Positions 1 to 41,454 of a DNA stretch of 41,454 nucleotides are shown one piece after another. A program made the position numbers and the translations under genes. The DNA is taken from positions 1 to 41,454 of the forward strand of contig JANNWY010000149.1 in assembly GCA_031409335.1 (NCBI GenBank), written 5' to 3'. Every line of letters starts with the position of its first letter. Positions within the stretch are counted from its first letter, which is position 1. Source of the DNA: Chthoniobacteraceae bacterium. Lineage in GTDB: Bacteria > Verrucomicrobiota > Verrucomicrobiia > Chthoniobacterales > Chthoniobacteraceae. The notes under the pieces were generated by a model that worked only from the letters and a program-made list of their open reading frames with translations, was not told the DNA's origin and did no database searches.

Positions 1-62
1 CCCCCCGCGGGCGGCCCGGGCGGGGGGGGGGCCAGACCCCCCCCCCCGCCCCCGGCGCGGGG

Positions 63-362
63 GTGGCGCCCCACCCCACCGCGGCAGGGATCGTGATCCC
101 AAACACCGTCGCCATCATCCGCGGCACGCGGCGCAAAACTGACGGGCAAAAACTCACGGACTTCCTCCTTTCCGAAGCAACGGAACTCGCGCTCGCCCGC
201 TCGCAGGCCCGGCAAATTCCACTCGGCCCGGTGCCGTCGGATTCGCTCCCGGCGGACGTTCGCGACCTCACCGCGCACGCAAAAGACGCGATCGATCTCA
301 CGCTACTCGGCCCGGCTCGCGCGGAATGTCTGGCCTGGCTGAAGTCGGAGTATTTGAAATGA
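63..362 (+). CDS. ABC transporter substrate-binding protein (Fe3+/thiamine-type), C-terminal part only; truncated by window edge
   Basis: Peptide IVIPNTVAIIRG...LTDFLLSEATELALARSQARQIP resembles the C-terminus of Fe3+-type binding proteins. Its stop overlaps the ATG of the following permease. Confidence 0.6.
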   Translation: MAPHPTAAGIVIPNTVAIIRGTRRKTDGQKLTDFLLSEATELALARSQARQIPLGPVPSDSLPADVRDLTAHAKDAIDLTLLGPARAECLAWLKSEYLK

Positions 363-1681
363 GCATTGCCGCGCAGACTGCTTCCGCGCTGGTGCGGGCG
401 GCGATCATCGGCGGTGTGGCAGTGGTGATTTCCGGCGGGCTGGCGGGACGGTTGGGCGGGTTGCGCGGTCGAGCGAAATCCATCGCGTGGGCGCTGTTGC
501 TCGCGCCATTTCTCACGCCGTCGCTGCTCATCAGCTACGCGTATTCCAAACTCGTGATCGCGCTCGTGGCGTCGCCGTGGAGCCATCAGGCGCTCTACGC
601 CGCGGTGCTTTTGCTGAAGCTCGTCCCCGTCGCGGTGATCGCGCGCACGCTGCTGCCATCGCCGCTTTCAGCAGAAGCACGGCACGCATTCCGAACGCTC
701 GCCGCGCCTTCGTTCTCCACGCGCATCCGGTTCGATATGCGCGGTTCGGGGCCGGGGCCATGGTTTGCGGGCGGACTGGTTTTCCTGATCGCGTTCGCGG
801 ACTTCGAGCTGGCTTCGCTGTGGAGCATCAAGTCTTGGACAGTCGCGATCTTCGATGCGCAAACGGGCGGAATGCACTGGCGCGAATCGCTGCGTCTCGC
901 GGCATTGCCGCTCGCGATCCAGGTAGCTGTGCTCGCGTTTCTGGCCACGCGAACGCGCCGCTCGGGTGTTGCAAGTTCGCGCATCCGCACCGGTGGAAAT
1001 ACGGCGTTTTGCTACATCGGGGTCGCCGCGATTGTGGTAACTGCGCTGCCGCTCGCGCTGCTCGCCGTGCAGGCTGTTGCTGGATTCCGCGTGATCGCGG
1101 CAACCTTCGTCCTCACGCATGAAATCGTCGCCAGCGTCTTGTTCGCGTTTGCCTCCGCAGTGATCGCGGGTGGCTGGGCTTTCCGCCGGACGCTCGCTGC
1201 CACCGCGCTTCCCGGATTGCTCGGTTCGCTGGTTGTCGCGCTGCTGGTCCTCGCCATTTTCCAAACCCCGCTCGTGCGTCCGGCGTACGATACACCGCTC
1301 CCGTTGCTGCTCGCGTTGGTTATCATCCTGCTCCCGATGGCCCTGCTGCTCGGCGCGCTTTTGCGGATGCGTCAAATGAGTCCCATGCGACACATTGCCC
1401 GCCAGCTCGGCAGCCGCAAACTGGCCTGGGCGCTGGATTGGCAGCCGCGCCTCGCCGCGTTCGGCCTGCTTTTTTGCTGGGCGTATTTCGATTTCACCGC
1501 TGCCTCGATCCTCGCGCCCGTTGGCATGACGCCGGTCTTCGTCCGCCTGCACAATCTCGCGCACTACGGTCAGACCGCCGTCCTTTCCGCGATGATGCTC
1601 GCGGCCTTCCTCGTGCCGGTGGTGCTTCTGCTGTTGACCGTCGCCGCGGGCCGAATCTATGCACGCCGCGATGGCCGTTGA
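359..1681 (+). CDS. ABC transporter permease (FbpB-like, Fe3+-type)
   Basis: Polytopic membrane protein with two repeated halves (FADFELASL / YFDFTAASIL). It lies between the binding protein and the ATPase; ATG at 359 overlaps the upstream stop. Confidence 0.7.
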   Translation: MSIAAQTASALVRAAIIGGVAVVISGGLAGRLGGLRGRAKSIAWALLLAPFLTPSLLISYAYSKLVIALVASPWSHQALYAAVLLLKLVPVAVIARTLLPSPLSAEARHAFRTLAAPSFSTRIRFDMRGSGPGPWFAGGLVFLIAFADFELASLWSIKSWTVAIFDAQTGGMHWRESLRLAALPLAIQVAVLAFLATRTRRSGVASSRIRTGGNTAFCYIGVAAIVVTALPLALLAVQAVAGFRVIAATFVLTHEIVASVLFAFASAVIAGGWAFRRTLAATALPGLLGSLVVALLVLAIFQTPLVRPAYDTPLPLLLALVIILLPMALLLGALLRMRQMSPMRHIARQLGSRKLAWALDWQPRLAAFGLLFCWAYFDFTAASILAPVGMTPVFVRLHNLAHYGQTAVLSAMMLAAFLVPVVLLLLTVAAGRIYARRDGR

Positions 1682-2561
1682 AAACCTCTGGCAACTCGAA
1701 TCCGTGTCGCTCGCGCCTGCGCGACTTCGCGGGATCACGCTCGGGATTCCGCGTGGAGTCACGGCGCTACTCGGCTGGTCCGGCGCGGGAAAAACTTCGC
1801 TGCTGAATCTACTCGCGGGTTTTGAAAATCCCGACGCGGGCAAGATCAACGGCTCGGCCAAAGTCGCGTGGGTGCCGCAAAATGGCGGTCTGTGGCCGCA
1901 CTGCACGGCGCGCGAGCATTTGAAAATCGCGGGCTGCGCCGATGCGAAAAGCGACGGGCTTTTGCGGGCATTCGATCTTGCGGAAAAAGCGGACGCTCGG
2001 CCCGGCGAACTTTCCGAAGGCGAGCAATCGCGTCTCGCCGTGGCGCGCGCGCTGGCGGCGGAGTCCGAAGTGCTCGTCATGGATGAACCGCTCGTACACG
2101 TCGATCCGGCGCGCGCGGGAAAATACTGGCGTGCGATACGCGAGCACGTCGTGGCGACCGGGGCATCGCTCATCTTTTCCACGCATGAACCTGAAGCCGT
2201 TCTGAGCGAGGCGGAACACGTGATTTGTCTGCGCGACGGGCGTGTTTTGCACGCGGGCAAAGTCGGGGAGCTTTACGCAAATCCGGCGACGGAAGAATTG
2301 ATGGAATGTTTCGGTCCGGGCAATTGGCTGACGCCCGAAGAAGCGCGGCTGTGGCTCGGGATCGAGATCGCGGCCGCGCGCTGTTTCCGCCCGGAGCAAC
2401 TCGCGATCGAGCCGTGCGAAAGCGGATCGTTCGTGATCGAGTCGGCGCGGTTTTGCGGATCGATCGCGCAGGCGCAAATCGGCGGAAGAACGTTTTTTCA
2501 CCGCCCCGCCGGCGCGTCCCTGCGGGAAAACATGTCCGTGAAAATTGGGGTGCGCGCATGA
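1671..2561 (+). CDS. ABC transporter ATP-binding protein
   Basis: Walker A GWSGAGKTS, signature LSEGEQ, Walker B VLVMDEP, H-loop STHE. Confidence 0.9.
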   Translation: MAVENLWQLESVSLAPARLRGITLGIPRGVTALLGWSGAGKTSLLNLLAGFENPDAGKINGSAKVAWVPQNGGLWPHCTAREHLKIAGCADAKSDGLLRAFDLAEKADARPGELSEGEQSRLAVARALAAESEVLVMDEPLVHVDPARAGKYWRAIREHVVATGASLIFSTHEPEAVLSEAEHVICLRDGRVLHAGKVGELYANPATEELMECFGPGNWLTPEEARLWLGIEIAAARCFRPEQLAIEPCESGSFVIESARFCGSIAQAQIGGRTFFHRPAGASLRENMSVKIGVRA

Positions 2562-3655
2562 TTCTTCCGGGTAGCACGCTCGTCCCGAGCGTTGGTTTCG
2601 GCGTCCCGCCGAGACGAACTTTCCTGTCGCATCGCTGCAAAGATCGTTCGCGAATCCAATGCCGACGACGCAGAAAAGTTCGTCTTGGCGGGACGAGCGT
2701 GCTACCCGGAACTCCGCGCGTCGCTCTTTTCACTTTGCTCGCATTGCTCGCACTCGTTGCCGGCTGCGGGCGTCCTCCCAGCGAACTCACCCCGCGCGAG
2801 TGGCACAATTTCCAGCTTCCACCCGACGGCCCGTCGCTGCCAACACCGCGCAGCGTCGCGACTGGAAATCGCGACGAACTGGCCGTGCTCGACACCGCGG
2901 GTCGCGTTCTCATTTACGATGCGAATGGCGCGCTGCTGCGGCATTGGCAGATGCTCGATGTCAGCGTCGGCAAGCCGGAAGGGATCGTCGTTTTGAAAGA
3001 CGGGCGCGTGGTGGTTTGCGACACGCATTATCATCGCATCGTCTATTTCGATGCGGAGGGAAATTGGCTGAAAAACTTCGGCCAGCGCGGCAAAGGGCCG
3101 CGTGAATTCGAGTATCCCGTCGGCATTTGCAAGGATGCCGCGGAGAATCTCTACATCTGCGAATACGGCGGCAACGACCGCGTGCAAAAGTTCACGCGCG
3201 AGGGCGAGTTCATTCTCGCGTTTGGCAGCTTCGGCACTGCGCCGGGCCAGTTCCAGCGACCATCGGGGCTCGCCTGGCACGATGGGAAAATCCACGTCGC
3301 CGACGCGATCAACCATCGCGTGCTCATCTTCACCGACGCGGGAAAACATCTTGGCCTGCTTGGCGAAGCGGAGCGCCCGCTCGCTTTCGAGTTTCCCTAC
3401 GACATCACGTTCGCGCCCGACGGAAATTTTTACGTGATCGAATACGGCGCGGGCCGGCTGTCGCGGATCGCGCCGGATGGCACGCTGCTCGGCCGCTGCG
3501 GACGCACGGGCAGCGGCGCGGGGGAATTTGCGACGCCGTGGGGGATCACGGTCGATTCGCAGATGCGCATCCGCGTCGCCGACACGAAAAACCGGCGCGT
3601 CGTCACCCTCAAACTTGAGGGAGATTCCAAATTCCAGGAGCCAAATTCCAAATAA
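2558..3655 (+). CDS. NHL-repeat beta-propeller lipoprotein, with an in-frame palindromic insertion in the N-terminus
   Basis: Repeated NHL units (KPEGIVV...VCDTHYHRI, YPVGIC...CEYGGNDRVQKF, RPSGLA...ADAINHRV, TPWGI...ADTKNRRV) and lipobox LVAG|C. ATG at 2558 overlaps the ATPase stop (ATGA). Confidence 0.8.
   Translation: MILPGSTLVPSVGFGVPPRRTFLSHRCKDRSRIQCRRRRKVRLGGTSVLPGTPRVALFTLLALLALVAGCGRPPSELTPREWHNFQLPPDGPSLPTPRSVATGNRDELAVLDTAGRVLIYDANGALLRHWQMLDVSVGKPEGIVVLKDGRVVVCDTHYHRIVYFDAEGNWLKNFGQRGKGPREFEYPVGICKDAAENLYICEYGGNDRVQKFTREGEFILAFGSFGTAPGQFQRPSGLAWHDGKIHVADAINHRVLIFTDAGKHLGLLGEAERPLAFEFPYDITFAPDGNFYVIEYGAGRLSRIAPDGTLLGRCGRTGSGAGEFATPWGITVDSQMRIRVADTKNRRVVTLKLEGDSKFQEPNSK
2565..2711. 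repeat. REP/REPIN- or MITE-like palindromic element, family A copy 1
   Basis: Perfect 23-bp terminal inverted repeats ttccgggtagcacgctcgtcccg / cgggacgagcgtgctacccggaa. A related copy lies at 24712-24880. Confidence 0.85.
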
Positions 3656-3783
3656 ATTTCAAAATCCAGATTTCAAATTTCAAACCTGACGCCGTGCGCG
3701 AATGGTCCTTCTGGTTTGAAATTGTGCGCCCTGCCGAAGTTTGAGATTTATTTGGAATTTGGTCCCTGGCCCGTGGAATCTCC
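3620..3783. repeat. Imperfect inverted repeat built of ccaaatt/ttccaaa-type short units between convergent genes
   Basis: Left arm ggagattccaaattccaggagccaaattccaaataaatttcaaa pairs with right arm tttgagatttatttggaatttggtccctggcccgtggaatctcc. Confidence 0.75.
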
Positions 3784-4110
3784 GGCCCAAGCCGGGACGG
3801 CTTCGCACGATTCCCGCCAGCCGGGGAAGTTCCAGGTGTTTGGAAATCCCGCGCACTGGAGCGGCTTCACCGCTTGGATCGCGCAGTCGCGACCTTCCAG
3901 GAAAATGCACTCGTGCGACTCGCCCTTGTCGATGAGCGCGAGGCCGTCGCGCTCGGGCCGGAGTCGCGTGTAGCGCTGGATGAATTCGTTTTCCCCGATG
4001 CCGAGATGCGCCGCGATCCGCGCGATTTCCGGCGCGCTCACTTTCACGAAACCCGGCCAGCGGCAGCAGTTCGTGCAGCGCTGGCATTCGTAGTGGATCG
4101 TGTGCGGCAT
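3748..4110 (-). CDS. YkgJ-family (CxxCxxCC) cysteine-cluster protein
   Basis: MPHTIHYECQRCTNCCRWPG...CIFLEGRDCAIQAVKPLQCAGFP matches the YkgJ/UPF0153 motif pattern. Confidence 0.85.
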   Translation of the reverse strand: MPHTIHYECQRCTNCCRWPGFVKVSAPEIARIAAHLGIGENEFIQRYTRLRPERDGLALIDKGESHECIFLEGRDCAIQAVKPLQCAGFPNTWNFPGWRESCEAVPAWAGDSTGQGPNSK

Positions 4111-4236
4111 CGCGCGGACTCTTCTGCAATCGGCGCGCGCAGGGAAATGAGAAGTTGTTTTGCCCTCGTGATTTCCTGCGCTACTTTCGGGGTGTGCCAG
4201 AGCCGATGAGGACTTTCTTCTAACTAATTCGTTCCC

Positions 4237-4986
4237 ATGGTTACCCGTCTCGTCACCCTGACGATCGTCCTGTTTTGGATCACCATGACGACGCTGCTCG
4301 TCCGCTCGGAATTGTGGCCCGATCGCTCGTCGCTGCGCAGCCTGCCCGTCGAGAAAGTCGCGAAACTGATGTGGTTTCACCATGAGCCAAGCGATCTCGT
4401 GGTTTGGAGCGGCAGCCAGCGGGTCGGCCATTTGCGGCTGTATCCGAAGATTCGAGATAGCGACGGCGCCCGCATTTTTGAGTGCTCGGGAAATTTGCGG
4501 GTGAGCCTCCCAGGATCGCAGCGGCAGCGAGTCTCGTGGGACGGCGTGATGGAATTCGATGCGGCGCTGCAAATGCGCAAAATGGTGCTCGGGCTCAGCA
4601 TGCACGACGTCGCGCTGGATCGTGCGGAGATCACCGTCCTCCCCGACGAGAACCGCGTGCTCTTCAAGCTGAAGAACGTCATGGAAAAGGAGTTGAGGTC
4701 CGCCGAATTTACGCTCGACGAGCAGGGGTTGAAAAAAGTGCTCGCGCAGGCGGATCTTGATCCGGCGATTTACGACACGATCCGCAGCAGCGCGCCGACG
4801 AAAACTATCGTGACCGCGCACGAAAGTAGCCTCGTGATTCACGGTGAAAAAACGAAGACATACCTCATCGAAGTGCGGCAGGGCGGACAAACGCTGATCG
4901 AAGCGCACGTTGACGAACTCGGCAGGGTGCAGCGCGTGAAGACGCTCTTTGGGTACTACCTCATGCAGGAAGATCTGACGCCGTGA
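4237..4986 (+). CDS. Hypothetical exported/membrane-anchored protein
   Basis: 249-aa ORF with an N-terminal hydrophobic segment, upstream of an ABC ATPase. Confidence 0.65.
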   Translation: MVTRLVTLTIVLFWITMTTLLVRSELWPDRSSLRSLPVEKVAKLMWFHHEPSDLVVWSGSQRVGHLRLYPKIRDSDGARIFECSGNLRVSLPGSQRQRVSWDGVMEFDAALQMRKMVLGLSMHDVALDRAEITVLPDENRVLFKLKNVMEKELRSAEFTLDEQGLKKVLAQADLDPAIYDTIRSSAPTKTIVTAHESSLVIHGEKTKTYLIEVRQGGQTLIEAHVDELGRVQRVKTLFGYYLMQEDLTP

Positions 4987-5103
4987 TGGGCGCGGGAAGT
5001 TGAGCGTCGAGTGGCGGTTTTCAGGAAGGCTCGCGCGATCGTGAAAAAGCTCGCGACTCGCTGAGCGCGCCTCTCAACTCCCAATTTCCAACCTTCCCCA
5101 AAA

Positions 5104-5874
5104 ATGATTCGTGCCCAATCTCTCGCCAAATCTTTCGGTTCCCTGCGCGCTGTCGACGGCATCGATCTCGATGTCGCGCAGGGTGAATTTTTCGCGTTCC
5201 TCGGCCCGAACGCAGCGGGGAAAACCACGACCATCAAGATGCTCACCGGATTGCTCCGGCCCTCGGAGGGCACCGTGGAAATCTGCGGCGTGGACATGCA
5301 GCGCGACCCGGAACGCGCCAAATGCCAGCTCGCCTACGTGCCGGATTTTCCGTTCCTGTACGACAAGCTCACTTCGATGGAGTTCATGCAATTTGTCGGC
5401 GATCTGTATGCCATGGATCAGCGGCTGATCGACGATCAGCGCGACGCGTTGTTCGAGCGATTTCACCTGAGAGACTACGCGCACGAACTGACGGAAAACC
5501 TCTCGCACGGCACGCGCCAGCGCCTCGTCATCGCCTCCGCGCTGCTGCACGATCCGCGCGTGCTCATCATCGACGAGCCGATGGTCGGCCTCGATCCGAT
5601 GCATGCGCGGATCGTGAAGGAGGAATTCAGGGAGCGCGCGCAGGCGGGGATGACGATCTTTCTTTCCACCCACCAGCTCAGCGTGGCGGAGGAGGTCGCG
5701 GACCGCGTCGCGATCATTCATCGCGGGAAAATCATCGCGCTCGGCGACGTGAGCGAACTGCGCGCGCAGTCGAGCGAAGTGGGCGGACTGGAGAAGGTTT
5801 TCCTTTCGCTCGTGGATGCCGAGGAGCAGGTCCGCGAACGCGCCGCGGCGCTCGCGGCAAATTTGCCGCAGTGA
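5104..5874 (+). CDS. ABC-2 type transporter ATP-binding protein
   Basis: GPNAAGKTT, LSHGTRQR, IIDEP and STH motifs. Confidence 0.9.
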   Translation: MIRAQSLAKSFGSLRAVDGIDLDVAQGEFFAFLGPNAAGKTTTIKMLTGLLRPSEGTVEICGVDMQRDPERAKCQLAYVPDFPFLYDKLTSMEFMQFVGDLYAMDQRLIDDQRDALFERFHLRDYAHELTENLSHGTRQRLVIASALLHDPRVLIIDEPMVGLDPMHARIVKEEFRERAQAGMTIFLSTHQLSVAEEVADRVAIIHRGKIIALGDVSELRAQSSEVGGLEKVFLSLVDAEEQVRERAAALAANLPQ

Positions 5875-6983
5875 TGTTCGAGCTGCTGAAGACCGATGCC
5901 ACGTCGGCGGCGCGGCGGGGCCGGATCACGACCGCGCACGGCCAGATCGAGACGCCGATTTTCATGCCGGTCGGCACGCAGGCGACGGTGAAGGCGGTGG
6001 CGCCCGACGAGCTGCGCCAGCTCGGCGCGCAGATTATTTTGGGGAATACCTACCATCTTTTCATCCGGCCCGGCACCGATGTGATCAAACACTTTGGCGG
6101 CCTGCATCGCTTCATGGCGTGGGATCGCCCGATCCTCACCGACTCCGGCGGCTTCCAGGTTTTCAGCCTCGCGAAGCTCCGCAAGATCACCGAGGAAGGC
6201 GTCCATTTTCAAAGCCACCTCGACGGCGCGCCGTGCTTCATCGGCCCGGAAACCGCGATGGAAATCCAGGCCGCGCTCGGCTCGGACATCTGCATGCTTT
6301 TCGACGAATGCCCGCCGTATCCGTGCGAATACGACTACGCCGCGCAGAGCTGGGATCGCACGCTGCGCTGGGCGCGCCGCTGCAAATCGGTGCCGACGCC
6401 GGGGATGAAATTCGGCATCGTCCAAGGCGCGATTTTTCCCGAGCTGCGGCGGCAAAGCGCGGAGTCGCTCGTGCAAATCGGCTTCGATGGCTACGCGATC
6501 GGCGGCGTCTCGGTCGGCGAGCCGGAGACGGAGATGATCGCCGCGATCGAGAGCGCCGTGCCCTTTCTCCCGCACGATCGCCCGCGCTACGCGATGGGTC
6601 TCGGCACGCCGCCACAGATGGTCGAGATGGTGGCGCGCGGCGTCGATATGTTCGACTGCGTGCTGCCCACGCGCATCGCGCGAAATGGGACCGCCTACAC
6701 TTCGCGCGGCACGATCAATCTGAAGAACGCCGAGTTCCGCCTCGACGATCAGCCGATCGAGCGCGACTGGGAATTCCCCGGCTGCCTGCCCTTCACGCGC
6801 GGCTACCTGCGGCACCTCGTGAAGTCGGAGGAAATCCTCGGCCTGCGCCTCATCACGCTGCACAACCTGCACTTTTATTTGGAACTCATGCGCCGCATCC
6901 GCGCGGCGATCGAGGCCGAAACGTTCGCGGAATTCCGGCGGGAATTCGTCGCGGGTTATCGCAAGGCGGGATCGGAAGAGTAA
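5874..6983 (+). CDS. tgt: Queuine tRNA-ribosyltransferase (tRNA-guanine transglycosylase)
   Basis: TPIFMPVGT, GNTYHL, ILTDSGGFQVFSL, GIVQG, GVDMFDCVLPTR and HNLHFY motifs. Confidence 0.97.
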   Translation: MFELLKTDATSAARRGRITTAHGQIETPIFMPVGTQATVKAVAPDELRQLGAQIILGNTYHLFIRPGTDVIKHFGGLHRFMAWDRPILTDSGGFQVFSLAKLRKITEEGVHFQSHLDGAPCFIGPETAMEIQAALGSDICMLFDECPPYPCEYDYAAQSWDRTLRWARRCKSVPTPGMKFGIVQGAIFPELRRQSAESLVQIGFDGYAIGGVSVGEPETEMIAAIESAVPFLPHDRPRYAMGLGTPPQMVEMVARGVDMFDCVLPTRIARNGTAYTSRGTINLKNAEFRLDDQPIERDWEFPGCLPFTRGYLRHLVKSEEILGLRLITLHNLHFYLELMRRIRAAIEAETFAEFRREFVAGYRKAGSEE

Positions 6984-6995
6984 CGCGCTGGCTCG

Positions 6996-8264
6996 CTATT
7001 TCCCGCTCACGTCGAGGCAGACTGCCTCCTTTGTGCTGCGTGCGAAGATGCGGCCATTGGCGAGGATCGGCGTGGACCAGCATTTGCCGTCGAGCACGTC
7101 GGCGCGCGCCAGTTCCTTGTACCCATCGGGCTTCGCGGCGATCAGCACGAGTTCGCCCGCGTCGGACAGCGCGATGATTTGTTCGCCCGCGAGGATCACC
7201 TGGCCGGGACCGAATCCTGGCTGTTCCCACTTCACCGTGCCGTTCGCGATCTCGATGCATTTCACGGGGCCGCCGCCGTATTCCTTAAACTGGAACATGC
7301 CGTAAAGATGACCGTCCTTCAGCACCGGCGTGCTCCAGTGATTCGCGAGCGGCTTGTCGCCGCGCATCCGGTAAATCTCCGTCGCAGTCCACGCATCGCC
7401 GCTTTTCGTGAGCCGCACCGCGCCCGCTCCGACGCCGTATCCCGCCGAGCAATAGACGATGTCCCCGGAAACGACTGGCGAGGCAGCGGTCGAAATTTTG
7501 TAATTGAAGTTGTAGCGCCACAGTTCTTTTCCGGTCTGTGGTTCGACGGCCAGCAGCCCGGATTGCAGGAAAAAAATAATCTGCCGCTGGCCGAGGATCG
7601 TCGCCGGCACAGGCGTCGCGTGCGTCATCTTTTCATCGAAGGCTTTCCACACGACCTTGCCGTCCTTCGCATTCACCGCCAGCAGCGACTCGCCGGGACC
7701 GCCGCCCGCGACATACAGCAAGCCGCCTTCGAGCAACGGCGACGCGGCATTCTGCCATTGGATATTCCGACCGGCGTGCTCGGCGATGAGGTCTTTCGCC
7801 CAGGCGACTTTGCCCGATGCCGCATCGAACGCCTGCAACGCGAGCTTCGATGAGAGCGTGAAAACGTGGGTGCCGTCGCTGGTAGGAGTCGAGCGCGGGC
7901 CGTCGCCGCCTTTGTTGTCATTCGTGCCGGAATCGCCGCCACCGTCGAATTTCACCGAACCGAGCGCCGCGATCCAAAGCTCCTTCCCGGTGTTCGCATC
8001 CAGCGCGAGCAATGTCTCCTGGCTCGCCCCATCGATCTCGCGCAGCGCCAGCGTGAATGCGCGCCCCGCTGCCACGCTGAACGAACTGAAGCCACCGGGC
8101 GCGGGTATTTTCCACAAGACTTTCGGACCGCTCGCCGGCCATGGCTTCACGACTTTTTCCGCAGTCCGACCATCGCCCGTCGCGCCGCGATATTGCGGCC
8201 AGTCGAGTGCGTGAACGGACATTGTGGTGACGATGAGGGAGGCAAGGATGGTTGGGATTTTCAT
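6996..8264 (-). CDS. PQQ-like/BamB-like beta-propeller repeat exported protein
   Basis: Signal peptide, then DWPQYRG and repeated 'LALDANTGKELW'-type and STP units. Confidence 0.85.
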   Translation of the reverse strand: MKIPTILASLIVTTMSVHALDWPQYRGATGDGRTAEKVVKPWPASGPKVLWKIPAPGGFSSFSVAAGRAFTLALREIDGASQETLLALDANTGKELWIAALGSVKFDGGGDSGTNDNKGGDGPRSTPTSDGTHVFTLSSKLALQAFDAASGKVAWAKDLIAEHAGRNIQWQNAASPLLEGGLLYVAGGGPGESLLAVNAKDGKVVWKAFDEKMTHATPVPATILGQRQIIFFLQSGLLAVEPQTGKELWRYNFNYKISTAASPVVSGDIVYCSAGYGVGAGAVRLTKSGDAWTATEIYRMRGDKPLANHWSTPVLKDGHLYGMFQFKEYGGGPVKCIEIANGTVKWEQPGFGPGQVILAGEQIIALSDAGELVLIAAKPDGYKELARADVLDGKCWSTPILANGRIFARSTKEAVCLDVSGK

Positions 8265-8286
8265 GAGGTTTTTTGAAAGAAAATGT

Positions 8287-8922
8287 TCAGCGCATCGCGC
8301 TGATGATGATGTCGTCGAAACGAATCGGCGTCCCCGAAAACGGGCTGCCCCAGATGCCCGGACGCCCCGCGGCGGGCGCGTCTTTTTCTTCGAGGGCGAT
8401 GCTCCATTTCTCCGGCTCCACGCCCGATGCAGGCCAGGCTTTGCCCTCGATCACCCACGCGCCCGCGGGCGTCTTGCGCGCTTGGATGCGCAGACTCACC
8501 CACGTCGCATCCGGCCACTCAAAAGCCACGCCCAATCGCGCCTCGTCGCCCTTGAAAATTTCGAGCTGTTTCTTCGCCGCGCTCACTTGCAGCCGATAGC
8601 CGCCAGCGCCGTTCAGGCTTAGCCCGAACGCGGGAAATTTCCGCCCGGTCTTCGTCCCGAAGAACTTCGCCGTCGCGCTCATCCCGTCCATTTGCGCAGG
8701 GCCAAACAGCGCGCCGTGGGTGTCGAGCGGCGCGCCCGGCAGTCCGAGAAATTTGTTCGCGCCGTCCTGCTGCACGGTGAATGCACCGGAGACGACGAGA
8801 AAATCCTTTGGCACCTTGCCGACTTCCGCTGACTGGAAATCATTTGCGTATGCGGGTTCCGCGCCTTTTGAAAAAAGCGGTAGCGAGAGCGAGAGAGCGG
8901 CGGCGAAACGGAGGCAATTCAT
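8287..8922 (-). CDS. Exported hypothetical protein (predicted beta-sandwich/lectin-like)
   Basis: Signal peptide MNCLRFAAALSLSL..., beta-rich body, C-terminal IRFDDIIISA. Confidence 0.6.
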   Translation of the reverse strand: MNCLRFAAALSLSLPLFSKGAEPAYANDFQSAEVGKVPKDFLVVSGAFTVQQDGANKFLGLPGAPLDTHGALFGPAQMDGMSATAKFFGTKTGRKFPAFGLSLNGAGGYRLQVSAAKKQLEIFKGDEARLGVAFEWPDATWVSLRIQARKTPAGAWVIEGKAWPASGVEPEKWSIALEEKDAPAAGRPGIWGSPFSGTPIRFDDIIISAMR

Positions 8923-9087
8923 CGGACGGGTGCGGAGAAAAGCACGGATGGGCCGGGCATGTCGAGAGCGAGGAAGCCTGCCGCGGTTGCAATCTCGAAG
9001 GGCAAGTGGTGTGAGGAAAAAATGGATACCTTGGAGTGAAACTTCTGTCTGCACAAACGCGGTAATCTCCGCGCGAACGGGAATCTC

Positions 9088-11670
9088 TTACGGCACCAAT
9101 CCTTGCAGCACCGGTTGCGAGACTTGGGCGATGCGGGCCTGGTGGTTGAGGAAGGTGTCAGCGATGAGCGTGTCCATCCCGGCGGTGGCGTCGAGCAACT
9201 GTTTGAGCAGGGGCTCGAGATCGTGGGGGCGCGCGGGGCGGGGCGCGTCCCGTCCGGATTCCACGCGGTCTTCATCCTGCGACTGGCGGACGTATTCGGT
9301 CCAGTCGATCGTTTTGAGACGGCGGATGAGGGCTTCGACGCCGGCGACAGCAGTGGCGGCGCTGGCGATTTCCTGGGCGGTGCTTTCCCGCAAAAGGGTG
9401 CCGCAGCGGGTGAGGCAGCGCAGGACGGAGCGGGGGACTTCGGCGTGCTGGAGGAGCAGTTCGAGGACGTTGCGCGGCTCGGTGCGCATCTGGAAAATGC
9501 GGCGGTAGGCATCGCGCGTGCCGAGCAGGCGGAGGAAGGCGCTCAGTTCGATCTCGCTCGCCTGCGCTGTGCTTTCGCGTCCGACGAGTGCGCTGGCGAT
9601 GGAAACGACGGAGTTCGCGGTGATGATCGCGCGCTCGATGAATTGTCCGATTTCACAAAACCGCCAGCCATCGTCGGCGAGCATCGTGTTTGCGCACACG
9701 GCGAAGAATTGCGGGATGACTTGCGTGACGAAATCCGCGGTGCGCCTCGTGTTCGCGGCGGCTTTGTTTTCGACGAGATCCTCGCGAAAACGGGCGCGCT
9801 GGAATCGCGTGTGCAGGTTGGTGATCGTGGCCCACGCCTCGGGGCTTAGGCTGTCCTGCACGGATTCGGCATTGAAGCGCGCGCGCAGAAATGTGCTGAC
9901 GACGGAGCCGACTTCGGGCGAGAGCATGAGGCGATAGCGGTCGAGGCGATTGGTGATGCTGCGGCGGCTGGTGCCGGCGGATTTTTCGAGCGGCGGCAGC
10001 AGCCGGTTCCACATCGGGCGATAGTGGCGGCGCTCGGCGCTGTTGAGTTCCTCGGTTTCCAGCGTCTCGATGACGTTGATGAGGTAGGCCTGATGATGCG
10101 CGCGCTCGAGGTAGCGGCCCATCCAGTAAAAGCACTCGGCGACGCGGCTCGTCACCTGGCGCGGCGGGAGCGTGGTATCGGGGACGTGGCGCGCGAGCAT
10201 CGGCAGCAGCGGCGCGGTGGTGGCGTCGTTCAGCACCCAGGAATCCTTGCTCGTCCAGCCAAAGCCGAAATCGCCCGGCGCGGCGGTGCGCGAGAAGACG
10301 CGGGTGAGCGCGCCGGGGAAAACGTCGAAGTCCTTTCCCGAGCGCACCGCGAAAATCATGTGATCCTGCGAGTGCGAAACCTGCCGACCTTCCTCGAAGC
10401 AGACGGTTGCCGCGCCTTCTTCGCCCGGCTGGGCAATGAATTCCGCCGGGGCGCGCCGGATTTCCGCGCGCAGATTCGTGGCATCCGCGGACATGCCCGG
10501 CTCCCAGGAGCCGCTCGCATTTTCCCGGAGGATCGGGCGGATGCGATAGTCGTCGAGATTCTCGAGGACCAGCTCGCGCTGATCGATGTCGCCGAGCCAG
10601 AGCGTGGGGACGGTGGGAAGGATTGGTTGTTCTCCGAGGTAAAAGCGGATGATTTGCGAGGCGAAAGCGAGCAGGCTGCGATCGTCCGCGAGTTGGGCAC
10701 CGACGGCATTCACGAGGGCGACCGTGCCTTTTCGCAGGCAGTGGACGAGCCCGGGAATGCCGAGCATGGAATCGCGCCGGAAAACGAGCGGATCGAGCCA
10801 CGCGTCGGCCACGCGATTGTAGATGACCTCCACGCGCTCCAGCCCGCGCACCGTTTTCAAATACACCCGATCACCAAGCACCAGCAGGTCGCCGCCCTGC
10901 ACCATCGGGATGCCCATGCGCCGCGCGAGGAAGCTCTGCTCGGTGGAAACCGACGCGCCCGCGCCGGGCGAGAGCAGGACGACCGTCGGATCACCGCCAA
11001 AGCTGGCCGCCGTGACGCGCAGCCTTTCCAAAACGAGCAGCGGCACTTCGGCGAGTGCTTGCACGGGCATGTCGTGGAAAAGTTCCGGGATCACGCGGGC
11101 AAGGGCGCGTCGGTTTTGCATCATGTAGCTCAGCCCGGTCGCATGGCTGAAGAAATGGCTTTTGACTTGCAGGCCGCCGTCGCGGTTTCGCGTAATGCAA
11201 ATGCCGCTCAGATGGAGAAAGGCGTCGAGCGGTCGTTTCAGCCCGATCGCGGCGTTTTGGTAATGCGGACTGCCGAGCACCACATGGATCGGCACCGCCC
11301 CGGCGCGCAGGATTTCGCGCCGCCCATAAACGTCGTCGAGAAACGCCTCGAACGCCCGGAGCCGCTGGCGAAAGCCACTGACGATCAATTGCCAGTCCGC
11401 GCTCGCAAAAATATGCGGCAGGAGATCGCACGTCCACGGCGGCCGCCCCCACGGGTCATTGCGGATCACATCGAAAGTGACCCCCATTTCGCGAAGCGCC
11501 GCCTCCATGCGATCGTCGAGCGCGCGAAGTTCGGGCGCGGGAAGATCCGAAAGCGCGCGCAGGATTTTGCGGAAAATCGGTCGCGGCACCGCATCCGGGG
11601 AAAAGATTTCGTGCCAGCCCGGCGCGGGCGGCGCGGTGTCAGTTGGCTGAGGCCATGCGTCACGCTCCAT
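9088..11670 (-). CDS. Circularly permuted type-2 ATP-grasp protein fused to an alpha-E domain
   Basis: N-part MGVTF...W.CDLLP, QRLRA, YLKTVRGLERVEVIYNRV, LDPL.FR.DS.LGIPGL, PGALTRV, SKDSWV. C-part SRVAECFYWMGRYLERA and IGQFIERA (alpha-E ER motifs). Start may instead be 11715. Confidence 0.85.
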   Translation of the reverse strand: MERDAWPQPTDTAPPAPGWHEIFSPDAVPRPIFRKILRALSDLPAPELRALDDRMEAALREMGVTFDVIRNDPWGRPPWTCDLLPHIFASADWQLIVSGFRQRLRAFEAFLDDVYGRREILRAGAVPIHVVLGSPHYQNAAIGLKRPLDAFLHLSGICITRNRDGGLQVKSHFFSHATGLSYMMQNRRALARVIPELFHDMPVQALAEVPLLVLERLRVTAASFGGDPTVVLLSPGAGASVSTEQSFLARRMGIPMVQGGDLLVLGDRVYLKTVRGLERVEVIYNRVADAWLDPLVFRRDSMLGIPGLVHCLRKGTVALVNAVGAQLADDRSLLAFASQIIRFYLGEQPILPTVPTLWLGDIDQRELVLENLDDYRIRPILRENASGSWEPGMSADATNLRAEIRRAPAEFIAQPGEEGAATVCFEEGRQVSHSQDHMIFAVRSGKDFDVFPGALTRVFSRTAAPGDFGFGWTSKDSWVLNDATTAPLLPMLARHVPDTTLPPRQVTSRVAECFYWMGRYLERAHHQAYLINVIETLETEELNSAERRHYRPMWNRLLPPLEKSAGTSRRSITNRLDRYRLMLSPEVGSVVSTFLRARFNAESVQDSLSPEAWATITNLHTRFQRARFREDLVENKAAANTRRTADFVTQVIPQFFAVCANTMLADDGWRFCEIGQFIERAIITANSVVSIASALVGRESTAQASEIELSAFLRLLGTRDAYRRIFQMRTEPRNVLELLLQHAEVPRSVLRCLTRCGTLLRESTAQEIASAATAVAGVEALIRRLKTIDWTEYVRQSQDEDRVESGRDAPRPARPHDLEPLLKQLLDATAGMDTLIADTFLNHQARIAQVSQPVLQGLVP

Positions 11671-11757
11671 TTTGCCGGGAGGCTCTAGGCCCGGTTTGGC
11701 GAGGTCAAGCGGCATTCCGGTGGAGGATTGTGATTCAGGTGTGATTGATACAACTGA

Positions 11758-11961
11758 CACAGTCTGGTTGCGTGAATGGGGAACGCGGAGCGCCTTGGAC
11801 TGCGGCGGCAAGCGTCAGCGCGACACCGCTTTTGGAAGGTCTGCGGGTGGGTTCGAGGCGCGCGTCTCCCGCCCGAAAATCATCCGAAAGCGACGTGGCG
11901 CTGACGCTTCCCGCCGCAGTCCAAGGCACCGCGCGCTTCGCATTCGCGCAGCCAGACTGTG
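11758..11961. repeat. Nested inverted repeat (REPIN-like) upstream of the ATP-grasp gene
   Basis: Outer arms cacagtctggttgcgtgaatg / cattcgcgcagccagactgtg. Inner arms gccttggactgcggcggcaagcgtcagcgc... / ...gcgctgacgcttcccgccgcagtccaaggc. Confidence 0.8.
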
Positions 11962-12278
11962 CAAAATCGTTCAATAGCGGAACCAGCGCACGGAAGCAGC
12001 CAGGTAGCTCATGCGGCCCCCTCCTCCTACTCGGCGGGGGGCCGCGCGAGCTGCTTGCCTCCCCGCACGGGTTGCGCTTTGAATCATACCAATTCGCGAT
12101 CGCGAGCGGAACGACGTGGAGTGACCGCGCGCGAGCAGGGCGGCAAAGTAGTCTGCGACTTTAGTCGGCAAAACTGCCGCAAGACCGTGGACGACTAACG
12201 TCGCTGACTATTTTAGGAGGCGGCCCGCGCTGCGCGTCTCGCTTGAGCCTTTACCCTAAATTCGACGATGGGATGGAA

Positions 12279-12403
12279 AACGCAGAGGCGCAGAGACGCA
12301 GAGAAATGGGGGGAAGCACGCTGCTGAAAAGGCTCACCCAGCGGGTGGATATTTTCTGATCCGCGATGGCTCCGTAACTCTGCGCTCTCTGCGTCTCTGC
12401 GTT
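12279..12403. repeat. cgcagag-type inverted repeat element
   Basis: aacgcagaggcgcagagacgcagag ... ctctgcgctctctgcgtctctgcgtt. Confidence 0.7.
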
Positions 12404-12679
12404 CGAAATCCCAATCCCGCTTTTAGGTTTATTCTTTCTCCATGGAAAAGTGGTATCACACCCTGGCTCAGACCCCGATTGAAAGCGTGAAACCCACACC
12501 CGAGGTGACGCAAAATCTGTTAATTTTGTTATCTCTCTGACAAACCACCCTAAATTGACTGACCGATCCTTCAGAATCTCGGCATCGAACCGGAATTCGC
12601 AAATGAACGACAATTTATCAAATTTTCCCTTGCACTCTCCGCAGGTTAGCCGCATAAACACGCCAGAAATCTACCCTCT

Positions 12680-13762
12680 ATGAAACACTCCATCTGCTCA
12701 CGCTCAATTTCTGCGGCCTTGGTGCTGACAGCTTCAGCCCTTTTCTCCACAGAGGTAATCGCTCAAACCACGGCAACGACGATCCCGGTTGGGTTTATAA
12801 CCGCGACTATTCCTGCGGCCCCAAGCTTATCGAACCCGTCGAACAGCGTGGTTTCCATTCCACTTTATCAAACAGCGGCTTTTTCGTCTGCGGTCGACGG
12901 ATTGGTTTCAGCAACTGAGTTTACGATGTCGGGGGCCGTGTTTACTCCGGGTGCTTTTGTCACCGTTCCTCATTTTGTCCGCGTCAAAACAAGCGCCACT
13001 TCTTCGCACGTTGGTAGATTTTTCCTGATTGCGGCGAACACAAACAACAAACTAACAGTGTCTCTTCCGTCTGGCGTTGCCAACATTAACACCGTTGTAT
13101 CCGTGGCTGACACATGCGAGATTGTTCCTGCGAACACTTTGGGAACAGTTTTTCAGTCCGTTTTGCCTCAGCTTAAAAAAACAGACGACCCTGCAACCGC
13201 AGATAATGTTCTGATTTGGGGAGGGACGACTTGGGAAACATACTACTATGATCCCAACTTTAATGGCCCTAACCAAGGTTCGTGGGCGAGCGCCAGCTCT
13301 CTTGATCCTCAAGATGCGACTGTGATTTTCCCTGATGAAGGACTGTTCATTATTCACCGACTAACATCTCCGGTGCCTTTGGTTTTGATGGGAACAGTAC
13401 CTTCGACCGCAGAGAAGTCGGCACTTGCCGGAGGAACGCCGTCGGCTCCGGGATTCACATTCCTTTCTAATCGATTTCCTGTAAATAGCACGTTCGGTAG
13501 CGTGGCGCTGCAAAATCTCCCGGGATGGGTTAAGAATGCTGACCCTGCGGCGGCCGATAACGCCTTGCTCTGGAACGGAAGCACATGGGATACATACTAT
13601 TATGATGCCGACTTTAACGGTCCTGCTCAAGGTGCCTGGGCAAGCGCCAGTTCCCTTGACCCACAGGACTCCACGCCTATTCCGGCGACTTCTGCGCTCT
13701 TCGTCATTCGCAAGGGCGGAGTTCTACAGTCATTAGCTCAGACTTTGCCATACACTCCTTGA
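12680..13762 (+). CDS. TIGR02597-like exported protein with an internal tandem duplication
   Basis: Signal peptide, then TTATTIPVGFIT. Two ~48-aa repeats (ADNVLIWGGTTWETYYYD...WASASSLDPQD / ADNALLWNGSTWDTYYYD...WASASSLDPQD). Adjacent to a PEP-CTERM gene. Confidence 0.7.
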   Translation: MKHSICSRSISAALVLTASALFSTEVIAQTTATTIPVGFITATIPAAPSLSNPSNSVVSIPLYQTAAFSSAVDGLVSATEFTMSGAVFTPGAFVTVPHFVRVKTSATSSHVGRFFLIAANTNNKLTVSLPSGVANINTVVSVADTCEIVPANTLGTVFQSVLPQLKKTDDPATADNVLIWGGTTWETYYYDPNFNGPNQGSWASASSLDPQDATVIFPDEGLFIIHRLTSPVPLVLMGTVPSTAEKSALAGGTPSAPGFTFLSNRFPVNSTFGSVALQNLPGWVKNADPAAADNALLWNGSTWDTYYYDADFNGPAQGAWASASSLDPQDSTPIPATSALFVIRKGGVLQSLAQTLPYTP

Positions 13763-13802
13763 AACATTCACCAATCAAATAACCCCCAGTAAGTACAATA
13801 AT

Positions 13803-14495
13803 ATGAGAAAATATCCGCTACTCGGAGCAGCTGCTGCGCTTTCAGTCCTAAGTCACGTTTCATTTGGTGCAGCCATAACGACCATTAATGTCGTCATCGC
13901 GAAGCAACTATTTGACGAGAACACTCCTGCTTTGGCGCTACCTAGTGGTGTCACTGGTGTCAGTGGCGATGGTGCTATTCTGCAGCTTGGCTATTTTGAC
14001 CAAGGGACAGCGTCGAATTTGTTTGCGGGGCAATGGGTGCCGCTAACCGGAGGAGGCTCGTTTAATCCTCAATTCAATACGACTGTGGGTGACGGCATTA
14101 ACTCCGGTGCTCCAAATAGAGCTAGTTTCCAGCTTTCATTGGATACGACCACTCAGCGGTTGCCAGCAGTCGGTACTCCACTTGGGATTCGGATATTTAA
14201 TCAAACTCTCGCTACCGCTCTGGATGCAGGTAATTCGCGGGGGTGGTTCTCACAGACGGTTGTGAGTCCAGACTGGCTCTGGCAAAATCCTGCGGAGCCA
14301 CCGACTAACCCAAGTATCAGCATAGCATTTACGAATGCCAATGCTAGACTACTGAGTAGTGGGGCTCTCCTTTCTAGCGTCACAACGGTGGCGACAATCA
14401 CACCGATAGCTAATCCTGTTGTTGTTCCCGAGCCGTCCAGTCTGTTGCTTCTGTCGATCGGAGCACTTATAAGTATGAAGCGCCGCCGCTCTTAA
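13803..14495 (+). CDS. PEP-CTERM sorting-domain surface protein
   Basis: Signal peptide; C-terminal VPEPSSLLLLSIGALISMKRRRS (PEP, transmembrane helix, basic tail). Confidence 0.92.
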   Translation: MRKYPLLGAAAALSVLSHVSFGAAITTINVVIAKQLFDENTPALALPSGVTGVSGDGAILQLGYFDQGTASNLFAGQWVPLTGGGSFNPQFNTTVGDGINSGAPNRASFQLSLDTTTQRLPAVGTPLGIRIFNQTLATALDAGNSRGWFSQTVVSPDWLWQNPAEPPTNPSISIAFTNANARLLSSGALLSSVTTVATITPIANPVVVPEPSSLLLLSIGALISMKRRRS

Positions 14496-14516
14496 AAGGC
14501 GATTTTGAACGTATTT

Positions 14517-14555
14517 AGTGGAGGCAAGTCCAATGACTTGCCTCCACTTTTTTTT
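14517..14555 (+). terminator. Rho-independent terminator
   Basis: Perfect 14-bp stem agtggaggcaagtc-caat-gacttgcctccact followed by a T run, just after the PEP-CTERM stop. Confidence 0.85.
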
Positions 14556-14568
14556 GTCATTTAGAGCA

Positions 14569-15876
14569 ATGCCGCAATTTCGATATACCGCCCGTAAGGT
14601 GGATGGAAAGTTGGTTGATGGCGTATTGACGTGTAATGATCGAGCGTCGGCGATCGCTCAGGTTGAATTGCATGGTGGGATACCGATTAAGATCGAATCG
14701 CTAAGCCCAACGACTAGTAGCTCTACATCGCCGACTCACTCAGGCCCGCAAAGTTCGCCGGCTCCCACAGGGCCGATTCAAAGCCTCAGTCACTCGCATC
14801 TTTACCTATTCACCGAGCAGCTCGCGCATCTCCTTTCTGCGGGGATGACTTTGGATGAGGCGCTTGGGATTTTGGTCAAGCGATTGAAGCATCCGCGCTT
14901 GCAGGGTTTGTCGCAGGCATTGCATCAGGGGCTGCTCGACGGTCGGAGTCTTTCGCAGGCGATGCGCGATTTCCCGAAAATCTTTTCGCCACTATACGTC
15001 AACATGGTGTCGGCGGGTGAGGTGAGCGGGGCACTTTCCGACATTCTGAAACGGTTGGTCGTGCATTTGGCCGATGTTAAAGGGTTGCGCGACCGCGTTC
15101 AGCAAGCCCTCATCTATCCTGCCCTCCTCGTCGTGGCAGGCATCGGGTTGATCATCGTTTTCATGACGGTGATGGTCCCACAACTCACCGGATTTTTCAC
15201 CCAAACGGGGCAACCACTCCCCGCACCGACCCGAATCCTGCTCGAAGCGAATCGCATCCTTACCCATTACTGGTGGGTCGGCATTCTCGCGGGTGGAGCC
15301 GCGTTCATGGTCTTCAAGGCGCTCACGCGCACTCAGGACGGTCGTAAGGCATGGGATGCGTTCATTTGGCGGATGCCGGTGTTCAGCATGATCATTCGCT
15401 ACCGATACTACGCGCAGTTCGCGCGGACGCTCGGAACCCTCACCGAAAATGGCGTGACCCTGCTGCGCGCTTTGGAACTACTCGAAGAAATCTCCGGCAA
15501 CGAATTCATCCGGCAGCGAATGGTTTCCGTCCGCAATGCAGTCGTCGATGGAGCCACCCTTTCGGCCGCGCTGGCGAACGAAAAAATCTTTCCCGAACTA
15601 TATGTGGACATGATGTCGGTCGGCGAACAAACCGGCAAATTCGGCGACACGATGCAGATGATCGCGCAGGTGTACGAGCGCGAGTTGGACAAACAGGTGA
15701 AAATCGTCTCGTCACTGATTCCTCCGATGATCATGGTCGTGATTGCCGCAGTGGTCGGGTTCGTCGTTTTCGGAATCCTCTCCGCCGTGTTTGGCATGAC
15801 GAGCAACTTGCAACCGGGCGGGCGCTCGGGTAAGACCAAGCCAATTCCCGCTGCCGTCACACCCACAACTCCATGA
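14569..15876 (+). CDS. gspF: Type II secretion/type IV pilus inner-membrane platform protein (GspF/PilC family)
   Basis: FTEQLAHLLSAG, G.SLSQAM..FP.IFSPLYVNMV.AGE.SG.L, ALIYP and VGEQTG motifs; duplicated T2SSF domains. Confidence 0.9.
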   Translation: MPQFRYTARKVDGKLVDGVLTCNDRASAIAQVELHGGIPIKIESLSPTTSSSTSPTHSGPQSSPAPTGPIQSLSHSHLYLFTEQLAHLLSAGMTLDEALGILVKRLKHPRLQGLSQALHQGLLDGRSLSQAMRDFPKIFSPLYVNMVSAGEVSGALSDILKRLVVHLADVKGLRDRVQQALIYPALLVVAGIGLIIVFMTVMVPQLTGFFTQTGQPLPAPTRILLEANRILTHYWWVGILAGGAAFMVFKALTRTQDGRKAWDAFIWRMPVFSMIIRYRYYAQFARTLGTLTENGVTLLRALELLEEISGNEFIRQRMVSVRNAVVDGATLSAALANEKIFPELYVDMMSVGEQTGKFGDTMQMIAQVYERELDKQVKIVSSLIPPMIMVVIAAVVGFVVFGILSAVFGMTSNLQPGGRSGKTKPIPAAVTPTTP

Positions 15877-16033
15877 TATACTCCAGCGCATCAGGTTTTG
15901 TGAATCTCGAAGCACACGAGAGCGCCAGTCTTGAGCAACGAAGGTGCGTCAACAAGCCAGCCCAGGGCGTTGCCGTGGGTTGGTTTGTTTCCGGGCCTTT
16001 CGCCCTCAACTCAAGTCCTCGGTTTCACAAAGC

Positions 16034-17068
16034 ATGATGCCTGGCAGTATCTTCCGCCAACTCTTGTTCTGCGTGCTGCTACCACTCCTAGCCGCACGCG
16101 CGCAGGAGCTTCACGAGCAGCCGACCCCATTCTCGGCATGGGTTGATTTTCAGTCGATCGGCTCACCGCATTCCGTAAAACAGGCTCTTCCCATTTGGCT
16201 GGAATCCGTCCAAAAGGCTCCACAGCCCGCCAATACAAACGCTCCGGTCAGGACGACTTTTCGCATTCGTTTGCGCCGGGTTGGCCAGTTAAATAATCAA
16301 CTTCAACTCCGCCTCTTCTTTGAAGACATCGTGGGCGCGTCGCCAGTCATCAGCGGCTGGTCCGAGACGGGGGAGAAACACTTTATTACTGAGCCGCTCG
16401 GTTCAGGCCTCGCCCTTGCCACTTCGGAGTCTCTCCTCATTTCTGCCGAATCAATCGACTACATCGACGTGTCCGTCCCAGGCAATGGCACCAACGTGCG
16501 CGGGGCATTTCTCGCTTCGTTGCGAAAGGCGGAAACTCTCCACGCAATCGACTTCGCCGAGCCTGCGGAACTTGATGATGCGTTCGCGAATCTTGCCGCG
16601 TCCACTCCTGCGCCAAATGACAGCTATCTCTACGGTCGGGTAAAAGCCGGTCTCGAAGCCGGTGCCATAGCTCTCTCGCGCGAAGATGCCCCTTCGGTCA
16701 CGTGGGAAATCGAACTCGATGCGATTCCGCTCCTGTCAGTCATCACCTGTGAAATCCTGAACGTGGACCCGCAATCTCCGCCAGAATGGGTCATCAACGG
16801 CACCCCGGTAGGCGAGGCAGCCATTCGCCTGCCAGACTTGGCCGATCCGGCCTATCAAGCCATCGTCCGGCCAGACCAAACGCTGCCGCGTTTTCAATAC
16901 AACGGCTGGCTTCATGGCCAGAAAGCGATCCCACTCGGCCTGCTCCGCGTCGGGAAAAACAAGCTCTCGCTGCGACTCAATGGAAAATCGAACGGACTTG
17001 CGGTGCGTGCTGTCGAAATGCAGCTAAAGCACCACTGGCAACACCTCGACTACAAACTTGTCCACTAA
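16034..17068 (+). CDS. Exported hypothetical protein
   Basis: Signal-peptide-like N-terminus; co-oriented between gspF and gspG. Confidence 0.6.
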   Translation: MMPGSIFRQLLFCVLLPLLAARAQELHEQPTPFSAWVDFQSIGSPHSVKQALPIWLESVQKAPQPANTNAPVRTTFRIRLRRVGQLNNQLQLRLFFEDIVGASPVISGWSETGEKHFITEPLGSGLALATSESLLISAESIDYIDVSVPGNGTNVRGAFLASLRKAETLHAIDFAEPAELDDAFANLAASTPAPNDSYLYGRVKAGLEAGAIALSREDAPSVTWEIELDAIPLLSVITCEILNVDPQSPPEWVINGTPVGEAAIRLPDLADPAYQAIVRPDQTLPRFQYNGWLHGQKAIPLGLLRVGKNKLSLRLNGKSNGLAVRAVEMQLKHHWQHLDYKLVH

Positions 17069-17075
17069 CTTTCGT

Positions 17076-17507
17076 ATGAAATCTTCCCGCCGCCTCCGGT
17101 CCGCCGGTTTCACCCTGCTCGAAATCATGCTTGTGGTAATGATCATCGCGCTCCTCGCGGGCTCGGCGATTTACATGATGGGTGGAAACCTTCAGGTGGC
17201 AAACAATGTCCGAATCAAGGGGGATATACAGTCATTGGGCACTCCGCTGATGGTCTATCGCTCCAGCAACGGGTTCTTGCCCACGACTGAGCAGGGCCTA
17301 AAGGCTCTGGTGACCAAGCCGGAAAGCTCTCCAAAGCCGCGCAATTGGCAAAAGCTGATGGATAGTGTCCCGCTTGATCCTTACGGGATGGAATACGGCT
17401 ACGTTCAGCCAGGGATCCACAATCCTGACAACTTCGATTTGTTTTCATCCGGTCCTGATCGCATCGCAGGCACGCCAGACGACAAAGGGAATTGGGAGTC
17501 TCAGTAG
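17076..17507 (+). CDS. gspG: Type II secretion major pseudopilin GspG
   Basis: Prepilin site G|FTLLEIMLVV, PTTEQGLKALV, DPYG..Y.Y..PG, FDLFSSGPD...GTPDD. Confidence 0.93.
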   Translation: MKSSRRLRSAGFTLLEIMLVVMIIALLAGSAIYMMGGNLQVANNVRIKGDIQSLGTPLMVYRSSNGFLPTTEQGLKALVTKPESSPKPRNWQKLMDSVPLDPYGMEYGYVQPGIHNPDNFDLFSSGPDRIAGTPDDKGNWESQ

Positions 17508-17512
17508 CCGCG

Positions 17513-18793
17513 CTATTTTCCCGGGAAAATCCGGGACCACCAACTGCGCGGAAGCGATGAATCGAAAGTCATGGCAGCGCCTGGTGCTCTCACGCCGCAA
17601 TGGCTGACCAGCAGATGCTTTAACGCGCTCGTTGTTTTTTCGACCGCGAATTTTTCCACCGCGGCTTCGCGTCCCCGCATCCCGAAGCGCGTCGCCAGCA
17701 CCGGATCGGCGAGCAGCTTCTCGATCGCCGCCGCCAGCGCGGGCGGGTCTTTCGGCGAAACGAGGAAGCCGGTTTCGCCATCGGTGATCATTTCGGGAAT
17801 GCCCGCGATGCGCGTCGAGACGACGGGCATTCCGGCGAGCATGGCCTCCACGATCACCGTGGGAAGATTGTCGCTCCCGCCCCCGCTCTCCGGCACTGAC
17901 GCGAGTGCGAAGACATGGGACTCGGCGAGTAGCGCGCGCACTTCACCTTGCGTGCGCGGACCGAGCAAGCGCACGAAACTTCCCAGATTTGCCCGTTCGA
18001 TCCGCGTCTGAAGAATCGTATCGAGCGGACCGCCGCCCACGATCGAGCATTCAAAAGTCCGCCCGCGATCGCGTAAAATCCGGCACGCCTCGATCAAATC
18101 GGCGAACCCCTTTTTCTCCACCGATCGTCCCACGGACACGATTCTCGGTCGCCCGTTTGCCGGAACACGCGGCGCGAATCCATCCGTCGCCACGCCATTG
18201 AAAACGCGCACGATCCGGCCGCGGGCGAACGGATATTTTTCCTCCATCCACCGCCGCGCGAAATCCGTCTCGGTCACCACGAGCTTTGCCCCGCGCACCA
18301 GCATTTCGTTCGTCACGGGAAAGTCATTCTCGCAGAAAATATCGTTCGCGTGACCCGTGAAACTGTAGGTGAAGCCGTGGAGCTTTTTCAGCAGCCACGC
18401 GGTTCGCGCCGCCATCCCGCCGAAGTGCGCGTGAATGTGCGTGATCCCTTTCTCCTTCAGTCGCGGAGCCAGCCATGCGGCTTCGAAGACCCGATTCGAG
18501 TCCGGCTTTTTGCGCCATTCCGCGACGGTGCGACGCACATTGGACCGCGCACGATTGTCCGCGATTTGCGCGTCGATCTCCGCCCGCATCGCGTCGGCTG
18601 CGGGAAGGTAAAAGATCTCGGCATTCAGGTCCGCCGCCACATCTCCCGCATCCTCCGGCTGCCGAATCGACACCAGCCACGGCCGCATTTGCTGGCGCAA
18701 CATTTCTATCGCCTCGCGATACACGAACGTCTGAACGAACGACGGAAATCGTTCGTAGAGGTAGGCGAAGGAATGTGAACCGTCCGCGGTCAT
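17513..18793 (-). CDS. Glycosyltransferase family 4 (WcaL-like)
   Basis: RFPSFVQTFVYRE, HIHAHF, SFTGHANDIF, VGRSVEKKGF, DNLPTVIVEAM. Confidence 0.88.
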   Translation of the reverse strand: MTADGSHSFAYLYERFPSFVQTFVYREAIEMLRQQMRPWLVSIRQPEDAGDVAADLNAEIFYLPAADAMRAEIDAQIADNRARSNVRRTVAEWRKKPDSNRVFEAAWLAPRLKEKGITHIHAHFGGMAARTAWLLKKLHGFTYSFTGHANDIFCENDFPVTNEMLVRGAKLVVTETDFARRWMEEKYPFARGRIVRVFNGVATDGFAPRVPANGRPRIVSVGRSVEKKGFADLIEACRILRDRGRTFECSIVGGGPLDTILQTRIERANLGSFVRLLGPRTQGEVRALLAESHVFALASVPESGGGSDNLPTVIVEAMLAGMPVVSTRIAGIPEMITDGETGFLVSPKDPPALAAAIEKLLADPVLATRFGMRGREAAVEKFAVEKTTSALKHLLVSHCGVRAPGAAMTFDSSLPRSWWSRIFPGK

Positions 18794-19977
18794 CGCGTCC
18801 CGATGTCCCGCGCCTCGTCGTAAAATCCTTCCAGCCGCTCGATCTGTTTGCCCTGCTCGAATTCCTCCCGCACCGCGCGGGATGCCGCCTGGCCGAGGAT
18901 GTAAAGGTGCGCGCTGTCCGATGTGATCGCGCACAACGCCGCGTGCAATGCCGACGGATCGCGCTCGGGCACGAGCAGGCCAGTGCGCTGATGCGTCACC
19001 GCTTCCGGGATTCCGCCGTGCGTCGTCGCCACCACGGGCAGGCCAGTGGCCATTGCCTCCAGCATCGAGTTCGGCACGCCCTCCTGATTTTGGTCCGGCG
19101 GCATTTCGCTCGGATGCAGGAAAACGTGCGCGCCACGATAGAGAGCGGCCAAGTCCGACTGCCCGAGAAAACCGCGCAACTCCACGGCTTCGCGCAGCTC
19201 CAGTTCGCCGATCATCGCGTCGAGTTCGGCTTTCATCGGCCCATCGCCCGCGATGAGGAATTTCGCCTTCGGATGTCCCGCGTGAAATTCCGCGAATGCC
19301 CGCAGCGCCGTTTTCAGTCCCTTCTTCTCGATCAACCGGCACGCCTGGACGAACCGCCACGCGCCGTCCGCGGGCATCGGCCTTTGGCAAAATGGAAAAT
19401 CTGCCAGCGGAATTCCCGTCCGATTCAGCCGCAGTTTCGCCGGCGGGCAGCCCAGCATTTGCAGCCCGGCCATCAGCGAATGCGAGCGCGCGAGCACGAG
19501 CGGGACGGTTTTCAAAAGCTCCTGCATCTGCGCGTCGAAGCCCTCCTGCTGCGGTCGCGGTTGAATGTCCATGCCGTGAAAGGAGACCACGCACGGCCGC
19601 TTCCACTCCTGAATGAACGGCAGTAAATGCACGCCCGTGTGCCCGAAATAAATGTGCATCAAATCCGCGGGCCGCCGCTTCAGCAGTTTGATGAGCACCT
19701 GCAATTCGCCGCGGTAATAGACCGGCGGTTTTTGCATCACATACTTCAGCCAAAACCGCTTCACGAAATTCTTCCGCGCGCGCGGGATCACCTCCACATC
19801 GGCGAAAGGAAACTGCGCCTGCTCCTGCCGCTCCCGCGTCATCACAAAAGTCTGATACCTGCGCAGTCCGGTCACCTGCCGATAAATGTGCCGCATCTCC
19901 GGCTTCAAAAACGTCGTGCAATAGCTGGCCGCCACTGGCTTTCCCGGCGGCTGCGATTCTGCGGGCGATTCAGGCAT
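18790..19977 (-). CDS. Glycosyltransferase family 4
   Basis: HIYFG, SFHGMD, RLIEKKG, EGVPNSMLEAMATGLPVVAT.HGGIPE. Confidence 0.9.
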   Translation of the reverse strand: MPESPAESQPPGKPVAASYCTTFLKPEMRHIYRQVTGLRRYQTFVMTRERQEQAQFPFADVEVIPRARKNFVKRFWLKYVMQKPPVYYRGELQVLIKLLKRRPADLMHIYFGHTGVHLLPFIQEWKRPCVVSFHGMDIQPRPQQEGFDAQMQELLKTVPLVLARSHSLMAGLQMLGCPPAKLRLNRTGIPLADFPFCQRPMPADGAWRFVQACRLIEKKGLKTALRAFAEFHAGHPKAKFLIAGDGPMKAELDAMIGELELREAVELRGFLGQSDLAALYRGAHVFLHPSEMPPDQNQEGVPNSMLEAMATGLPVVATTHGGIPEAVTHQRTGLLVPERDPSALHAALCAITSDSAHLYILGQAASRAVREEFEQGKQIERLEGFYDEARDIGTR

Positions 19978-20185
19978 TCACCGACGAATTTCCGCGACAC
20001 CTCCGCGTTTGCCAAGCGCTCAAAAAGTGGATGCGAAATCCAGGTTGCAACGCGCCGCTACCGTGGTAAAAGCCGCGTCCGTTCGGAGCCAGTAAATGGA
20101 GGTCCTGCCCTCCCGCACTGAACACTCGCAACGCCCCGATGCCTTCTGGCACCGGGGCGTTGTCTCATCCGGATGGCGAGCGCGC

Positions 20186-21274
20186 TCAATGCCGCGCGGT
20201 TTTGAACTCACGCGGATGTCGTCCGTCCAACGCCTTTGCGATCGCGGCGATGTGCTCCGGAGTATTGCCGCAGCAGCCGCCCGCGATATTCAGAAAACCA
20301 CTTTCCGCGAAATCGCCGAGGTATTGCGCCATGTCGTCTGGTTTCAAATCAAAACCCGTCGCCGAAAGCGGATTCGGAAGGCCGGCATTCGGATAGCAGG
20401 AAATCGCGGCGCTCGCCTTGGACGCCAGTTCTTCGAGATGCGGTCGCATGAGATCCGGGCCGAGCGAGCAATTCAGCCCGATCGACAGCGGCTTCACATG
20501 CTTCACCGCAGTCCACAATGCCTCGACCGTCTGCGCCGAAATCATCGTCTCTCCACCGCGCCCGACCGCCGCGGAGATCATGACTGGAAGCTGCACGCCG
20601 TCTTTTTCAAAAACCTCCTGCACCGCGACGAGCGCCGCCTTGGCATTCAGCGAATCGAAAATCGTCTCCACCAAAATCGCATCCGACCCGCCCGCGATCA
20701 GCCCGCGAATGTGCTGAATGTAGGCTGTCTTCACCTGATCGAACGTGCAGACGCGAAAACCGGGATCATCGGCATCCGGTGAATTGCTCAACGACACCTG
20801 CATCGGTCCCACCGCGCCCGCGACGAAACGCTGCCGCCCCGTCGCATTTCCCACACGATCCGCCCATTCGCGGCACTGCCGCGCCGAGGTCTCGCTCATT
20901 TCCCACGAGAGATCGCTCAAAAATGGGTCCTCGATGATTTTCTGGAAAAACTCCGGGTCCTTTCGTCCGCCATGCTCGCGCGGGTCTTCGACAAAAAAGT
21001 CGCTCAAAGCGATCGAGGTCACGCCAAACGTATTCGTCTCGATAATGTCCGCGCCCGCTTCTAGAAAGCGCCGGTGGATGTCGCAAATCATCTTCGGTTG
21101 TGTGAGCGAAAAAAAGTCGCCGCAATTCAGAATATCCTTCTTCACATCCTTAAACCGCTCCCCGCGCACATCCGCCTCCGTCATCCCATACGTGCGAATG
21201 GTCGTCCCCATCGCTCCGTCGATGATGGCGATGCGTTCGCGGAGCAGTTTCTCGAGCGGATGGAGCGTGGACAT
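20186..21274 (-). CDS. Homocysteine S-methyltransferase domain protein (N-terminal module of a split cobalamin-dependent methionine synthase)
   Basis: IDGAMGT, AGADIIETNTF, ETIFD.LNAKAA, GLNCSLGP, YPNAGLPN and GGCCG motifs. It ends right after this domain. Confidence 0.88.
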   Translation of the reverse strand: MSTLHPLEKLLRERIAIIDGAMGTTIRTYGMTEADVRGERFKDVKKDILNCGDFFSLTQPKMICDIHRRFLEAGADIIETNTFGVTSIALSDFFVEDPREHGGRKDPEFFQKIIEDPFLSDLSWEMSETSARQCREWADRVGNATGRQRFVAGAVGPMQVSLSNSPDADDPGFRVCTFDQVKTAYIQHIRGLIAGGSDAILVETIFDSLNAKAALVAVQEVFEKDGVQLPVMISAAVGRGGETMISAQTVEALWTAVKHVKPLSIGLNCSLGPDLMRPHLEELASKASAAISCYPNAGLPNPLSATGFDLKPDDMAQYLGDFAESGFLNIAGGCCGNTPEHIAAIAKALDGRHPREFKTARH

Positions 21275-21547
21275 AAGCGTCCGAAAATAAACGCACGCCC
21301 TGTGCCGGTCGCAAGGAACAAATTATCCCATCATGATGGGACGATGGGTTCATTTGAACCTCAGCTTTTCAGCTCGGCCAGACACAAGAATGGCTGCAAG
21401 GGCGCTGACTCAGCGACGGTGGGTGCCAGGAAAGGAAGAGCTGGCCTGCGGGCTGCTACTGAAGAAGGCATGTTACTTTTCCTGCCTCTCAAGATGTTGA
21501 TGCTCTTCGTGCCCGGCATTGGTCGGACGGAAGATTAGGCGTTTGCG

Positions 21548-22588
21548 CTAGCCGACGCGATTGAGCATCCGGCCTGCGAACCAGGCTTCGATATTCTCGA
21601 CCGTGCATTGATTCCGCCGCAGGACGGCTTCCTCGCTGTTGAAGGCGACGTGCGGGGTGAAGACGACGTTTTTCCTCTGGAGGACGGCGTCGGAGAGCAT
21701 GAGTTCTTCGAGTTCGCGGACGCGCTCGGCGTCGGGCGCTTCTCCGGCGAGGGCGTCGGAGCGGAGGTTTTTGATGATGTCGTCGGTGATGATGTGCGCA
21801 GCGGTGTCGCGGAGGACGCGCTCGTCCTGGAGCACATCAAGGCCAGCCCCGCCGATGATGCCCGAGTCGAGCGCTTCGCGGAGCGCGGCAGTGTCGATGA
21901 GCGCGCCGCGGGCGGTGTTGATGACGATGGCGCCGGGTTTGCAGCGGGCGAAGGTGTCGCGATTCAGCAGGTGATAGGTGCGCGAGGACAGCGAGGCGTG
22001 CAGCGAGATGACGTCGGATTGCGCGAGGAGTTCATCGAGCGTCACGAAGTCGAATTGCAGGGTGCGCGCGATGTCCTCCGGCGTCTCCACGTCGTGCGCG
22101 ATCACTTTCATCTGAAATGCGTGGGCGAGCGACGCGACGCGCTGGCCGATGTGGCCCATGCCGATGATGCCGATGGTGCGTCCGCAGAGATCGAACGCGC
22201 GGGTTTCCTCGTATGAAAATCGCGTTGGCGCTTTGGCCGCGGCCATCACTTCGCGGAGGCGGCGCGAGAGCGCGAGGATGAGGGCGAAGGTGTGCTCGGC
22301 GACGCTCGTTTCGCTGTAGTTGCTGATGTTCGCGACCGCGATGTCCCGGGCTTTGAGGGCCGTGAGGTCGAGATGGTCGGTTGAGTTTGAGCGGGTGCAG
22401 ATGAGCTTCAGTCGTGGATGACTGGCCGCAAATGCCTCGTCGATTTTGTCGGTCAGGAACACGCAGACCACTTCCGCATCGTCGCCCACATCGGCGAGGG
22501 TGCCGACGAACGCGATCCCGCGATCGGGCAGCGCCTGCTCGAAGAACTCGCGTTCGCCGTCTTCGGTCTCGACAAAATAAATGCTCAC
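21548..22588 (-). CDS. D-isomer-specific 2-hydroxyacid dehydrogenase (D-lactate dehydrogenase-like)
   Basis: SVAEH, GIIGMGHIG, INTARG, GLDV and TPHVAF motifs. Confidence 0.9.
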   Translation of the reverse strand: MSIYFVETEDGEREFFEQALPDRGIAFVGTLADVGDDAEVVCVFLTDKIDEAFAASHPRLKLICTRSNSTDHLDLTALKARDIAVANISNYSETSVAEHTFALILALSRRLREVMAAAKAPTRFSYEETRAFDLCGRTIGIIGMGHIGQRVASLAHAFQMKVIAHDVETPEDIARTLQFDFVTLDELLAQSDVISLHASLSSRTYHLLNRDTFARCKPGAIVINTARGALIDTAALREALDSGIIGGAGLDVLQDERVLRDTAAHIITDDIIKNLRSDALAGEAPDAERVRELEELMLSDAVLQRKNVVFTPHVAFNSEEAVLRRNQCTVENIEAWFAGRMLNRVG

Positions 22589-22714
22589 GCGCGGCGAACC
22601 TATGGACCACGAGTGGCGAAACCAACTGAATCTTGCGCGATTGTTTCCGGTATTTGGCTTGCGCGCGTTTCTCGCGTGAACATCGCCGCGGCTTCAGCGA
22701 AGTTCGGCGCTGCC

Positions 22715-24697
22715 ATGTCAGCTCCTGCTCCAACCAAGGAAACGCGCCGCTGGTTTCCACGCTTCACTTCCCGCGAAGTGGAAATCCACGACCACGATCA
22801 CGATCACGCCGACCACCACCACGAGGGCGAGTGGAAAACGCAGCTCATCGCCAGCGCCGTGTGCGCGGTGCTGGGTTTGCTCGCGGCGTATGCCGCCGGG
22901 CCGTCCGCGGCTCTGCCCTTTTTCCTCGCGGCGTATCTCGCGGGCGCTTGGTACACGGCGCAGGAGACTTGGGAAAAGCTACGCGAGGGCGAGATCGACG
23001 TGCATTTTCTCATGCTCGCTGTGGCAGTCGGCGCGGCGGCGATCGGGAAATGGGGCGAGGGCACGATGCTGCTGTTCCTGTTTTCCTTTTCCGGCGCGCT
23101 CGAGCATTTCGCGATGGAGCGCACGCAAAAGGAGATCAGCTCGCTGTTCGACTCCGCGCCGAAGACTGCGATCGTGCTGGATGAAAACGGTGTCGAACGC
23201 ATCGCGCCGGTGGATGAATTGACGACGGGCCTGCGGCTCTCGGTGAAGCCGGGCACGCTGTTCCCGGTCGATGGCGAAATCGTGAAAGGCGACACGACCG
23301 CCGATGAATCGAATCTGACTGGCGAAGCGACGCCGGTGGAGAAACAGCCGGGCGATTCCGTGCTCGCGGGCACGCTGAATCAGGGTGGGCTCGTGGAGGT
23401 AATCGTCTCGCGGCCGGCGCAGGAAAGCGCGCTGCAAAAAATCATCCGCCTCATCCAAAGTGCGCAGCGCAACAAAGCGCCCGCGCAACGTTTCACCGAC
23501 AAATTCGGCAGCCGCTACACCATCGCGATTCTCGTGCTGACGCTGGTGATGTTCTTCGTCTGGTGGCTCGCGATGAACCACGCGCCGTTCGTTTCCACTG
23601 CCACGGCGCCAAGCGCATTTTACCACGCGATGACGCTGCTCGTCGTCGCCTCGCCGTGCGCGCTCGTGCTCTCGATTCCGTCCGCGATCCTCGCGGCGAT
23701 CGCGTGGGGCGCGAAGCGCGGCATCCTCTTCCGCGGCGGTGCGGCAGTGGAGGAACTGGGCGAGATCCAACTCGTCGCGATGGATAAAACGGGCACGCTC
23801 ACGAGCGGCGATTTGCGGGTCGAGAAAGTGGAAAGCTTTCCTTCGGGGCAGGAGGAAAAAGTGTTGCGCCTCGCCTATTCGCTCGACCGCCATTCCACGC
23901 ATCCGCTCGCCCGCGCGATCGTGCGCCACGCAAAAAAGCGCGGCGTCGTGGCGGAGGAAACCACGGGCTTCGAGCAGACGCCGGGGATGGGAATCCGCGC
24001 GCACATTGGCACCGTGGAAGTGCGGCTCGGACGCCGCACCTGGTTGCAGGACAATGCGCGCGCGACTTGCGCCGCCGTGGTGATGCCCGAGCGGATCGGC
24101 GTTTCCGAAGTCTGGCTCGCGGCGGGCGATCTCTACGGGCGGGTGTTGCTGCGCGACGATGTGCGGCCCGAATCGCGCGGGCTGATCGAGGCGCTGCATG
24201 CGCGCGGCTTAAAAACGATGGTGCTCACTGGCGACCGCCAGAGCGCGGCGGATCATCTCCGAACCGAACTCGGCCTCGACGACGTGCGCGGTGAATTGAA
24301 GCCGGATCAAAAGCTCGCGATCATCGAAGGCCTCAGCAAAGACGGCATCAAAGCTGCGATGATCGGCGACGGCGTCAACGACGCCCCGAGTCTCGCTGCC
24401 GCGCATGTCGGCGTGGCGATGGGTGCGCGCGGCAGCGACGCCGCGCTGGAGCAGGCCGAGGTCGTGCTGATGAACGACCGCCTCGAAAACTTCCTCGCCG
24501 CCTACGAACTCAGCCGCCGCGCCCGCCGCATCATCCAGCAAAATCTCACGATCTCACTCGGCGTCATCGTCGTGCTGGTGGCCTGCGCGTTGTTTGAAAA
24601 AATCCCGCTGACCGTCGGCGTCTTTGGTCATGAAGGCAGCACGCTCGTCGTCGTGCTGAACAGCCTGCGGCTGCTTTTCATGAAACCGGGCAAGTGA
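22715..24697 (+). CDS. Heavy-metal P1B-type ATPase (SPC motif, P1B-4-like)
   Basis: His-rich N-terminus HDHDHDHADHHHE, TGE, SPC, DKTGT, HP, GDGVND and HEGST motifs. Confidence 0.92.
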   Translation: MSAPAPTKETRRWFPRFTSREVEIHDHDHDHADHHHEGEWKTQLIASAVCAVLGLLAAYAAGPSAALPFFLAAYLAGAWYTAQETWEKLREGEIDVHFLMLAVAVGAAAIGKWGEGTMLLFLFSFSGALEHFAMERTQKEISSLFDSAPKTAIVLDENGVERIAPVDELTTGLRLSVKPGTLFPVDGEIVKGDTTADESNLTGEATPVEKQPGDSVLAGTLNQGGLVEVIVSRPAQESALQKIIRLIQSAQRNKAPAQRFTDKFGSRYTIAILVLTLVMFFVWWLAMNHAPFVSTATAPSAFYHAMTLLVVASPCALVLSIPSAILAAIAWGAKRGILFRGGAAVEELGEIQLVAMDKTGTLTSGDLRVEKVESFPSGQEEKVLRLAYSLDRHSTHPLARAIVRHAKKRGVVAEETTGFEQTPGMGIRAHIGTVEVRLGRRTWLQDNARATCAAVVMPERIGVSEVWLAAGDLYGRVLLRDDVRPESRGLIEALHARGLKTMVLTGDRQSAADHLRTELGLDDVRGELKPDQKLAIIEGLSKDGIKAAMIGDGVNDAPSLAAAHVGVAMGARGSDAALEQAEVVLMNDRLENFLAAYELSRRARRIIQQNLTISLGVIVVLVACALFEKIPLTVGVFGHEGSTLVVVLNSLRLLFMKPGK

Positions 24698-24711
24698 TGC
24701 GCGTGGCTGCA

Positions 24712-24880
24712 ATTCCGGGTAGCACGCTCGTCCCGAGCGTTGGTCTTCGCGTCCCGCGGAGACGAACTTCCTTCACGCGCTGCCGCAGTTTTGTTCACAA
24801 AATCTGTTCCGACACTTTTGCAAAGTCCATTTCGGCGGGACGCCGAAACCAACGCTCGAGACGAGCGTGTTACCCGGAAT
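24712..24880. repeat. REP/REPIN- or MITE-like palindromic element, family A copy 2 (intergenic)
   Basis: attccgggtagcacgctcgtcccgagcgttgg ... ccaacgctcgagacgagcgtgttacccggaat; same termini as 2565-2711. Confidence 0.85.
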
Positions 24881-24898
24881 CCGCGGCGCGCGCGTAAC

Positions 24899-25465
24899 AT
24901 GAAACTCTTCCACGCCGCCGACATTCACCTCGGTCGCCGTCGCCTGGATGGCCGGCTTCCCGACTCGGATTTCGCCGATGCTTTCGAGCACATCGCCCGC
25001 GCTGCGATTGAGGGGAAGGCCGATGTCTTCCTCCTCGCGGGTGATCTTTTTGACCGCGCGCAAGTCGAGCCGCCGCACCTTCGCCAGGCGCAGGCGACCT
25101 TGGAGCGTCTGCGCGCAGCGGGCATTCCGGTTATCCCGATCGAGGGAAATCACGACAAAGCATCGCTGCATTTCAGCGAAGCGACGTGGCTCGATTTTCT
25201 CGCGGACGACGGCCTGCTTCGCCTGCTGAAGCCGCGGTTCGATGCGAGCGGCGCGATTCTCGACGGTGCGATTTGCGACCTCGGCGGCGTGCGTTTTGTC
25301 GGCGCGGGTTATCTCGGCGCGGCGACTCCGGCGAAGGTACGGCAGATTCTCGAACGGCTCGAAGCGGGGCGCGATCATGTGCTGCTGCTGCACGCGGGCC
25401 CGGATTATTTTGTCGTCGAAGGCGGGGGATTTACGGCGGAGGATTTACGCGGCGTTCGCGAGAGC
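24899..25465 (+). pseudogene. sbcD: SbcD/Mre11-family metallophosphoesterase, 3'-truncated
   Basis: ADIHLG, AGDLFD and GNHD motifs. Family-like sequence ends near 25465, before the GHxH motif, and the ORF runs on into unrelated sequence. The end coordinate is approximate. Confidence 0.7.
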
Positions 25466-25577
25466 GAGCTCTACTTGCGGTTTCCCATCCCTCATCGTCA
25501 CGAACTCCACCGCCGCTATTGCAAAACTTCACTCGCACCCAAACTCTTCTTAACTGTTGATATCGCTGTGGGACCCT

Positions 25578-26177
25578 ATGTTTTATGGAATACTCCTCCT
25601 AGTTATTTGTACGGTAGGTCTGTTCGGTGGTAGTCGTGCCGGCTGTGACATCTGCGGCACTGACTTTAAGCGGACGATTTATACTTGGAATATTCGAGGC
25701 CGGAAGGCGCGGTTATGTCCGACCTGTAGTGGCAAGCTGGACCGCAAAAGGAGTAAACTTGCATTTAGCCCCGGTTCAGATGTTGAGGTTCCACTAATCC
25801 CGGAACGCAATCCTGATAGGCGAGGACTAGTCATTTCCATGCTCGTTTTACTGGGTATTGGGTTCTTCATCTGGTCGTCGAAGCAAAAAAATAACGGTAG
25901 AGACACTCGAGGCACACTCGTAACCAATGCGCCATCAGAGGGGCATACACCGTCCGCGATCTCGGTATCTCCGGCGCTTCCGAGCGAAATCTCGCTTACA
26001 ACACCGATTAGAATTCCCGTTACGATCAACGGCAATCCGTCCGGCACAATCACTCTTCAGGCGGGTACGCGAGTCAAACTCGTGTCAGTGCGCAATGGTG
26101 CAGTTGTCATTCGCTACGTTGATTCCGTGGCGACCGTGCCTTTGACATCGACGGACCTTCACTTGCCCACCCGTTAA
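25578..26177 (+). CDS. Hypothetical membrane protein with CxxC...CxxC zinc-ribbon
   Basis: N-terminal hydrophobic stretch, CDIC...CPTC, a second TM segment and a beta-rich C-terminus. Visibly lower GC than its flanks. Confidence 0.55.
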   Translation: MFYGILLLVICTVGLFGGSRAGCDICGTDFKRTIYTWNIRGRKARLCPTCSGKLDRKRSKLAFSPGSDVEVPLIPERNPDRRGLVISMLVLLGIGFFIWSSKQKNNGRDTRGTLVTNAPSEGHTPSAISVSPALPSEISLTTPIRIPVTINGNPSGTITLQAGTRVKLVSVRNGAVVIRYVDSVATVPLTSTDLHLPTR

Positions 26178-26227
26178 ACTACTCGAAGCTTAGCAAGGGT
26201 TACATTTGTCCAAGAACGAGGCCGAAT

Positions 26228-27811
26228 TCAGTTCAACGACGGGAGTTCTTCCTCCCCATCGTATGCTTTTTCCAGCAATGGCGTAGGGACACTCTTGTTC
26301 GTTTTTACGCCAAGTCGTTTCAACTCCTCTGTTTGCCGCACCAAGTTCCCCTTGCCCTGCGAAAGTTTTTTCATCGCGTCGTCGTATTGCTTTTGGCTCG
26401 CACCGAGCGAATCGCCGAGGCTTTCTAAATCGTGGATGAAGCCGCAGAATTTATCGTAGAGCGCGCCACCTCGCTGAGCGATATCTGCCGCATTTTTCTG
26501 CTGATCCGCTAGTCGCCAGACGGATCTCACGGTGCGCAACGTTGCGAGCAGCGTCGAATTTGTGATAAGTACAACATTCCTATCTAGCGCCTCGTTGAAG
26601 AGATCAGGCTCGTGCGCAACGGCGGCGAAGAAAGCCGCTTCGAGCGGCACATACATGAGTACGAAATCAGGTGAACTGATGCCGTAAAGGTCCTGATAGC
26701 GCTTCCCCGCGAGGTCTTTTACGTGCTTACGGATGCTGTCGATATGTTTCTGCAATTGAAAGGTGCGCACGGTGTCGTCCTCTGTGTTGATGTACGCTTC
26801 GTAATTCGTGAGCGAAACTTTTGAGTCGATGATAAGGTGCTGGCGGTCGGGCAGATTCACGATCACGTCGAGGAAGCGCCGTTGCTCTGCATCGCCGTCG
26901 ATGCCGGATTGCTGGCGTTCATAGTGAACGCCAAGTTGCAGGCCGGATTTTTCGAGGATTTGGTCAAGCCGTTGCTCGCCCCAATTACCAAGAACCTTCA
27001 CGTCACCTTTGAGTGCCCGGGCGAGGTTCGCGGCTTCAGTGCTGATTCGGGAAATCTGGTCTTTGAGGACGGCATTCTGCTTCCCGGATTCGGAGTGCGT
27101 TTCCTCAAGTCGTGATTTGAAGTCTTTCAGGTTCTCGCGGAGGGGATCGAGAATCTTTGCGAGGCCTTCGCTACTCTGTTCTTTGAAATGATTCGCGTTT
27201 TCAACAAGCAGACGATTGGAAATCAACTCGAATTCCTTGCTGAAGGCTTCTTGCATATTCTGCCGTTGGCCTTGTTCCAGTGCGAGCTTCTCGTCGAGCG
27301 ATTCGACGCGGGCGGTGAGATGACTTTTTTCTTTTTCGGCAGTCAGAACTTGTTCGCTCAATGCGGCGGCTGTCGCTCTTGCTTGCTGCGCGTCGTCACG
27401 GAGTTGCGCGAGAGATTTTTCAACCTCACCTAATCGAGCCTCCGCTGCGGCGCGTGAAGATTTTTCCTCTGAAAGTTGCGCGCGTGCCTCAGCCAATTGC
27501 GATTCCGAGATCACGCGCGCCTCCTGTGCGTCGTTCAGTGCCTGTTTATCCTCCGCGCGTTGTTCCTGCGCAGAACTCTCCACCGCCTGCAGCGTTGCTT
27601 GTGTTGAGGCGAGCGACGCTTGAACTGTGGCGAAGTCTAGCTGTGCTTGTGTAAGCGCCGCCTCACGCACCGCAAGCTGCTGGCGTAATTCATCGGTGAG
27701 CGGCTGCAGGTCCACACCCGTCGCCGTGGCAGCTTTACGTTGGCCGAACAGCCAGCCAATGACCCCGCCAAGGAGAACTCCAATCACGAGACCAACAAGA
27801 ACATTTAGCAT
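26228..27811 (-). CDS. rmuC: DNA recombination protein RmuC
   Basis: N-terminal TM and coiled coil, GNWGE..L..ILE.SGL, DVIVNLP...LIIDSKVSL, PDFVLMYVPLE, TLLATLRTV, LYDKF, GKGNLVRQ. Confidence 0.93.
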   Translation of the reverse strand: MLNVLVGLVIGVLLGGVIGWLFGQRKAATATGVDLQPLTDELRQQLAVREAALTQAQLDFATVQASLASTQATLQAVESSAQEQRAEDKQALNDAQEARVISESQLAEARAQLSEEKSSRAAAEARLGEVEKSLAQLRDDAQQARATAAALSEQVLTAEKEKSHLTARVESLDEKLALEQGQRQNMQEAFSKEFELISNRLLVENANHFKEQSSEGLAKILDPLRENLKDFKSRLEETHSESGKQNAVLKDQISRISTEAANLARALKGDVKVLGNWGEQRLDQILEKSGLQLGVHYERQQSGIDGDAEQRRFLDVIVNLPDRQHLIIDSKVSLTNYEAYINTEDDTVRTFQLQKHIDSIRKHVKDLAGKRYQDLYGISSPDFVLMYVPLEAAFFAAVAHEPDLFNEALDRNVVLITNSTLLATLRTVRSVWRLADQQKNAADIAQRGGALYDKFCGFIHDLESLGDSLGASQKQYDDAMKKLSQGKGNLVRQTEELKRLGVKTNKSVPTPLLEKAYDGEEELPSLN

Positions 27812-27927
27812 GTCCGTAAAATGCTGGATGCGGGCTACGCGGCAAGACCATAACCCCAGAAGAACAATCTCGAATCCGCGCGGCGGTTTGGCGGTAGTGG
27901 ACAAAGCGCGTCGTACCTTTCCCGCCT

Positions 27928-28227
27928 TTGAGCCCGGGCGGCGGGCGCGTCGCGATGCTCTCCGGCGGCGAGCAGACCAAACTCGCGCTGGCGATGATTC
28001 GGGAGTTTTGCGCGCTGCGCTTCTGCATTTTCGATGAACCGACTTACGGCGTCGATGCCGACAGTCGCGAAAAACTCGCGGACGCGATCGTGGATGTGCG
28101 GAATGTCAGCGGCTTCGATCAACTGCTGCTGGTGTCGCACGACGACGCCTTCGACGGAAAAATCGAGCACGTTGTCTGCGTGAAAAAGAACGCGGCGACG
28201 GGAACGGCGGTGGAGATTTCAGGCTGA
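27928..28227 (+). pseudogene. sbcC: SbcC/Rad50-family ATPase, C-terminal fragment only
   Basis: LSGGEQ signature, FDEPT Walker B/D-loop and VSHD H-loop, with no Walker A or coiled coil upstream. Confidence 0.7.
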
Positions 28228-28264
28228 AAAACAGGAGCCCGGCGCCGCTAGCGACACCGGGCTC
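28227..28264 (-). terminator. Rho-independent terminator for the porin gene (possibly bidirectional)
   Basis: Minus strand gagcccggtgtcgc-ta-gcggcgccgggctc followed by ctgttttt. Confidence 0.65.
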
Positions 28265-28290
28265 GTGAGTTTTTCTGGCGTGCCCCGGAG

Positions 28291-29712
28291 TTAGAACTTC
28301 ACGCTGAGATCCACTTGGAGGAGCTGGGCTCCGTTGGCGTCGCCGATGCTGTTACCGCCGGTGACTTCCCCGCCGGTCAGCGATTCGCGAATATTCCATG
28401 CGTGGGAGTAGGTAACCGAGCCGATGGCGAAGTCGGTGAAGTTATAGGAAACGCTGGCTTCGGCACCGCGTGTGTTCAACTCGCCGCTGCCGAAATCCCC
28501 GTCGTTGATATTGGGATCGACTGCGCCGAGGCCAGTCTGACGCCAGTTGGCAAGGAAGGACCAGTCTCCCGCCTTCTTGTTTTCGCCAACTTGAAAGCCG
28601 ATGAGATACGCGAAGTCATCTTCCGTGCTGTGCTGGGGATTCCCGACAGTATTTGCGAGGCCGTAGATGTCCTGCACGCGCGCGCCACCGTCGATGTTAT
28701 AGCTAAAGTCCCAGTAGATTTTCGTCTTCAAGCCGCCGGCCTTGAAGCTGATGTCGCCGGGTGCCAGCAGCAGGTTGAGATTCCGCGTCGCGCCGGAAAC
28801 GAACCCATTGTCCGTGAAGGAATTGGTATTCGTCAAACCGCTAAGCGAGCCATTGATGTAAGTCAGCCAGCCAGGCGCGACCGTTACTTTCGTCCCGCCG
28901 AATTTATAGCTGCCGATCAACTGCGTCTGGAAGAGATAGGCATCGGTCGAGGAGTCATTGTCCGGGCCGTTCGACTCGGTATTGTTTTCGAAGAGAAACT
29001 GGCCGGCGACCAGGGAAAGTTCCCACGGCAGTTCCGCCGGGGCGACTTCCTTCATGCTTTTGCCGTCCTTCGAGTAACCGCCGCCACCACCGCTGGATTC
29101 GCCGCCGGCCAGCTTGTGAAAGGCGATGACTTCCGCCACGCCCGTCGGATTGATGTCCGGATCCCAGGTCAGCTCCGTGGTGTAAAACGGGTTATTAAAC
29201 TTGCCGCCAGTTATTGTGAACCAATCGGTGGGTTTCCAGCCCATAAAAGCTTTGCTGATGAAAATGTCGTAGTCGTCGAAGCCGTTTTCAAAGGCCTGGT
29301 TGGGACTGTCCGACTGGTTGTTGGTCTGGAGTTCCACGCCGCCGAAGACGTGTTCGCCGAGCTTGAAGTCCGCATTCAGCCGGAGGCGGTAGCGCCAGCG
29401 GGAGGACTGCGAGACATTCGAGCCGCCGCCGTTTTGCGGGAGCAACTGCGCGTCCTTGTCCTCGTATTGATAACGCAGGCGCAGGTCGCCGTAGATTTTC
29501 AACTCGGAGACGGGGGAGCTGAGCTTGATTTTCGACGCTGACTCGTTCTGGCCGTGCGCGAGTTCTTCTCGCACCGAGGCGGCTTCCTTGGCGGAGAGGA
29601 TGCCTTTGCGCTGAAGGATGTCGATCAGCGCAGAATCCTGCGCGGAAGCGACGGAGGCAGCACTAGCCGTGAGGCCGAGAGCAGCGACATACTTTAACAT
29701 GGGGATTTTCAT
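28291..29712 (-). CDS. Putative outer-membrane porin
   Basis: Signal peptide, 'LIDILQRKGILS' N-terminal segment, GDLRLRYQ, RYRLRL, amphipathic beta strands and C-terminal Phe (QVDLSVKF). Confidence 0.82.
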   Translation of the reverse strand: MKIPMLKYVAALGLTASAASVASAQDSALIDILQRKGILSAKEAASVREELAHGQNESASKIKLSSPVSELKIYGDLRLRYQYEDKDAQLLPQNGGGSNVSQSSRWRYRLRLNADFKLGEHVFGGVELQTNNQSDSPNQAFENGFDDYDIFISKAFMGWKPTDWFTITGGKFNNPFYTTELTWDPDINPTGVAEVIAFHKLAGGESSGGGGGYSKDGKSMKEVAPAELPWELSLVAGQFLFENNTESNGPDNDSSTDAYLFQTQLIGSYKFGGTKVTVAPGWLTYINGSLSGLTNTNSFTDNGFVSGATRNLNLLLAPGDISFKAGGLKTKIYWDFSYNIDGGARVQDIYGLANTVGNPQHSTEDDFAYLIGFQVGENKKAGDWSFLANWRQTGLGAVDPNINDGDFGSGELNTRGAEASVSYNFTDFAIGSVTYSHAWNIRESLTGGEVTGGNSIGDANGAQLLQVDLSVKF

Positions 29713-29976
29713 GGTTTTTTGGTTGGTTGAGGGAGCGGGAAGGGGTTGAGATTGCCGTCTCCCGCCAGACGACGGCGCCAGAATGCGAAAAATGTGTGAT
29801 GCGTAAATGTCAAAATGTTGATATTTCCGTGATCCCGCATCCAGCAAGACATCGGCAAGTCGCGGCGCGTGCGCATTCCGGCATTTTTCAGCGTGTCCGT
29901 AGATTCGCAAAAAATGACGGCATTGTCAGCCTCATCGCGCGCCCGACGCCATCTGTTTCGTCTTTCTGACCGCGAC

Positions 29977-30696
29977 ATGATTCAGTCAGCGGATCAAGCT
30001 CCAGCCAAAGACTCAATGCGTGTCCTCCTTGCCGAAGATGAAAAGAAGATCGCCCTGCATATTCGCGCGGCTTTGCGTGAGCAGGGTTTCACCGTCGATC
30101 TCGTTCATCGTGGCGATGAGGCGCTGGAAGCCGCGCTGCGCACGCCTTACGACGCGCTCGTGCTCGATGTGATGATGCCGGGCCGCGACGGTTTAAGCAT
30201 CCTCCGCATCCTGCGGGAAAAGCGCGTGGCCACTCCGGTGTTGATCGTGACGGCGCGCGGCGAAGTCTCTGAGCGCGTCGAGGGGCTGATGCTCGGGGCG
30301 GACGATTATCTTTCAAAGCCGTTTGCGATGAATGAGCTGGTCGCGCGCGTCGTCGCGCTGACCCGCCGCGGCAGCAGCCAGGGCCTCACGCTTTTGCAGG
30401 TCGAGGATCTTACGATGAATCTCACCACGCGCGAGGTGCGGCGCGCGGGGCAGAAGATCGAGCTGCCCCTGCGCGAATTCGCGCTCCCCGAGTATCGCCT
30501 GCGTTCGCCGTGGCGCATGCTTTCAAAAACTCAGCTCATCGAAAACGTGTGGGAGTGGCACTTCGATACCGGCACGAATGTCGTCGAGGTTTACCTCCAG
30601 CGCCTTCGCAGAAAGGTGGACGATGGCCACTGCGGAATGGCTGGCGGGGCGATGAAACGCAATTCCGCCTTTCGTGCATCATCGGTCGCGGGATAG
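29977..30696 (+). pseudogene. OmpR-family response regulator, decayed and 3'-truncated duplicate of 39044-39754
   Basis: Near-identical protein to the second copy up to KVDDGH (nt 30630), then unrelated sequence. It lacks the C-terminal IHTVRSVGY wing and has non-conservative changes (LPEYRLRSPWRM vs LLEYLMRSPGRV). Alternative start at 30016. Confidence 0.75.
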
Positions 30697-30704
30697 CCTC
30701 CCCC

Positions 30705-31289
30705 ATGCTCAAAAGCGCAGCCCATCTCGACCGCATCCTCGCCGCCCTCGGCAGCCTCCAGTATTACCTGAAGCTCAACTCCGCGCAGGGCTTCATCTCC
30801 CCCGCCGCGCACCTTGAGGACTTCTGCATCCCGCTGCTCGACGCGGTGTACGGATACAGCCTCACCAACGCCAACGCCGCCAAATCCAACACCCCGGCCA
30901 TTGACCTCATTGATGACAATGAGCGGCTCGGCATCCAAGTCACCATCAACGACAAGGCCACAAAGATCAGCGATACCTACAAGACAGCCGCAGACCTGAA
31001 GCACAACCTCGGCGCGGAGATCGGCAAGCTGCTCATTTTCTTCTTTACCGCCAAAGCACCCAAGACTCCCGCCGGCGTCAAAGCAGTTCCCGGCATCACC
31101 ATCGAACTGCTCGACCTCACCGACCTCATCACCGAAATCCGCAGCTTCCCGCCGGAGAAGCAGGAGCAAATCGCCGCGCTGCTCGACCACGAACTATCCT
31201 CGGGGCCGTCGGCAAGATACATCATCAACGCGACGAACGTGACGGTGATTCCCGGACGCATCGAGACGCTCACCATCCACAACCACTGA
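30705..31289 (+). CDS. Stand-alone SMEK-like domain protein (predicted restriction-endonuclease-like defence effector) with a short C-terminal beta-prone tail
   Basis: Pattern EDFCIPLLDAVYGYSLTNAN....NTPAIDLID....GIQVT......KI..T recognised by eye as SMEK-like. No HMM was run. Confidence 0.65.
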   Translation: MLKSAAHLDRILAALGSLQYYLKLNSAQGFISPAAHLEDFCIPLLDAVYGYSLTNANAAKSNTPAIDLIDDNERLGIQVTINDKATKISDTYKTAADLKHNLGAEIGKLLIFFFTAKAPKTPAGVKAVPGITIELLDLTDLITEIRSFPPEKQEQIAALLDHELSSGPSARYIINATNVTVIPGRIETLTIHNH

Positions 31290-31348
31290 AAAATAGCCGT
31301 GGGTGAGGAACGAGCCCACGGAACTGACCCGAGCGGGAAGCGCCCAGT

Positions 31349-31481
31349 GTAGGCGAGATTTGCAATCTCGCTTCGTTGGCACACGAGATTTGCAATCTCG
31401 CTTGGCAGGCGTCGTTCTCACCGAAAACGTGCAGGATTCCGAACTGCCGCATCGCCAAGCGAGATTGCAAATCTCGCCTAC
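31349..31481. repeat. GTAG-type REP cluster (three palindromic units, the last inverted)
   Basis: gtaggcgagatttgcaatctcgctt (31349), cgagatttgcaatctcgcttggc (31384) and gccaagcgagattgcaaatctcgcctac (31454-31481). Confidence 0.8.
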
Positions 31482-31592
31482 GTTATGCCCGCTTGCGCGG
31501 GCGATCCTGCCGCTTGCACCACGTTCGACAAACCGCATTTTCCCCGCAGGCTTGCGAAGCCGCCCACCGCCCGCGATACACAGCCGCAGCCC

Positions 31593-34085
31593 ATGGCATC
31601 CAAACGCGCAAAGAGCATCCAGATCATCGAGCAGGCAGGCTCCGTCACCATCGTCAATGGCGCGGGCAAGACGGGCAACCTCAGCCCTTACCTCCAGCGT
31701 GTCACAAATGATTGCGAGCGTATCGAGCTGGAGCAGTTCGGCAGCCTTGTTCCCAAGAGCGTCAAACTCATCCCACTCGCGAAAGTCTATGTCTCGCTCG
31801 ACACTCAGGAGTGGGAGCGCGAGGAAGTGGATGAACCGCAAAAGCAACAGCCGCGCGAGTTGCTCCCTGCGCTCGATGTTCTCGGGCGCGAGCCGCGTCT
31901 GGTCATCCTCGGCGACCCCGGCTCGGGGAAATCCACCTTTTTCCGCTACGTCGCCCACTGCCTCGCTTGCGCACGCTTGGGGAATGAAGAGGCGAGCGTG
32001 AAGAAGTGGCCTGCGTCCCTGCACAAGTGCCTCCCATTTTCCGTCGAGTTGAAATGGTTCGCTGACTGGATGGCGAAAAAGAACATCAAGCGGGCGGACG
32101 AAAGCCACCTGTGGGAATACCTCAAGACCGAGGTGCTCAAGAGCTACGAGGACGCATGGGAGCCGCTTGGCGATGTGCTCAATGACCGCACCTTCGCGGG
32201 CCGCATCGTCTTTTTCCTCGATGGGCTGGACGAAGTGTATAGCGACGACCACCGCGAGCTCGTCATCGGCGCCATCAATGAATTCTCCAAGAGCGGACGC
32301 GGGGCCTGCCGCATTGCCGTGACGTGTCGCGAGGCCACCTACGCCCAAACGGAATGGCGACTTGATGCCAAATTTCACGTCACCCGGCTCGCCAGCCTCT
32401 CGGACGGCACCGAGTCCCAGCGCAAGTCCAACCAAGTGCAGGAGTTCGTCGAAGCATGGTTCTCCGTCATCGGGCAGCCCGCTTTGGCGAAGGAAATCCT
32501 CGCTTCTTTTGGCAAGCAGCCCCGCCTGCGGGAACTCGCGTGCAATCCGATGAACCTCACCAATATCGTCCTCCTCCGCGCCGGGGGCACGCCGCTGCCC
32601 GAAAACCGCGCCGAGCTATGGAGAGCCGTCATCCACCAGCTCCTCTTCCAGCGCGACCGTGCAAAGGACAAAGCCCACCTCAAGAGCCCGCTCGATGCCG
32701 TGCTCGACCGGCTGCACTGTAGCGAGGCGGATTTGCACCACTCGCTCGGCAGGATGTTTTTCGATGCGCACCAGCATCACCCGCCGGATGCCCCGCCTAC
32801 CATGCTCTCGCGCAGCGCGCTTCACGAGATGGCCAAGCGCCTGCGCGACGATACACCGTGGGCGGATGAGCTGGTGGAGAATTTCACCCAGCGCCCCGGC
32901 CTTCTCCGCAGCCGCGCGCGGGACCGATATTGCTGCCCGCACCTCAGCTTTCAGGAATGGCTCGCCGCGTGGCACCTCGCCGGGCAGCCCCGCTGTGTGG
33001 ACGAAATGTCCCGGCTGCTTGGCACGACGGAGTTTCGGCAGCAGTGGCGCGAAGTCGCAAAGTGGCTTGCCGAGCAGTGGGTGCATATTTTGGGAAGACC
33101 GGACCTCGTGCTCGCTCTCGCAAAGGCGCTCTGCAATGGCGACCCGGCGGCGATGTCCCCTTGCGACATCGCCCGCGCAAAGCTCGCCTCCGAGATTCTC
33201 GGCGAGCTGGGGAAGGAGAAAATCGCGGCGCGTCCGCTGGGTTGCGAGTTGCTTGCAGCGGTCCGCCCGGTGCTTGCTTCGCTGCTCACCACGGAGCGGC
33301 TGGAGGCTCGCGACCGCGCCGCTGCGGGCATGGTGCTCGGGCAGCTTGGCGACCTGCGCGAGGGCGTCGGCTGCGGCGAAAAGGGCGTGCCCGTTTTCAA
33401 ATGGAGCGCGGAGTTTCCAGCGGGCGACTTCACCCTCGGCGAGGGCAAAAAGAAGCGCCGCATCCTCGACGCCTACCGCATGAGTATTTACCCCGTCACC
33501 GTCCAGCAGTTCGCCGCTTTTCTCGCGGCGGGCTATCGCGAGGCCGGGCCGAAGGACTACGAGCAGGCGGAGTTTCAGACGCCGAACCATCCCCGCGTCG
33601 GCGTCTCGTGGTACGAGGCTACCGCGTTTTGCGCGTGGGTCTCCGCACAAACGAAGAACGCAATCCGCCTGCCCACCGAGGCTGAGTGGGAGCGGGCGGC
33701 GGCGGGTGATGGGAAAAAGGGGCGTGAGTTTGCGTGGAGCGATGCGAAGGACGACGGGCTTTCCATACGCTGCAATATGGGCGGCACTGGCATCGGGCAC
33801 CCGTCGGCGGTGGGCATATTCCCCACGGGCAACACGCCCGAGGGCATCGCCGATATGACGGGCAATGTGTGGGAGTGGTGCGCCAGCCGTTACAACGACG
33901 ACTCCGAAGATGCCAGCAAGCCGGTCGCCGAAATTAAGAGCGACCAGTCCGGCGTGGTTCGTGGCGGGTCGTGGGGCTACGGCTATCCCGACTATCTCCG
34001 CGCTTCGTTTCGCACCTTCTATCCTCCCGGCTACCGTTACGACTTTATCGGTTTTCGGGTGGTGGTGGTGGGTGCGGCGTGCTAG
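31593..34085 (+). CDS. DGR target 1: NACHT/STAND NTPase + FGE-sulfatase (CLec-fold) protein
   Basis: Walker A GDPGSGKST, Walker B FFLDGLDEV, VTCR, NPMNL and HLSFQEWLAA. C-terminal PRVGVSWYEA, RLPTEAEWE, DMTGNVWEW, RGGSW and GFRV. ATG 31593 preferred over 31485. Confidence 0.92.
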   Translation: MASKRAKSIQIIEQAGSVTIVNGAGKTGNLSPYLQRVTNDCERIELEQFGSLVPKSVKLIPLAKVYVSLDTQEWEREEVDEPQKQQPRELLPALDVLGREPRLVILGDPGSGKSTFFRYVAHCLACARLGNEEASVKKWPASLHKCLPFSVELKWFADWMAKKNIKRADESHLWEYLKTEVLKSYEDAWEPLGDVLNDRTFAGRIVFFLDGLDEVYSDDHRELVIGAINEFSKSGRGACRIAVTCREATYAQTEWRLDAKFHVTRLASLSDGTESQRKSNQVQEFVEAWFSVIGQPALAKEILASFGKQPRLRELACNPMNLTNIVLLRAGGTPLPENRAELWRAVIHQLLFQRDRAKDKAHLKSPLDAVLDRLHCSEADLHHSLGRMFFDAHQHHPPDAPPTMLSRSALHEMAKRLRDDTPWADELVENFTQRPGLLRSRARDRYCCPHLSFQEWLAAWHLAGQPRCVDEMSRLLGTTEFRQQWREVAKWLAEQWVHILGRPDLVLALAKALCNGDPAAMSPCDIARAKLASEILGELGKEKIAARPLGCELLAAVRPVLASLLTTERLEARDRAAAGMVLGQLGDLREGVGCGEKGVPVFKWSAEFPAGDFTLGEGKKKRRILDAYRMSIYPVTVQQFAAFLAAGYREAGPKDYEQAEFQTPNHPRVGVSWYEATAFCAWVSAQTKNAIRLPTEAEWERAAAGDGKKGREFAWSDAKDDGLSIRCNMGGTGIGHPSAVGIFPTGNTPEGIADMTGNVWEWCASRYNDDSEDASKPVAEIKSDQSGVVRGGSWGYGYPDYLRASFRTFYPPGYRYDFIGFRVVVVGAAC
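33948..34079 (+). repeat. DGR variable region VR1
   Basis: 132-nt match to TR (35820-35951, minus strand) with 17 substitutions, all at TR adenines. Confidence 0.97.
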
Positions 34086-34194
34086 CGCTGGGTGTCTTTT
34101 TATCCTTTGTTCCTTTTACACTCTTACCCTTTTAGAAAGGGCGTGGCTTGGCGAATGGCATGGAAAGCAGCCTGCGCAGCTGGAAAATTTTTTG
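34086..34194 (+). promoter_or_regulatory. Conserved post-VR element 1 (candidate IMH-adjacent target-recognition sequence with hairpin)
   Basis: ~110 nt shared with 36012-36122 (minus), including a 37-nt identical core and hairpin cccttt-tag-aaaggg (34127-34141). Absent downstream of TR. Confidence 0.7.
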
Positions 34195-34212
34195 CGGAAA
34201 AAAACGACTGTT

Positions 34213-35211
34213 CTACCCGCTGGAATACACCTTTCGCAGCCCCTCGGTGTTCCCTTCTTTGCTGAATTGGTACCATGCAAAGACCGTCTGCGTCACCCGC
34301 TGGTAGTCGCGGGCAAGCACCAGCCTGTGCTTGCGCTGCTCAAAGCGCCGCTTCGTCGCCCCGAGCACGCGGGGGCGCAACCCAGGCAGAAAGCGGAAGC
34401 CGCAAAACGGCACACCTTCCCTCGTTGCGAGCAGCCGCGATTTTGGCTCCGCCAAAAGCAGATGCACTTTCGCCAATTCTGCGACGACGGCGTGTTTCAG
34501 CGCCCCGAGCGCCGCACGGTCGTCGGCAAAGATGAGGAAATCATCCGTGTACCGCACCATCGCGCCACACTGCCACTGCTCGGTGATGATGTGGTCCAGC
34601 CCATCGAGGTAAAGATTTCCCCAAAGCTGTGAGGTGAGATTGCCGATGGGCAGGCCGCATGGCCGCGCCGCGCCTTCCGTGCGGTAGCTGGAGATGATCC
34701 TCCCGAGCAGCCCACGCACCGCGGGGCAGCGCACCTTTGGCGCCAGCAGCCCGAGCAGCGTCTCGTGGTCGATGCTGGGGAAGAACTTCCGCACATCGCA
34801 TTTCAGCACGAAGCGATACTGGTTCACCAGCTTGCGGCAGCATTCGCGGGCGGCAGTCGTGCCCTTGCCGAGCTGGCAGGAAAAGCTGCGCGCGATGAAC
34901 TGCCGCTCCATCACCGGGGCGAGGAGATTGCAGAGGGCGTGATGCACCACGCGGTCGCGAAACGGCGCAGCGGCGATCATCCGGCGCTTGGGCTCCCGAA
35001 TCTCGAAGAAATGATACGGCCCCGGTCGGTAGCTGCCGGAGCGCAGTTCCTCGCGCAGGGCGGCCAGCTCCGTCTCCCGGCGCATCCACCACGCCTCCAC
35101 ATCCGGGCGGCGGCGTTTGCCCCGGCGGGCCTTGTCGGCGGCGGTGAAAAGGTTTTCCCACGAAGCGACGGCTTCCATCGTGCAGATACGGGATTGCTGG
35201 CGTGGTGTCAT
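34213..35211 (-). CDS. DGR-type reverse transcriptase
   Basis: WENL..A...ARRGK, EPKRR.I.AAPFRDRVVHHAL, LKCDVRKFFPSIDH, GLPIGNLTSQ (DGR-type SQ), RYTDD and FCGFR. Alternative starts at 35178 and 35256. Confidence 0.96.
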   Translation of the reverse strand: MTPRQQSRICTMEAVASWENLFTAADKARRGKRRRPDVEAWWMRRETELAALREELRSGSYRPGPYHFFEIREPKRRMIAAAPFRDRVVHHALCNLLAPVMERQFIARSFSCQLGKGTTAARECCRKLVNQYRFVLKCDVRKFFPSIDHETLLGLLAPKVRCPAVRGLLGRIISSYRTEGAARPCGLPIGNLTSQLWGNLYLDGLDHIITEQWQCGAMVRYTDDFLIFADDRAALGALKHAVVAELAKVHLLLAEPKSRLLATREGVPFCGFRFLPGLRPRVLGATKRRFEQRKHRLVLARDYQRVTQTVFAWYQFSKEGNTEGLRKVYSSG

Positions 35212-35231
35212 CGGGCTGCTTGTGTGTGCAG

Positions 35232-35582
35232 ATGCCACTACCGGAACATCCGCCACTTTACACCGCCCTTTGCGACCTCATCGCTTGGACGCTCCAGCGC
35301 ACCGCCAGCATCCCCAAGAGCCACCGCTTCACCTTTGGCCAGCGCATCGAGAATCTCTCGCTCGATGCGCTCATGCTCTGCATCCGCGCGACCTACGCTG
35401 CGCGGGGGAAAAAGGCGGCGTTTCTGGATGAACTGAATCTTTTTCTGGAGCAGCTGCGCGTGCTCTGGCGGCTCGTCCACGGGCAGGCTTGGGTGAGCCA
35501 GCAGCAGCTCGTCTTCATCATCGGAAAGATCGACGAGGCCGGGCGGATGACGGGCGGCTGGCTGCGGCAGCTATCGAAGTGA
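35232..35582 (+). CDS. avd: DGR accessory variability determinant (Avd, four-helix bundle)
   Basis: 116-aa helical protein with PKSHRFTFGQRI, LEQLRVLWRL and GRMTGGW, adjacent to RT and TR. Confidence 0.9.
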   Translation: MPLPEHPPLYTALCDLIAWTLQRTASIPKSHRFTFGQRIENLSLDALMLCIRATYAARGKKAAFLDELNLFLEQLRVLWRLVHGQAWVSQQQLVFIIGKIDEAGRMTGGWLRQLSK

Positions 35583-36007
35583 AAAAGTTGCAGGCGGTGG
35601 CTTTCATCGCCGCCCGGAGGCGGCACTACCGGCCACGGCCTGCGCCGCGTATTTTCCCCGCGTCTTTGCGGCACTCGCGGCACCACCCTTTCATCCTTCC
35701 GGGCTGGCGCGGGGCGTGGCAGGTGGGGTTAGGCTGGGCATCTTGGCACGGGCCGCGCAGAGCGTCCGCCCCACGCGGCATCTCGCCGGTTTCTGTTTTA
35801 GCATTTGCGCCGCCTTGCGCGCCGCACCCACCACCACCACCCGAAAACCGATATTGTTGTTACGGTTGCCGGGATGATTGTTGTTGCGATACGAAGCGCG
35901 GAGATTGTCGGGATTGTTGTTGCCCCACGACCCGCCACGAACCACGCCGGTGCGGCCCCATCCGCTCACTTCCAGCCGGCATCCCCCGAAAGGAACACCG
36001 ACCGAAA
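35583..36007 (-). ncRNA. Predicted DGR template RNA (5' hairpin + TR + structured spacer)
   Basis: Minus-strand-specific 17-bp UUCG hairpin just before TR, further hairpins after TR, and a closing stem plus U-run near 35583. Boundaries are inferred. Confidence 0.6.
35820..35951 (-). repeat. DGR template repeat (TR)
   Basis: acc ggc gtg gtt cgt ggc ggg tcg tgg ggc aac aac aat ccc gac aat ... aac aac aat atc ggt ttt cgg gtg...: an AAC/AAT-rich copy of both VRs with 27 adenines. Confidence 0.97.
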
Positions 36008-36011
36008 TCTT

Positions 36012-36122
36012 CAAAAAAATTTCCCTGCTGCGCAGACTGCTTTCCATGCCATTTGCAAAGCCACGCCCTTTCTAAAAGGGTAAGAGTGTAAAAGAACTAA
36101 AGGGTAAACAAGACACCCAGCA
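36012..36122 (-). promoter_or_regulatory. Conserved post-VR element 2
   Basis: Inverted copy of 34086-34194; hairpin at 36066-36080. Confidence 0.7.
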
Positions 36123-38655
36123 CTAGCACGCCGCACCCACCACCACCACCCGAAAACCGAAATCGACGACACGGTTGCCGGGAAGACCGTCGAAGCGACA
36201 CGAAGCGCGGAAGATTGACGGGAGAGCTGAGGCCCCACGACCCGCCACGAACCACGCCGGCCTTGTCGCTCTCGGGGTTCTCATCCGGCTGGTAGTCGCG
36301 GTAGTTGTCGGTCCAGCGCGTGGAGCACCACTCCCACACATTGCCCGCCATGTCCTCCGCGCCACACTCCGCTTTCCCAGCGGGGAAGAGCCCGACTGCG
36401 GAGGTGTGGCCGATGCCGACTTCATGCCAGTTTGCCTGGTCCTTGAGGGCTGCCTTGCCCCACGGATATTCCCGCGCATCGGTATGCCGGGCGGCGCGTT
36501 CCCACTGCGGCTCGCTGGGCAGAGCGATGCGGTCACTATCGCGCAAGCCGAGGGCGACGCGCTGCGTGTGCAGCCATGCGGCAAAGGCAGTGGCCTCGTA
36601 CCACGAGACGCCGACGCGGGGATGGTTCGGCGTCTGGAAAATGCGGTCGAATCGCTCCGGGCCGGTGATGCGTTCCGCGCGCAGCCAGCGCCAGCCCGCC
36701 TTCGTCCACAGCGCCTCAGCCTCATACCCGCCCGCCGCCATAAACGCGGCATATTGCTCCACGGTGATGGGGTATCGCGAAATGCGGTAGTCCTCGCGGA
36801 TGTCGAAAAGGATGCGCGGTTTTTCATCGTCGTAGGGGGCCGTGTCATTGCCCATCGGGAACTTTCCGGCAGCGACTTTGCACCACTCGATGGCCGGCAG
36901 CTCCAGTTTGGCGACGGTGGTGCAGCCCACGCCCGGACGGTCGTCGCCGAGGATGCCGATGCCAGCGGCGGCTAGGGCGCGCTGCTTCGCCGGGGCGGCG
37001 CTGTCGCGGATGCCGAGCAGCTTGGTGCGCAAGTCGGCGATGGTGCGCTTGGAAGTGGGGACATCTTCATCATCCCAAGTGGCGATGCGGGCATCGCGGG
37101 CAATCTCCGCAGCGAGCAGGTCGTCTCCTTTCGCCATGAGCGCGGCGATGAGGGCGAGTACGTGGTGCTGCATATTCTTCCGCGCATGGGCCTGCACGCC
37201 CGCCGCCCAGAGCACTGTCTTGCGGGCGTAGTCGCCCTGCTTTTCCAGCGTCTCGATGACGCGCTTGGGGAAAGTTTTCCCCTCCGCGAGCGCATCGTTC
37301 GTGAGGTGGCATCCGGCGAGAAATTCCTCGAAGCGGTAGTGAAACTCCAGCGCCTCGCTATCGCGGGATTGCAGGATGCCCGCGCGGTCGCGCAGCGCGG
37401 CGATGAGGGCGGCGCGGTCGTCGTCCGTCCACTTCGGGTCGAGGCGCAGGCGGTTTTCCAAGAGGTCTATATCGACGGGGAGCGACTTGCCGCCCTCGCG
37501 CTCCACGGTGGCGGTGCGCTCGCGGTGGAGGAAGGCGATCGTCTCCAGCCGGGAGCGGAGTTTCGCCGGGTCCGCGGCGATGGGGCGGGGCTGGGTGGGG
37601 TCGTCGGCTTTTCGCGAATCGCGGAGGATGCCATCCACGAGCTGGTCCATGAGCGCGGCCCCGGTATCCGGCAGGGGCTTTTCCAGCCGGTGAAGCTGGG
37701 CCATGACGGTGAGGAAAAAAGGATTGCCCGCCATGTCCTGCAAATCCTCGGAGGCGCGGATGGCTTTGCGCAGGGTGCGCTCGCATTGCTCCTGTTCGGC
37801 GTCGGTTTTCAGGAAGCCGCAGTCTTTGGATTCTTGGTACCAAGCCGCAATGAATCGCTGCTGGAGCGCATCCGAAAGAGGGATGAGCTGGTGCGGGTCG
37901 GGGAAGCCGGGAATGGGCATCCCGGTCTGCTCGTACGAGGCGATGCGGCAGGTGACGACGATGCGGGACTTTGCAAAGCCGCCCGTGGCAAACGAGCGGA
38001 TAGCCTCGCGGATGACGGGGAGGCGGAGTTGAGGGACTTCATCGAGGCCATCGAAAAAGACCACGGCGGCCCCGCGCTGGAGCAAGTCTTCGAGGTGCTG
38101 CTCGGCGGCGGTGTGGCAGGCTTTGGCGAGTTGCGCCTTGAGCCATGCGAGGACTTCCGCCGCCGTGCCTTTTGCCTCCGGCGCAAGGTCGCGCTCGAAG
38201 TGGCGGAGGACGATGCGAAAGGGCACCGGGCCTTTTTCCTCCCCCGCCAGCCGCAGCGCGACGTGCTGGACGAAGGTGCTCTTCCCCGAGCCAGGCTCGC
38301 CGGTGAAGACGGCCTTCTTTGCGTCCGGGAGAAAGAGCGCGTCCCACGCGGAGAGCGCGCGGCTTCCCACCTCCTTGCCCTTGTCGCCCGGCAGGTGGCT
38401 GCTCGTCTCCAGCGCGACATACACGACATCCAGCCCCGGCGCCCGCTGCCCGCGCTCCGCCGCGATGTTCAAGCCGACGACGTTCACGTTCTTGCACTGC
38501 TCGGCGAGCGACTTGCAGTAGCCCGCAAAGACGGCGCGCAACGCTTCATCGGAAGGCGGCAAGGTGGGCACGGTGCCGTAGTAGTGGTTGTGCTGCGTGC
38601 CGACCCGCTCGTTGATCTGCACGTTCTTGCCGGTGGCTTTGGGTTGCGATTTCAT
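36123..38655 (-). CDS. DGR target 2: NACHT/STAND NTPase + FGE-sulfatase (CLec-fold) protein, frameshifted inside VR2 as sequenced
   Basis: GEPGSGKST, FFDGLDEV, VTCR, GNPFFL and FEEFLAG; CLec motifs PRVGVSWYEA, LPSEPQWE, DMAGNVWEW and RGGSW. The proper ending [11 protein letters not shown] (36123) is in another frame, so as written the ORF runs to 36097. Confidence 0.88.
36129..36261 (-). repeat. DGR variable region VR2
   Basis: Matches TR with 20 substitutions, all at TR adenines, plus one extra T (aatcttccgc vs aatctccgc; position 36211/36212). Confidence 0.96.
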
Positions 38656-39043
38656 GGGCTCGGCGGGAGCGTGACACCAACCGCGCGGAGAGGGCAAACA
38701 CTTCACCCCGGAGCCGAAATGCGACAGCGCGAATCCTCCTCCTCGTCCTCGTCGCAGGAGCAGTAGGTTCACGGAGTTGAGAGTCGTCATTCATGGTGAT
38801 GAGGAAAGCGGAAGCCGTTTGGCATTACTTTTTGGCGCAGGCGAGGAGGGTCATCCGCTCGCAATTCAACTCGGCGACCGGCATGACCATCGGGTGCCCT
38901 TTGCGCGGCGTGTTTGGGAATTGCGGGCCGGGACCGGCGAAGAGACTGGTCTTTTCCCTACGCGCAGGCGGTCGAAGAAAATAACTGCGCAGTAAGCATC
39001 GCACCACCGTTCGCGTTATCAGCGTCGCCCTATTTATCCACCC

Positions 39044-39754
39044 ATGATTCCATCCGTATCCGAGATACACTCCGAATCCATGCGCGTCCTCCTCGCCGAA
39101 GATGAAAAGAAGATCGCCCTGCACATCCGCGCGGCTTTGCGCGAGCAGGGCTTCGCCGTGGACATGGTGCATCGCGGCGACGAGGCGCTGGAAGCCGCGT
39201 CGCAGACGCCGTACGATGCCATCGTTCTCGATGTGATGATGCCGGGCCGCGACGGCTTGAGCATCCTCCGCGTCCTGCGGGAAAAGCGCGTGGCCACGCC
39301 GGTGCTCATCGTGACGGCACGCGGCGAAGTCTCCGAGCGGGTCGAGGGGTTGATGCTCGGCGCGGACGATTATCTCGCGAAGCCATTCGCGATGAATGAG
39401 CTGGTCGCCCGCGTCGTCGCGCTGACCCGGCGCGGGAGCAGCCAGGGATTGACTCTCCTGCGCGTGGCGGATTTGACGATGAATCTCATCACCCGCGAAG
39501 TGCGGCGCGGCGCGGAAAAGATCGAACTGCCGCTGCGCGAATTCGCGCTGCTCGAATATCTGATGCGTTCGCCAGGGCGCGTGCTTTCCAAGACGCAGCT
39601 CATCGAAAACGTGTGGGAGTGGCACTTCGACACCGGCTCGAATGTGGTCGAAGTCTATATCAAGCGGCTGCGCAACAAGGTGGACGATGGCCACGCGGTG
39701 AAGCTCATCCACACCGTGCGCAGCGTCGGCTACGTGCTGAGAAAGGACGAATGA
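39044..39754 (+). CDS. OmpR-family two-component response regulator (intact copy)
   Basis: LLAEDE, LDVMMPG, GADDYLAKPF, LREFALLEYL, NVVEVYIKRLR and IHTVRSVGY motifs. Alternative start at 39080. Confidence 0.93.
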   Translation: MIPSVSEIHSESMRVLLAEDEKKIALHIRAALREQGFAVDMVHRGDEALEAASQTPYDAIVLDVMMPGRDGLSILRVLREKRVATPVLIVTARGEVSERVEGLMLGADDYLAKPFAMNELVARVVALTRRGSSQGLTLLRVADLTMNLITREVRRGAEKIELPLREFALLEYLMRSPGRVLSKTQLIENVWEWHFDTGSNVVEVYIKRLRNKVDDGHAVKLIHTVRSVGYVLRKDE

Positions 39755-41118
39755 AACGGCTGCCCTTCCGCCGCCGCCTCACCGTCTGGTCCACGCTCGT
39801 CGCGGCGGTCTCCATCGTCATTTGCGGGGCAGGCGCGGCGTGGTTCGTCCACGAGCGCGAGGTGGCGGAAATCGACGCGGAGCTGCGCGCGGAGAGCGCG
39901 CACTTTTTCACCGAGCTGGAAAACCACGGCGGCGCGAAATTCGAGTGGCGAAAAATCGGGAGCGAGATGCGCGAGTGGCTGCCGCTGCGCAATCCACCGC
40001 GCTTCATGGAAATCCGAACCGGCGCGGAAGTGCGCTGGCGCTCGGCGAATCTCCCGGCGCCCGGCTTTGCCGCGGAGACCGCGGGCCTGCGCGATTTTCA
40101 TCTCGGGAAAGAAGGGCTGCGGCTGCTCGCGGTGGAACAGGGCGGCGTCATTTTCGTCATCGCCGCCGATCTCGATCAGGCGATGGCGATGGCCGGCACG
40201 CTTGCGCTGGCCTTGCTTGCCGGGCTGCCGCTCGCGCTTGCCTTCGCGTGGTTTGGCGGACGCCGGCTCGCCGCGCTGGCCGTCGCGCCAGTCGAGGAAA
40301 TGACCGCCGCGACCGAGCGCGTGACCGCCGAACATCTCGATCAGCGCGTGCCCGTGCCACCCGTCGCGGATGAAATCCAGCGCCACGCCCGCGTGCTGAA
40401 TGCCACGCTCGACCGGCTCGAACTCAGTTACCAGCAGGCGCTGCGTTTCAGCGGGGACGCTTCGCACGAACTGAAGACGCCGCTCACCGTGCTCCGCTCC
40501 AGCATCGAGGCCGTGCTCGATTCGCCAACCCTCGGCGACGACGACCGCGCCGCGATCGGCAGCCTGCTGGAGCAGACCCGCCGCCTCACCAATATCACCA
40601 CGAGCCTGCTGCTCCTCGCCCGCGCCGACGCCGGACGCCTCACGCTCGATCTCGCCGAGCACGACCTCGCCGCGCTCACCGAAGCCTGCGCCGAAGACGC
40701 GCGCATCGTCGCGGAGGAGCGCGGCGTGCGGGTCGATTGCGCGCTGCCGCCCGCCGCGACCGCGCGCGTGGACCCGCTCCGCTTTGCCCAAATCGCGAGC
40801 AACCTTTTGGACAACGCCGTGAAATACAACCGCGCCGATGGCGAGGTGCGCGTGTCGCTGGCCGACGGCGGCGCAGCATGGCGGCTCGCCATCGCCAACA
40901 CCGGCGCGGGCATCGCCCCAGAGCATCGCGCGCGGCTCTTCGAGCGGTTCTTCCGCGCCGAGCACACCGCCGAGGAAAACGGCCAGGGTCTCGGCCTCAG
41001 CCTCGCCCGCGAACTCGCCCGGGCCCACGGCGGCGACATCGCGCTGGTGCGCAGCGAGGACGGTTGGACGGAGTTCGCCGTCACGCTGCCGAAGAACGGG
41101 ACCAACGGAGCGCACTGA
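39751..41118 (+). CDS. HAMP-domain sensor histidine kinase
   Basis: Two TM segments, HAMP, H-box ASHELKTPL, N-box NLLDNAVKY, FERFFR and GLGLSLA. ATGA overlap with the regulator. Confidence 0.93.
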   Translation: MKRLPFRRRLTVWSTLVAAVSIVICGAGAAWFVHEREVAEIDAELRAESAHFFTELENHGGAKFEWRKIGSEMREWLPLRNPPRFMEIRTGAEVRWRSANLPAPGFAAETAGLRDFHLGKEGLRLLAVEQGGVIFVIAADLDQAMAMAGTLALALLAGLPLALAFAWFGGRRLAALAVAPVEEMTAATERVTAEHLDQRVPVPPVADEIQRHARVLNATLDRLELSYQQALRFSGDASHELKTPLTVLRSSIEAVLDSPTLGDDDRAAIGSLLEQTRRLTNITTSLLLLARADAGRLTLDLAEHDLAALTEACAEDARIVAEERGVRVDCALPPAATARVDPLRFAQIASNLLDNAVKYNRADGEVRVSLADGGAAWRLAIANTGAGIAPEHRARLFERFFRAEHTAEENGQGLGLSLARELARAHGGDIALVRSEDGWTEFAVTLPKNGTNGAH

Positions 41119-41454
41119 GCAGCGCAGCCTTTCCAAAGCATGAAACGCATCATCGCCATCGCCGCTCTTGGCTTCGCGTAAGGTGAGTATCAGGTGAGTT
41201 TTTGAGCGATGCGTTTTCCGCCGCCCATCCGATTTATCCATAGGTCACGTCCACACTATTGGTCCGTCCCTTTATCTTCTCACGTCCCTTTATCTTCCTT
41301 TATCTTCCGTGAGAATGGCAGGTGCAGGAATCAGCACTTTGTGATGACGGGCAAAAGGGAGTCTCGTCGGCAGAGCGCGCGGGCAAGTAGGGCCGGCGCC
41401 CCGCCGGCCAAAGTTCCGCGGGCGCCCCGCCCGCAGGACGTTCTGCGGGCGGGG

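Follow-up and report, generated by a model that had tools for sequence, protein, structure and literature searches.

A hypervariable NACHT-CLec receptor pair and a stand-alone SMEK protein that carry one short shared motif: probable tag-mediated control of a predicted nuclease

Introduction

How does a receptor that carries neither an effector nor an adaptor domain pass on what it has sensed? The papers describing DGR-diversified STAND-CLec sensors leave the signal output of such proteins open, and many DGR targets are said to start with extensions in which no domain has been characterised (Dore et al. 2024, PMC10907252; Kaur et al. 2021, PMC8195603); in the former paper, the word "amyloid" is confined to the reference list. 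The 41,454-nucleotide stretch of Chthoniobacteraceae DNA analysed here (the window) poses this question directly.

Two kinds of system, each already known separately, come close to its architecture: DGR STAND-CLec proteins with EAD adaptors, and BASS pairs. In the BASS1-10 NLR/effector pairs (Dyrka et al. 2020, bioRxiv 10.1101/2020.01.06.895854), as here, a C-terminal motif of the effector matches the N-terminus of the adjacent NACHT protein; moreover, the two genes sometimes overlap, and all-in-one fusions with the same effector domain are found as well. The window differs from these pairs in its predicted nuclease, its CLec sensors, its DGR, and its two receptors. Our literature search found neither DGR STAND-CLec proteins joined with BASS-type tags nor a nuclease effector.

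Results

The locus contains the following features (coordinates, strand, description, basis):

30705..31289, +, stand-alone SMEK protein, 194 aa (family profiles, structure model)
31218..31286, +, effector C-terminal motif, type A (motif alignment)
31349..31481, strand unassigned, palindromic repeats separating the effector gene from target 1 (sequence repeats)
31593..34085, +, target 1: motif, NACHT-type NTPase and FGE/CLec, 830 aa (Pfam)
31611..31661, +, target 1 N-terminal motif, type A (motif alignment, profile)
33949..34085, +, VR1 (17/18 differences from TR at adenines)
34213..35211, −, DGR reverse transcriptase (RT), start at 35211 or 35178
35232..35582, +, Avd accessory protein (Pfam bAvd over cut-off)
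35814..35950, −, template repeat TR, 137 nt (TR/VR comparison)
36097..38655, −, target 2: motif, NACHT and FGE/CLec, C-terminus out of frame (Pfam)
36123..36260, −, VR2 (20/21 differences from TR at adenines, plus one extra base near 36211)
38575..38631, −, target 2 N-terminal motif, type A (motif alignment, profile)

An initial annotation of this DNA had described two NACHT-CLec targets served by a DGR, and this description holds: the RT (RVT_1 over the Pfam cut-off), Avd, and TR are all present and intact, and TR/VR mismatches fall almost entirely on TR adenines. Avd, encoded on the strand opposite to the RT and TR, scores 76.7 against NF033474 (cut-off, 80). By Pfam, both targets are P-loop/NACHT plus FGE-sulfatase (CLec) proteins; the NACHT score is over the cut-off in target 2 and slightly below it in target 1 (24.9 vs 26.7), where NPHP3_N is over its own. 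As the annotation had also noted, little stands ahead of the NACHT region: in both targets the conserved pre-NACHT segment is preceded by ~30 residues only, and the receptor N-termini matched zero families in Pfam, NCBIfam or PADLOC, i.e., neither an EAD adaptor nor a fused effector. An in-frame ATG at 31485 offers an alternative start for target 1, and the palindromic repeats upstream are presumably REP-like.

The extra base in VR2, absent from the initial annotation, shifts target 2 out of frame for its final ~30 codons, and the window is matched here base for base by a depth-10 contig from the likely source run. With target 2 frameshifted, it is doubtful that this strain has two working receptors; target 1 is the likelier partner.

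The gene at 30705..31289 indeed encodes a SMEK domain, as had been proposed, with matches over cut-off to PF21941 in the Pfam search (E 2.8e-26; 92.5 bits, cut-off 27) and to NF033859 in NCBIfam (80.5 bits, cut-off 30). In its AlphaFold2 model (pLDDT 88.9), residues 1-166 have a predicted restriction-endonuclease (Mrr-like) fold and the remainder forms a low-confidence tail. The best structural alignments of this model (VIA-align) were mostly to REase-fold nucleases, including the LlaBIII N-terminal domain (Z 8.5, the highest value and a middling one; rmsd 3.0; 121 aligned) and the Avs4 N-terminal domain (Z 6.4; rmsd 3.6; 122 aligned); a Foldseek search of the PDB returned zero matches at E <= 0.001. 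The protein keeps the conserved residues E38, D67, D70, Q78, T80, and K87, for which a catalytic role may be surmised, and SMEK is termed a nuclease domain in PMC10810196. We rejected the idea that the effector and target 1 constitute a single SMEK-target 1 protein split by a sequencing error: the effector stop is identical in contigs of two runs, and homologues stop at the same place.

The motif segments of all three proteins lie where the initial annotation had placed them. It had further read the first half of the effector tail as the target 1 motif and the second half as that of target 2; this division does not stand, as all three segments align in one register with homologues, and by this alignment they form one motif class (type A, with a core of ~17 residues) rather than two halves. 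The segments and profile anchors having been picked after inspection and 49 pairs scored, the effector tail matched target 1 with a score of 27 (p 0.0095 by composition-preserving shuffles) and target 2 with a score of 24 (shuffle p 0.06). Against a background of 4374 predicted genome C-termini, which came from a codon-score gene caller of our own and probably fall short of the full set for a 7.9 Mb genome, 25 and 69, respectively, scored equal or better. With a profile built from four receptor N-termini, the window tail ranked 4/4374, at a shuffle p of 0.005, and the tails of three homologues outranked all 4374. Of the four type-A tails, that of the window has diverged furthest, having no conserved Gln and one additional residue at a Pro-Gly. 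A short motif common to effector and receptors, as originally claimed by eye, is thus weakly above chance within the window and is made credible by the homologues.

A search among proteins of 106-340 aa found seven close SMEK homologues (63-75% identical), each of which terminates in a beta-prone tail rich in I/V/N/Q/T; these tails are of three types. Compared with target 1, the type-A tails in P0002-P0004 reach scores of 44-49, at the shuffle floor of p 0.0005; with target 2 they reach 27-41. When these tails are made into a profile, both targets outscore every one of 3000 random genome 32-mers. Almost no branch length separates P0004 (type A) from P0007 (type B), and both tail types recur within a 99/100 sub-clade of the SMEK tree; by their placement on this tree, the tails swap independently of the nuclease core. 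Three SMEK loci could be viewed with their gene context, and a further five tail-bearing SMEK proteins came without it.

The most informative relative is L002, whose five-gene order is identical to that of the window, whose TR differs from the window TR at 2/137 bases, and whose TR/VR differences all fall at TR adenines (17/17 and 18/18). There, the effector and target 1 genes overlap by ATGA, the site at which the window has palindromic repeats instead. L002 target 1 begins with a zinc ribbon and a different motif, which the L002 SMEK tail (type C) matches (score 41, p 0.001); the window and L001 tails score 17 and 15 against this motif, which only the L002 tail carries. Since the codons differ, the match is not a fresh DNA duplication. 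The L002 tail is composite; against its own target 2 it scores 26 (p 0.20, not significant pairwise). Between the window and L002, target 2 differs at 6 residues in codons 1-8 and at 5/19 only in codons 9-27. The L001 locus no longer has target 1, the RT, Avd or the TR, and it carries target 2 in split form. Overall, the tail-receptor match is weak in the window; it becomes strong when homologous tails are used, in L001, and for target 1 of L002. Of the conservation and co-variation that had been suggested as a check, the former is seen in the tails of all seven close homologues, and the latter amounts to one event among the three loci with context.

The stand-alone SMEK clade (support 100/99) lies inside a 95/90 group otherwise made up mostly of SMEK-STAND fusions; one such fusion is encoded in the window's own genome (G000:C212), and a Walker A motif lies downstream in 31/152 distant SMEK proteins. 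This coexistence of forms matches the two-gene vs all-in-one pattern of amyloid signalling (Dyrka 2020 preprint). The initial annotation would have been undermined by homologues fused around the segments as unconserved linkers; the fusions that we found are 30-43% identical and, by inspection, carry no such motif.

The composition typical of BASS (rich in Q, N, G, V, and I; poor in K, P, and L) was scored against a background 95th percentile of 0.55, which target 1 (0.60) and the L002 tail (0.70) exceed, and below which the window tail (0.40), the L001 tail (0.45), and target 2 (0.50) fall. For the tails, AlphaFold2 single-chain models are uninformative owing to shallow alignments: the window tail gave no confident structure (pLDDT about 50-60), and the L002 tail gave pLDDT mostly <50 and no beta solenoid. 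The ESM Atlas held no usable match to the L002 tail, and there was no match to RHIM or similar Pfam families. By eye, type-A and type-C tags resemble cluster C02 sequences in supplement 1 of PMC8086366, and the motifs of two further genomes, G413 and G542, resemble its cluster C09.

These two genomes pair other effectors with the same receptor layout. In G413, a TIR gene stands immediately ahead of a NACHT-FGE gene, and in G542 a Bell-like gene directly follows one, with a tag match of score 72 (p 0.0005) in each. The G413 locus retains Avd-like and RT-like remnants; no TR for its receptor was found in the G413 genome. Tag-like stretches occur in 23/107 homologues (5% expected). Similar motifs also lie within single-chain domain-motif-NACHT proteins, so the tags may have another structural use.

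Wider searches yielded no further close SMEK in 401 genomes of the class, no new tagged receptor loci in 401 phylum and 401 order genomes, and one fragmentary match among metagenome contigs. In 151 family genomes there were 15 other RT matches at E <= 1e-40, one being L002; four short RT contigs were left out, and the FGE neighbours in the 10 further RT regions scanned are without Walker A. Plasmids gave five distant SMEK matches, and viral contigs four distant NACHT matches.

Discussion

We consider it probable that this five-gene cassette couples hypermutated NACHT-CLec sensors to a tagged SMEK protein, a predicted nuclease, through amyloid-like stacking. The DGR has mutated the CLec domains of both NACHT proteins at adenine positions, and binding of a ligand would cause a NACHT protein to oligomerise. 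The clustered N-terminal receptor tags would then bind the matching SMEK C-terminal tag and likely template it into an amyloid-like, cross-beta stack, bringing the predicted nuclease domains together; the assembled nuclease, presumably by cleaving DNA, would kill or arrest an infected cell in the manner of a defence system. That the tags let the sensors switch on the nuclease is likely because they are common to both and change together in relatives. The coupling in trans proposed by the initial annotation is thereby supported through conserved tails, tail swapping, one co-variation event, and the TIR and Bell-like analogues, though not in its two-halves form.

Would the same matched tags arise for less? 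The segments might be leftover linkers or low-complexity ends from an old SMEK-NACHT fission, alike in composition only, with the SMEK protein independent or inactive. SMEK fusions do exist and surround the stand-alone clade, the in-window scores are weak, and the modelled tails lack confident structure. However, shuffles that keep composition are still beaten, the inspected fusions are without the motif, the tails come in discrete swappable types, the L002 tail has acquired the very motif that its own target 1 bears, and codons 9-27 of target 2 are more alike between the window and L002 than are codons 1-8. We regard this origin as quite improbable. Unlikely, if less so, is that the tags dock the nuclease onto the NACHT ring through a homotypic beta-sheet or beta-helix of finite size, acting like a pared-down EAD adaptor without self-propagating amyloid. 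The comparative evidence is one of matched tags, not fibrils; the core is short, and similar motifs occur in single-chain proteins; and DGR STAND-CLec pairs with the shared adaptor EAD8 and a nearby effector have been described (PMC10907252; PMC8195603). Nonetheless, the tags are like those of BASS pairs in how long they are, where they lie, and how their genes are arranged, with target 1 and the L002 tail showing the composition bias as well; the tags are by eye like published BASS training sequences, and tested motifs of the BASS kind form fibrils.

The cassette may also work as proposed in the family while the window copy is decaying or acts through target 1 only, which we hold to be somewhat unlikely and which overlaps with amyloid-like tagging as our preferred explanation. 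The diverged tail with its Pro-Gly insertion, the VR2 frameshift, the repeats inserted between effector and target 1, and the decay of L001 all lean this way. Yet the conserved SMEK residues, RT, Avd, and TR are intact, the TR is nearly that of L002, and the tail still ranks fourth against the receptor profile. DGR retrohoming overwrites the VR stretch, and it is in this stretch that the frameshift sits.

Returning to amyloid-like tagging, a close receptor architecture is that of the Thiohalocapsa PB-PSB1 STAND-FGS/CLec DGRs (DGR 6 and DGR 3, clade 5D; PMC10907252; PMC8195603), with two STAND-CLec targets per DGR and a shared adaptor, EAD8, proposed to bring in a separate effector in trans; there, a protease is the effector, and a named EAD domain serves as adaptor. 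On the effector side, Avs4-type STAND proteins with a fused Mrr-like nuclease and SMEK-STAND fusions have a similar predicted nuclease fold; they differ in being single chains with a repeat-based sensor, no tag, and no DGR. Avs4-type activation reportedly proceeds by STAND oligomerisation.

If our reading is true, amyloid signalling would reach a nuclease output, lectin-fold hypervariable sensors, and many-sensors-one-effector wiring. A broader reading, which we hold to be slightly less likely than not, is that DGR-hypermutated NACHT-CLec receptors across bacteria signal via interchangeable amyloid tags, several somatically diversified sensors feeding one effector (nuclease, TIR or Bell-like) whose inputs change as it gains, stacks or swaps tags, a behaviour suggested by the composite L002 tail. 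That would (i) be the first amyloid-controlled nuclease found in our literature search, (ii) link adaptive-like receptor diversification with prion-like signal amplification, and (iii) account for many uncharacterised N-terminal extensions of DGR targets. Matched tags offer a concrete, testable answer for DGR STAND-CLec signalling, through peptides of 17-25 residues and a cassette compact enough to hold five genes, and the window and L002 make up a natural specificity experiment in which the same nuclease meets a different target 1 tag.

Our mechanistic model is the Bab/Agp system with BASS11, an experimental case of amyloid sensor-effector coupling in antiphage defence (Ibarlosa et al., bioRxiv 10.1101/2024.11.07.622273), which differs in its membrane-targeting Bell-like effector, its TPR-GreA/B-PIN sensor, and its lack of a DGR; SMEK and FGE are absent from the main text of that preprint. 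Proline serves as a beta-breaker in Bab/Agp, and the window tail includes a proline.

Organization of the cassette

The contig G000:C149, which belongs to a 7.9-Mb genome, is identical in extent to the window. The SMEK domain and the two NACHT-CLec targets of a diversity-generating retroelement (DGR) proposed in the initial annotation were each borne out by domain searches:

30705-31289, + strand: SMEK gene, above Pfam and NCBIfam cut-offs
31349-31481: palindromic REP-like repeats separating SMEK from target 1
31593-34085, + strand: target 1, NACHT-type NTPase plus FGE/CLec
34213-35211, - strand: RT
35232-35582, + strand: Avd
35814-35950, - strand: template repeat (TR)
36097-38655, - strand: target 2, NACHT-type NTPase plus FGE/CLec

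One further copy of the palindromes is present at G000:C169. The cassette is flanked by OmpR-type response-regulator copies (30016-30640 and 39080-39754; one truncated, the other intact) sharing 88% identity over 300 nt, and lies behind a divergent porin gene. The arrangement suggests that the cassette was inserted by recombination; the ORFs checked included no integrase.

Adenine-specific variation was likewise confirmed, with 17/18 and 20/21 of the mismatches between TR and the variable regions (VR1, VR2) falling at adenines; no further matches to this TR were found elsewhere in the genome. VR2 contains one additional base near 36211, leaving the last ~30 codons of target 2 out of frame. This base lies within the stretch that TR would overwrite, and is possibly a by-product of mutagenic retrohoming; the same insertion in a 492-nt contig of the probable source run is not independent support. 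Avd lies between RT and TR on the strand opposite to both, as in the related locus L002. A 95-nt sequence behind VR1 (34099-34193) is repeated in inverted orientation between VR2 and TR (36014-36108; 91%), and is a candidate IMH or hairpin element common to both targets. Other same-family DGRs (L043, L044, L046, L051) adjoin FGE proteins without Walker A, the N-termini of which appear by eye to be kinase-like or caspase-like.

Effector tail and receptor motifs

Within the window alone, the motif similarity barely exceeds chance: the SMEK tail scores 27 against target 1 (p 0.0095; equalled by 25 of the 4374 predicted C-termini from our own gene calling) and 24 against target 2 (p 0.06; 69/4374). 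Homologues strengthen it. A search restricted to 106-340 aa yielded seven close SMEK relatives (63-75% identity), all of which bear a beta-prone C-terminal tail: type A, resembling that of the window (P0002-P0004), type B (P0005-P0007), or a 63-residue composite with a type-B start, type-A middle, and new type C at the end (P0008). The type-A tails reach scores of 44-49 with target 1 (p 0.0005, the floor) and of 27-41 with target 2. On a profile built from four receptor N-termini, the P0002-P0004 tails outscore all 4374 C-termini and the window tail ranks 4 of 4374, while on a profile from the P0002-P0004 tails both window targets exceed all 3000 random 32-mers; segments and profile anchors were chosen after inspection, with 49 pairs scored. 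By these type-A scores and both profiles, the three window segments thus constitute one motif class in one register, of which the window tail is the most diverged member. The earlier assignment of separate tail halves to the two targets does not hold for the window.

Co-variation and tail exchange

Only two other loci, the closest ones, have gene context; both derive from MAGs titled Verrucomicrobiaceae, within the same family, and their genomic surroundings differ from those of the window. L002 has the same five genes in the same order, with the SMEK stop overlapping the target 1 start. Its target 1 (39% identity to that of the window) has a zinc ribbon at the start and carries another motif than the window's, matched by its own SMEK tail alone (41, p 0.001; window tail 17, L001 tail 15) and in different codons. 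In pairwise scoring the L002 tail does not significantly match its own target 2 (26, p 0.20), although the middle of the tail matches type-A tails, at 49-52 for P0002 and P0004. In L001, target 1 is missing along with RT, Avd, and TR; target 2 is split, and its N-terminus matches the SMEK tail of that locus (35, p 0.0005).

In a midpoint-rooted tree of 40 SMEK domains picked from the top of search listings, the eight tail-bearing proteins form a single clade (100/99), nested in a 95/90 group otherwise composed mostly of STAND fusions. Types A and B each occur both within and outside a 99/100 sub-clade, indicating that tails were exchanged independently of the core. Tail conservation, which the initial annotation proposed to test together with co-variation, is seen in 7/7 relatives; co-variation amounts to one event plus modular tail swapping, neighbours being known for three of the eight tail-bearing proteins.

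The close relatives found at 106-340 aa stand alone, and are not fusions with unconserved linkers; longer SMEK proteins share 30-43% identity, and one is encoded in the same genome (C212). Walker A lies downstream of SMEK in 31/152 distant SMEK proteins, and the fusion linkers inspected by eye showed no tag-like motif. The C212 protein (L008; G000:C212:62223-62690) is a fused SMEK-NACHT in a 973-aa frame without a tag; a distant short SMEK (P0165, 247 aa) has a long G/V/N-rich tail of a different kind.

A predicted nuclease and its proposed coupling

The SMEK structure model is confident for residues 1-166; the tail is modelled with low confidence. Foldseek returned no match at E <= 0.001; VIA-align ranked restriction-nuclease folds at the top with middling Z values, i.e., the LlaBIII N-terminal domain (Z 8.5, rmsd 3.0, 121 aligned), AspBHI (6.9), FokI (6.6), and the Avs4 N-terminal domain (6.4). 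An alignment of 72 SMEK proteins shows no variation at Q78 and K87 and very little at E38, D67, D70, and T80; the window protein retains all six. Together with the naming of SMEK as a nuclease domain in PMC10810196, fold ranking and residues form the basis for predicting nuclease activity.

Amyloid-like tags probably couple the hypermutated NACHT-CLec receptors to this effector. Upon binding of a foreign ligand by the hypermutated CLec, NACHT would oligomerize, and the clustered receptor tags would act as a template for amyloid-like stacking of the SMEK tail, thereby bringing predicted nuclease domains together for activation. The initial observation is partly confirmed, and its interpretation partly supported, strengthened by the relatives.

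Overlapping with the amyloid-tag reading is the less likely possibility that the window copy is decayed or works via target 1 only. Docking of tags by finite, non-amyloid assembly is unlikely; types A and C resemble by eye cluster C02 sequences (e.g., C02_s312; PMC8086366 supplement 1). That the segments are a functionless remnant is more improbable still.

Relation to described systems

By design, and not by assignment to a named family, the cassette may work like a bacterial amyloid signalling sequence (BASS) pair, for which partners of the Bell, hydrolase, TIR, CHAT, cyclase, and EAD7 kinds are described (Dyrka 2020 preprint, 10.1101/2020.01.06.895854). For DGR STAND-FGS pairs, published accounts report EAD adaptors, in-trans effectors, and many uncharacterised N-terminal extensions (Dore 2024 PMC10907252; Kaur 2021 PMC8195603); in literature searches these two alone combined amyloid with DGR or formylglycine and NACHT/NLR terms, with one "amyloid" occurrence each. 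Further comparison used the Ibarlosa (10.1101/2024.11.07.622273) and Kibby (10.1101/2022.07.19.500537) preprints, PMC12261475, and PMC8086366. In literature mostly outside subscription journals, we found no description joining amyloid with DGR or formylglycine-NACHT/NLR, and no "SMEK domain" title or abstract start concerned a tag-coupled SMEK; BASS pair tables or BASS11 extended data, beyond that literature, may list an FGE-type receptor.

The same design with other effectors

The putative tag-coupled effector/NACHT-FGE design recurs, by its motifs, in two other genomes (G413 and G542):

L084 9380-14503 (G413:C24): TIR plus zinc ribbon-NACHT-FGE locus
L087 8948-13168 (G542:C14): NACHT-FGE plus Bell-like gene

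In G413, the TIR gene immediately precedes a zinc ribbon-motif-NACHT-FGE gene (motif match 72, p 0.0005), with Avd-like and RT-like remnants (by eye) downstream, interrupted by a transposase-like ORF. Next comes a second short helical gene, whose 3' end is duplicated. In G542, ~20 bases separate the NACHT-FGE gene from a downstream gene for a 150-aa helical protein, Bell-like by our reading, whose C-terminus carries the matching motif (72, p 0.0005). Motifs from both genomes resemble by eye cluster C09 (e.g., C09_s074; PMC8086366 supplement 1).

Among 120 NACHT-FGE homologues listed, 107 had a usable Walker A, and 23 of these carried a Q/N/G/V/I-rich 20-mer above the 95th background percentile, located inside about the first 60 residues in 12 and following another domain of the same chain in the rest. 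G542:C14 also holds a divergent pair of helical domain-motif-NACHT-FGE genes (L085 10347-16654), the minus-strand member of which goes out of frame at an A-run right after the motif, by either slippage or sequencing error, so that what remains is a helical protein standing alone, with the motif at its C-terminus. A zinc ribbon precedes the receptor motif in two loci (L002 10699-10780; L084 10044-10120).

Follow-up and report, generated by a model that had tools for sequence, protein, structure and literature searches.

A complete diversity-generating retroelement (DGR) is present, with near certainty, in the analysed stretch of 41,454 nucleotides (the window), as a template repeat (TR), a reverse transcriptase (RT), an Avd protein and two variable repeats (VRs). 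At the level of sequence, the locus holds this DGR, the marks of its past activity on both target genes and a family-level tag common to the two targets and to a SMEK-domain protein encoded upstream; in the relatives, the sensor tag changes together with the tail of its partner. We consider it somewhat better than an even bet that the NLR-like NACHT proteins rewritten by the DGR at their lectin-fold tips, likely sensors of invaders, activate the SMEK protein, itself likely a nuclease, through matching amyloid-like tags and so kill the infected cell. An earlier sequence-only reading of the same DNA had described a complete DGR in which one TR diversifies two genes, and the TR and both VRs were found where it had placed them. 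That reading does not mention the SMEK gene or the tags, which are the more interesting part of the locus. The features are as follows.

30705-31289, + strand: SMEK-domain gene encoding 194 aa, predicted nuclease of Mrr-like type, with a β-rich tag of ~23 aa at the C-terminus; candidate effector
31593-34085, + strand: target 1, 830 aa, N-terminal tag, NACHT-type STAND NTPase and C-terminal FGE-sulfatase/C-type-lectin domain; intact, inferred start codon
33949-34085, + strand: VR1
34086-34193, + strand: element 3' of VR1, 108 nt, common to VR2 and absent after the TR, with an AT-rich 6-bp hairpin
34213-35211, - strand: DGR RT, 332 aa
35232-35582, + strand: Avd, 116 aa, antisense to the RT and TR
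35583-35813, - strand: non-coding stretch 3' of the TR
35814-35950, - strand: TR, 137 nt
36014-36122, - strand: element 3' of VR2, a copy of the post-VR1 element
36097-38655, - strand: target 2, 852 aa as encoded, N-terminal tag, NACHT-type NTPase and C-type-lectin domain; inferred start codon
36123-36260, - strand: VR2

The best solved relative of the RT is 8ub7 (a 328-aa RT with a YMDD motif, E 2.3e-43), which we take to be the RT of BPP-1; the next is a group II intron RT (E 6.6e-20). The catalytic residues D138 and YTDD are intact and are invariant in all six aligned RTs. The Avd assignment passes the PF22296 cut-off (56 bits against 40) and just misses that of NF033474 (76.4 bits against 80). 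Its antisense orientation was considered as a novelty and rejected because it is common, occurring in 55 of 84 fetched loci with an RT at least 55% identical (some of these loci are duplicates). The search of the genome for further DGR parts gave no second Avd and no second close RT, the only match being a 29% RT match on C32. The non-coding stretch 3' of the TR is well conserved in the alignment with a syntenic relative locus, L010 (which matches G530 at 100%, the two being counted once), and likely belongs to the template RNA. The Rfam scan of positions 30000-39100 gave no match, the promoter scan gave 0 sites, terminators were at chance level, and no clear GC-rich hairpin is seen at the locus.

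Of the 28 TR adenines, 26 belong to the core and two to the terminal AAG. VR1 differs from it at 18 positions, 17 of them TR adenines, and VR2 at 21 positions, 20 of them TR adenines, with one additional T at 36211/36212. The hypergeometric probability of such an adenine bias is 1.7e-13 for VR1 and 1.2e-16 for VR2. The sole non-adenine difference is a C to T change at TR position 132, the same in both VRs. The sequence-only reading had placed all 17 and 20 substitutions on 27 adenines; the two adenine counts are correct, but the differences are not all at adenines and the adenines number 28. Its TR, VR1 and VR2 peptides agree with ours. In each VR one adenine change comes from the fixed conversion of AAG to TAG that creates the stop codon, and the core counts are therefore 16 of 26 for VR1 and 19 of 26 for VR2. 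The two VRs do carry different outcomes, as had been noted; only three of the 11 positions altered in both have the same base. The core adenines occupy codon position 1 in 12 cases and position 2 in 14; no stop codon can be reached by mutating them, and about 10^15.3 peptides are possible.

The differing 3' ends of the TR and VRs had been taken as an IMH*/IMH pair. The AAG/TAG part of this difference is conserved in L010. The C/T difference at position 132 is not conserved there, where the TR has T like its VRs, and as an IMH mark it was rejected. The elements that follow VR1 and VR2 are 91% identical (34086-34193 against 36014-36121), and the genome has no further full copy. The 108-nt element is a candidate cis-acting homing element. 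A BLAST search with the TR for remote VRs, recommended in the earlier reading and carried out here against the whole genome (98% complete), returned the two VRs only. The next-best matches, C87 (63%), C176 (68%) and C108 (70%), were rejected as VRs, their mismatches being at non-adenines.

The comparison with L010, whose RT is 92% identical to that of the window, gives a view of past activity. The L010 TR departs from the window TR at two non-adenine sites, 86 and 132. At site 86 both L010 VRs have the base of the L010 TR, while both window VRs have that of the window TR. Apart from this site, the orthologous VRs differ at adenines only (17 and 20 sites); over the 300 nt upstream of VR2, identity is only 85%. 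From the site-86 pattern and the adenine-only differences we infer that both VRs were overwritten from their own lineage's TR after the window and L010 split. Plain gene conversion could also have copied site 86, but would have left the adenines unscrambled. The adenine-specific signature of mutagenic retrohoming claimed earlier is thus borne out by the VR differences at TR adenines, and the L010 comparison agrees with it.

Variants were sought in assembled contigs, which drop rare variants. Those of X1, possibly the source sample, match both VRs without difference, the extra T included, and an X2 contig matches VR1 with no variant; in X2 and X3 most of VR2 is uncovered by contigs. Among the 40 of 242 matches listed, X4, from another study, departs from VR1 at 34032 and 34041, each a TR-adenine site.

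Both targets contain a lectin-fold domain (PF03781) with the VR at its end, intact Walker motifs (GDPGSGKS and FLDGLDE as Walker A and B in target 1) and no transmembrane stretch, in accord with their earlier description as cytoplasmic STAND NTPases. Outside the lectin domain they are only 26% identical. An N-terminal effector domain is missing in both, the P-loop starting at residue 107 in target 1 and 119 in target 2, and PADLOC gave no real match for either. The tag of target 1 lies at residues ~5-24 and bears a modest likeness to that of target 2 (138 of 5454 null N-termini reach the score).

The extra T of VR2 shifts the frame of target 2 and swaps its last 24 residues for an out-of-frame tail; the L010 orthologue is 82% identical and its VR2 is in frame. 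Such a frameshifted VR is a normal by-product of DGRs. Among the 160 loci that we fetched, five of 117 TR-VR pairs were frameshifted, and the survey in PMC5758913, in the part available to us, gives 11 of 372 DGRs. Two to three bases separate the T from an AAT, and it is not part of an AAC run, so RT slippage is its likely source. Assembly error is an unlikely cause: a Logan contig of X1 spans the site gaplessly, but this support is non-independent, X1 being possibly the source sample. The frameshift would be erased by a further round of retrohoming.

The candidate effector is assigned to SMEK by PF21941 (E 6e-26) and NF033859, and matches PADLOC Aga_REase (E 9e-26). The SMEK profile matches a solved Mrr domain, 26bh_D, of the Kordia short-Argonaute effector (E 3.5e-15). 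Its homologs (7-8, the seven close ones 63-75% identical) have the domain in common and carry modular, exchangeable tails of three types; relative to them, the window tail has a proline and a one-residue insertion. The SMEK and target 1 genes are adjacent and collinear, separated by 303 nt with a palindromic repeat between, while the corresponding genes of SMEK and sensor 1 share 4 nt in L010. SMEK is linked to sensors in all three genomes that hold the close SMEK type; none was found in viral contigs. In another locus, L171, SMEK is fused to NB-ARC, which is the all-in-one form expected of an effector.

When the 5,456 ORF N-termini of the genome are ranked by their match to the tail of the SMEK homolog P0002, P0003 or P0004, target 1 comes first every time; target 2 is third with P0002, 44th with P0003 and second with P0004. 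Pairs within a locus were scored against two nulls, the number of 5454 genome ORF N-termini reaching the score and the number of 5000 shuffled tails doing so. The window SMEK tail is at chance level with its own sensors (score 24 for each; 195/5454 in the null; 263 and 685/5000 shuffles). In G519, where SMEK lies beside a target-2 orthologue and target 1 and the DGR core are absent from the locus, the SMEK tail matches that orthologue with 0/5454 and 2/5000; neither a TR nor a close RT was found for this copy, and the NACHT region is frameshifted. L010 provides a change of partner. Its sensor 1 differs from target 1 of the window, being 27% identical before the lectin domain and 68% within it, and has a different tag. 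At the end of the L010 SMEK tail there is an additional motif, and this matches the tag of the L010 sensor 1 (1/5454 and 0/5000), while the first motif of the tail has a weak match to the L010 target 2 (42/5454 and 303/5000). In L046, a more distant DGR, the tail of a guanylate-cyclase-like gene matches the adjacent NACHT-lectin DGR target with 0/5454 and 0/5000. Scores against the sensors of other loci are low, at 16-28, both for the last L010 motif and for the L046 tail. The cassettes of the window, L010 and G519 go back to a single ancestor, and the independent tag evidence therefore amounts to about two events and one inherited match.

The fraction of Q, N, G, V and I is 0.48-0.73 in all ten motifs against a background of 0.27. 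By a threshold of our own choice, a Q/N/G/V/I-rich window occurs in 35 of 59 short-N-terminus NACHT homologs versus 251 of 5,456 genome ORFs. Such common β-rich N-termini in the NACHT-lectin family fit either a general role or a mere linker. No further tagged neighbours of short-N-terminus NACHT-lectin genes were found in 42 viral loci and one plasmid locus, and inspection by eye of 80 metagenome RT loci added no tag pair. The NACHT-lectin gene of the plasmid locus has a long N-terminal region that appears TIR-like by eye.

The distribution of the cassette is sporadic. A target-2 query (E 1e-55) found it in three of 151 genomes of the family, in two genera, and in one of 401 genomes of the phylum, which was its own. 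It was not found in four other genomes of its own genus (71-90% complete).

The proposed mechanism may be outlined from known families. The variable lectin site would bind a molecule of the invader, upon which the NACHT domains would oligomerise. The clustered N-terminal tags could then template a cross-β fold onto the SMEK tail in the manner of HET-S/NWD2 and Bab/Agp, and the clustered SMEK domains would cut DNA, leading to cell death. In its fuller form the locus would be an adaptive-type module, in which DGR hypermutation of the tips of NLR sensors is combined with prion-like amyloid signalling to a separate SMEK effector with a plug-board tail, which acquires another tag as the sensor chassis is exchanged. 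We place this fuller form slightly below an even chance. The SMEK tag of the window has drifted, and the coupling may therefore be weak or lost in its own strain.

The tags could instead couple the sensor and SMEK in a non-amyloid way, by β-strand addition or a short β-helix, or could be the leftovers of a split SMEK-NACHT fusion, within a defence locus of the clade-5D type. The SMEK-STAND fusion in L171 and the frequent β-rich N-terminal stretches of NACHT-lectin homologs are consistent with this. However, the length, composition and polarity of the tags fit the BASS motifs (10.1101/2020.01.06.895854), as far as these are described in the main text of that work, and the tandem-motif tail of L010, with its last motif matching a sensor chassis of a different NACHT region, is hard to derive from one fission. 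We regard this explanation as unlikely, though worth keeping in mind. The same low probability is given to a cassette that is decaying in its own strain, in which the DGR was once active but target 2 is now broken and pairing by the SMEK tag has been lost. The extra T in VR2, the drifted SMEK tail, the X1 and X2 contigs free of VR variants and the G519 copy with its frameshifted NACHT all point in this direction; against it, the RT, Avd, TR, target 1 and SMEK are intact, frameshifted VRs are ordinary in DGRs (as counted above and, for the part seen, in PMC5758913), and contigs lose rare variants.

The diversified NTPases might also serve regulation or signalling outside defence, with SMEK as a chance neighbour. 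PADLOC gives the targets no real match, and according to the text of PMC10907252 available to us no STAND-lectin protein diversified by a DGR has yet been put to an experimental test. But the constant linkage of SMEK to sensors in the genomes holding its close type, together with the matching tags, makes this very improbable.

The function of cellular DGR targets is a standing question, and most such loci have no obvious output. The present locus names a candidate output, the 194-aa predicted nuclease, and a coupling tag of 20 residues, while its relatives supply natural matched and mismatched variants of the tag. The hypothesis of an antigen sensor can thus be tested without knowing the ligand. 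If the amyloid-tag reading is true, a nuclease joins the effectors under amyloid signalling, and the tags would account for many of the "uncharacterised N-terminal extensions" of DGR-diversified NACHT-lectin proteins.

Like the DGR of Bordetella phage BPP-1, as presented in the available part of PMC5758913, the locus has an RT, an Avd, a TR, a VR at the end of a C-type-lectin target and A-to-N changes. Unlike it, the locus is cellular, has two targets that flank the core on opposite strands and an avd antisense to the RT, and has no clear GC-rich hairpin. The layout of the targets is that of the clade-5D cellular DGRs with two STAND-CLec targets, for example DGR 3 and 6 of Thiohalocapsa PB-PSB1 (Doré et al. 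2024, PMC10907252), namely one TR, two cytoplasmic targets, a central NACHT/STAND region and a C-terminal variable lectin. The STAND-CLec targets of that clade are proposed there as antigen sensors. In the text and nine supplements of that paper, "amyloid" occurs in a reference only and SMEK nowhere. The locus also resembles the STAND NTPase-FGS conflict systems (Kaur et al. 2021, PMC8195603), with their NTPase-FGS sensors, DGR association and recruitment of the effector via a domain common to both. In those systems, as far as described in the accessible material, the shared parts are folded EAD or death-like domains, unlike the short tags here; in 12 of the 13 supplements the terms SMEK, amyloid, BASS and RHIM are absent as whole words. 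The two-target NACHT-lectin DGR is therefore already a known kind, its layout having been described in these two works.

The tags are best compared with the BASS1-10 pairs of NLR and effector (Dyrka et al., 10.1101/2020.01.06.895854). Here too a Q/N/G/V/I-rich motif of ~25 aa is found at the effector C-terminus and the NLR N-terminus, encoded in adjacent collinear genes. Tandem motifs occur on BASS effectors, as on the L010 SMEK tail, and guanylate cyclase is among these effectors, as in L046. There are differences as well: the BASS sensors carry TPR or WD repeats and those of the window end in a lectin; the BASS effectors listed are Bell, TIR2, CHAT, hydrolase and cyclase, whereas here the candidate effector is SMEK; and most BASS pairs lie no more than 10 bp apart, as against 303 nt between SMEK and target 1. 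The main text of Dyrka et al. contains no FGE, sulfatase, retroelement, SMEK or Verrucomicrobia, although its supplementary motif tables may hold such pairs. A Bab/Agp (BASS11) pair is described, in the accessible part of 10.1101/2024.11.07.622273, as protecting against phage. The SMEK domain is homologous to that of the SMEK/Mrr-APAZ effector of the Kordia jejudonensis short Argonaute (PDB 26bh), for which weak collateral nuclease activity is reported in the available parts of PMC10810196 and PMC12205087, but it stands alone here, with a short tag in place of APAZ. A literature search, covering few subscription papers, found no paper that links DGRs with amyloids. DGR hypermutation and amyloid signalling to a separate effector have so far been described apart, and their joining, if real, would be the new part of the locus.

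Two response-regulator gene copies, 85% identical, are located on either side of the cassette, and this pair may be a trace of the cassette's mode of insertion. The palindromic repeat in the interval between the SMEK gene (Mrr-like predicted nuclease) and target 1 has one related copy, on contig C169 of the same genome.

Window 30009-30634: left response-regulator copy, without the normal C-terminus
Window 39073-39697: right response-regulator copy, whole, followed by a histidine kinase
Window 31349-31481: palindromic repeat, SMEK / target 1 interval
Window 2565-2639, 3620-3783, 11758-11961 and 24691-24901: REP- or MITE-type palindromic repeats, all intergenic

One further SMEK gene and one NACHT-like gene are found elsewhere in this genome (G000); both are large and of immune type, and both have a C-terminus that appears repeat-like by eye.

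Contig C212, 59832-62729: gene with an N-terminal SMEK fusion
Contig C52, 20306-23275: NACHT-like gene

The SMEK homologs P0005-P0007 carry a second type of tail, which weakly matches target-2-type N-termini (11-109 of 5454 null N-termini reach the match score); no partner sensors were seen for this tail type.

Two loci of other genomes contain NACHT-lectin targets.

L183 (genome G519), 12494-16748: orphan target-2 orthologue, convergent with SMEK
L046, 4091-13307: distant DGR with two NACHT-lectin targets

In the L183 orthologue the NACHT region is frameshifted, and the VR has several differences at non-adenine sites. Neither a TR nor a close RT was found in the 92%-complete genome G519. In L046, a stand-alone cyclase-like gene precedes one target and has a tag in common with it; the start of the other target resembles this same cyclase-like gene by eye. 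The fused and split forms would therefore adjoin each other at this locus.

In the related Verrucomicrobiota-type DGRs (L010-L169), at least two VRs are present in 16 of the 100 loci having a TR-VR pair. Many other lectin-fold fusions are diversified there; their N-termini, as judged by eye, are kinase-, caspase- or TIR/SIR2-like, or secreted.
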